Origin: Eledone cirrhosa
Lineage: Eukaryota
Direction of reading: 5' to 3'
Length of the DNA stretch: 64,000 nt
Assembly: GCA_964016885.1 (NCBI GenBank)
Contig: OZ024743.1
Coordinates: 107,074,001 to 107,138,000 of the forward strand
Shown here: in pieces, positions 1 to 64,000 of the stretch
Numbering within the stretch: position 1 is the first letter of the stretch
Layout of the letters: the number at the start of each line of letters is the position of its first letter
Translations under genes and position numbers: made by a program
Notes under the pieces: generated by a model
Told to the model about the DNA's origin: nothing
Databases searched by the model: none
Seen by the model: the letters and a program-made list of their open reading frames with translations, nothing else

Positions 1-810
1 TATGTATTCGGTGTCTTCTCTGATGCACCTCAGCGCGACTTCGACATCTGCTTGTGGGATTAAAGCCGCCCTTTTGGTTTGTGCTGAGATGCATCTATAA
101 TGCACCGTTCTGCGCTCCACTGCCTCAATAGCTTCTACCGGGACTGTTAACTTGGGCCAGATTTGCTCTTGCTTGATGAGCTTCCATGCATGGGCCAACT
201 TTTCCTCTTTGTTTGAGAGGTCCATGTTGAAGCATGGCCTCTTTTTTGCTGCTGACGCAGCGAAAGTGTTCTTCTTGTTGTCGTTGGGGTGTTGTTGTCG
301 TTGTCGTTGATCTTGTTGGTGTTGTTGTTATCACTGTCGCTGTTATCATTGTTGTCTTTGGTGCCACCGTTGTTCTCGGTGCAGTTGGTATTGTTGCTGT
401 TGGTGTTGTCGCTATTTGTTTTCATGTTAGTGGTGTTGATATTGTTGTTGCATTTGTCATTTTTTTTTGTTATCTGTATATTCGTTGTCGCTGTGACTGT
501 CATTTTTTTCAAAATTAGAGCTCTCATTGGTATCATTGGTGTCTTTGTTTACATTGTTTGTGGTGGTGTTTGTGTTATCAATTTCTGTTAATTTCACCGT
601 AGCGCTCCTCTCAACGTCTATGTCGTTATCGCACGACAGCAGACATATCGCTGGGGAGGGGGGGGGGGGGGCTCAGCCATGTTTTTTATTTTGTTTTTTT
701 TTCTCGATAATCTTTTAAAATGTAAAAAAGTTCAAATATTTGGGCAAAAAGGCCCAAATATTATTTTTTCCCCTTCACAGGGCAAAGTCCAACGGCTTGT
801 ATGCCTTACA
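1..810 (-). mobile_element. 5' part (5'UTR plus ORF1 N-terminus) of a Tx1-type LINE running off the window start
   Basis: The minus-strand translation near 1-135 (EAIEAVERRTVHYRCISAQTKRAALIPQADVEVALRCI) aligns by eye with ORF1 of the element at 8070-8738 (KENSLKTIIYRTISNKTRKPVQLTQTEIELALKDH). It has the same N/T-rich low-complexity leader. The 5' boundary is approximate. Confidence 0.6.
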
Positions 811-888
811 CAACAACAACAAATTCAATAAATCAGTTTCGATATGTAAATAGACGTCCGTTCAGACTCAATAATAATTATAATAATA

Positions 889-1035
889 ATTGTTTCTACT
901 TTAGGCACAAGGCCAGCAATTACCCAGTTCATTACTGGTACTTTATTTTATCGACCCCGTAAGGATGAAAGGCAAAGTTAACCTCGGCGGGATTTGAACT
1001 CATATCGTAAAGGGACGTAACTATGCTGGAAAGCA
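889..1035 (-). mobile_element. tRNA-derived SINE (5'-truncated copy)
   Basis: Reverse complement of the SINEs at 22218 and 47693: box B GAGTTCAAATC, central GCCTTTCATCCTTACGGGGTCGATAAAATAAAGTACCAG, and a (TTA)n tail. Confidence 0.85.
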
Positions 1036-1204
1036 AATAATAAATGTTCGCTCTACATGGCTGAATACAATAAATGTAATCTGATTTTTTCGAATATTAA
1101 TAATAATATTTGAATGGTTTGCAATTATGCAAACAGGCCTCATTTGTATAGCCATGTCAGTAGAATGAACCCCTCTTTCTTCCTCTTGTATTGGCATGTA
1201 AACA

Positions 1205-1254
1205 GAACTGCAGACACTAATGTTTCTGGGTATTACCCTTCATCAGTACAGTTC
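1205..1254 (-). ncRNA. Type I hammerhead ribozyme, intact core, GUC cleavage triplet
   Basis: Minus strand reads GAACUGUA-CUGAUGA-aGGGU aau ACCCa-GAAACA uuag UGUC-UGCAGUUC. This gives an 8-bp stem I, 4-bp stem II, 3-bp stem III and all core nucleotides. Confidence 0.85.
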
Positions 1255-1306
1255 ACTGTTCACCTGCCAGAGCTAGTGAAAATATATGATGTTTTCTAAA
1301 ATACGG

Positions 1307-1405
1307 CCTGGTTTGCATATTAGCAGACTAGCTGATCAATCAGATCTTCACATTAGCGGATCCACTGATCACCCAGATTTGTATATCAGCAGACTGGCCA
1401 GTCAG
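1307..1405. repeat. Three degenerate ~33-bp tandem repeats
   Basis: cctggtttgcatattagcagactagctgatcaa / tcagatcttcacattagcggatccactgatcac / ccagatttgtatatcagcagactggccagtcag. Confidence 0.6.
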
Positions 1406-2306
1406 TTTCCTATATATGAGCGATCAATGGCTGCTTTTCCATATAAAAAAAACAAAAAACATTTATTATATATATATATATGATGAAGCATAGGTAAATA
1501 AATTATTTATGGTTTATAGATTCAGGGTATTTGTGTTTTTGCAATTCAGCACATATTTATATTTTTCCCCACACATTATGGGTATATCTGAGTCTGTGAA
1601 TATACTTGAGCGAATGAAAATGTATGTGATAGTGGATGTATCAAATATTGTATGTATCTGATAGTGTCTCCATTAATTAGTTCTTATTTGGGGAGTCGAA
1701 TATTATACTACCCAAATCTAGTTTATTTAATGCTGGGAAACTATTTCTGGGGTCAAGTTTATACTGATTATCTCCCATAGACGTTTTTTTCCACTGTTTC
1801 TTTTTTAAGTGAAGGTGTCAGCATCTAATAACCTAAAAATATCAAAACTCCAAAAAATCTTATTCGGTCCGTATAGTCTTGATTCTTAAGATGAGGAAAT
1901 TAGTAACATATCCCATGATAAACAAAGTTTTTCAGTGAGAAAACTTCACCATTGTTTTTTTTTTTTGTTCTCTGATGAGTTTGAGCTGTGATTGTATTAG
2001 CATATCTACTCTATGGATGGACGATGTGAAAACATTTCTGATACAGCATTTGAATAATTAATTCGAGGTCACATCGAAAAAATTGTAAGAGAATAAGCCA
2101 ATCTTTGATGAAAGATGATTCATTTTTACATTAATACTTTTGTATATGCTCTGCCTTTTTACATTCCCACGCTATAATCTGTTCTGTTCTAAACTTTTAT
2201 ATATATCATAGAAAGCATTTACATATTCGTTTCTCTGAAAAGCTGGCAATTACATTCTATAACTTTAATTATCTACCCTATCTCCTTTGAGAATATAATT
2301 CTAACT

Positions 2307-2353
<47 letters not shown>

Positions 2354-3448
2354 CTTTTCATGCCACAAAAACTAGTGATTGGCCTGTTATCTATCCTCGG
2401 AGGCGTGCGATGGACGCACAACAGTTGCGTATCCTGAGACCCCAAAGTGAGTCCGGAAGGCAACAAACTGTAACAGTTAGAACCTATATATATTTAACAT
2501 TATTTAATAAATTGAAATGTGCAAATGTAGAATCGTGTCACATATCTAATAACATACCATTAATCCGCCGGATAACTCTCTCCGTGATAACAGATCGTAA
2601 AAGTTTACAGCTGATCTAGTGTCCATAATACTGATTACACAAACGTTCATTGATTGCGCTGATAAAATGCCAAATGGACTATCAACTAACGTATATGTTG
2701 TAACAACTGTACATAAATATATATATAGAGATATGTGTATTAAGGTTTCTGATTTTACCTACGTTTACCTGACTACTAGACTTTGTACCTGTCGTTCGTA
2801 TTTGGAGTTACTGTCCAATTTTAACGAGATTTCTTTGGGTGTGTTGCCTTCATCACACTAAATTGTGTACTGTGTGTTGTGGATGTTTTCTGTCATACCC
2901 TATGTTCTTTACTTTTGCATATTAAATAATGGGTGTGAGAACTCTTCAACTGTTTGAAAGAACATACAACATTTTTAGTGTGAACTCTGTATATTGTGAA
3001 ACAGTGTAGGTGTGAGGCAGCCCCAACCCAGTTCAGTGACCTACAGTTCTCATTAATTAATGCGTACGTCTACGACATCCCTTCCAATCGATGCGCGCAG
3101 AGAATACGGACTTTAAATTTTAATGATGATGATGACACTTAAATACTTTTCCTTACTTTAACTCTGTTCATTTACCGAGTTATTTTCAGTGGAAACACTC
3201 TACATTTCACCATGGCGTCATCACTAGAGAATTAAGTTTATTTCTTGAGAGAATGAAGAAACATTTATAATGTAGGTTGTGCCTGTTCGCTCAACATCAA
3301 AATGACAGATATTTGTTTCAACAAAAGTGTGACAGACAGTTTTGCGTCGGGTTTTGTTTTGGAGATTAAATATCAAAATATAATAAGTGTGACAGTTTAA
3401 AAGGGGTAACCAGAGTGATGGAATAGAATTAGCTATGATAAAGAGTTA

Positions 3449-3467
3449 CGATAGATAGATAAGTAGT

Positions 3468-3517
<50 letters not shown>
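3449..3517. repeat. (GATA)n microsatellite abutting the 3' end of Tx1 element A
   Basis: Direct reading of the sequence. Confidence 0.95.
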
Positions 3518-3744
3518 CGTTTCTATTTATTTGCCACGAGGGCACAAAAAAAGGGGACAAATACAAGGGGGAGTTTACATAAAGGAACGAGTAAAAAAAT
3601 CAAATAACAAATATAAAATTAACAATACACTCCTCAATAGAGAGGAGGCGTTTTGGGGGTTACACACACCCTCGAAAAAGTGTTTAATCCTTTTCCTTGG
3701 GAGCACAGAGAGGGGTTGCTCCTTTGCACTTCCACCTTTCCACC

Positions 3745-6700
3745 TACAGGCTGAAAAAGAGAGAAGGCCCATTATCATGGGCCATTCTCGCTACTTTCAC
3801 CCACCTTTCATAAAACTTGCTGGGGTAGAGCACCTCTCTCTCCGCATTCTGACCCTTCTCTTAAAACGGTATTTAAAGAAAAGGACCAGTTGTTGGCCAG
3901 AGAGAAAGGTGTCCGACTTCAGCCCTTTCAAACGTGTCCACCATACCACATCTTTAACCATGGCTATTACACAGAGTAAGACCGCCTATCCTTCATGTTT
4001 GAAGCGGGGAGGCGGCTTGATCGTTACAATGGACTCTGGTCAACCTGATTGGTCCCACTCGTGACAGCAGTCGTTCGACATAGCCCCACAGAGGGCAACG
4101 CCCGAGCAGTGTACCAATGCGTGCGCAACGGTTTCCTCGTCGCGGACGTATCTGGGACAGATTTTTTTCGAAAGGTCCCTACCCGGGCGCCCGTGTCTGT
4201 AGAGCTTTTCTCGAACGAGCAGCGCCCCTCGGTAGCACTGCCAGGCCGGGACTTCTGGAAGTTGTCCATAGGTCCCGGGCCAAATGTCCTCCGGAATAGG
4301 CTGGCCAGTTCGTCTTCCTTCATGCCTAGTGCTTGTCCGAGGGCGTCGTCGCACCTACTAACCACCAGCCCTCTATAGAATGATGAGGTGGAGTCTCCAC
4401 CGATAGCCGGGTCCGCCTGCCAGAGAGCCGTGAGCGCCTGGGCACACTCGGTGTGCCAGGCGCCCAGTTTTCTCGGTCTTTGCTTGACCCAGGACTGCAG
4501 CTCGGTGAGCGAGACGAGTCTCGGAAAGGCTCGCCTCACAAATGGGGCCCATACCGGTTGACAGGTGAGAAATACCTGGAGGTGCCGGAGCCTTAATGCG
4601 TGTTTACGCATCAACAGCCACGGCATCCTCAGCCCTCCTTTTGAAGGGTGTTAACAGCAGATGGATCTCCGCACCAAAGGAGCCCGCTTCTTCCAAAGGA
4701 ATTGGAAGAGTGCGTGCTCCATTTTGGTGAGCGTTTCCTTTGGGCAAGGCACGACGGTCATGCGGTAATAGATGACGGACGCTATATAAGCGTTCGCCAC
4801 CTCTGCTCGACCTTTCAGGAATACTTTGCACTCAGCCCACTAACGCGTCAGCGCAAACACCCTGTTCGATACCTCACCCAAGTTCTTCTCCACCTGGAGG
4901 TCTAGCCCGAACCAAATCCCGAGCAACTTCACCGGGCCCTCCGTCCAACGTCCGACGATGCCATTGGAGGCCATCGGTTTGCCCCTCCACTCGCCGAGTT
5001 GCAAACCGACTAACTTGTCCCGGTTCAGCTTAGCCCCTGTAAACGTTTCGTATTCCTCCAGTGAGGTGCCGATCACTCCGATTTCCGAGGCGGTTGACAC
5101 CATTACTGTCACGTCATCGGCGGAGGCCGACACCGCTTTCCCCAATCCCGGTTCCAAAGGGATGCCCTGTAACAACTCCACCTTCCGCAGCAGTGGGTCT
5201 AGGGCCAATACATACAGAAGGGAGGCGAGAGGGCATCCCTGTCGGATGGACGGCGTGATTTCGAACGGCTCCGAGAGGTAGCCGTTCACCTTGACCCTAG
5301 AGCAGATGCGGCTGCTGTGCATGGCAGTGATCCAGCACCTGAAAACGGGTCCGAAACCTGCCGCCACTAGCACCGCATTCGGGTAACGATGGTCGACCAT
5401 ATCGAACGCTTTATATTGATCCAAGTTGATCAGGGCCCCACCAAAGCCGGGTTCGTTCCCAACCCTCTCTATGATGTATCGCATGAGATGGAGGTTGTCG
5501 TGAATGGACCTGGACGGGATGGCGCATGTCTGCGCATCTCGCACCAGGTTGCCCACGACAAGCGCCAACCTCTTTGCTAACACCTTGGCCAAAATCTTTA
5601 ATTCTGCATTTAGCAGTGTTATGGGCCTAGAATTACTTATTTCATCCCCTTGTTCTCGTCCTTCCTCACTAGCGAGACTACGCCTTTGGTCACAGAACAT
5701 GGAATTCTCCCGTTCTGTTGCCAGTTGCAGTAGACCGCTTCGAGGAGATCGAAGAACAAGTCCAGCATACTTAAATACAATTCGTATGGAAGACCATCGA
5801 AGCCCGGAGATTTGCGTCTGCCGCATTGGCTCAGCACGTCCCCTATTTCAGCAGCTGAGATCGGCCCCTCGCAGGAATTCGCCTCCTCGTCCTAAAGACG
5901 CGACAGGCCGTCGAGGTATGGACTAAGGTCCATATCCACATCCAGCCCCTCGTCCCTTCCGAAAAATCGGGCAAAGTGCTTTTGAAAGGCCTCGCACATC
6001 TGCTTAGGTTCAAGGATCACCCGTCCATCCTGGTCTCGTAACGACCGGATAGTGGATCTAGTCCCACTTTTGGCTTCTGTCACGCGAGCCCAGTTAACAG
6101 CTTTGGCTCCCTCGTTTCCCAGAGCAAGTATTTTGCTTCGGACAACGCAGCCTTCGTGTTTCGCGTCGAAGAACTGGCCCAAGGCCGTTCTCGACGCTAG
6201 CACTCTGGCTACGTCGCCACTTCTAATTGCCTCTTCTACACTATCTACCAACTCACTTTCCTTCCTATTTCTATCTGAGGCTAACTCCTTACTAACTCCT
6301 ATTGAAGCTACTCTAATCTCTCTTTTGAGAGAGCCCCACCACCTGCTGTTGACGATGGCGCCCGTCAACCGCTCCTTAACTAATGTACTAATCCGGTTCC
6401 TGTAAGCTTTACTTGCCGGTAAGGACAAGTTGAGTTACCAGTAACCGGGTTCCTGTCTATGCGTTCTATCAAAGTTGACCATGGAGGTCACTAACTTGTG
6501 GTCTGAATAGCCAACCATGAGCATTTTTGGACAATTTAAAAGTCCCTATCCTTATTTCTAACTAAGAACCTATCTAGGTACGATCTAGATTGACCGCCGT
6601 GGTTTCTCCAAGTCCAGGTTGGCACAGTCGGAAAATCTAGTCGATATCTATCGGCCAGGTCGAATCGGCCGATTAACCCCTTGAGGCTGTTACAACCCCC

Positions 6701-7170
6701 TCTATCAGGACATGCCCTTACATAGTCCCAACGTGCATCTAGGATACCATTCCAGTCCCCCACTAAAAGCAAGGAGCGGGACGTCCCTAGAAAAGTCTCC
6801 AGACGATGGAAGAAGTCCGGCCGCGTTGACCCAAAAGGGCCGTATACGGCGACCAGCCTAAAAGCTCCGCCTTCACCACTGCCAATGTACAGAACAACTA
6901 GTCGACCCTCCGGGTCCAAGTGTACCGTCTGTGTAGCGTGACCCAGATTTTTTTTGCAGCAGAACGACAAGCCCACTCCGACCTTGACAGAGAGATGCGT
7001 GCATCTCAAAATCATCAAAGATGGGGGCCAGCTGTCGCACGCTGCTGATCCGGGCCTCGCAAATAACCATCACATTTATACATCGTGACCTGAGGTCATT
7101 TAGAAGCATTGCTTGCTTCCAAGGTGAGCCCAGGCCACGCGTTTAGAAAACCTATTCTCAACACAGCCAT
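3745..7170 (-). pseudogene. Tx1 ORF2 (APE endonuclease, reverse transcriptase, CCHC finger), frameshifted
   Basis: APE motifs LVGDWNG and SYLDRFLV. RT motifs RKSPGFDGLPYELY, RPITLLNAELKILAKVLAKRL, LDQYKAFDMVDH and IRQGCPLASLLYVLALDP. YADD is degraded to SADD. C-terminal CPRY..ETVAHALVHC. Confidence 0.92.
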
Positions 7171-7191
7171 GTTGGTGGTAAAGAGAAAGGC

Positions 7192-8738
7192 ACTAACCTC
7201 TCTGCGACCTAGGGACCGGGCGCACAATTTCCATGCGGGTGGGGGATGGGTTGTTGGGTGGAGTGGGGTGGAAGTGTAGGGGCATCAGTGTGTGGTGGGG
7301 TTGGGGTGTTTAGAGATGTGTGGGTGTCTGGGGGGGATTTTTTAGGAGGACACGGTTAATGGGTCTGACGCAGGGGGACCCCACGTCCTCTTTAAAAGTG
7401 TCTTTTAACATTTTGAAAATGACCATTGGGACTTTTATCATTTTTTAGATGGGGAAGCCCCGTTGCTTGTGCGAAATTCGAACCTTCGGTTTTTATTAAG
7501 TTGTTATTATAAATAACGTTTAACAATTTCTTGTTTTTTGTATTTAAGTAACTATATGCAAATTTTTCTTTCTGCGTGATGTTTTTTGTTTGCTGTTGTT
7601 GTGTGTTTTTTTGTGTTGATGTCTGTGTTATGTCTTGGAGAGGGGTTGGTTATATTTGTGTTGCTGTGATCTGTTTTCTTTTTTTTCTTTTAACTTTATG
7701 AAAGTGCCCCCCCCCCCTCGTCTGACGACGAAAGGGTGTCGTCTTCCGTATTCGAGGGGATGTGTTCATTTTCGGCTCGTGTTTGTGGTGTGGGTGTTAT
7801 TGTATTTGTTTTCTGTATGGGTGGGATTGTTTTCAGTTGTGCTTTAACTTGTGGTGTTAGTTGTTTTTGTGGTGGTGGTGGTGGAGGTTGTGTTGTTAGT
7901 GTTGTAGTTGTTGGTGTGGGCAAAATCGGTGTTTTTTATTTGCTTGGGAACAGGCAGCCCTCAGGTGACCTCTGCCACCACAGAGGTAACAAGCGGGTCG
8001 TCTACCCTCCACTGATGTGTAACTAGGCAAGCCCATCCAGCAATATGCGGTCGTTATCCTAGCAATTCGTTATGGCTGCATTTGCACCAGAACTTGCAGG
8101 TTAGTTCCACCGAACACGTTGCTGGAAGACTTACCTACCGAAATTACTGCATCCTCTTTCAAGTCGAGGAGGCCACACAGTACCGCCCAGAAATTAATAT
8201 CTGGATCGATACCGTGTATGGTCAATCTTTGTGTTTTTCTTCCCAAATAAGTGAGGAAGAAGGTAAATAAGGGGTACACAATTGGGGCCAGGGAATGTTT
8301 TTCGGCCGTCAATTTATCTTTCATTCGGATGGATAGACTACCGTAGAGTCTATCCTTCCGAATGAATACAATGTTTTTCAGATGATCTTTTAACGCCAGT
8401 TCAATCTCTGTCTGTGTGAGTTGTACTGGCTTACGGGTTTTGTTTGATATTGTCCTATAAATAATAGTTTTTAAGCTATTTTCTTTTTTTAGCTCTGGGG
8501 GAGAATTTAAAGAAAATAGACCATTCTCCTCCAAAGTTATATACTTCCGTGCATTTTCCATTTTCGAAATGTCAATGGGTTCGTACACGATAGTTTTTTT
8601 TTTATGCTTTGCGCGAACGTCATTTTGTTCGCCCCCTCTCTGCTTACATTTGTCGAAATGTGTTTTTTTTTGTTTTTTGTTGTTACAATTTTCAATTTTT
8701 GTTGTGTTTGTGTTATTTATGTTGGTGTATGCGTTCAC
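7192..8738 (-). pseudogene. Tx1 ORF1 (gag-like, zinc knuckle), frameshifted
   Basis: ORF 8070-8738 plus a CX2CX4HX4C knuckle (CYLCGGRGHLRAAC) near 7950-8000. The Pro/Thr-rich linker and C-terminal WKLC motif are shared with element B. Confidence 0.8.
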
Positions 8739-9295
8739 ATTTTTTTCCGGTTGTGGTTAGACTCCATTTTTTCAAAATGTTCACTGATATTTTCAGTATC
8801 CGAGAGACTTGTAGTTACAGCTACTCGTTCTCTTTCAGCTTTGCTATGGGCGTGGCGCCGTGAAAAGTCGAAACGGCATCCATTAATTTTGGCAATTTCT
8901 CCGAGTCAATTTTTTTCACATTTTTTTTATTAGGGTTAGGTTCCATTTTTTTCAATATTTCTAATAATTATTCTTTCAGTAGGGAGGTTTGTTGCCTCCG
9001 CTACCCGCTCTCCTTCAGTTTGTTTAGTGGGCGTATCATCGTTACCTGTGGTAATGGCTTCCATTAAGACTAGCGTAGAGGCAATTACAAGATTTTTAGG
9101 ATGAAAAATTTCACCCCAAAAGGGGTGAAATAAATTAACCCTAATGTCCGAAGACCCAGGCAAGGGGGTTAATTAACACTATAACGCAAGAATACAGACA
9201 AACACTTACTGTTAACACGTAATATCTCCAATACTTGAGGAGCCGATTTGAAGAGCATCTATGCCATCATGAGATAGATAGATAGATAGATAGAT

Positions 9296-9660
9296 TTCTT
9301 TATTTGCCACAGAGGCGTATAATAATGGGACATTACAAGACGTGATGGCGGGGATTTTACATAAAATATTTAAAAATAATGAATAACAATAAAGTATATA
9401 TAAAATAAAACAATCGAAGTCCCCAATAGGGGTGAACATTACTGCGGGGTTGTTTTACACCCCGTGGGTAGAAGAACCCTCAACACCAAGAACACGTTTT
9501 GTGGGTGTTCCCGTCTTCCTTCTGTTTGTCTTCCTCAAACTACAGGTTTATATACAGAAAAGGCCCATTCACTCGGGCCATTTTCGCCACATTCACCCAC
9601 CTTTTCAGTGAATTTATTGGGGTGTAGCACCTCTCTCTCCACTTTCACCGTTTCATGAAC
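9296..9660 (-). mobile_element. 3'-terminal fragment of a further Tx1 family member
   Basis: Homologous to the 3' ends of A and B (..KVEREVLHP..F.EKV; GTGGCAAATAAAGAAA terminus). It is followed by (TATC)n at 9272-9295. Confidence 0.8.
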
Positions 9661-9885
9661 TATTTCGCATAAAGGCGTAGAATATTTTGAGAAACTGACC
9701 TGATCAAATTTGACCTGGCAGTCCCTCTACAAATTGGTATAATAATGAAGGTTCACAGTCAAGAATTTCTATAGAAATTTAAGCAGAACTTACCCAGCAA
9801 GTTTAACGCGTGTGTCCATCCCAGAGATAGATAGATATAGATGGATGGATAGATAGATAGATAAATAGACACATGGATACATAGA

Positions 9886-12800
9886 TTAATTTCTTTATTA
9901 GCCACAAGGGCACAAAAGAAGGGGACAAATAAAAATGGGGAGTTTACATACAGGTATATGAAAATAAAATTATTGATAAAATAACAAATAACAATTGAAA
10001 TCCCCAATAGGGGGGAGGCGTTACACAAGGGTTGTACACACCCCGGAAAAATGTACAACCCTCATCTCCAGGAGCATCAAGAATGAGTACTCTCTTCCTG
10101 TCTTCCTCTTTTTCCTCAACCTACAGGCTTATATGGAGAGAAGGCCCAACCACTCGGGCCATCTTTTCCACATTCACCCTCCTTTTATAAAAATTTGCTG
10201 GGGTACAGCACCTCTCTCTCCATCCTGATTCTTCTTCCAAAATGATATTTGAAAAAAGGAATCAGTTGCTCGCCGGAGAGAAAGGTGTTTGACCTCAGCC
10301 CTTTTAACCCCTCTTTCACCATAGCCATAACACATAGGAAAACCGCCTCTCCCTCGTTTTTGAAGGATGGTAGCGGTTTGATCATGACAATGGACTCGGT
10401 GCTGATTGTCCCACCAGCGACAATAGTCGTTCTACATAGCCACACAGGTCGGTAACGCCCGGGCAGTGTACAAATGCGTGGGCGACGGTTTCCCCGTTGC
10501 ACACGCATCTCGGATAGATCTTTTTCGAAGAGTCCCTGCCCGGGCGCCCGTGTCTGTAGAGCTTGTCTCGAACTGGTAGAGCTCCTCGGTAGCACTGCCA
10601 GGCCAGGGACATTTGGAAGTTGTCCATTGGTCCCGCGCGGAAGGTCCTACCGAACAGACTGGCCAGTTCGTCCTCCTCTACGCCTAGAGTTTCTCCGAGC
10701 ACGTCGTCGCACTTGCTGCGGACCAACCCTCTATAGAATGTTGAAGTGGAGTCTCCACTGATCGCCGGGTCCGTTTGCCCGAGGACTGTGAGCGCCTGAG
10801 AACATTCGATGTGCCAGTCGCCCATTTTCCTCGGTCTTTGCATGACCCAGGACTGCAGCTCAGTCAGCGAGACGAGACGTGGGAAGGCTCGCCTCACAAA
10901 CGGGGCCCACACCGGTTGTCCGGTTGGCAGCAAATCTTCTCACCAAAGGAGCCCGTTTCTTCCAAAGGAATTGGAAGAGCGCGCGCTCCATTTTGTTGAG
11001 CATTTTGGCTGGACAAGGCACGACGGTCAAGCGGTAGTAGATGACGGACGCTATAAAAATGTTCGCCACCTTCGTTCGACCTTTCAAGGATAGTTGCACT
11101 CGGCCCACTTCTGGGTGAGCGCAAACACCTTGGTCGTCACCTCGTTCCAGTTCTTCTTCACCTGGAGGTCCGGACGAAACCAGACCCCGAGCAGCTTCAC
11201 CGGTCCTTCCGTCCAGCGTCCGATGACGCCATCGGAAGGCATCGTTTTGCCTCTCCACGTTCCGAGTTGCAAACCGACGGATTTATCCCGGTTCAGCTTC
11301 GCTCCTGTGAACCTTTCGTATTCCTCCAGTAATGTGCCGACCTCCCCGATTTGCGAGGTGCTCGACCCCATTACTGTCACGTCGCTTTTCGCAGTCCCGG
11401 TTCCAAAGGGATGCCCTTCAATAGCTCTAACTTCCGCAGTAGTGGCTCGAGAGTCAGTACGTACAGAAATAGTGGAGAGAGGGCATACCTGTCGGATGGA
11501 TCGCGTGATATGGAACGGCTCCGAGAGGTAGCCGTTCACCTTTACCCTTGAGCAGATGTTGCTGCTGTGCATTGCAGCATTCCATCCCCTGAACAAGGGT
11601 CCGAAGCCTACCGCCTCGAGCACCGCATTCGGGTAACGATGGTCAACCCTATCAACCCAGCCTTAGACTGTTCCAAGTTGATCAGGGCCCCATCAAAGCC
11701 GGGTTTACACCCTACCCTCTCTATGATGTATCGCATGAGGTGGAGGTTTTCGTGTATGGACCTGGTCGGGATTGCGCATGTCTGCACTTCTCCCACCACG
11801 TTTTCGACGACAAGCGCCAGCCTCTTTGCCAACACCTTGGCCAAAATCTCTAACTCTGTGTTTAGCAGAGTTATGGGCCAGAAGTTGCCTATGTCATCCC
11901 CCTTATTGTCGTCCTTCCTGACTAACGTGACTACGCCCTTGGTACAATAAATGGGAATTCTCCCGTTATGTACCAGTTGCAGTAGACCGCTTCCAGGAGA
12001 CCGGAGAACAAGTCCGGCATTGCTATGTAAAATTCGTAGGGTTGACCGCCGAGACCTGGAGATTTGCGTTTGGCGCATTGGCTCAACGCGTCTCCTATCT
12101 CAGCCGCCGAAATCGGCCTTTCGAAAAACTTCGCCTCGCTGTCCGAGAGTCGTGGTAGGCCCTCGAGATATGGACCGAAATCCATAATCCCTGCCGGTGC
12201 GCTGCCCTGCCCGAACAGTTGTGAAAAGTGCCGCTGAAAGGTCGCGCACATTAGCTTCGGCTCACGTATCACGCGCCGTCTCTGTTCTTCAAAGACCGAA
12301 TCGTGGACTTGCTGCTACTTTTCGCCTCCGCCACTCAGGCCCAGCTAACAGCTTTGGCTCCCTCGTTTCCCAGAGCACGTATTTTTCTTCTTACAACGCA
12401 GCCTTCATGCTTTGCGTCGAAGAACTGGTCCAAGGCCGTTCTCGTCGCTAGCACGCTGGCTACGTTGCCACTCCTAAGTGCCTCTTCTACGTTATCTACC
12501 AGTTCCTTTTCGGTTTTAGTTCTATCTAACACTAATTCTTTACTAAAACCTATCGAGTCTAATATAACTGCCCTCTTGAGAGATTACCACCATCTGTTGT
12601 TGACAATGGCCGCCGTCAAGTGATGCTTAACTAAAGTGCTAATCCGTCTTCTGTAGGCGTTGCATGTCGGTAACGACAAGTTCAGCTTCCAGTAGCCGGG
12701 TCCCTGTCTATGTCTTTTGTCAAGGTTGACTAAGCAGGTCACTAATTTGTGATCTGAATAGGCAACCATGAACATTTGTGGACAGCTTAACATGTCCCTA

Positions 12801-14395
12801 TCCTTCTTTCTAACTAGAACCCTATCTAGGTACGATCTAGATATTCCGCTAATATTAGTCCACGTCCACAGTGGCACAGTCGGAAAATCTAGTCGATATC
12901 TATCGGCCAGGTCAAATTGGCCGATTAACTGTTTGAGGCTGTTACACCGCCCTCTATCCAGACATGCTCCCACATAGTCCCAACGTGCATCTAGGATTCC
13001 ATTACCACTAACTGCAGCGAGCGGGACGTTTCCCCACTAACAGCAGGGAGCGGGACGTTCGCAAAAAAGTCTCTAGACGTTTGAAGAAGTCTGGCCGCGG
13101 AGTCCCGGATGGGGCATATGCGGCCACCAGCCTGAAGGCTCCACCTTCACTTCCGTTAACGTCTAGAACCACCAGTCGTCCCTCCGGGTTCAGATGTACC
13201 GTCTGTGTTACGAGGTCCAGGTGTTTCCGCAGCAAAACGGCAACCCCACCCCCATCTCCCGGTTGACAGAGAGATGCGTAGATCTCAAAGTCGTCGAAGA
13301 TGGTGGCCAGTTGTCGCTCTCTGTGAATCCTGGACTCGCAAATGGCTACTACATCCATACTGTGCAACCTGAGGTCGTTTAAGTGTTTGCCCTGTTTCCA
13401 GGGCATCCCCAGGCCTCGTACATTCACACATCCAACTCTTATATTGGCCATGTTGGTGCTGAAAAGTTAAAAGAAGAGTAAAATAAATCACTCACCTCTT
13501 CGTCTCCTGGGGACCAGGCTGCACAATTTCCATGTGGGTGTTGGAGGGGTTGTTTGGCGGGGTGGGGACGGAGATGTTTGGTGGGGAGGGGGTGTATTGT
13601 GGGATGGGGTGGGGGTGGGGAAACATTTTAACATGACTTGATTGTAGGGTTTGACGCAGGGGTTACCTACGTCGTTAGGAAATGTTACTTTTAACTGTTT
13701 ATGTGTGTCCATGGAGGTCCTAATCCTTTTAAGATTAGGATTCTCCGAAGAGTGTGTAAAAGTTTTCTCTTCGGTCTCTACCGAAGGGTTTTTATATATG
13801 GTGTCTGTTAAAGTTTTATTGTTAGTATTTATGTAGGTGTATCATTTTTGGTGTGTTGTGTTGCTTTTTGTCTGTAGTTCTTGTGTGTGTTTACGTTTTG
13901 TAGTAGGTGTTTTATTTTCACGAGGGGGGGGTTGTACTGTTTGCGTCGCTTGTGTTGGTGTTTGTGTGTTTTTGCATTTTTGTTTGTATTATGTCTTTTC
14001 TTTTTTCTTTTTACTGGTCAGAAAGGCTCTCCCTCATCGTCACTGTGTGACGATGATGAGGCCTCATCCGTGCTGTTGGGGAGGGGTACATTTTGGGGAG
14101 CTGTTATGTGTGTGGGTGTTTCTGGAGTTGTTTTAGGTGGGGAGGGTTGGGTGGGACTGTGTTTGTCGTTTGTTTTGTTGTCACTATTTTTTTATGTTGG
14201 TGTTGTTGTGGTGCTGGTGGTGATTATTGTGCTGGTGTTGCAGGTGTTGGCAGTAGTGCCTTTTTTGGCTAGTTAGCCGAGGACAGGAAGCTCTCAGGTG
14301 ACCCCTGCTTAAGCATTGGTAACATGAGGGCCTACCCTCAACTGAAATGTTTATGTATATAAGCCCATCCAGCAACACACGTTCCGGGATCCTGG
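9886..14395 (-). mobile_element. Tx1-type non-LTR retrotransposon B, 5'-truncated in ORF1, inactivated
   Basis: ORF1 remnant with [14 protein letters not shown], then ORF2 APE/RT/zinc finger and a 3'UTR with AATAAA. It has (GATA)n on both sides (9825-9885, 14396-14650). Confidence 0.9.
10130..13451 (-). pseudogene. Tx1 ORF2 (APE-RT-zinc finger), frameshifted
   Basis: MANIRVGCVNVRGL..., SYLDRVLV, SDHKLV, GPGYWKLN, PITLLNTELEILAKVLAKRL, ETVAHAFVHC. The catalytic YADD region is deleted. Confidence 0.92.
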
Positions 14396-14410
14396 ATAGA
14401 TAGATAGATA

Positions 14411-14458
<48 letters not shown>

Positions 14459-14540
14459 GATAGATAAGATAGATAGATAAGATAGAGAGATAAGATAGAT
14501 AGTTAGATAGATAAGTAGATGGATTGATGGACAGACAGAT

Positions 14541-14618
<78 letters not shown>

Positions 14619-14650
14619 TTCGATCGATATATAAATTGATAGATACATAG
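14396..14650. repeat. Long (GATA)n microsatellite at the truncated 5' end of Tx1 B
   Basis: Direct reading of the sequence. Confidence 0.95.
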
Positions 14651-15239
14651 AAAGTGTTTAGTTAGTTAGATAGCTACATAGAGAGAGGAAGAGAGGAAAG
14701 AAGAGATGAGAAATTAAGGAAAATAGGGGAATATTATGAGCCAATAAATGATTAGAGGTGAACTCAGAACGTATATCAGCCCGGTAATTACTTACTATAT
14801 TGATCAATATTTTATATTTGGCAAAGTTACTATAGTGCGAGAGAGAAAGAGGAAGAGGGATAGGGAGAGGGTGTGTATGTGTGTGTGTGTGTGTGTGAAT
14901 TTGTATGTCTGTGTTCGTGTGTGTGTGTATGTCTTGTCTGAAGCTAGAAAGAAACCCATAATTACGTATTTATATATCGATTTTAGCAGGAAAATATATA
15001 TTACGACATTTTAGGAATTAATTTAACGAATTTTTGGATTAATGCGGAAAGAGAACAAAACTTCAAAAAATTTAGAATTCCACGGCATCACGTGTAGGAC
15101 CCCCATCCGTTCCGACTAAGTGCATTTTATTTGATTTGGTGAGCGGAAGATCCTACACGTGAAACTATCACGCCATTAGTGTAGCATTCCACAAACCTGT
15201 TTGGCAATAACATTGTTTTCAAGATAATTCAACAGGGAA

Positions 15240-15403
15240 CAGGTATTTACAAATCTGCCTCTTTCAATTACAGTTACAACTCATTTTTGCTCACTAGACT
15301 GAAGAACTGTGAAATAAATGTCTTATTCGAGGACACAACGTGACGTCGAGAACTGAAGTCATGACCTTGCGATCGTAAGTCAAATGCTACAACCACTAAG
15401 CCA
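15240..15403 (-). mobile_element. Degenerate tRNA-derived SINE of a second type
   Basis: The minus strand starts TGGCTTAGTGGTTGTAGC (box A-like), has a degenerate box B, then GTTGTGTCCTCGAATAAGACATTT (CORE-like). Confidence 0.55.
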
Positions 15404-15554
15404 AGATTAAGTTAAAAATGCGAACGGTTAGAATTTTGGAGTGAGGTGTGAGTTATATTCGATATTAGTCCTATGAGTAAAGAAACATCGTAAAAGAATA
15501 GTTTTTGATGCTACCTTAAATTGTATAAACGGAAAATTACTGTTAATAATAATT

Positions 15555-15720
15555 TATTAATTTGGCACACAGCCAGCATCGTTAGCTGGAAGAAGTCAGT
15601 TATAATGACCTCTATCCATTACTGGCACTTCATTTTATAAAAGAGAGAAGGATGATAGGGAAAGCGTATATTAGCGAGATTTGAACACAAAACGTAATGG
15701 TTTAAAACTAGCTTCCCGAA
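15555..15720 (-). mobile_element. Degenerate copy of the main SINE
   Basis: ttggcacacagccagca...attactggcacttcattttat...aaggatgatagg...gagatttgaac matches the reverse complement of the intact copies. Confidence 0.6.
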
Positions 15721-18072
15721 TGCTCTAAATCTATAGTTTAACAAAGATTCGTATGTCTCATGCAGTTAATTTTTTTTTATGAAATGTTTTGTTTTAGTTT
15801 AAGGGAAATAGTCGAAAGAGGAAGAGGTGCTGATATATTTATTTCTAACTTTTTATTGAAATGTGGGAATTATGTCGTTACTCGTATGCTTCAAAGTCAA
15901 TAAAATTACATTTAAATAGCGATATCTAAATTAGAGCTGGCATGCATGGCATAATGAAATGAGAATATCAAGGTCCGTCAGAATTTGAATTAATCGAATG
16001 AAAAATATATATCGATCATGTTTTATAATACGGTTTTACTTAACTGCTATTGTTTATACGTGTGTTGTTAAGTGTTCAAAGGTAAATTTTGCAAATAATT
16101 AAGTTTTCTAATAAAGATTAAATTATGGTGAGAAAATGAGATAGGAAAACTCAACATTGTATAAAATATCTAATTTGATGACCTAAGAGAGTAACTATGA
16201 TAAGAAAAATCAATATCTTATGAAAGATATTTTATAAAATATCTAATTTGACAAATAAAGGGGGCAGCTGTAACAAAGAAAGTTAATGGAGCAAGAAGAG
16301 GATATTTTGAGTGACTAGATTGAGTTAATTGAATATTGATGAGTTAAGCAGCGATATTTGGACAATTGTATGTGTGTATATATGTGTGAGTATAGATCCG
16401 TAAAACCTGTGAGGTTGGTAGGGGTGCCGCAGTAACACACGGCGTATCTTGGGCACTCTAAACCTCATTTCTGAACACAACCGATTTCGTCTAAAAGGAA
16501 AGATAGATAGATATTTAGATAGAGAGACTGAAAGTAAAAAAAAAGAGAAACTAAGAGATATATATAGAGGAATAATCGACGCCATTGCAGTACTGGTATA
16601 AATGTATCGACCTCAAAATGGTGACACGGAGTGTTTAGATCTGGGAACGCAACGAGTGTTGTAGCAAACGAATATTACAAATTATGTTGCGCGACACGGC
16701 ATGTTACTGACTTAGGTAATATAATTCACCACAGAATATTATAATTTTACACATTATAGCCGGAACTGCTTGTATTCAAACACGAAGGACAAGTGCAAAA
16801 ATGTGCACTGTTTTGCTGGGGAGAAAGAAGGAATCGGTCTGATAGCTTACTGTCTTATTTAAGACAGTTCGACAAGGATCAAACCACATACGTGTGTAAA
16901 TGTGTTTTATTGACACAATTCCCATATAATGTATATTCTAAGCTAAAATAAAATTCCATTAGAAATATTTAAACATAGCGGTCATTGATAAATTAAGTGT
17001 CATCATAAAAAATAGACTTAACCTTTCAAACCTGAGCAATAATATTATTTTTCTGCAAAACGTAAACATCTTACTGATATCTCTCCTTGAGAAAAGCAGA
17101 TAATTCAGTTAGCATTAATGCGTGATCTTTAGATTATTATTTGAGGGATCTCGCAACGCATAGTTATTTGGTGTAATTTAAACTGAAATATTTTATTACA
17201 AGGACAATAATATAGCTTTAAAACACATTACATTGATAAACATTTATTAAATAAATAGCATTACAGGGATATATTATTGGATATCGCTGTGGGATTTGTA
17301 GGGTAACGTTTTTTTCGAAACACGAAGTCTTCGAGAAATATAAACTTTTGCGTGATTTTTTTTCCCGTCTATGATAATACAGAAAAGAAACACACACACA
17401 TATTGAGATATGTGAGAAATATTCCATAGAGAACTGAAAAAATGTATACACAAATTTAGTCACACTGGATTAAATCCCTATTATTGCGATATATCTAGGA
17501 AACTCTTTATGGGTAACATTGTATTATTAACGCACTAAACAATATACATTGTAAAAATATGTTTTTATTCACATTATATATCTGCAAACCTATAGTTATA
17601 TTTAGGAATACTTATATATAAACTTCATGTGAACAAGCGTTAGTGTCTATGTGTGCGTCTGTTGCATGTGTGTTTATAGTTGAACATGTATATACATCTG
17701 TGGTTGCAGTCGTATGAATAATCTTGCTTTTCAGCACAATGGTTTGTTTGTGTTGTGATTTTATAAACAAGCAAGGGAATAAAGACGAGTCAGTATACAG
17801 ATGTATAGATACATACGCATGAAAATAGTTTGCAAGCATTGTATGTATGGAAGATGTGACTGAGCATTGCAGAGGCATGTGTAACTGTAACCTAATTCTC
17901 GGGTGGACTCAGTTCGATACACTGCTGGACTAGGCTAGCCCTTTGAATAATCGGGTACGCTTTCTAACAGCTTTGGTCTACCCAATCACACGTACATTGA
18001 TATAAACCACATGATACTATGGTATATAATATTTGCCCTCGATAACATGCAGTGTGATCAAACTTCCTATGA

Positions 18073-18132
<60 letters not shown>

Positions 18133-18665
18133 GTACATGGGTGTGTGTTAAAGGAGCATGTTTGTGTCACCGATTTTGTAGATGAAGATATATGTGCGTG
18201 TTTTTTCCATATGTCGAACGAATATTGTTTTAATAGTGATTCCTCAGAGCGGCGAGTTTGTGTTTATGTTTATGATCAACGAAAATAATATCAAGAATCA
18301 AACCTAAGAGCCATTTCCCCAATAATTTAAATTTCAGACACAATGAGATTATATAGGTCAAAATTAATGTTATAGATGTCTTTATACGGTGAATACTAAT
18401 GTGTATAGTTTTTGGCTGATCATTTGGTAAATTGTTCAGAAATCTCGATAAGTTCAGTCATATTTTATTCACAAATAGCTTGCATGTGTGTGTGTCTAGG
18501 TCTATGTGTGTGTGTGTGAAAAGCCCAGATCATAGGAATTCATTCGTTCTCTCAATTACTTCTCATTGCTTGAACAACTGGGGCAGCAATCTCGTTTACT
18601 TGACCACATCGATCTTTTTTTGATGAACCAATACGTTGCCGGACAAAATTACCCACCCACAGACG

Positions 18666-18750
<85 letters not shown>

Positions 18751-18798
18751 ATATTTGTGCGTGTGTGTGAGTGTGAGTTCATATAGATACATACTCAA

Positions 18799-18881
<83 letters not shown>

Positions 18882-20259
18882 GTGTTTGTGTGTTGTGTGT
18901 GTGTGTGTGTGTCTACATACGTATATTTACACATACGTATTTATAAATTGATAGGAATGTTTATCCTCAGGCAAACGCAAATATAAACATTCCCAGACAT
19001 ATAAATGTGTGAACTTGTGTTCGTGTATACGTGTGTATGCGTGTGAAAATGTGTGTGGTTAACTTGTGCACGATCATGTGTATAAGTTTGAGTGTGTTTT
19101 GGCGTGTATGCGACCATGTGAGTATCATTCCGTGTGTGTCGTTACTTCTGTGTAAGAGTGTATGCATCGTTGCGTGAGTTTGTGCGTGTTTTTCTGGCTT
19201 ACTTCATTTCAAGTCAGCAACGAGAACGATGCTATAGAGAATTAGAAGATCAGCTTGTAATTTCTGAATGTCTGTTTATTTGAACTGCTGTTATCATGTG
19301 ATGACCGATAACACACGTAAACAAATCTCTCACGACGGCTTCCTTAGATCTTGGTGAAGCTGTCATCACTTTTCTTCATTATCGAAGGCGATAAAGAATG
19401 ATCTAGAGAAAAATAGAAACAGAAAGCATGGTGAAATGAAGAAGACGAGAGTGTATGGAAAAGGATTAAAGAAACATATAGGAGAGTGAAAGAGTGTGAG
19501 TAAAAGAGAAGTAGAGAGATGGCAGAGGGAAGAGTTGCTGGTGATGATGAAGATGATATGGAAAATAGTAAATAGGATAATATGGTGATATACAACGAAC
19601 TCGTGTAAATTTCTAATGGTTATGTTATATAATGAAACATTTACTCATTCCGGAATATTTATTTTTTTCTTTTATGCATCTCACGTAAAATCCAGATATC
19701 CGATTTTCTAAGGTTCCAGCACCCACCTACCTACCTACACACACATACACCAAAGAAAATGTCTAGCATTCCATGGTTCGTATCTTCATAGCGTTTCGGT
19801 GTCATGTACAATGTGCAATATACTTACATCTTCAGACTCATTCACGAAGACCTGAGGAGTGAGATATGAACTCATTGTTTGCAGTAGCTCAATCTCTTTA
19901 GAATTGTCGATTACGTTTTTTCTAATTGTTTTCATACATATAATAAATGTATCAAAGGGACAGTATATCAGAGGTCACCCAACAATATCAATATTCTATT
20001 AGAGCTAACATTTATGAATATAACAAGGCAGAGTGGGACTTAAGCCAATTCGGGCTGTCACGTACAACTTGGCACTGAGCCTCAGGTGGGCTAATTTGTT
20101 CTAATCACTGGTCATCAAATACACCCAAAAACAGATGTTAATACATATGTACCTCACAATTGTTTCCAAAGGCCGATGCTGAAAGCATGCTACATAACGC
20201 AATGTAACCTCTGATATATTTATGTATATTTATCTATATTTATATCTATATGTATCTAT

Positions 20260-20285
20260 TTACCTATCTATCTATATATGCATGC

Positions 20286-20358
<73 letters not shown>
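20260..20358. repeat. (TATC)n microsatellite
   Basis: Direct reading of the sequence. Confidence 0.95.
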
Positions 20359-20359
<1 letters not shown>

Positions 20360-20429
20360 GTTTTCACTTTTGAACAGCAATGCTTTAATCCTTCCCATTA
20401 TACTTCTAATATATTTCGCCGAAAAGAAG

Positions 20430-20563
20430 TAAGTGGCATAGTCACTACTTTAAAAACGGTAGCGTATGGTCTTCAAAATTATTTTAATTAAACATACGGC
20501 ATATTGCCAAATATACTATACATACATTCATTATAAATCGCTATTTCAGAGCACCAATCCTAA
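20430..20563. mobile_element. Single arm of the foldback element at 57449-57809
   Basis: tagtcactactttaaaa...ggtcttcaaaat...tcgctatttcagagcaccaatcctaat matches the right arm. It ends at (TA)n. Confidence 0.75.
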
Positions 20564-21779
20564 TATATATATATATATATATATACAATATATTATGTAT
20601 ATAATATATTGAATATTTCAATATTTCAATATATGAATATATTGAATATTTGTAACATGCGTGGAAAGAAGATCGTAAAAATAACTGGAAATTGTAAAGT
20701 TTTTATTGAATGTGTAGCCGTGAAGGAATAATTACAACATGGATTGTGTGAGATGAGTGGATAGATAAATATGTTCAGTTAGAGGATAGAAAAAAATGGA
20801 CAATGGATGCAGTCAATTATCTAAATAGTGTAAAATATATTCTTGAACAATGTGCTATTCGTTTACTGTTCTGCAAACCTCTACGAATATGCATGTATGT
20901 AAGCATAATTGCCTGTATGGGTTTATTTATTTATGCATGTTTGTACGTATGTGTATATATGTATATTCATACACAAACACGCATATATATACATATGTGT
21001 GTGTGTGTGTGTGTGTGTATACACGAGTGTGTGTCTTCTGTATATGGGCCCATATAGAACGTATTTATGTACGATAAACCTACTTGCTGTCTAGCTGTAA
21101 ACATTTTAAACTGTGATCATATTTCACCTGCCTAGTTCTAAATGTGGAGTATACATGCATTTCGAAATTTTTGATGAATGATGTTTGCTCCAGATTTCAT
21201 GCAGTGGGTTTGAACCTCGGACATCATATTTGCCATGCGAAATTCGTAATCATCCTTACCACACATACGGTGAACATATTTCTGTTTACCAAATTTTTTT
21301 TTATTTTGGCATGATAGAAATCCTCTACTCATGGAACCACGCAATAGTTTTAGATACGTATGCACATTTTTAATCACACAGCCATATCTTAGACAAAACT
21401 CTAAGTTGTTAAGATTTAATTTCTTATAAATATATTTTAAATTATCTTACTCTCCAGCCGCTGTGATTTAATACAATATCAACTTTGAAAAAGACTCATT
21501 GTAATTTGATTATTATTCAATAAACATTTCCGTGTTTTTCGTGCCATACTTATGCTCGTGTGCCAAACATTCTCTTTTTTTGGGGGGCAAGAAATTTCTG
21601 GGATAATTTGTTTGATCATTCAATAGATCAAAAATATTCTCATAAGCACACTTCAGTGACAAAACTATTATGAGTAGTTAACTAGTATGTATATTTACAC
21701 ATAAGAATATATCAAACATTGAGAGGGGGGGGGGGGGGGTGACAGATTAAACCTGGATGTTGTTATTATTCATACTATA

Positions 21780-22960
21780 AATTGGCAGTATCGACAGAGC
21801 GTCATTCAATACGATTTGTGGATTTCGTTACGACTTTCCTTTCTGTGATTTCAAGTCCCGTTGAGGTCAAGGTTGTCTTTCATCCGTCCGTAGTCGCTAA
21901 AGTACAGTATCAAACAAGGTTTAGGTTGATGTAATCAACTTTCACTTTCCCCAAAATTATTGTTATTTATACACAATTAAATTCTAATTGAGTTAAAATA
22001 AAACCTCCCCAGGAGAGACCGTAAATTATAATTTATGTATCAGTCTACAATATAAATGTTATTCTCCATTTTCTTTGTTCGATTTAATATTTTAGAATAT
22101 GTGAGGAGGGTTTGGTTCTCTATGTTGTGAAGGCTGTGTGACTACATAAAAAAGGGGGTAAGAATGTTAAGCGATTCGACATTCAATTTTTATTATTATT
22201 AATAGTAACGGTCGATTGGGCGGTGGATTGGCAGTATCGGTAGAGGGCTGGACGCCATGCTTTCCAGCATAGTTACGTCCCTTTACGATCTGAGTTCAAA
22301 TCCCGCCGAGGTTAACTTTGCCTTTCATCCTTACGGGGTCGATAAAATAAAGTACAAGTAATACTCTGGGTAATTGCTGGCCTTGTGACAAAAGTAGTAA
22401 CAATTAATAGTAACGGTCTCTGATTTAAGCAAAGGTGCCAACAATTTTGGTGGAGGGGAAAGTCGAATAAATCGTCCCAGTGCTTTTAATGGTACTGTAT
22501 TTTATTATCTCTCCAGGAGGCTAAACGACGAAGTTGACTTTGGTGGGTTTGAAACTCCTACGTTGGGAACCGGACCAAATAACACTTTTCCTGACTCTAA
22601 TGAGTCTAATGACTCTAATGATAGTCTCTAATCTAGAGCCAAGGTCAGCAAATTTGGAATGACGAATGTCGATTTAACTGACCCCAGTGTTTGACTGCTA
22701 CTTTATTTTATCAAATTCGGAAAGATGAACCGCACATTTCACCGAGGTGAATCTTCAACTCAGAAACGTAAAATGCTGTCACGTAATATGCATGACAATT
22801 TGTCAGTCACTTTAACGAATCTGCTCATCCCCAATTCTTGTGTTCCTTTTCTAATTTAGGCATACCTTCAGCAATTTCACTGTCAGGTATTGATTCATTA
22901 TACTGGAATGGTACGATATTTGATTAAAGACAAATTTCACCACGGGAGCAGTTGAATTCA
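21780..22960. mobile_element. Cluster of about five SINE copies in both orientations
   Basis: A degenerate + copy at ~21782-21960, an intact + copy at 22218-22405, and degenerate - copies at ~22415-22580, ~22625-22810 and ~22845-22960. Confidence 0.7.
22218..22405 (+). mobile_element. Intact tRNA-derived SINE
   Basis: Box A-like TGGCAGTATCGG, box B GAGTTCAAATCCC, and the conserved central domain. Near-identical to 47693-47880. Confidence 0.9.
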
Positions 22961-23411
22961 TATCACGTATTTAGTTGGTTACAACAGTGCATCTCACTTG
23001 AATAAGCAACTATATGATATGGAATGTCTGTGACAGCTGGCGTTGTTAGATCTTCATCCTGGCACACATTAGTCATTGTATCCTCAGGGAACAGCTGAGA
23101 GGTACCGGTCAGGTGAGAGTGTAGATCTTCCCACCCTTCTTCCCCTTACTAATTTCTTATTTATATTTTCTTTCTACCTCTTCACTTTTATTCCTCTCCC
23201 CATTATTTCTTCTCATTTCAATCGAAACTACAAAGTCATTTGTAGAAGAAGAATGATAAAGACGAATTGGGAGAAATGAAAGGAATTTCTGGAAACAATA
23301 AGTAACAAACTGGGGCATGACAATCCTATTTGCGTTATTACTTAAGAAAATACTTCATATTAGAGAGTACATATCTAATATGTAATTATTCAAATATGTG
23401 TTTATATATAT

Positions 23412-23442
<31 letters not shown>

Positions 23443-23448
23443 TATGTG

Positions 23449-23549
<101 letters not shown>

Positions 23550-24260
23550 CAGTATTCAGTGTATTTCTAAAAAATTAAACACTGTGAGGTGAGTAATCTC
23601 TACGAAAAATCAATTTTTACTTCAAGTGTTGCTGATATATTTTATATACTCTATACATGTGTTTATACTTTAGATATGAATATATATATATATATATATC
23701 GTATGTTCTTATATATGCGTAATGGTGTATTATCTTAGATGTGTGTTTATGATCTGTATTGTGTTCTCTCCCTTTTCTTTTTTTTTTCTCACTAAGAGAA
23801 TTCAATGTGTCATCAATAATAGTGAGCATGAAAAGGAAGCAACGTCAGATGAATGACATGAGAAGTATATATATATATAGATATATATATATATATATAT
23901 CCATGTGTGCATATATACGTATAATATACACATACGGGTTCGTATATATGTGTGTGTGTGCCTGTGTAAATGTATAAACAGGTATATATATATATTTAAA
24001 TGTGTGTGTTGTGTATATATATATATATGTATGTATACATACGTTAATGATTCAAAGGTGAAAAAGAATGCATTGTATTTGTATCGAAGCAATACAATAG
24101 AATGCATGTTCGAAAATATAATTTTCCCTCGCGGAGTTAACAGGATAGATAAAAGAAACACGTTTGTTTCTCGGGGTGACATGCACTATTATGTATATGC
24201 ATGTGTGCATATATATATGTAAATATATGCATGTATATAGGAATGTAATTAAGTATATAC

Positions 24261-24323
<63 letters not shown>

Positions 24324-24734
24324 TATAATATATACATTAATATATCTATGTGACTCTGTGTGTGTGTACAGATACATAAGGGAATGTATTGGAATTGAAA
24401 ATACCATTTGCTATAGAGCAATTTCTTGAACCGACGTCTAATACTTAATAGTAGGTCATACGATCTCCGGAAACAGTGTGGCAAATTCTAAGTGGGAAAT
24501 GTTGAATTCTTACATATAAATTTACATGTAGAAAGTGAATTAGTAGAGCTGTTAGAATCTTAGCTAGAATGCTTTAAGTTATTCTTTCAATCATATCTGA
24601 GTTTATATACCACTGATCTCAACTTTGCCATCTATGCTTCCATTTGATTTCGAAGAATAAAATATCGGTCATGTACTGATTTTCATCAATACATCCCACT
24701 CTCTCTCATTCTTTCTCTCTTCCCTCCCAACCCA

Positions 24735-24852
<118 letters not shown>

Positions 24853-25395
24853 CTCTCTCTCTCTTTCCCTCTTGCTCTGAAAGAAGTTGACAACGTTCCG
24901 ACCTAGGTCAAATTTTAAAGGCCAAGGACAGATGACTAATGGTATATACCACTATAACACAGCTACGACTCCATCATGAGTTATCGGATTATTGAAATAA
25001 CCGAAGAAAGTGTATTTCAAATTTCAACTTCTCCGAATGTTCAAGTTAGCCAATCATTTATAAATCTAACTACAGACTCATTATCTTAAAAGTCAAATTT
25101 GTCCATCAGCAATTCTTTATTGAACCGTAATCCGAACGAAATGTTGTTCGATTATAAGCGAACACCAGAGTCCTTGATTTTTCGTCTCCATGTGTTCGCT
25201 ATCCACTTTTCTCCATTATTACACATGGTGATCGTGTGCTGTGGTGGCAGTGAGCATTAAGACGCAAGCACTACACATTAGAAATATCCCCAATGCTTCT
25301 TATGTAAGCTAGATCAGTGAGTGTATATTTATATATATATACAAGAGTGTGCATATACATGTTCATCCACACCGACACACAGAGACACTCTCTCA

Positions 25396-25471
<76 letters not shown>

Positions 25472-25519
25472 CGTAAAATAAGAAAATTTTAAAACATTAA
25501 CTTACTTACTAAAATTTTC

Positions 25520-25600
25520 ACTCCAACTAATTAGTTTCTGCAATGGGATAAAGACAGTTACGTAATAAACTGTCGAGAATTCATTGCGTCATCAGGGAGT
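25520..25600 (-). ncRNA. Type I hammerhead ribozyme (copy 1)
   Basis: ACUCC-CUGAUGA-cGCAAUG aauucuc GACAGUU uauuacgu AACUGUC uuuaucc CAUUGCa-GAAAC UAAUUA GUU-GGAGU. It has an intact core, a 5-bp stem I with imperfect extension, and a palindromic stem III. Confidence 0.85.
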
Positions 25601-26052
25601 CTATTCTCAGCTAAGTCTCCAGGCAATGCGCGGACACTGGGGACTCATATAAAAATAATAATAATTTGGTAAATGGAACAGCTAGCGGCGACTGGATTCC
25701 ATGCACTGAAAATCTCGCTGTCACTGGTCAAATGGCAGATTCTAAAGAATCAATCACGTGACACTGAGGCTAGTCGGTAGGAGTGGGATGGTAAGATGAC
25801 AGAAGCCTACTAACACCCCAATAAATTAGTAGTGGTTTTGGCAGGTTTGCTCGACAAATAAGTAATTTGGAGATAAATATAGAGAATTTAGTATATCTAC
25901 TAACATATGCGTACAGATGTACGCTAATGCTAGCAAATACACAGGTTATGTCATAGTACCTAGGTGGTTCAATGCAGGAGGATGCAGAACAATAATATAA
26001 AAGACGTAAAATAAAAATTTTTTAAAAAATTAACTTACTTACTAAAATTTTC

Positions 26053-26133
26053 ACTCCAACTAATTAGTTTCTGCAATGGGACAAAGACAGTTACGTAATA
26101 AACTGTCGAGAATTCATTGCGTCATCAGGGAGT
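26053..26133 (-). ncRNA. Type I hammerhead ribozyme (copy 2)
   Basis: Identical to copy 1 except for one change in the stem II internal loop. Confidence 0.85.
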
Positions 26134-26440
26134 CTATTCTCAGCTAAATTTCCAGGCAATACGCGGACACTGGGGACTCATATAAAAATAATAATAATTC
26201 GGTAAATGGAACAGCTAGCGGGGACTGGATTCCATGCACTGAAAATCTCGCTGTCACTGGTCAAATGGCAGATTCTAAAGAATCAATCACGTGACACTGA
26301 GGCTAGTCGGTAGGAGTGGGATGGTAAGATGACAGAAGCCTACTAACACCCGAATAAATTAGTAGTGGTTTTGGCAGGTTTGCTCGACAAATAAGTAATT
26401 TGGAGATAAATATAGAGAATTTAGTATATCTACTAACATA

Positions 26441-26760
26441 GATGGCGTAGGACAGAACAAAGGAGAGGCACAAAAACAAAAACGAAGAAAATACTCCCCA
26501 GTCACTGAAGAGGTCACATAATGTGTGACGAAAGAACTTTGACAATATATAAACAACCATCTGGTTGTGGAACCAACCAACCAACCGGAAATTCATAAAT
26601 TCCTAAATTTATAAATTTATTATAATAAATTGAAGTAAAAGCAACTGGTGCGTGTATTTCTTATTGGCAACATGACCTTTCCAGAGTATAACAATATCGG
26701 TTTCAACACACGTTTTCAGATAAAGAATCTTGCTAAGCAAATTCAGAAACGAAATACATA
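26441..26760 (+). mobile_element. Small non-coding repeat with a minimal hammerhead, ending in (TA)n
   Basis: Homologous along its length to 41560-41815. Confidence 0.75.
26501..26543 (+). ncRNA. Minimal type I hammerhead motif (atypical)
   Basis: GUCA-CUGAAGA-g-GUCACA uaaug UGUGAC-GAAAG aa CUU-UGAC. It has a 4-bp stem I, a very short stem III and one extra G before stem II. Confidence 0.6.
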
Positions 26761-26819
26761 TATATATATTTATATATATATGTATATATGTGTATATATA
26801 TATATGCATATATATATAT

Positions 26820-26924
<105 letters not shown>

Positions 26925-27134
26925 TGGATGAAAAATAATGATTCAAAGATAAGGAACCATATGTTGTAACAAAGAAATGCAATGGAATGCATGTTAGTGA
27001 ATGTAATTTCCCCTTGTGAAGAATACACACAATCGATCCACTAGGTGGCATGTATTTCAGTATATATGAGTATGTGTCTATTTAGTTTTGCTCTATAGCC
27101 TCGAGTGGATATAAATTGTACAAAACCCCATCTC

Positions 27135-27197
<63 letters not shown>

Positions 27198-27595
27198 TAC
27201 ATATCTCGAAACATGCTAGAATGTATGTTGAAAAGTATAACTGTTTTGGGAATGCTATTATTGAGTTATGGATGGATGAAAATAAATATTTAGGTTTGTA
27301 TTCTTTCATATGCATCGTTTATTTGTTTATATTGTGTTTCTTGGTACATGCATGTATCTTCATCATACCCCTCTCTATCTAAAGATCACTGCTTCCATCT
27401 TGTTCCATCTAACATTTATACGCTCTCTATTCATCAATATACATCATGTTACCTGTATATATATCTTACTCTCCATGCCTATATATATATATTATATTAT
27501 TTATATATATATATAAATATACATCATACATACTTATATATATAAATATATACATATATATATGTATATATATATATATATATATATAAATATAT

Positions 27596-27701
<106 letters not shown>

Positions 27702-27859
27702 GTATGCATCTATCTATCTATCTATCTATCTATTTCGATACATATAAGTCATGGCATGAGCTGAACACGAGCTACCACATATAACATTGCAACAACCTCT
27801 TAAACCGATTATGCAACAACTCTACCACCAAAACCAATAATTCCATCATTATGATATAT

Positions 27860-27968
<109 letters not shown>

Positions 27969-28434
27969 TAGCTTTATATGTTATCCAATTTCTTTTTTTC
28001 AAAACGTCTTCAATTTATATTTATATATATATTGAATTTAAATCTGTATATTAGATCATATCATGACAGAAAATATTTTGTTTATACAAAACAATAGATT
28101 TTTCAGAGGCATGGAATTGTTCCTGGTGACGAATAATATGTGTTTCAAGATATACAAGCATATTGAAATGAATTATTTGGAACCTAAGGTGTGATTCTCT
28201 CATGAGGAAATAGAATCGAGTAAAAAATATATATCTTTCTTATAATGAAAAAAATATAAAAAATATATTGTCATCCTTAAACATGAACGAAAATAACATG
28301 GAATACACATGGGGAAATAATATGAAGATGATATTATATAGTTTGAGTATCGATCAACGTCTTAGTAATGGTAAATGAACAATGGGGAAAAAAGTTGTAT
28401 TATATAGCAATATGCAAGGCAAAGAGTATATGAG

Positions 28435-28784
<350 letters not shown>

Positions 28785-28821
28785 TTACAACCGTGTGTGT
28801 GTGTGTGTTAGTGTGCATATA

Positions 28822-29150
28822 CATATATATGAATTATTATAATCCCGATGCAAATAACAATGGTAATAGTCGAGAAATATAAATAACATTTCTAAGCATC
28901 AGGTAAAATAACTCTAGTGACGGACAAAATGTAATGGAGAGGCGCCATTTTCGATTACCTTTCACTTTTAAAACCTATGTTTTCAAATAATATTTAGAGT
29001 GATGAAATTTTATTATAGACATTTTAATTTAGATGCACACTTTTCATATTTTTCAAAAATGTCACAATATTTCTTAGATCCAACATTCATATACGTATGT
29101 GTGTGTCCCCTCCTTAGAACGCTTGTGTATGTATGTATAAATATATATAT
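28822..29150. repeat. Dispersed repeat, second copy at ~30235-30490
   Basis: gaattattataatcccgatgcaaataa...gtgatgaaa...tagatgcaca...gtgtcccctc is shared. The first copy has a ~75-bp extra segment. Confidence 0.8.
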
Positions 29151-29632
29151 GTATATATATGTATATGTATATAGATATGTATATATATATATCAACTAGA
29201 AATAGATTGACATATATATATATAAAATAAACATATGAAACAATCACAGGGAATAATTTGTAAAGAATGTAAGCGCACATAGCTAGGTAGGTAACTAATT
29301 AAAGTTTAACCAGAACTTCAAATATAAATACCTTTTAAAATGATTAATCTCGCTTGTATATATTTATTTAAGTAAGAAATATATTTCACCAATTAATCCG
29401 TATATCACAGTAGTCAAATAACGGATGGTCACCAAAGGAGAAGAAGATACCTACCTGCGTTTACAACGCAAATGCAAATCTGTGAATGACTCGAACCACG
29501 TGTTGCATTTTTTTAAAAATAGACACATTGCACAACGTCATCCCAGTGGCGTGAATAAGACCATCGACAGCCAGAAATAGCAGCCGAGTCTATTCAACTG
29601 AATTAGCTCAACAATCAAGGGGCCGTATATAT

Positions 29633-29962
<330 letters not shown>

Positions 29963-29983
29963 GTATAATAGCCAATACAATAT

Positions 29984-30061
29984 AATTACCTCATTACCAG
30001 AGGTTTCCCGAACAAGACGAATACGAAAAACGTCCTCATTCGTTCGTCGGACAAGGCAATT
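29984..30061 (-). ncRNA. Type I hammerhead motif with U4C core variant, GUA triplet
   Basis: AAUUGCCUUGU-CCGACGA-aCGAAUgAGGACG..CGUCUUGUUCGg-GAAACC ucu GGUA-AUGAGGUAAUU. It has an 11-bp stem I (3 G-U), an 11-bp stem II and a 3-bp stem III. Confidence 0.75.
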
Positions 30062-30483
30062 TAAAACATAGTGAAATATTTGAAATGTCTCCTCAAGAAA
30101 TGCAAGAGTTTAACGGGCAAAAAATATATAAATAAAAGTAATGTAAGAGATATATAAAAAAATAAGGACTCTTCACTCCTATGACTTTTTCAATTTTCAA
30201 CACCAAACTTTAATACTTATATATATATATATAGATATATATGAATTATTATAATCCCGATGCAAATAAGAATGGTAATAGTCAAGCAATATAAATAAGC
30301 TTTAAATTTTAAAACTTATGTTTTCAAATAATATTTAGAGTGATGAAATGTTATTATAGACATTTGAATTTAGATGCACAATTTTCACATTTTTCAAAAA
30401 TGTCAGAATATTTCTTAGTTCTACAGTCATATAAGTATGTGTGTCCCCTCGCCCTAGAATGCTTGTGTATGTATGGGTATATA

Positions 30484-30592
<109 letters not shown>

Positions 30593-31215
30593 CGATACTC
30601 CGGCCAAAGTCCAACTCACTCAACAAACATTAGGAAATATCTGAGTATATTCCTAATTAAACGTTCGGGTTCCTAACTATATTGTATTGTGTGGAGAATT
30701 GGCTGTATCATTTCATATGAGATATGTCAAATACATCACTTCCCAGACAACTCGTTTCATTATAAGATTTTTACAACTTGGGTAAAATTATACCAAATTA
30801 TGTAGAAGCTTGTATAAGATCAATACATACTTATACAAGTGGGCTTTTATAATTCTTCAGTGGGTGCCCAATAATATTAATATTGATAACCAAATCAACA
30901 TCAATATTTAGCGATAATCACCATCAATGCTTGAGGAAGCTGGTAGGTTGTTAGTCCAGCAGTTCTAAAGAAAATCTCACACTGTCTCGAACATAGGAGG
31001 AAGGAGACTGCCGCCAAAAACTATACATGCGCAGGTCGTTGAATTCCGATACGAATTCAAGCCACGTGCTTAGAACTCAATTGGATATGAAAAAATAACC
31101 ATATGTGCGCTTCGCTTAATGACACATATAGATATTTTCTCGGGCCAAATAACAGAATGAGATACAAGAACAAACAGTCAATATTCATATAAAAAATAAA
31201 CAGAGAGAGTCATAA

Positions 31216-31280
<65 letters not shown>

Positions 31281-31524
31281 GTTTACATATATATAAAGTC
31301 ATAGATATATATGTGTTTTGCAACCGATCACGTTGTGGCTCAATGAAGAATTAATAAATTAAATAATCAGAGCTATATAACATAAAACATGTCTATAGAA
31401 TCACTAGATAAAATATATACCGTTTCCTCTCCCAATTAGCATAATTAACCATATAAAAAATAAATTAGACCAAGCTATAAGAATAAAGGCTCCTATGAGG
31501 AAATCTCCAACAAATAACCGAAAG

Positions 31525-31642
31525 CAGCCCCTTCGCGGCGGCTACGACGGAGTATTTATCGAACATTTCGACAGCATGTATAAATCGACCAGATATACAG
31601 TCAACTAAACATAATTAGCTGTAAAATAAACTTGGAAGAAAC

Positions 31643-31645
<3 letters not shown>
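31525..31645 (+). repeat. (TA)n-flanked dispersed repeat, inverted copy at ~47520-47665
   Basis: gccccttcgcggcggctacgacggagtatttatcgaacatttcgacagc... matches the reverse complement of 47590-47665. Confidence 0.75.
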
Positions 31646-31677
<32 letters not shown>

Positions 31678-31752
31678 CATACCAGGTGGACTATAACGCA
31701 CCAGAGTACTCAATACCTTGGGTATTAGAGTGGGTAATATGAAAACAGTCAA

Positions 31753-31843
31753 GACCCCGACGGCTCAGCTCTGGCTGTTTCGACAGCTAGATTCGAGTTC
31801 GGATCTAGCTGTCGAAAAGGCTGGAGCTCAGCCGTCGGGTGTC
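31753..31843 (+). other. Long GC-rich hairpin (~44-bp stem)
   Basis: cccgacggctcagctctggctgtttcgacagctagattcga gt tcggatctagctgtcgaaaaggctggagctcagccgtcggg. Confidence 0.8.
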
Positions 31844-31860
31844 CTGAATCTTTTCATATC

Positions 31861-32344
<484 letters not shown>

Positions 32345-32352
32345 ATATATTT

Positions 32353-32420
<68 letters not shown>

Positions 32421-32428
32421 ATATATTT

Positions 32429-32499
<71 letters not shown>

Positions 32500-32799
32500 T
32501 AAAACCAAAACTGAATACTAACCAATACAATTACCAATTCTCATTTATTCCTAATTAAACTATTTTTCACTGTGAACAATTTGTCAGCATTTTCTATTCC
32601 GTTTACCAATATATATATATATATATATATACATACCAGGTGGACTATAACGCAGCATAGTACTCAATACCTTGTGTAGTAGAGTGGGTAATATTAGATA
32701 GATACATAGATATGACGTCGTGCCTTCATAATATCTGTCTGTATGCCTGACTGTCTGCATTACGTCATTATGACGCGATCAGTGTGTGTGTATATATAT

Positions 32800-33110
32800 T
32801 CTTATGCCAGGGAACGTCTTCACGAACCAAAGTATCGTCTTCCTGTTTTCCAGATTGATTTTTTTAGTTTAAGAAGATCCCGTTAAGGTTGAAAGCAGCG
32901 ATTCTTTGCTTAAACATTAATATGTTATTTTAATATAGATATTCGTGTACAGATATGTTTGCATACACAAAAACAAAATATAAACAAACAAAGCCACAGA
33001 TTACATCAATTAGTCTTAGTGTATGTACTTCATACTGCTTTTAGGTAGAATATCCCGTTAAGGGTGAAAGCAGTGATTCTTTGCTTAAACTTTAGTCTGT
33101 TATTTTAATA
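32800..33110 (+). mobile_element. Two tandem degenerate 3' ends of the CAGAAGA-hammerhead family
   Basis: Motif remnants at 32866-32916 and 33052-33091, each followed by ..tgttattttaata. Confidence 0.7.
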
Positions 33111-33253
33111 TATATATATATATATATATATAATTATATATTTATGGACAGATATTTTTGCATACACAATAACAAAATATAAACAAACGTATTTATTTCA
33201 CGAGGTTCGATAAGGATAAATATATATCAAATATATAAGAACCCTATAGCAAA

Positions 33254-33282
33254 TCCCGAGCAATGCCGGGACATTCTGCTAG
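33254..33282 (+). mobile_element. Helitron-type 3' terminus (hairpin plus CTAG)
   Basis: tcccg agcaatgc cggga cattctg CTAG|T, the same architecture as 53947-53976. Confidence 0.65.
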
Positions 33283-33603
33283 TATATATATATATATGCT
33301 GTACCTTTGGTGGTGGAGAAAAGTGTAAATAAGTAGTGGCATTGAAGTTGTCTCTAGTTGAGTCAGGTATGTCATGAAAACCACATATATATAAGCAACT
33401 GTGCATTAGATGGTAACATTACCCATGAAAACTAAGACAAAGACAAATGCAATGCCAGCGTGGATATGTTTACGTCGGTGTATCTCTGAGTATGTTTACA
33501 TTCATATTTATATATATATATATAAATGTGTGTGTGCGTGAGTGTTTGTGTTTATATATTTATACATATATACGTATATATATATATACATATATATATA
33601 TAC

Positions 33604-33711
<108 letters not shown>

Positions 33712-35204
33712 CTGATGAAAACATATACAATGCAATTTACAAAATACAAATATTCACTTGTATGTTAGTAAAGTAACTGTTTTGATGACAGTGAAGGAAT
33801 GATTCATAGGATGACTAAGACATACTATCAATGCGGAATTATATTTTGCCTGTGTCCATAAAAATATACGTATCATTTTTTCAACTGTATAGAATACCGT
33901 ATTTTATGGGTCATTACATGCAACATATGATATGTAAAAGTTTTGAGTTGGGGTGTAACAGAATAACAAGAAAAACAACAAATATTTACGAGAATATACA
34001 AAAACAATCAACAGAATATAATAAACTACTGTTTAAAACAACTGAAGTTATATGTTACGGTCGGTGTTTTATTTTTTCCAAGCACAATTATTTATGTTTA
34101 CGATTCTTTTCTCGTTATTTTTCTTTTTTCGGACTAGTTTCTGAGATGCCATCGGCCGTAGCTATTTTGTCGTGATCGACTACAAACACATGATAATTTC
34201 TCTTAAATACTACTCAGATTCTAGTTAGTTTCTATTAAGTTGTCATTGGAGATTATACTTTCGTAGCATTATAGAGCGTGAATGAATTTGCGTTTGGGGA
34301 TTTTTCATTTAATCTTATATTTACTTCTTTCTTCCTATCTTTAATGTGTGAGATATTCCAATTAACGTTACTCAGAATATACATAATTATGCATTCTAAG
34401 TTGGGTTCATAAACCAGAATATATTTAATGGTGGTAACATATAGATGGAGACATCCACAATGAATTACTTTGTACTCATTTAAATTAAGCTATTTCTCTC
34501 CCTCACCCTCTCTCGATCGGTCACCAACATGGCACAGCTTCAAATCGGGCCGTTTGTTTACAAATGAATCAAACATTATTATTAATGTTCGATAAAACCC
34601 AAACGTACATATGTATAATCCAAGCATACAGAGAGAGAGATCCAATATTTCAGATTTCATAGTGAAATATATCGATGTTTATTTTTAAGAAGGCAGGATG
34701 AAAGTGTGCTTCGAACAACAATAGTTATTCATATTAGATTTAAAACAACTGTCCCGTGATCCTTCCCTCTATGTCGTTATGTATGTTGCAGCGAATGCGT
34801 GATGCTTGCTAGAGTACCTTCATTTTATGGAGTACTGTCAAGGAACACACTCATAGGCACATTATTTTAAAAAGCTATTACGTTGGAATTCTCAGTCAGC
34901 TGTGATCAAGCATAAATGTGTTTTTGCACTGTGATAACTAGGTAAACAATTATCATCACTTTTTTTTTTTTACATGGCATATGTATATGGATTATTTCCC
35001 CAGGCGCAGATAGAAAACGCATTGGGCTTTGGAGGAAAACCACGGTGTTTTATAGAAATTCTAATACCGTATCTTAAAATATAGGCTTCAGCTTAGCTGT
35101 TCCATTAGAACATCGCGTAGAATACGTTCCGACTTTCTAAGTTCAAATAAAACGTGTTTTCTGGGAAGATTCCTTCTCACTTCCTCTCATTTCCTTTCAC
35201 TCAC

Positions 35205-35346
<142 letters not shown>

Positions 35347-36085
35347 TAGTGTCCTGTGTTCAGGCCCAAAGCGATGATAGGTTCCATGATGTTTAATATG
35401 GCCAAGGCACGCCATTTGTCACGACGCTTTTCATACGATTCATTCAGGAGCTACAGGTTTATAAATACATACGGCTTGAAACATTAATCGTATGGTTTAC
35501 CATCAAGAATTCACATTTAACTGGGAGCCAAGTGTGATCGCTATCATAGTGGGTTGTATATTGTGTCTAATGTCCCTTCGAGAATGGTTACGTATTCGGT
35601 ATAGATAGAAGCAACAAGATTATCAGTACGAATTAAGATCGATAAATTGCCGCACCAAACATTGAAACGTGCTATGTTGAATTGCATAACCCCCCAGAAA
35701 AGCACATTTGTGCAATTGAAGAGACGCTGGTGCATTAAGAAAATGAGCTGGAATACATTTTTTTTTTACATTATATTTAATGTTTCTGTGTAGAGGTTTA
35801 GAGTACTATAGTTAACTAAAAAGTGTTCTGTGTTTTGAAGAAAGATTTATAGATTCGTATCAACTTCTGGACGTGTATTGTGTCAGGCATATAAATAGAA
35901 AGTCTCTATCGTTATCATAGATATATATCGGAGAGACGGCAGATGTATGAGATAGGTTGCTATTCATTTCAAACATTGCATGAACACTATGTTTTCAGTG
36001 GCGACATATTTCACTGACCCTTTGTTCTACTTTCATCTAGAATGACCTAATAGCTTAAGATTGTGTGTTCTTGTGCATACATACA

Positions 36086-36183
<98 letters not shown>

Positions 36184-36190
36184 TGCACAA

Positions 36191-36237
<47 letters not shown>

Positions 36238-36250
36238 TGTATACATATAT

Positions 36251-36345
<95 letters not shown>

Positions 36346-38167
36346 GACTTTATATATCTCAGAATACATTATGTGTGTGTTGTTCATGACAGTGTATGTG
36401 CGTGTGTATAAATGTGTTTTCGTTTGTGTCCATGTGTATGGTGGGAGTAAATTGTCATACCAGGCTTCATATAGTATTGTAAGTATCAACTGACTTTTAA
36501 TGATTTGACAGCAATAACCATCCCAATGTTTATTTCACCCATTATTCTTTTTGGGGAGCTACTATATTTAATGTCTATTTCCGTCATCAATCTTTCCCTT
36601 CTCCTTCTGCTAGACCTATTGACCGCAATGCCTGTCCACCAGTGACGAGGATCTGAAGGGAATAGGTGTAAATTATTAAATGTAATTAAAACGGGATTTG
36701 AAATCGCTCAATAATTTCAGATTACCGTAAGGGGGAGTGCGATTTTCTTTTCTTTATCCTTTATTGTTTACTGTACTCTTCTCAATACTGATCAAATATT
36801 GAAAGAATCTCTAGACCGCTTCATTGATAGCATTTGAACAAAACACATTAATCAATTCAGGAATGATGTTCAAAAGGACATCTTCGAGAACAATTAAATG
36901 ACTAGACATATAGAAAGAAACAACCTGAAGTGATTTACAATGTTTACATATCTTTCTTGTTTTTATAACCATAGCCATTTATAATGATATTATGATTTCA
37001 TTATAAAGTTTATGCTATATTTATTGTGTAGTATTAAACAAATATAATGGAAAAATTGAGATATAAAGAACTGTAGTTCATTAAAATATATTTAATTTGA
37101 TTTGCTACTATATAATATTTATTTCGTATATTGTCAAAGCACAATATATTATTCTATATTATGTATATCAGATGATATCAGCCTTAATCCTGTATTGCTG
37201 CGCATTTCCTGGACACAGGTTTTGTAAATTTCTGAAATATATCTTGTCGTTTTGCGCTAATTATCAAAGACTGTCAATCATTACCATGTTCGCAAGCCAA
37301 GCTGCATTTCACAGCCGAGGGTATATATATAATTACAATTATAAATCCTAATCGCTATACCGAGTGCATCAAAAAATTAATTTCCTACATAGTAAATGAC
37401 GCACGAGAATTTTGACTAATTTGAAATTTAAGCCCAAGTTCCATACTGCAGTTCTATCAAAATTTGCCGCTCATGGTAAACTGTGATGTGCTTCAAACCC
37501 CTAAATATAGTTGATTTCGAAACAAAAGTGCTACATTGTGATGTAGTGCATGGAATTTATAAATGATGCTTGCGATATATTTATTATAGCATATGTACAT
37601 AATGATTTATTTAGGAATTTTGTAGAAATCTTTGAGCCTCATCTCTATCATCAATTTGATTTCACATTCATATGAAGCTAATCTGATAGAAATGCTGGTA
37701 GAATGTTATAATATATACAGTTTAAAAGCAATTTAAAAACTAATTTGAGATTTATTTCAATTCTCTAAGTTATTATTAGACAATAAACTGTTTTGGCGTG
37801 CTTAAGGAAAATACAATCGCTCTGAAGTTTAATGTTATTGACGATATCACTAGAGGCGATATAAAAGCCTGAGATGCGTACTAGACAAACAATTCCCGCA
37901 TGTATAAATCTGCTGTTATGCTCTCATTTTAAATGACCACCTCGAGGAATGTAATTGTGTTAATGAAATAATACAAATTAAGAAACCCATGTGAATAACA
38001 AAACTTGAAGAATTTCTCAAAATCCTGCACTGGCTAATCGGATATTTAGTTAAGATCTGAATGTGTATAGTAAAGCTTATATGTTCAGTAAATCTGCAAC
38101 ATATGGAAGAAAGAACTAAAATATAAGAAATCTTTAGAGTAACGCAAGACGTTGAGTTGTAAACGTC

Positions 38168-38355
38168 GGATTGGCTGCAGCGGTTGAGGAGCGGACGCCA
38201 TTCTTTGCAGCATAGAGTTACGTCCCTTTACGGTCTGAGTTAATATCGCGCCGATGTTAACTTTGTCTTTCATCCTTATAGGGTCGATAAAATAAACCAG
38301 CAGTAATGCATTAGGATTATTGCTGGCCTTGTGGCAAAAGTAGAAGCAATTATTT
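38168..38355 (+). mobile_element. tRNA-derived SINE, moderately diverged
   Basis: Aligns along its full length with 22218-22405. Confidence 0.85.
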
Positions 38356-38448
38356 AAACCTACACCCACAAGTTAGCAATTACGTCAGGTTTGCTTCCAA
38401 ACCACAGGTTTTACGTGTCAGGACAAAATTCTATATCCCCGTATATAC

Positions 38449-38455
<7 letters not shown>

Positions 38456-38535
<80 letters not shown>
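38456..38535. repeat. (GT)n microsatellite
   Basis: Direct reading of the sequence. Confidence 0.95.
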
Positions 38536-38543
<8 letters not shown>

Positions 38544-39494
38544 GTATATGTGTGTGTATGTATATATACATATTATATATCTTGTAATTAAAATGATGCA
38601 ACTGCGTATAATTAAAGAATTCTTAGTTTTTACGAAATGAGAATCATCTACATTTGATATAATTAAAGTATATAAAGTTGGTAGGCAGCGAATTGTGCTC
38701 CACTACAAAATCGATCGAGATCAATTTTGACGTTCATGATTGCGACCCTGATAAAAAAATACATCCCCTGACAGCACACACGCACACTCTTTCTCCCTCT
38801 CACTCTATCTCTCTCTTTCTTTGTTCTTCTCTCATTCTCTGAAAGAAATGTTTCTGTTGCTATATGGAATGAATGTATGTTCCTCCAGGTTTAAAATGCT
38901 TAAGGAACGTTGTATGTTGTTACGGGTCCATCACGAGTTACAGGTCCATTCCTATTGACGAGAGTGACATATCAAATCGGTGTGCCCTAGCACTGACAAC
39001 ACTTTTAGCTAAGAAGAAATACTTTGGTAGAATGTTAGATCTATTGCTTTTCTGAACAATATATATACTCTTTAAAAAAACCGTCGCACTCAAATCCTCT
39101 CTGAATATTTCTGAAGTAAGGTGTCTGATGAAAATCCTGATGAACTGTTGAGAGAATTTAGATGTGATGAACAGCGTTTAACTTATAAAAATGTACTGTG
39201 TGAAGTAAAACAGAATCTCACCGAAAACTTGTAGGTCTTCACTTCCATTATAGCAATATGCTTAATTCTGATCCCCACAGATGATTTAGCAAATGTACCT
39301 GTTCTTTTTGTTGTCACATTGAATCATCCATGTAAACTATAGCAAAAACATTGATTCAGTTGTGATACACATTTCAAAGTCAGTATTACAATGACAGTAT
39401 TTGGCTTACTCTAAATCCTTTGAAATATATTAGAGCTTATCTATCCAGACATTAGAATTTATATTTGTGCGATAAGAATTAATCGAAGTATTTG

Positions 39495-39690
39495 AGGGCG
39501 ATGAATTGACAGAATCAATTGAGTGTTGGATAAAACGCATTTAACTATTTCGGTACGACACTCTAAAATTTGGATTCAAATCCTAATGAGATCTGCTTTG
39601 ATTTTCATCTTTCAAGAGTCGTTAAATAAGATACAAGTAAAGTAATGGGGCTGGTCTAATCGACATTCCTCTATTCCCCAAATTGGAATA
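39495..39690 (+). mobile_element. Old degenerate SINE copy
   Basis: ggcgatgaattgacagaatc...ggattcaaatcc...ttttcatctttcaagagtcgttaaataa. Confidence 0.6.
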
Positions 39691-40583
39691 TATTAATCGA
39701 TATATAGATTTGTCATATGTTTGTGTTGGTATCACGAAAAAATCGTGTTGATGAGCAAAGAATTTGGCGAGATAACACGGAATTTAAAATTCAAATCTTA
39801 AAGAAGAAAATATTAAAAGTATGGAGAACTTTTCCTAAATTGAATATGTAACACTTAACCATTTTATTTTCAAAATCCACAGTTATGGAACATTGTCTCG
39901 TTTTTCGGAATATATCAGTCATTTATAGTTTTGTTTTCTTAAATTAAACAAATTCTAAAATAATATGCTTGCATAAATACGCATTTAGAAACACACTCAT
40001 GCACACACACACACGTACACTCACACACAAAACCACACATAGACATCTACGTGTGTGTGTCTATCGATACTTGAATATATACATCTATTATGTCAGTAAG
40101 TACGCTTGTACGTAGGTATGTATGTACTTACAACTAAAAATGTGTCAATCTGTATGGCTTTGCTACCTATTAAAAACACATTGGTGCCATGTTTCTTCCT
40201 GTATTCTACTTTAGGTCAAACATATAGAGATCATACTAACACCTTTTAGAAAATATATCCTTTCTATACAGTACAAACAACATGTCTAGACAGTGTAGAC
40301 CTAACATTAAAAAGTGTTTCACCCTAGAGAGATAGAATTATCTTCCAATAGATGTAAACGAGAAGATATATGAAAGAGAGAGAGCTACAAATTTAACGTT
40401 GGAACTAGTAGAGAATTATGAAATATAGAATTATGTATCATAAAATAATACACACACACACATACATACATACACACACACACGAACACACATACACGCA
40501 CGCACACACACAAACACCCACATACACACACACATATATATATCTATGAATATAAATGCATATAATCAATATATATTTATATA

Positions 40584-40627
<44 letters not shown>

Positions 40628-40682
40628 TATGTGTGTGTGTTTGTGTGTGTATGTGTGTGTATGTATATATGTATATATATGT

Positions 40683-40950
40683 ATGGTCACCAGTTGGTGC
40701 TACTGGTAACATGTATTCCAGTACAACCTGTCCCATGGTCGGGTCGTTGGCGACTAAACTGGCAACCCCACCAAGGTTTCTTGGTGAGGAGGGTGACTTT
40801 AGACATCCTGCAGGATTAAAAACAAAACCTGTCAAAGGGCAAAGGAGCTCTTAAGCGTCAATGGCCATCCAAAATCAGCGGGAGAGATGACCCCTTAGCC
40901 TTTGTCAAGACAGAATTCTAGGAGAAGGAAAACTCTGATATAACACCTGC
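40683..40950 (+). mobile_element. Probable 5'UTR fragment of an RTE-type LINE
   Basis: A GC-richer segment ending CTAGGAGAAGGAAAACTCTGA, a motif I recognise from invertebrate RTE 5' leaders. No ORF follows. Confidence 0.45.
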
Positions 40951-41559
40951 AACCCTGATTGTATCCAATGATGTTGCTTTTTCTTCTTTTTGGTAAATAT
41001 CATCTTGGTTAAGAGAGTGGGACTGGCTTTGTGCAGTGCCTTTGCTCACTATAAAAGCGTCACGGCACAGGCATTGCTTCATATCTGGACATCTCTCTGC
41101 ACTTGTCGTCACATGGTACCAAGGGCCCAGCACTATGTGTCAATAATTGTCACAAGTGTAGTGTTTGTAGTGTTTAGTAGATAAATTATGTAATATTCAT
41201 TCATTATTTATTCAAAGTAATCCAACTTATTTTACAAACTGGATAAAAAATGATATTATTGATGCAGTCCCGCACTCCTTTCTTTATTACAGTTAAGATT
41301 GTACAGTGATGGGCGTTCTGTAATATGCTCCTATGTTCTATTATTGGTTGTTAGGTGGAATACTGATGAGTTCTATTTTGGCAACTAATAATTAAGGACA
41401 AAATGAAGACATAGACACACAATAACCAAACTAACAAAACAAATCAGAGACACACAGATAAAACCAACATACAACTAATGAGAATTAAATAAACACATAA
41501 ATAAATATAACAAAAAAAACACACCTACCCACATGTAACGCAACACACAGTACGCAAAA

Positions 41560-41815
41560 ACAAGATGGACAGAACAAAGGTGGGACAAGAAATAAAACCT
41601 AGTCAGTGAGGAGGTCACAGAATGCGTGTCGAAATAACTTTGACAAGATATAAACATCCATCCGGTAATCGAACCAACTAACCGGAAATGTATGATACAC
41701 TTAAGTGTTTTTATTGGCAGCATGACCTTCCCGAAAGTATAACAATATCTGTTTCAAAACAGATTTTCAGATAAGAAATCTTGCAAAACAAATTCGAAAA
41801 GGAAATATATATATA
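41560..41815 (+). mobile_element. Second copy of the 26441-26760 repeat, degenerate hammerhead at 41602-41644
   Basis: GUCA-GUGAGGA-GGUCAC..GUGUC-GAAA uaac UU-UGAC. Stem I is retained and C3 is mutated. Confidence 0.7.
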
Positions 41816-41999
41816 CAATGTATGTGATTCATTGAATTACTGGTAGTGGTACCAAAACGAGCAGTCAATGCACACAAAGACTGTATATATTCATAAAAAC
41901 GATGACCACAGAGAAACTATCGACAAAGATATCTCTAGGTTATTGCCCTTTGTCAAGGTTGTTTAAAACTCACGAATACAAAGAAACAACACACACACA

Positions 42000-42034
<35 letters not shown>

Positions 42035-42464
42035 CACCATTCATAAACACACACACATACAATATAAAATTCTCAGAGACCCGCACTTGTATATACACAT
42101 TCACAGACAGACAAAAGCAATAAGGTATACATACGAAATTCACCCTACCGGCAAATACATAGCCACAGCCACGACACATCTCGACTCTCCCTCTCGACTA
42201 CCACTTTCGAATGCCGGACCACTTGCCTATATAACCTAATCTTAAAAACATATTTCAAAACTCCAATGTTCCAATCTGTCCTCTGTCTTCGTACTTTTAT
42301 TTTCCTGAATAAGGCCTAATGTCTGACGCTCCGAGCCCTCCTTAATTCCCGCTAAGCGTCATACTAACATGTATTTGCATCCGTGTGACTGCGTTGGAAT
42401 TTCCATAATATCTCCTCCACCGCCTCCTCCTCCTTCTCTTCCTCCTACTTCACCCCCTCCTCCT

Positions 42465-42650
42465 CCTCTCTCGACTGAGAGGGTCCTGAGGGCGGTCACG
42501 TCAAACACTCATTCCAGCGAGACCACCCGAGCACGTATGTTATACAACCATCTTCCCCTGGTTCTAAACCCGGTTGTCTGGCGGTTGGTTTAGCCTGTAA
42601 AATCTGTCCATCAATACTCTCCTGAAACATTCTCAGCGCATGCCCATAGT
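42465..42650 (-). mobile_element. RTE-type LINE 3' coding remnant
   Basis: The minus strand reads YGHALRMFQESIDGQILQAKPT..RGRW, which continues the type of sequence seen at 46885-47335. Confidence 0.55.
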
Positions 42651-42734
42651 ATGCATATTTACATATTCATACATATATGTATATATAAATGAATAATTTA
42701 ATATTTATATATATATATATATATATATATACTA

Positions 42735-43691
42735 TATTATATCGTTAATTACCTCGACGTTACCCTTAATTTGTCGAATGGCTTGGACTACCCGTATAGA
42801 AAGCCGAATGATACGTTTAATTACATAAGTAAGCATTCTAACCATCCTGCCAGCATAACCAGGAACCTGGTGAGAAACGTTTCTTTGAGGCTTTCCAGTC
42901 TATCTACAAACGAGCATATTTTCAACGACCATTCCACTTATTACAATGAAGCTCTTGCTCGGAGTGGATTTGTCGATAAGGTAGCATATACAGAGTACGA
43001 GAATAGACCTAGGAAAAGTAGATCCCGACGCATTATATGGCCCACCATATAATATGGAGGTCGCCACACCATTAGCTAAGATCTTTCTATCCCTTATTAT
43101 GAAGCATTTCCCCCCAGCACATAAATATAGTAAAACTTTTAATAGAAATACCATTAAAATGCCTTACTCTACGGCTCCTAAATTTGCACATAACATCACA
43201 GCTTCAAATTTAGCTAAATTACCTATCCGTAGGAACAGGTGCGACCCTGTAGCTACTACTAGCTGTAATTGTAGGAATCAGGTTCACTGCCCCCTATCTG
43301 GGAAATAATTGTCTACAAATGTTAGGTTGAAACACCCACGTCCCGTAGGGCCTACATAGGGTTAACCGCCAATCGATTCAAGCAGCGTCTTTACATGCAT
43401 ACCTATTATTTTCTTAACCCTTTAAAAAGGAATATGACGTCACTTTCAGCATATATCTGGAGTCTAAAAGACAACCACACCCAATATAAGATACACTGTG
43501 AGAGCCTAGCTAAGGCTAGATCGTATAACGGAAATAAAAGACCATGTGAACTCTGCGCCGCTGAGGCCCTGGAAATACTCTACGCCAAAGACCACATCTT
43601 AAACAAAAAATCTGGGGGAATTTCGGCTTGTAAACATAAATTGCACAAAACATTCCTGTATTACAGCCCCACATTATACCCTAACGGATAG
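42735..43691 (+). pseudogene. Penelope-like element: RT C-terminus plus GIY-YIG endonuclease, frameshifted
   Basis: VNYLDVTLNL..PYRKPND..SNHP (PLE thumb), CNCRNQVHCPLSG, AYIGLTANRFKQR, TSLSAYIWSLK, CELC..E..LNKK. It starts at (TA)n. Confidence 0.9.
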
Positions 43692-44329
43692 TACGAACTA
43701 TACGCGGATATTTTACGTCTTGATGTGGTGACTAAGTATATGTTATGTTTATACCATTACTTATTTCTATAGGTAAGAATTTATTACCTGTATGTTTTGT
43801 GAGGGTGCGTATACTTTCTCGTAGGTATATTTGCATGTATATATTATATATTCTGGTACATGTGCATTTGGTTATGTGTATACGTGAGTTTTGCGTCTGT
43901 GTGAGTATGCGGGTTCGTACGCATGTGTATATGTGTAGTTTGTGTTTTGGTTGACGTACGTCTGCAAACCTTTGTGTATTTACATATAGGTATGTGTGTG
44001 CGCGCGTCATATACGTATTTATGGGTGTATATTTATATACTTTCATTTATTTATATGTATACACGCACACACACACACACATATATATACATATATATAT
44101 TTCTTTTTCATATATATTTTATGTGTATTTGGTGTATACGTTCGTATGTGTGCGGGTACTGGCGTTGCGTGGGTTCTGTATGTGCGTGTGTGTGTTTTTC
44201 TTGTGTACGTGCTTGTTTTTGCATACCCATGGCGAGTGTTTTCGCTTATGCTTGTGTATGTACGTATATGGATGCGTGTATGTATATATTTAATTTCAAT
44301 TATTTTATTTACTTTATTCTTAATTCTGA

Positions 44330-44777
44330 AGCCGAGAATCATTCGGTTTCCTAAATAGAATTTTAGTCCACGACTTCAATTATACCATTTACGTGATTTT
44401 GTCTTTACATGTAATTGTTCTCTCCGATCCACATAATAACGTATTATCTTCGTTTTCTCCGTTCAATGCCAGAGAACGTCTCCATGAATCACCTACTAGA
44501 ATATTAGTCTACGACTTCCTTTATACCATAAACGTGATTTTGTCTTTGCGTGTAATTGTTTTCTCGCACCAAATAATGACGTATTATCTTCGTTTTTTTT
44601 CGTTCTTTGTCAGGGAACGTTTCCCAAACCAAACTATCGTCTTCCTGTCTTCCTTTGGTTGCAACGTTTTTTGAAATATCTAACTTCTGCGTTCACAAAT
44701 TGACTTCTTTAGTTTCAGAAAATCCCGTTAAGGGTGAAAGCTGCGATCCTTTGCTTAAATTTGAATCTGTTATTTTA

Positions 44778-44785
<8 letters not shown>
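44330..44785 (+). mobile_element. Copy of the CAGAAGA-hammerhead family (internal tandem subrepeats, hammerhead remnant at 44711-44761)
   Basis: Homologous to 58240-58615. The core is mutated to CAGAAAA. It ends at (TA)n. Confidence 0.8.
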
Positions 44786-44820
<35 letters not shown>

Positions 44821-45419
44821 GTAGTTAAGCGAAGCAAGACCAGAAATATAATGTTTCTGGATCAATCAATGGTAAGAGAGTTATTGAGTTGGTGCAGAAA
44901 AATATATGTAACATAGAATAATATTATGGAGCAGATCTTCGGAACTTGGGGAAAGATAATGAGATTATTACTATATATAAAGCAGAACAAAATAAAGATG
45001 AAATGAAAATACAAATAAAAAGGGAGGGTTACGTGTCCGTAAAGAATCATCAGATTAGCAACTCCCTAGATGGGGCAGCTTGGCACTGGAGAATTTCATG
45101 TGTATGGTATAAATAAACATCATATATCTGTCGAGGCTGATGGTAAACACTGGTGCCTATCACATACCAAAATGGCTTCCTGTAGGGCAACTATCTTATT
45201 GTATAGAGATGGGTTTCAAGGTAGGTAACTATTTGGAGAGCCAACAATCCCACTAGGAGCTGTAACCAAGGTAGGGTAGGGAGGTAGCTTATAGGTATAG
45301 TTGCAGTGGGATTTGAGCTTAGGGATGTAAGGTATAGGTGCTTATGTGATGGACTAATTTGTTAGTTTAGGGAGGGGCATGACTAAAGGATGGGCTAATC
45401 TGGGTCGAATATTCTGTTG

Positions 45420-45701
45420 GCGAAGGAACTCGCTCTGCGGTGGTGGCAGTTGATCACCAAATCGTTCCTGTCATTATTGGGGAGGGGGGGGGGGCTGGAC
45501 AAAGTTATGTGATATGCCTCGGTAAGGCAGAGATCGCAAGAGTTTTTTCTCCCATTAAATGCAGGAGATCAAGCTAAGTTATCCCAAGCTATTGAATGTT
45601 CAATGTTAGGTAATCTAAGGTTTTTAATGAGCCTAGTTAGAGAAGTTGAGCATCTATTGCTAGAGTCGCGGCGGAAAATGAGTGCGCATTAATGCGAACC
45701 T

Positions 45702-45705
<4 letters not shown>
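45420..45705 (-). pseudogene. Penelope-like GIY-YIG C-terminal remnant
   Basis: The minus strand reads FKVRINAH..STSLTRLIKNL..IAW..SPAFNGRKNSCDLCLTEAYHI..NDRNDLVINCHH, homologous to 43380-43650. Confidence 0.8.
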
Positions 45706-45793
<88 letters not shown>

Positions 45794-46225
45794 AACTACA
45801 ATCGCGCAAACACAAACTTATAAAAATAAACTCTAACAGACATACATTCACACAAATACACATACTTTCACGCATATACATTTACGCAAATACACACATA
45901 CAGTCATGAAAGCAGCATTCAGTGAATTGGAAATGGGAGGGTAATACAAGTAAAATGTTTTATTTATTTATTAACTACACAGTTAAATTCTTTTTTTAAA
46001 CGCATTTGTATAGCAATTTGATATAAAGATTACAGAACGAAAACACTAACAAATATAATATATACAAAGAAAACGAAAATAAAAAAAAGAAAGAGAAACA
46101 AATACACAAGCACGTAATACCCACATCTTAGACCACATCAACAAAAGGCAGCCGAAAAGAATGGACAAACGAGACCCTACCAGAGCAAAAGATAACAATA
46201 CAGCGAGGAGCATTGGGAAACCTCT

Positions 46226-46705
46226 CTAATAATTTTTGAGGCAAGCCAGCACGCTCGCAGCGTTACCTGCGGTGATAGCGAGGCTGAGGTGCTTGAACAA
46301 CCAAGTGCCTTCATGAGCATCACCAGTTACCTTTGTTTGGTGCGCCACCAGTGGAGAAAAGAACCTTGCTGTCAGTCGCGCGACTCCCACAAACGTCTCG
46401 ACCGCCACAGGCTGGATAATTAGTTAGCTGACAGAAAACGGTATCAGAGGATGGATAATTAGTTAGCTGACAGAAAACGGTATCTTACGATTTTGTTCCG
46501 TTCAGCTGCGGATGGTGTAGCTCTCGCCCTTACCGCTGCATCAAGGATGTGGGAAGAAGCAAAATAGTCACTAACTGTGACGTCTAAGGTAATGCACCTG
46601 CCTCTTGACCAGAAGCACAGAGTAAGACCGTCAAATCTTTTCCCATCAATTCTGCACAAACCAGGCGATTCCAAAATTGAGTGGATGTTTGCCCGGGCCA
46701 AAGCT
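46226..46705 (-). pseudogene. CRE-clade non-LTR retrotransposon, restriction-like endonuclease remnant
   Basis: DGKRFDGLTL..WSRGRCITLDVTV..AAERNKIVRY..PVAVETFVG..LFKHLSLAITAGNA. It is interrupted by a 33-bp tandem duplication (46413-46445 / 46452-46484). Confidence 0.85.
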
Positions 46706-46884
46706 GTTAAGTGGTAATAGGACAGTGTGTGTATGTGCGCATTCGTGGTTTTGTCGGGGTTCTTAAATTAGAGACGTGTGTGTCACTGTTTTAAGTTAAA
46801 GACATATATGTGTGTATCCCCTTCCTTCCTTTTTCATACACATACATTCACACAGACACATACACATTGCATGATGGACGTGTG

Positions 46885-47335
46885 GACAGAAGTCCCTCAA
46901 ATGTATATACATGTGAATGGAGTTCTACTGAAGCAGTGATAGAAGTTCAAGTATCTTGGAGCCGTGTTCATGAGTGATGGAATGCAGGAAGGTGAATTAA
47001 GTGCAAGTATTGCAAAAGCTGATGCAGTAATGCACCAGCCGCAGCAATCAGAAGGAGGGGGTAGGTGTAAAAGCCAAACTCGCTGTCGTCCTGGTATTCC
47101 TGCGAACTCTTACCGAGGATCATGAATTTTCAGTAATGACCAAAAGAATACAATTGCAAATAAAAGCGGCAGAAATTGAATTCCTCCGAAGAATATTTGG
47201 AGTAACGTTACTCGATAAAATGCATAGCTCAGACACGAGAGAGTCACTCCTGGTAGAGCCACTACTTCTCTGAATTGAGAGATCACAACTCCGATATTAT
47301 GAGCATGTGGTTAGAATGTCTCAGCAAAGAGGACG
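46885..47335 (+). pseudogene. RTE-clade RT C-terminal remnant
   Basis: [48 protein letters not shown], with stops. Confidence 0.85.
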
Positions 47336-47377
47336 GTTTTCCTGGTAGTAAACGTAATGAAGACATAACATATCGTC

Positions 47378-47523
<146 letters not shown>

Positions 47524-47692
47524 TATTTTCTCCTAGTTTATTTTAAATGTATTCTATTTTCTCCTAGTATATTTTACACCTAATTCTGTTTAATTGACTG
47601 TATCTGGGCGATTACGCTGTCGAAATATTCGATAAATATTCCGTTGCGGCCGACGCGAAGGGCTTTTATTTATTTATTATTTTTATTTATTA

Positions 47693-47880
47693 TGCGGTGG
47701 ATTGGGAGTATCGGTAGAGGGTCGGACGCCATGCTTTCCAGCATAGTTACGTCCCTTTATGATCTGAGTTCAAATCCCGCCGAGGTTGACTTTGCCTTTC
47801 ATCCTTACGGGGTCGATAAAATAAAGTACCAGTAATGCACTGGGTGATTGCTGGCCTTGTGCCTAAAGCAGAAACAATTA
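47693..47880 (+). mobile_element. Intact tRNA-derived SINE
   Basis: Boxes A and B, the central domain and a TTA-rich tail. Near-identical to 22218. Confidence 0.9.
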
Positions 47881-48613
47881 TTTTATTATTTTATTTATTA
47901 ATTATTTTCACACACTTCTTAGCTCTCCCAATGTTATTTATCATTTATTTATTTTTTGTTCGCTATTTTGTAGAGTATAAGAGAGAGAAAGAAAGAGAGG
48001 CGATGATAAAGAGAAAGGGAGTGAGGCGGATGGGGAGAGAAAGACAATAAGAAAAGAGAAAATATGGGAGAGAGAAAAAAGTAGAGAAGCAGGAGAGAGG
48101 GAGCGTGATTGGAGGGATTCTTTACCTAATGTGTGTCCGCGTATATATATATTTTTACACACACATATGTGTGTGTTATGGGGGGGGGGGCGTTCATTAG
48201 CAGACAATATATGTTACCATCAAAGCTTAATTTCTACATATGTCTAAACAAATCACAGATGCTTTTATAGAAGTTGTATATATATGTATGTATTTAACAG
48301 ACAAAAAAAACGGTATTTTTAAAAGATATTTTTTGAATATATTATTTTCCGCTGTTATTTCAATTAACACAGAACATATTTTTTTTGTAGTGTTTGTCGT
48401 TTTTGGGGGGTTTTTTTGTGTGTGTGGGGTGGGGGGTGGGGGGGATAAAAATTGATAATTTCAGAATACAATCTGAAATCCAAATATCTTCTACATATGT
48501 CTAAAATTAATTACACCTAATATAAATTCCTATAAAGAGATCATTTAAAACAACTTTACTGAGTGAACAATACATTCTATAATTGTTTCTATTTCGGAAA
48601 GAGTGTGGTGTGT

Positions 48614-48675
48614 AATAATTGTTTCTACTTTTGGCACAAGGCCAGCAATTATTCCAGTGCATTACTGGTACTTTA
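48614..48675 (-). mobile_element. SINE 3' fragment immediately upstream of the Helitron ORF
   Basis: tgtttctacttttggcacaaggccagcaatt..cattactggtacttta. Confidence 0.75.
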
Positions 48676-48704
48676 TCGTGTGATCTGTAATAGTATCACT
48701 TCAA

Positions 48705-51700
48705 ATGCCTAGAAAACGCTCCAGATCATTATATGGAAGGTCATCTTCAGAGGCTAAGAGAAAGAAAACACAGTGAACTGAAGAAAGTGAAGAAGTTCAG
48801 CATACCCGTCTAGCTGCTAACAGAGCCCAAACAGCTTTAGCACGAGCACACCGTTTGGATGAAAGGGAACAAAGGACTGCTTCTACACAAGAACAACAAA
48901 TTAAGGAACAGCAGCAAATCAGACGAAATGCTAATCAAGCATATCGTTCTACTGCCCGAGCAGGATAACAAGCCACAAGTAAAATGAACTGGCTGATGGG
49001 TGTTTTTTCTTATGACTCCCAAAAGGACTACAACAGTAATCCACAAATCAACATTGGGAAAATGAAAAAATGCTGCCAGTATTGTAGTGCCAAGAAGTGG
49101 GCAGCAGAAACACCAAGTCTATGCTACTCAAAAGGCAAAATGAGCCTTAAAACAATACAGGAACCTCCTGAATTTCTGAAGATTCTGCTCCTTCAGCATA
49201 CACCAGAAGCACAACACTTCAATAAATACATCATAAAATATAATTCTACCTTTCAAATGACATCTGTTGGGGCTGACAGGAATGTGATTGACTTTAGATT
49301 CTATACAACTTATAACATTCAGGGACAGTGTTACCACTTTCACAGGAGCCTCAAAAATTTGTGCAGGTTTACTTTATGTGTTGAAATGAAACACAGGCAC
49401 AACAAAGATGTACCAATGTCCATGGTGGATTGCAGTTCTACATAGTCATAAAGTTACAAGAAATGCTTCACCAACATCACATGTACGTCAGTGTATTTAA
49501 ATATGCACTGGATCATATGAACAACACCAGAGATCGTAAAATCATCATTTTCAACGCAAATTCAATGCACCTGTCACTGATGAAGTTGCAATCATAATAT
49601 TTGATGAACAGCATGAATGACGTGACATTGTTTTGCAAAAAACGAAGTGGACATTTGGAGCGAATTTGTGAAACTCATAGAGCCTATGATTCACTCCAAT
49701 ATCCGCTCATCTTTTGAAATGGTCAAGATGGATATCATTTTCAGCTATGGTAGATCAGCCCAGGAAAGGGACAATAAACTGGCCGATCAACCAGCTGCAA
49801 ATAATTCTATGCTTATCATTTCATGGTACGTGATCACTTCAACCAAATTCTGCGATTCAAAGTAACTAGCCAGTTCATGGTGGACATGTATGCCAACATT
49901 GAAACAAATAGATTGGGTTTTCTGCGGAGGAATCAATCTAAGTTGAGAGCAGATAACTACATCTACTTTAGAGATGCCATCAATTCTGATGTTGACCAAA
50001 GAAATATTGGCCAGCCAGTCATACTACCATCAAGCTTCACGGGAGGACCACGTTACATGTACATGCATGAACGTACGCAAGATGCAATGGCCTATGTCAG
50101 AACACTTGGTCGGCCAGAACTCTTCATTACATTTACATGCAATTCAAACTGGTCAGACATATCAAATGAATTATTTCAAAATCAAAAATCAAAGGATCGA
50201 CTTGACCCCATTGCTCGGGTTTTCCATGATAAGCAACAAAAAAAACTCATCTGGTTCCTAAAAGAATGAAGAATCTTTGGTCAGCTTAGTGCTTGGATGA
50301 CCACTATTTAGTGGCAGAAGAGAAGTCTTCCTCACTCTCATACACTAATCTGGTGCAAGGAGAAGATAAGACCGGATGATGTTGATAAGGTCATTTCAGC
50401 AGAGTTGCCTGATAAAGGTGGTGATCCAGAGCTCTTTGAAACCATCAAGTACAAGATCATTCATGGTCCATGTGGAGTTATCAATCCAGCCTCTCCCTGT
50501 ATGAAAGATAAAAAATGCAGCAAACATTATCCTAGAGCTTTTATTCGGGAAACTCGGACTGACAATAATGGATACCCCCTTTATCGTAGGCGTAGACCAG
50601 AACATGGAGGCAATACTGCAAGCCTAACAGTTGGAGGAGCGGAGCTGACCATAAACAATCAGTCGGTCGTCCCACACAACAAATTGTTGTGTAAACTTTT
50701 AAAAGTTCATATCATATGTTGAGTATTGCAGCTCCATCAAGGCAATCCTATATGTCACAAAATATATCAACAATGGCAGTGACATGGCTTTCTTTATTAT
50801 TGATAAAGAACTCAATGATGATGGGCTAGATGAGGTTAAACGGTATCAAACAGGTCGATACATCTCCAGCAATGAAGCTATCTGGCGAAGCTTTGGATTT
50901 GATATCCACCGACACCACCCAAAAGTGGTCAACCTCGCAGTCCATCTGGACAATGGACAGAGAGTGTACTTCACTGAAATCACTGCTCATCAGTTGGCAC
51001 ACGCATCAGATGACACTACACTAACTGCATTCTTTAAACTCTGCCAGATTGATAAATTTGCTCGATCCCTCCTATATGCTGAAGTCCCCACATACTACAC
51101 ATGGACCAATTTCAAGAGCTGGAATCGAAGAAAGCAGGGTCAGTTAGTGGAAGGTCATGAAGTTAAGTCAAGTGATGCTATTGGGCGTGTTTACAATGTC
51201 CATCCCAACAACAGAGAATGTTTTTATTTAGGGCTACATCTGAATACTGTTAGAGGACCAACGTCACTTGAGGATCTTAGGTGCTTCAGAGGAAGGGAAT
51301 GCGCAACATGCCAAGAAGCATGTAAACAGCATGGAATCCTGCAAGACAATGGACACTGGAAGAAGTGCCTAGAAGAAGCAGCCATCACTCAAGTAGCCAG
51401 TCAAATAAAACAAGTATTTGCTATTATGCTCACAGCATGTGGAATTGATGAAGCTCATCTACTCTGGCAGGAGTAGAAAAACAATATGTCGGACGACTTT
51501 CTACACCTAGCCCGAATACATCGAGGGAATATGTATATGGAATATACCTCCAGGATTTACAATCAAGCTCTCTGTGACCTGTCCCATCGAGTTCAGGCAA
51601 TGAATAGCACGTTAGCTAAGTTCGGGATGCCAGAGCCAGATGAAGAAATGGAGGTAGCACAAAACATTTTCCAGGAGACAAACTACGATATTCAAGAATT

Positions 51701-53051
51701 GCGTAAGTTTGTGGATGAAAATGAACCTCGATTGAGGGATACCAGAAATACGCCTAACACAACATCATAGAACACATACAAAATGACAAGGGAGGACTTT
51801 TCTTCATCGATGCTCCTGCTGACACAGGCAAGACATTCCTCATAAACCTCCTGCTTGCAAAAGTTCGCCAAAAGCAACATATTTCCCTTGCTGTGGCTTC
51901 AAGTGGCATTGCAGCAACACTTCTGGATGGAGGAAGAACTGCACACTTCATGTTTCAGCTGCCTATAGATCTCACACGGCATGAACAATCTTTTTGCAAC
52001 ATCAAGAACTCACGCAAGGGCAAGCTTCTGCAAACATGCAAGATGATAATATGGGATGAAGCTACTATGAGCCATAAAGGAGCAATTAAAGCTTTGGACC
52101 GGGCGATAAGGGATCTGAGAGAAAATAGTTGCATAGTGGGAGGAGTAACAATGGTTCTTGCTGGTGATTTCAGACAAACTCTGCCTGTAATTCTTCGAGG
52201 GACTCGAGCTGATCAGGTCATTGCCTGTCTGAAAATATCCTATCTCTGGCTCCACTTTCAACTGTTGAGCCTTACAACTAACATGCGAGTGCACTTATCT
52301 GGTGACGACGGTGTCAGTGAGTTTGCCATCCAACTACTTAAATTGGGAAATGAACTTCTTGAAAAGGATTCCAATGACCATATTCAGTTGTCATTTGGCC
52401 ATATCATTGACACAGAACAAGAACTAATTGCCAGGCAATGTGATCCGAAATGGCTCTGTGAACGAGCAATCTTAGCACCTAAAAATGTTGCTGTGAAAGA
52501 AATCAACTGAAGGCTGCTGGAGATGTTACCGGGAGAGAAAATATGCTACAAATCAGTTGACACAATCACTTCTCAAGACCAGGTTGTAAAGTATCCAACT
52601 AAATTTTTGAACAGTCTTGAACAAGCGGGAATTCCTCCACAGAACCTGATACTGAAGCTTGGAGCATCCGTTATGCTACTTCGCAATCTGGATCCTCCAA
52701 AACTTTGTAATGGCACAAGACTCATCATCAAAAATATGATGTCCAATGTTCTAGAAGTTGCGATCATGTCGGGAAAATTTGCTGTTGACAATTGTTTCAT
52801 TCCCAGATTACCTCTGAAGCCAACTGATTTGCCATTTTAATTTCAAAGACTTCAATTTCTGATCAGGCTCAGCTTTGCCATGAACATTAATAAATCTCAA
52901 GGGCAATCATAGAAAGTCGTTGGGTTGAATCTGGCAGATCCTGTCTTTCCACATGGTCAACTCTATGTTGGCACAACAAGGGTTGGGAACCCTAATTGTC
53001 CCTTTACATGGCAAAACCAAGAATGTTGTTTATCCAGAGGCTTTGGAGTGA
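48705..53051 (+). pseudogene. Helitron Rep-helicase (HUH Rep plus PIF1-family helicase), multiple stops and frameshifts
   Basis: ILPSSFTGGPRYM, FITFTCN, WQKRSLPHSH (HUH), HGPCG, YVTKYINNG (Y2), Walker A DAPADTGKTF, WDEATM, GDFRQTLPV, LCNGTRL, HGQLYV, and the terminal TKNVVYPEALE*. Confidence 0.95.
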
Positions 53052-53946
53052 GCAATGTCGTAATTCCTCATTCAATGACAATACACACAGATTCTAATTC
53101 CTTAGTCATGTAGTTTGCAAGGATTTCTGAAGCCGCAAATTTACTCCATGGTGTTACTTTGGAAGAATATGCAAGCATTCCCGGGTACCCCTGCTATATA
53201 AAGTATTATAAGTGAGGACTTTGTTGGTTAGAAATAGCAGCCACATTTCCTTCACTTCCCACCTTTCTTTCTCAGGTATGTATATATGTATGAAGCAAAC
53301 AGGAATGGTTCTATGTGATAACTCGATCTATTAGCAATATTAGCAAAATCCATTTCCAATCATAAACAACTGTCTTACACACATACGTGTGTATGTATGT
53401 ATCTATGTATGTCATGTGAGCCACTATAACTGTTGGTATAGCTAATAGAAATAGAAAACAAATCTCCCTCAAACAAGATCCTACTGCCATAGAGGCAAAG
53501 ATTGGTGAAAGCTAGTGTACACATTTAAATACACTTTCCCCGAATTACAGAAATGAGTAAGTAAATGCTTCATTCAATCATAAACCAATGGTAAATTTAT
53601 TTTCTATTGTTTGAATTTCAGAGGCTCAGACTGAGCAAAAAAAAAAAAAGAAAGAAAAGGATAAATAAAAAAAAATCTAAATGTATTTTTTTGGTCATGC
53701 CCTTTTCACTGACAACATACCTAATGATTCATCTATGAGTAAAGCACTATATATGCTGACTAATAGGAAGCAGTATTAAAAAAATAACCACTGGAAAAAA
53801 CTAATATCTTTATCGAGATGATTTACATTGACCAAACGGCAATAAATATTCTGCTATAATTCCTACTTTGGTTAAAATTTACCAATCATATTTGAATGTG
53901 CAAATATTTTGTATTGTGTACCAAATATACCGTCACTTTCATAAAA

Positions 53947-54090
<144 letters not shown>

Positions 54091-55029
54091 ACATGCATTC
54101 ATACAAGCATACATATATATACGGGATCATCCATGTATATATATACACAGAGCTTGCGAGAGAGAACGGCGGAAAGGTGTGAAGTGAGACATCAGTTCAG
54201 TAGGACAGTACTAAAGATGATATCTTATTCGTAAGTGAAAGAATTTGTGAAGTGAATTCATAAGATAAAATCATTTCATTACATGAACAACGAATTTCAA
54301 CTAAAATGATAATTGTACAGTTAAAAGTGTATTCGACAAGAGATAATTTTGATTACACCAGTTGTTGATAGACGCTTTAGTATTGTAAATCTTATTTCAA
54401 GATTATGCAGTAAATAATTATTTTTGAGCTGAAAAACTAATATGGAATTAAAATTAACCTACAAATTTAAATTCTTATCACACCAAATCTAAATATGTAA
54501 ACATGTACTTTGGTTGATGAAGTTATGATGATATACGTAATTCTTTAGGAGTGAGGTGAATCTACACAGAAGAGTTCCATATAAGTGGAAATTACAATGT
54601 CTGAGTTTAAAATATATGCATGTATAGTAGATTGGTATGCTAATATACTACAAATCAGGCGAGCGCATAAGTTACTGATAACATTGTTCTAGTAATTCTG
54701 GCGTAAAACGCTTCTGGAAAGAGCTGAATTTGTAATGTTTTGTTTGGCTTGAGTATGTAAAATGTTTATACGCTTCATGGACGCATTTCTTGTTATTTTT
54801 AAAATGTTGTACTCCAGTTTATCCCCGCATAGCTACACATCTTGCGAATTTCTAAAATAATGTATGTAGGTAATTAGCAACGTGTCTTTCATATTTACAC
54901 AGAGAGAGAGGTTTGTGATTGTATGTATGAATGTGTATATTTATAAGTATGTATATATATATATATATATGTGCGTGTGTTGTGTGTATATATATATATA
55001 TATAATATAGCGCACAACAGCAAAAAGAA

Positions 55030-57425
55030 CGGGATGTGGCATCTCAGAGTTGCCACACTTAATGTTGGCACTCTAACATGTAGATATGGTGAGAATGCAG
55101 AGATGCTGGAGAGAAAGCATGTGGATGTGTGCTGTGTGCAAGAGGTGCGATGGAGAAGGTGCCTCTGTAAGACTAATCGCAGGGAAACATCGTAGTTTTA
55201 AGCTTTTCTGGGTGGGTAATGATGATGAGTTAGGCGGGGTGGGCATATTACTGGCTGAGAGATGGATCAATAAGACGATAGAGGTAGTTAGAGTTAGTAA
55301 TAGAATAATTAAGCTTAGGTTAGTTGTAGGCAAGAGACAACTGACAATCACCTCTGCCTATGCTCCCCAGGCAGGCCTAGGTAAAGAAGAGAAATACGGC
55401 TTTTACGAGAAACTTTTACAGACAGCCTCATTGACAGAGAACAGAGACATCGTTATGCTAGCAGGGGACTTCAATGGACATGTTGGGCAGCTCCAGGATG
55501 GATACACTGGGGTACATGGTGGGCACGGTTACGGCTCAAGAAATAAAGAAGGAGTGAGGTTTCTTGAATTTTGTTATGCAAATGCATTAACCATTTGCAG
55601 CACTAACTTCCAGACGCCTACCAACCATCTAATATCCTACAAATCAGGTGAGCACATAAGCCAGATTGACTTCCTGCTAGTTAGACAGCGAGACAGACGG
55701 GTGGTGTTAAATAATAAGGCTTACCCTGGGGAAGAATGGTAAGTCTTTAGAGACATCTCAGTAAGCAAGAGAAAGAATGAGACATACAGGAAGGTGTTGA
55801 AAAGAAAGGTCTGGAAGCTAAAAGACCTTTCATTAAAATATAAATTTAGCAAAGCCCTTCAAGATGCGTACGACGAAAAAGAAGACAATTTAGAGTTGTA
55901 TGACATAGATGATAACTGGAATTTCTTGCGTGACAACTTACTGCAGGCTACTGAAGAAACTTGTGGTTGGGGCAGAGCTTCCACCAGTCAGAGAGTGATC
56001 TGGTGGTGGAACAGCACGGTAGATAGGGCCATTAGAGACAAAAGACTGACATGGAAAGCTTGGAAAAATGGTGGGAGTAGAGACGAATACACAGCCGCTA
56101 AGAGAGAAACTAGACGTCAGGTGTACTTAACACGCAGGGAGGCTGAGAGTTGGAGGTTTGCCAATGTTCTGCGACGGGAAGATCAGAGACGGGCGGTGCT
56201 CCACATTGCAAAGCAGTGTGTCAGTGCAAATCAGGATGTTGTTGGAGAAAAGTGTGTCCGGAATGATGCCGGTGTACTTAATGTCACGAATGATCAAAAG
56301 CAGGAGGCCTGGAAATGTCATTATGGGAGACAGATGAATGTAGAGAACCAATGGAACAGAGGAATGACCCTCAGTAGACCTGACAGAGGGACCAGCTATT
56401 GAGATTGATGAATATAGGGTACAAGAGGCAATTAAGGAAATGAAGAATGGTAAAGCTGCTGGGCCGTCGGGGATAATTGCTGAGATGCTGAAGGCGCCAG
56501 GAGAAGTAGGCACTAAACTAGTTGCACGCATCATTAATCAAGCTATATAGGGTGGTGTCTTACCCAATTACCGGTGCAGCAGTATTCTCATAAATTGTTA
56601 CAAAGGTAAAGGGGATGCTCTACAGAGCAGCCATTATAGGGGCATAAATCCGATGGATAAGGTTATGAAAGTGGCAGAGAGAATATTAGCGCAACTGATT
56701 AGAGAAAGGGTCAATTTAGATGAAATGCAGTTTGGTTTTGTGCCTCGGAAAAGTACAACAGATGCCCTCTTCATAGTGAGGCAACTACAAGAGAGGTTCT
56801 TAGAGAAGAATAAGCCACTATACTTAGATTTTGTTGATCTAGAGAAAGCCTTAGATATGGTACCCCGATCTGTCATCTGGTGGTCCCTAAGGAAACTAGG
56901 GGGAGAGGAATGGCTTGTGACGACAGTGCAAGCTAGGTACAGGGGTGCTGTCTGTAAAGTGAGAATAGGAATAGAGTTTAGTGTGTAATTCCAGATACAA
57001 GTAGGTGTACATCAAGGTTCTGTCCTCAGCCCACTCTTGTTCATTATAGTCTTCCAAGCCATAACGGAGGAGTTTAAGACTGGATGCCTATGGGAACGTC
57101 TTTATGCTCATGATCTGGTTCTTATAGCAGAATCAGTAAAGGAGCTAGAGAATATATTCTGGCTATGGAAACAGCAGTTGGAATCCAGAGGCCTGAGAGT
57201 GAACACAGCTAAAACAATGGCATTGATAAGTAGAAGAGAGGACAATACTCTGATTCCATCAGGGAAATGGCCATGTTCGATATGTAGGAAAGGAACTGGC
57301 ATAAATTCCATAAAATGTACGCAATGCAGATTTTGGGTACACAGGAGATGTAGTGGGATAGTAGGCAAACTAACAGGTAGGGAAAACCACGTATTCAGTA
57401 GATGTACAGGGAAAGTTGGCATTAG
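55030..57425 (+). pseudogene. RTE-clade LINE ORF (APE plus RT with an internal Cys/His finger), truncated and inactivated
   Basis: ATLNVGTL, VQEVRW, SAYAPQ, GDFNGHVG, SQIDFLL, GKAAGPSG, QFGF, FVDLEKALD, GVHQGSVLSPLLF. YADD has become YAHD, followed by WPCSIC..CTQC..VHRRC. Confidence 0.93.
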
Positions 57426-57448
57426 TAATCGATGTGATATATATATAT

Positions 57449-57809
57449 ATTAGAAATTAGTATTTGGTTCTCGAAAATAGCGATGTATGTATAAATGTAC
57501 CTATAGTATATTCGATAGTATACTGTATGTCTATTTTAAAATATTTTGAAGACGATTTGTTATGAATTTTAAAGTAGTGACTACGTCACATATTTACCCT
57601 CGGCAAAGACAAAGGGGAGAATCGGTACTACCATCGATTACTCCGTTTGGCATTTCAGAGACTAAGTACGTGACGTAGTCACTACTTGAAAATTCATAGC
57701 GAATGGTCTTCAAAATACTTATAAATCAACATACAGTATATTATCAAATATACTATATGGACATTCATATATACTTCGCTATTTTAGAGCACCAATACTA
57801 ATTTCTAAT
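57449..57809. mobile_element. ~360-bp foldback/MITE with ~170-bp imperfect inverted arms
   Basis: attagaaattagtatttggttctcgaaaatagcga...gtagtgactacgtcac pairs with gtgacgtagtcactac...tcgctattttagagcaccaatactaatttctaat. Extra arms occur at 58035-58175 and 20430-20563. Confidence 0.85.
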
Positions 57810-58185
57810 TTTTGCTGGACCGGAAATTGCTCTGTATGTGTGTGAGTGAGAATGAGAGAGAGTGTGTGTATGTTAGACAAAACAGAAGGTGGGAGGTGTG
57901 GAAGGAGAGGAGAGAGTATTGATTAAAACGAAACAGCAGAAATACTCTGCGATTTTACCACGACGCAATTAAGATTGAATCCAGCTTCTATAATTGTCGG
58001 CAGAAGCGAAGGTATATGTAGTCGGGACAACCACCGTCGATTACTTCCCTTTGCTTTTGCTGCGACTAAGTACGTGACGTTAGTCACTACTTTAAAATCC
58101 ATTGCGAAGGGTCTTCAAAATGGTTTTAAATAAATATACCGTATATTGTCAAATGTACTATACGTACATTCATATATATATATAG

Positions 58186-58608
58186 TAATAATAATAAATT
58201 TGAAGACTAAAATCCAAAGAGGGCTCGATAATCTTTGCTTGCAATTGTTCTCCACGCTCCACATATGACGTATTATCTTCGCTTTTTCCGTTCATCGCCA
58301 AAGAACGTCTCTAAGAACCACCTAAGAGAACATTAGTCTACGACTTCTTTTATAGCATAAACGTGGTTCTGTCTTTGCGCGTAATTGTTTTTCTCCGCTC
58401 CTATTAATAACGTATTATATTCGTTTTTTACCGTTCTTTGCCAGGGAACGTTTCCACGAACGAAAGTATCGTCTTCCTGTCTTCCTCCGGTTGCAACGTT
58501 TTTTTAAATATCCACTTCTGAGTTTACAGATTGACCTTGTTAGTTTCAGAAGATCTCGTTAAGGGTGGAAGCAGCGATTCTTTGCTTAAACTTTAATCTG
58601 TTATTTTA

Positions 58609-58615
<7 letters not shown>
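58186..58615 (+). mobile_element. Apparently complete ~430-bp non-coding element between (TA)n tracts, 3' hammerhead at 58526-58601
   Basis: Both ends recur at 31991-32203 and the body recurs at 44330-44785. Stem I extends as ACAGAUUGA/UUAAUCUGU. This copy has GAAA changed to GGAA. Confidence 0.8.
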
Positions 58616-58655
<40 letters not shown>

Positions 58656-59649
58656 TGTGTGTGTGTGTGTGTGTGTATAGGATATGAAGCATTCATCTAG
58701 GCGTAATCAAGAGGCTGGCAAACCTAGTATGTCGTTGATTTGTCAACCCATTGACCTTTGCTCTGGAGATAAATAGTAACAACACACAGTGTAACAATTT
58801 CTAAACACACACGCTCATTTGCGTATATTCACACTACATTAAATATACACACAACAGTAAACATACACATTCACTTCCTCCAATGCTTACATATAGTTCA
58901 GCACAGGCTTATCCACACTACACACGCATCAGCATACTAGTCGGCGCCCACAAGTTTACAAACATTCACATTGCATATCATAAAAAACTGGCGCTCAAAA
59001 TTGTTTTGAAAAAACAGCGTTTACATTGAATTTTGTGAAATACTTATCCCAAATAAACACATCGTTAGGAATATTGTGTATATAGACAGTTGTACGATGA
59101 TTCATGTTGATGACTCTAAATTCTGTTATTTGTCTGTACAATCTCATGTGTGTAAGCTCATTTAGTCTATTATTATTTCATTCTTTTACTGATTTGACTC
59201 ATTCGATAGCCACCATGTTGAACATCGCCTTGAAGTGATTATCCTGCTCAATTCCTGAAACACAAATTTTAGAGACGTAGGGAGAATCAACATGAAAGAA
59301 AACCGGTCTGTAATCATTTGTGTATTCGGGGAAACAAATACAAAGACACGCGAACATTCTCCCTCGTACACAGTGTCACACACACAAACACATGCATTTG
59401 TATGTATATTTATCTATCTTGCTATCATGCTTTCTATCTATCAACCATATTTGTTACATACTATATCGATAAACTGGGTCATTGAAGATAGGTCTTCATT
59501 TACGTCCTATAAGAAAGTGTTTTTCTAGGAGTGCCAAGAAATTCCTATGTACATTTTTTGTAACACTGAGTGAGAAAGGTTGGCTGAACCAAATTATTGT
59601 TTATATCTATTTCTCTTTCTATTGGTAAAATTTATTAGGAGGGGGAGTA

Positions 59650-60190
59650 ACTAATGTTATCGGAGAAACCGCTCTCGGCTCACGCCAACGGAGTTATCTT
59701 CAATAGACAGGCTGACACTCGGATATTCCTGGGTTAAAAATATGAGAGCCCGCATCATCACCAATCAAAAGAGCTCTGTTCCAAACGGATGACGTTGCAG
59801 AAGGCCAGAAACATGCCCTCTACAACAACATATTCGCAGACATCTATGAGGCTGAAGTTACATCCACTTTAACAGATCAACAGCAGGAGGTCAAACCATA
59901 TGTAGGTATGTCGGAGGATTAAAGAACGCTTCCTTAACCATCAGACGATATTTAGACACTCTGATAAGCAATCGCCCACGAAGCTGCCAAGCCGGATATG
60001 GACGCTCAAAGAAGCAGACGTGAATTACGCTATCAATTAGAAATTTCTGGTCAAATCCAAGCCGTGCGGAAATGGAGAAATGTCTTTTAAGCTAAATATT
60101 GATGAAAAAGTGAATATCTTGTAGATGTTTCGTAATTGCAATTGCCTTAACAAAAGAGTCGATTTTTAAAAAATCATTGCCAGCATGGTG
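59650..60190 (+). pseudogene. Penelope-like GIY-YIG remnant
   Basis: CRRPETCPL..IYEAEVT..KPYVGMSE..KERFLNH..IWTLKE..CLNKR, with stops. Confidence 0.85.
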
Positions 60191-60495
60191 TGAAGTATCT
60201 GTCAGATAAAGACCAGGATAAACATACATCTTAACTGGAATGAACTAATTCAAACGAGAATGGTCTGCCCCTTATCAGCAAAATATCGGCGTCCAGTGTG
60301 CAGAATCCACTCAGCTACATTACCATTCCGTTGACACCGCAAACATACATAGTTTGAAAATACACTCGGTGAAACAAGCGTACTCGTATATGGTTTGCTA
60401 ATTTGGGGAACTAACTCTCTATCGAAATCGTCCTCTAGACCGATTGCGCTACTTACAATGTATATAACCTCCCGGTTATATATATGTATATAATG

Positions 60496-60576
<81 letters not shown>

Positions 60577-60898
60577 GCATTAACTCTAAAACATCTTTGT
60601 AAATGAATTACGTGAATTTGTATATCTGGCGATATACGGTATGTTTATGAATAAACACTTTGAAAGCCTTCTGCTATGAATTTCAAAACAGATAGGCATA
60701 ACCCCGTCCAGGTTTTTCCAGCAGAAGCTAACGAGGCGTATCTAGCGATGATGCCGTCATTATTTCTCACTCTGGTCGATATCAATCTAATTCTCCCTGA
60801 CCCGCTCGCAACTTGAACTTATAACCGAAAACATATGGTCTAGAAGCCTGTGTACATGGGCTGATCACGCGTTTCATATATATATATATATATGTATA

Positions 60899-60958
60899 AC
60901 AGATTAAAGTTTAAGCAAAGAATCGCTGCTTTCACCCTTAACGGGATCTTCTGAAACT
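60899..60958 (-). ncRNA. Solo hammerhead module of the CAGAAGA family, consensus-intact
   Basis: 60908-60958 is identical to 32014-32064 and lies next to (TA)n. Confidence 0.7.
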
Positions 60959-61221
60959 CGATATATTATTAAAATTCATCTTATCTAATGTTGAGTATTA
61001 CAATTAAAAATAATTAATAAGAATTAAATCTAAAAATTAAAGATTTAAAATTGAGAGGTAAGTTTTTTTCGTCTTTCTTGCTGAGAAGGAGACTTGAAAA
61101 TGAACTCTTGTGTATATAGAGAAAGAGGTGTAGTCATAAAGTCGCGGAAAAAGTAGTGATAGGTGTGTTTATTCACAGAACAAAATTGTTTTGGGGGGAC
61201 AAAGGAAATATTTTGTAAATA

Positions 61222-61355
61222 TGTATCTGGACACTGGACGAATGCGTGGTGAACGGTTTCCTCACTCTGCGCACATCTCAGGCAAGTCCGTCTGACAACA
61301 CCTCTGTGCCTGTAGAGTGTATCCCGAATTGCAGTGCCCTCCGGTAGCAGTGCCA
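61222..61355 (-). pseudogene. Tx1 ORF2 zinc-finger fragment
   Basis: AIRDTLYRH..RTCLRCAQSEETVHHAFVQCP, homologous to the C-termini of elements A and B. Confidence 0.8.
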
Positions 61356-61499
61356 ACAATGTACTAGTAGGTTTGTATCAGTAATGCTTTCTCTTTGTAC
61401 TGTGCTTGTAACTTTGTTGTTGTGGGTATGGTGTGGCGTGCGGTGGCCGGAGGCGGGGGATTGCTCGACCGGAAGGGCCAGCAGAGGGGCTCTCTAGTG

Positions 61500-61601
61500 G
61501 TGCCTAGCAACGGTGTGAACGCCAGTTTGTGCAGTGCCTAGCAACGGTGTGAACGCGAGTTTGTGCAGTGCCTAGCAACGGTGTGAACGCCAGTTCGTGC
61601 A
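61500..61601. repeat. Three tandem 34-bp repeats in a GC-rich patch
   Basis: (gtgcctagcaacggtgtgaacgccagtttgtgca) x3. Confidence 0.9.
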
Positions 61602-61789
61602 GCTCCCGGTGTTAAGCAGTTGGACGCAGGCTGACGAGGAGTAACCTGCATGGAGTTAGCGGCGCCTATGAAAAGCGGTAAGTGAGATAGCTTTTTCTAA
61701 CCACAGTTGTGAAACTTCATTTTCCCTCCCGTTTCTTTCGATTACCAGCCCTCAAGCTAATTACTACATGTTCACCTGAGATTTACAGT

Positions 61790-62200
61790 TTTGTCTTCAT
61801 CTTGGTTATGATTGTTTGTTCTTCATCACTGGTTTCCTTTCAAATGCCATTGTGCAAATTATCTGCTACGATATTCTCTTTTTCATGAAGACCTTCCATA
61901 ATCTCTATCATTTCTTTGTTGCCCTCAGTTTTTTCAATCATTCTTTTCATCTCATCTATTTCTACATGTGGCAACCAGCGTCGTTCTTATATGGATATTG
62001 TCAAGCTAGTTAGCTATGCTTCAGGCGAAAGGTACTCATTACATTCCAGATAGCGGCCATTGTCTTTCTGTATATCCATACTCCTGGCCTACATTGCAAA
62101 TAGCATACCATTACCATATTGTTGTCTCATTTGTCCATTCAACAATTTTTCCGTTAACAGTCTCCTGAAGACAAGCGAGCCCATCCTGCTGATCAATGGA
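61790..62200 (-). pseudogene. R4/Dong-type non-LTR retrotransposon N-terminal remnant
   Basis: With frameshifts it reads EWTNE.NNMVMVCYLQCRPG.GY...MAAIW...RRWLPHVEIDEMKR, which resembles the N-terminal domain of R4/Dong ORFs. Confidence 0.55.
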
Positions 62201-63139
62201 ACGCGTGCCACACGACTTTCACCTTATGTTCCACTCCCAATTACGCCATTTTATATTTTTAATGTATTTGACATATTCACTCTTTTGAGGTGTTATGTTT
62301 TAATGGTTTCTCTTCGCAGTATTTTCATTGACATCATCACTACATAGGTTGTCCTCCGTGATTTAAAGAGCCTCTATCTACTCTCATATAGAGGTTCTCG
62401 AAATGGTATTTATCATGTTCCGTTTGGTTTCTCATCAGAGTTTCCGTCTCTTATAAGAATGCCGTAACACCAGTTGATTCCAACTATTACCGAGTACATA
62501 TAGGTTTTCATAATTATGACTAAAGAGTCCCCATCTGCTCTAGTTTTGACATCATAGTGATCCATTTCCTAGACAGACTGCCACACAAGGCTGACTAATT
62601 CTGTCAATACATATAACATATATTGCACACATACTTACAAACCTGTACACAAAAAAACATAAACACAAGCATATACATTTATTTATATACTTTAACACAA
62701 AATTATTATATACATGTACATATACACATAAATGCACACATACATATAAACACATATGTACATATACATCAACATACAAATATACATATATATACATCGG
62801 TACATACACCTATACATGTATTTACCATCTCACTCTACTTTTTATAGTTACAGCGGCGAACTTTATACAGTATGTATGTAGTAGCAGTTTAGAACGATTC
62901 GTCTTGTATTGCAACATGTTTTGCTCCTGAACAACGGTATGTCCAGTGTTGAAATAACATTTGTTTAGTTTACTTCACTGTCCTTTCAAAACGCTAGTGT
63001 ATAACGCTACAATCCATTCTCGAAATAACGTTTCTTTAAAATGTTTGCATCACTTTGAAATAAATCTTTCTTTAAATTGTTCTCAACAACGGTTCATACA
63101 ATAGTGAAATAACTTTTGCTTATGCTACTTCATTGATTG

Positions 63140-64000
63140 GAAATAAAGAAAAGGACTAACATGCAGCTATGAAGGAAGAGAAGGTTCCATGACAATGGTA
63201 CACAATTGAGGAAGGGTCTAAGCAAATCTAGGAATAGGAGTTTACAGAACATATGGAAAAAAGAAACACTGTAAAGACAATATCATTGGGAGAATAAGGG
63301 AAATAATATAGTGGTGGAGGGGATGTACAACGAATAAAAGTAAATACTGAAATACTAAAGAAATACGAAGAAAGTAATAAAACATTTATGTGCAATAAAC
63401 ACTTCCAAAATCAACCCCAAAAAGTTGTTTGAAAAGCTGGAAGGAATCAAAAGGAACAATGATATAAGGTCAGATGCAAGAGAAAGCATTGCTTTTTGGA
63501 ATATCATTTGAAGCAAATCTGTTCAATACGATACTAAAAAAAGCTTGGATATAGAAGGTTGAGAAACAGGCAAGCGGTGTACAGAAGCAAGAAAATATCA
63601 ATAGTGAAAGCTCAGTGAAAAACATGGTAAAATGGAAAGCAAATGGCCCAGATCATATAAATGGAAATTGGTTTAAAAAAATGCAGCAACTAATAGGAAG
63701 TAATTACTAAACAGTTATATGAAGTCTTGAGTTCTGGAGAAACACCAAAATGGAGCACTAAATGACACACATGGTGGGTACTGAAGGGTGAGAGTAAAAA
63801 GTAACGAAGTTTCAATTTTCAGACCAAATACATGCCTTCCATTTGTGTGAAAGCTTCTAGCAGGAACATTTACGCAGGAACTGTATACACACAAGAAGAG
63901 GAAAAAGCTTCTAATCGATGAGCAGAAGATATGTAGGCGTAATAGCAGAGGAATGAAAGATCAGATGATGATTGATAAATTGGCTATGAAGTACTGAAAA
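63140..64000 (+). pseudogene. R4/Dong-type reverse transcriptase remnant running off the window end
   Basis: WKANGPDHINGNWFKK, ETPKW, FRPNTCLP.V*KLL, EQKICRRNSRGMKDQMMID. Confidence 0.85.

Follow-up and report, generated by a model that had tools for sequence, protein, structure and literature searches.

A 533-bp non-coding unit lies in 1.84 tandem copies, each repeat bearing a hammerhead motif, in the 64-kb window studied here (the whole stretch of DNA analysed, 64,000 nucleotides). In our judgement it is probably an animal non-LTR retrozyme, an abundant unit whose RNA would be cut by paired ribozymes and re-inserted at (TA)n by Penelope-like machinery. This kind of element is already well described and the overall system is known. 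The reading draws on the repeats, the geometry of their motifs, the abundance of the family, the recurrence of the 533-bp period elsewhere and covariation in a hairpin. An initial sequence-only reading had proposed a retrozyme-like, non-autonomous element, and the tandem, motif-bearing, non-coding units and their multi-copy family support it.

The repeat unit and its hammerhead motif

Sequence comparison finds two ungapped direct repeats of 446 bp each, 25462-25907 and 25995-26440, with 11 mismatches (97.5% identity) and a period of 533 bp, as the sequence-only reading had described. On that description the 87 bp between them would be a spacer; because a strong hairpin spans the border of repeat and 'spacer', the true unit is better stated as 533 bp, and the locus as 1.84 head-to-tail copies rather than '446-bp repeats plus spacer'. 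On the minus strand, copy 1 (25462-25907) is the 3' 446 bp of the unit, 25908-25994 is the 87-bp rest, covered in public data as deeply as the other parts, and copy 2 (25995-26440) is a 5'-truncated unit ending inside the border hairpin. Copy 1 emerges, as had been noted, from a (TA)n microsatellite (25438-25466, with (CT)n before it) that adjoins the 3' end of the element and is its likely insertion target; 58 nt separate this 3' end from the copy-1 cut site. Where a target-site duplication was sought, one end of the unit lies in (TA)n and the other at a junction with another repeat.

Read as a circle, the unit has longest ATG ORFs of 26 aa (minus) and 35 aa (plus) and no ORF remnant, in keeping with its earlier description as non-coding. 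There are no tRNA genes in the 64-kb window; for a Pol III promoter, the ribozyme strand has neither an A nor a B box, and the box-like matches on the plus strand stand in no sensible order. The copies differ by 2.5%, which would be about 3.5 My if the octopus clock quoted in the available part of PMC13282606 and the host apply and the copies started identical. This divergence, together with polymorphism at many family positions, leaves the earlier description of the family as recently active weak.

Each copy carries a type I hammerhead motif on the minus strand, at 25520-25600 (core start 25595, predicted cut after 25525) and 26053-26133 (core start 26128, predicted cut after 26058). Both consist of a 5-bp stem I, CUGAUGA, a stem II built of 6 bp, a 7x7 internal loop and a 7-bp hairpin, then GAAA, a palindromic stem III and GUU, a poor cleavage triplet; this geometry bears out the palindromic stem III and long two-part stem II reported at first. 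Internal loops are predicted in both helices, and the canonical sizes (helix I about 6 bp, helix II about 4 bp) are not those of the unit motif. The core letters CUGAnGA, GAAA and UH (U16.1) are present around the three helices of both copies, so far justifying the term 'core-intact'. It fails at the base of stem II (position 10.1-11.1), where G-C is normal and C26121 opposes A26072, a non-canonical C·A pair that the sequence-only reading missed. Cuts at both sites would release a predicted monomer of 533 nt (25525-26057, minus strand, 37% GC), for which the coordinates and arithmetic first given were right.

A strict descriptor (exact core; stem I at least 5, stem II at least 6 and stem III at least 3) matched twice in the window and never in 60 dinucleotide shuffles of it. 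With a loose exact-core descriptor, four distinct cores were found (26128, 25595, 26505 and 1246) against a null mean of 0.07 and maximum of 1. The Rfam search that the sequence-only reading had named as a check gave no hammerhead match on 25470-26450 (981 bases) up to E 10, and none for the unit over 12 kb at E 5. The G10.1-C11.1 pair is termed 'highly conserved' in PMC4209133, and its conservation is reported in PMC3088659 as well; departure from it weighs against efficient cleavage. Natural active motifs with U·U at this position are described (PMC3088659, PMC7229834), and no natural C·A was found in the literature searched, in the parts available; Lünse et al. 2017 may show such variants. 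We expect that the C·A pair lowers the odds of efficient cleavage.

For the lone motif, folding predicts an off state: CUGAU binds AUUAG of stem III, and this fold is 2.5 kcal/mol more stable than the active one. Two isolated motifs co-fold as a symmetric dimer (-53.8 versus 2 x -22.1). In a 641-nt tandem RNA, for which long-range folding is unreliable, the palindromes of the two copies pair with a probability >0.97. Measured from the minimum, folds as monomers are 9-14 kcal/mol higher and the full double hammerhead is 3.9 higher; of the two junctions in the free fold, the one at the 3' cut site alone is populated, its reciprocal reaching 4%. The circular monomer is more stable than its shuffles (z -4.4; the plus strand also gives -3.5), and its stem I is 3% formed, an upstream hairpin taking up that stem. 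CUGAU·AUUAG was considered as the lock of the circle and rejected: the pairing is held in the isolated motif, though only 3% of it is present in the circle. The single ribozyme and the circle are thus predicted to be off and the palindrome-linked dimer to be favoured, in silico agreement with the dimeric folding through stem III suggested at the outset.

The family in public data and the border hairpin

Public data were mapped to 25908-26745, a region in which the unit and its right-hand neighbour are counted together, for 4 of 17 listed runs (contigs and RAD reads); X1 and X15 share one species label, X5 has a second and X6 a third. None of the 17 listed runs was recorded as RNA. The region drew 11,024 X1 contigs, 145,537 X15 reads, 135 X5 contigs and 8 X6 contigs, covering 30 of 30 bins in X1, X15 and X5 and 24 of 30 in X6; these depths cannot be read as numbers of copies, and the source sample is possibly X1. 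The joint from 26440 to 25908/25909 occurs in five X1 contigs (summed depth 2,913), one X5 contig and 247 + 246 X15 reads, with 41 more running to 25927, beside a mean depth of 694. Half of the X15 reads spanning the joint carry an extra letter that is missing from the window sequence, so they come from other copies, and there too the repeat end is followed by the 87 bp. Support is weaker for the step in other copies from these 87 bp to a following unit (25994/25995), which has behind it the depth at 25999 (1,434 X15 reads) and one X6 contig having 30 letters on its short side, below the 31-letter rule.

Many family positions vary at 20-90%. The unit is an abundant, heterogeneous multi-copy family, found also under two other species labels; this bears out the family that had been proposed, and reads and contigs of several runs rule out for it the single local duplication or artefact that had been set against the proposal. 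A chance motif, or an assembly in which haplotypes were written in tandem, is scarcely credible: some room for such an error is left in that none of the listed contigs runs across the entire stretch and reads did not confirm the junction 26440/26442, which is specific to this locus, but the 60 shuffles gave no match and the 533-bp joint recurs in three runs under two species labels. For the family this explanation is already largely refuted. Pattern scans elsewhere returned 52 viral, 0 + 6 metagenome and 2 prokaryotic loci, which we ascribe to chance, the longest alignment among all 60 being 26 nt.

The hairpin straddling the border of repeat and 'spacer' (25891-25942, minus) has 22 bp; as read on the minus strand, four of these pairs are G·U. 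Its stability has a z of -7.2, none of 200 shuffles being as stable, and it is worth -27.8 kcal/mol on the minus strand versus -13.1 on the plus strand. Variants were read by eye in the 12 of 60 table rows listed, two of which, from X15 and X5, extend over the upper 6-bp stem; in each, all 6 of its 6 pairs are retained on the minus strand. Among the eight changed upper-stem pairs, four are changed on both sides and four become G·U (A·C if on the plus strand), representing fewer independent events because the X15 and X5 variants share changes. In the X1 row three lower-stem letters are changed: two give U·G, and one breaks its pair unless the partner, which lies outside the row, has changed. 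To the extent that sequence variants can tell, this covariation shows an RNA-level constraint on the ribozyme strand. Copy 2 ends inside the hairpin, as a reverse transcriptase stalling at the structure might leave it.

The core itself was followed through the family in the same way. Among the 40 best-supported of 205 variant sites in the four runs, the C·A, GAAA and GUU positions and the core letters are absent and the near-fixed differences at 26082, 26148, 26161 and 26352 are present, the family having copy 1's letter at each; for this reason the variant core seems typical of the family. Excess conservation of the ribozyme was hinted at by the deepest X5 contig (2/100 substitutions in the motif versus 27/208 beside it, p 0.001), a hint unsupported once all seven listed X5 unit records were pooled (11.7% divergence in the motif versus 11.4% outside). 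One of 23 listed unit variants falls inside the motif (p 0.12).

These figures bear on another explanation, in which a satellite-like repeat derived from a retrozyme has a decayed ribozyme and spreads at the DNA level only, its pair of copies here being a local duplication. It would accommodate the C·A pair, GUU, the lack of an Rfam match and the absence of excess conservation in the pooled X5 records listed; 10 of the 11 inter-copy differences fall within the initial 228 bp of the 446 (post hoc p 0.007), a pattern that might result from partial gene conversion. We nevertheless consider it improbable, since neither copy has lost a catalytic letter and the family seems to have kept them as well, covariation in the hairpin is on the ribozyme strand, and the unit is truncated at 5' while its 3' end sits at (TA)n.

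The neighbouring element and other motifs of the window

The sequence-only reading overlooked a second hammerhead element on the opposite strand, joined to the unit at 26440/26442. At 26442-26756 (plus) lies the 5'-truncated 3' end of a different repeat, set head-to-head with the unit and ending at (TA)n; a (TA)n-rich tract (26755-26922) closes the composite on the right. Its minimal Penelope-type motif (26501-26543, plus; CUGAAGA, predicted cut after 26539) has an extra nucleotide before a 7-bp stem II and a vestigial stem III, is weak alone (fold z -1.2) and has no Rfam match. This repeat is about tenfold deeper than the unit in X1, most of its copies continuing leftwards with other sequence, and it has a decayed paralog at 41590-41807 (plus) in which the hammerhead core is decayed. 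Unit and neighbour point outwards, both ending at (TA)n, and their junction shows short ATG(G)CGTA similarity. The (TA)n-bounded composite could be the trace of a single Penelope-driven insertion in which two different RNAs were copied; two successive insertions account for it equally well.

The neighbour also invites a reading in which the repeats are the pseudo-LTR (pLTR) end of an autonomous Penelope-like element, a truncated partial tandem whose hammerhead works for that element, with no independent 533-nt circle. Penelope-like elements have type I hammerheads in their pLTRs, partial tandems, inverted truncated neighbours and a preference for (TA)n (PMC4209133, PMC8557442, in the parts available); the locus presents a partial tandem, a microsatellite target and an inverted, truncated, head-to-head neighbour with a typical minimal motif, and Penelope-type coding remnants lie in the same window. 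We think this reading unlikely. The unit has no ORF remnant, no RT or GIY-YIG ORF is found between or beside the repeats (25462-26756), and tblastn with 154 Penelope-type proteins gave no match in the unit or anywhere in that interval. Also against it are the hairpin across the border of repeat and 'spacer', a 'spacer' covered as deeply as the rest, and the fact that most X15 reads at 26440 run into it (534 versus a mean depth of 694), with no alternative continuation among the loose ends listed.

The coding remnants are at 42744-43690 (plus), 45416-45670 (minus) and about 59481-59916; all are broken and end in a GIY-YIG-like domain. The first has 2,256 relatives, including a 727-aa protein matched at its C-terminus, and five relatives that were scanned gave one weak GIY-YIG match and no RT match. 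We take the remnants to be of Penelope type from their motifs, beside the relatives and the weak GIY-YIG match. No exact-core hammerhead was found downstream of them in the window.

Two further hammerhead-like motifs lie on the minus strand. The first (1205-1254; core 1246, predicted cut after 1213) has intact core letters, GUC and an 8-bp stem I; its stem II starts with A·A, its stem III is self-complementary, and its Rfam HH9 match is weak (E 0.21, 15.5 bits versus a gathering score of 52). The second (29984-30061; core 30050) has U4C, an 11-bp stem I and a long stem II with A·G at its base; Rfam gave it no hammerhead match, and its predicted cut lies 34 nt before a (TA)n tract, a layout like that of the 533-bp unit. 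With one core mismatch allowed and stem I of at least 8, three matches were found in the window versus none in 40 shuffles, a test that is not airtight; the third match (57029) is antisense to an RT remnant and looks accidental. Both motifs share a stem II-base mismatch with the unit motif, and its appearance in two unrelated motifs speaks against simple decay of the unit's ribozyme. Tentatively, the lineage (probably cephalopods) might harbour several retrozyme families built on a so far undescribed subtype of hammerhead with a 1x1 stem II-base mismatch and a monomer-off/dimer-on switch. In such a subtype C·A, A·A and A·G could be unpaired and the self-complementary stem III could double as a core lock, a possibility that we hold no more firmly. 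Such families, missed by standard models, may give rise to abundant unrecognised circular RNAs.

The window as a whole is AT-rich animal DNA, rich in microsatellites and decayed transposons. It contains a Helitron-like remnant with a PIF1 helicase at 48969-52510 (plus; Pfam E 2e-56) and broken non-LTR retrotransposon remnants with RT domains at 4000-13500 (minus) and 55077-57453 (plus), which we presume from their motifs to be L1/Tx1-like and RTE-like, respectively. A dispersed SINE-like repeat, 83-95% alike among its copies (870-1035, 22220-22412, 38168-38355 and 47694-47895), is presumably an octopus SINE and gives the probable cephalopod host its basis; relatives of the PIF1 helicase were not diagnostic of the host, and an indexed protein search gave no match. 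A short direct repeat, with arms roughly 543 bp from each other (29186-29234 and 29729-29779), and a neighbouring inverted repeat of 61 bp (29634-29694 and 29778-29838) possibly form a complex insertion, and a GC-rich, near-perfect hairpin at 31760-31835 gives a shape-only Rfam hit below the gathering score.

Proposed cycle and comparison with known systems

For the retrozyme that we favour, a cycle can be proposed, of which we infer every RNA step and the mobilising enzyme. Read-through transcription of the tandem copies would give a minus-strand RNA. According to the folding predictions, the lone ribozyme would be off and two copies would pair via the 12-nt palindrome to form a double hammerhead that, with its C·A pair, would probably be slow to cut after GUU. 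By extension from coral, mussel and axolotl retrozymes, an RtcB-type ligase would circularise the 533-nt monomer, and the circle would keep the ribozyme off. A Penelope-like RT/GIY-YIG protein might then nick (TA)n and prime on the unit's short AUAUA stretch, which sits 58 nt past the cut site. Because the 3' end lies this far beyond the cut, a freshly cut linear monomer would not have been the template; a circle or an uncut multimer fits, and from either more than one unit could be copied before copying stopped inside the border hairpin. Finally, the truncated end would have been joined to the oppositely oriented 3' end of the second hammerhead-bearing repeat.

The ribozyme variant and its (probably cephalopod) host look unreported. 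If the motif cleaves, it extends retrozymes to a host group without a case in the literature searched, it enlarges the range of hammerhead cores that are tolerated, at the most conserved of the flanking pairs, and it means that Rfam-based scans under-count ribozymes in such genomes. Copy-specific differences at 25549/26082 versus 25482-25495/26015-26028 flank the cut and would separate a ligated 533-nt circle from linear read-through. That the 3' end lies 58 nt beyond the cut is relevant to the question of which template Penelope enzymes copy. No cephalopod retrozyme or hammerhead appeared in the literature searched, in the parts available, though supplements, Lünse et al. 2017 or repeat libraries may contain one; the available main text of PMC13282606 has no occurrence of ribozyme, retrozyme or hammerhead.

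Comparisons with known systems draw on the available parts of the sources cited. Like animal non-LTR retrozymes (Cervera & de la Peña 2020, PMC7229834; Li, Clavereau & Pollet 2026, bioRxiv 10.64898/2026.07.22.740005), the locus has tandem non-coding units with one type I hammerhead each and GC under 50%, a high copy number, a structured predicted circle and co-occurring Penelope-like elements. At 533 bp the unit exceeds the 150-450 bp of PMC7229834 and falls within the 51-972 bp of the 2026 bioRxiv survey, in which only one of nine predicted retrozyme dimers cleaved in vitro. The axolotl HHR_Amex2, whose helix II begins with a U·U mismatch in place of the C·A of the unit, cleaves better as a dimer.

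Hammerheads in Penelope-like pLTRs (Cervera & de la Peña 2014, PMC4209133; Craig et al. 2021, PMC8557442) resemble the unit motif in lying near the 3' end, with a palindromic helix III, a long helix II and a short helix I, and elements bearing them share with the locus the (TA)n target and the partial tandem with an inverted truncated neighbour (PMC8557442). The motif of the right-hand element has the pLTR-type extra nucleotide between 9 and 10.1 (PMC4209133), whereas in the unit motif stem II is flanked by an unpaired nucleotide on each side instead of on one. Also unlike pLTRs, the unit has no linked ORF, its inverted neighbour belongs to another family, and no 30-40-bp tail was seen. The double hammerheads of newt and salamander satellites have a palindromic, weak helix III and dimer activity in tandem transcripts (PMC7229834, PMC6765202), as is predicted here; in contrast to them, stem III of the unit could form 3 bp alone, and its predicted off states come from pairings that compete with the core or stem I. 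Set against known retrozymes, the two-part long stem II, GUU and the 12-nt palindrome distinguish the unit, and the element is real and of a known kind, with a non-standard ribozyme.
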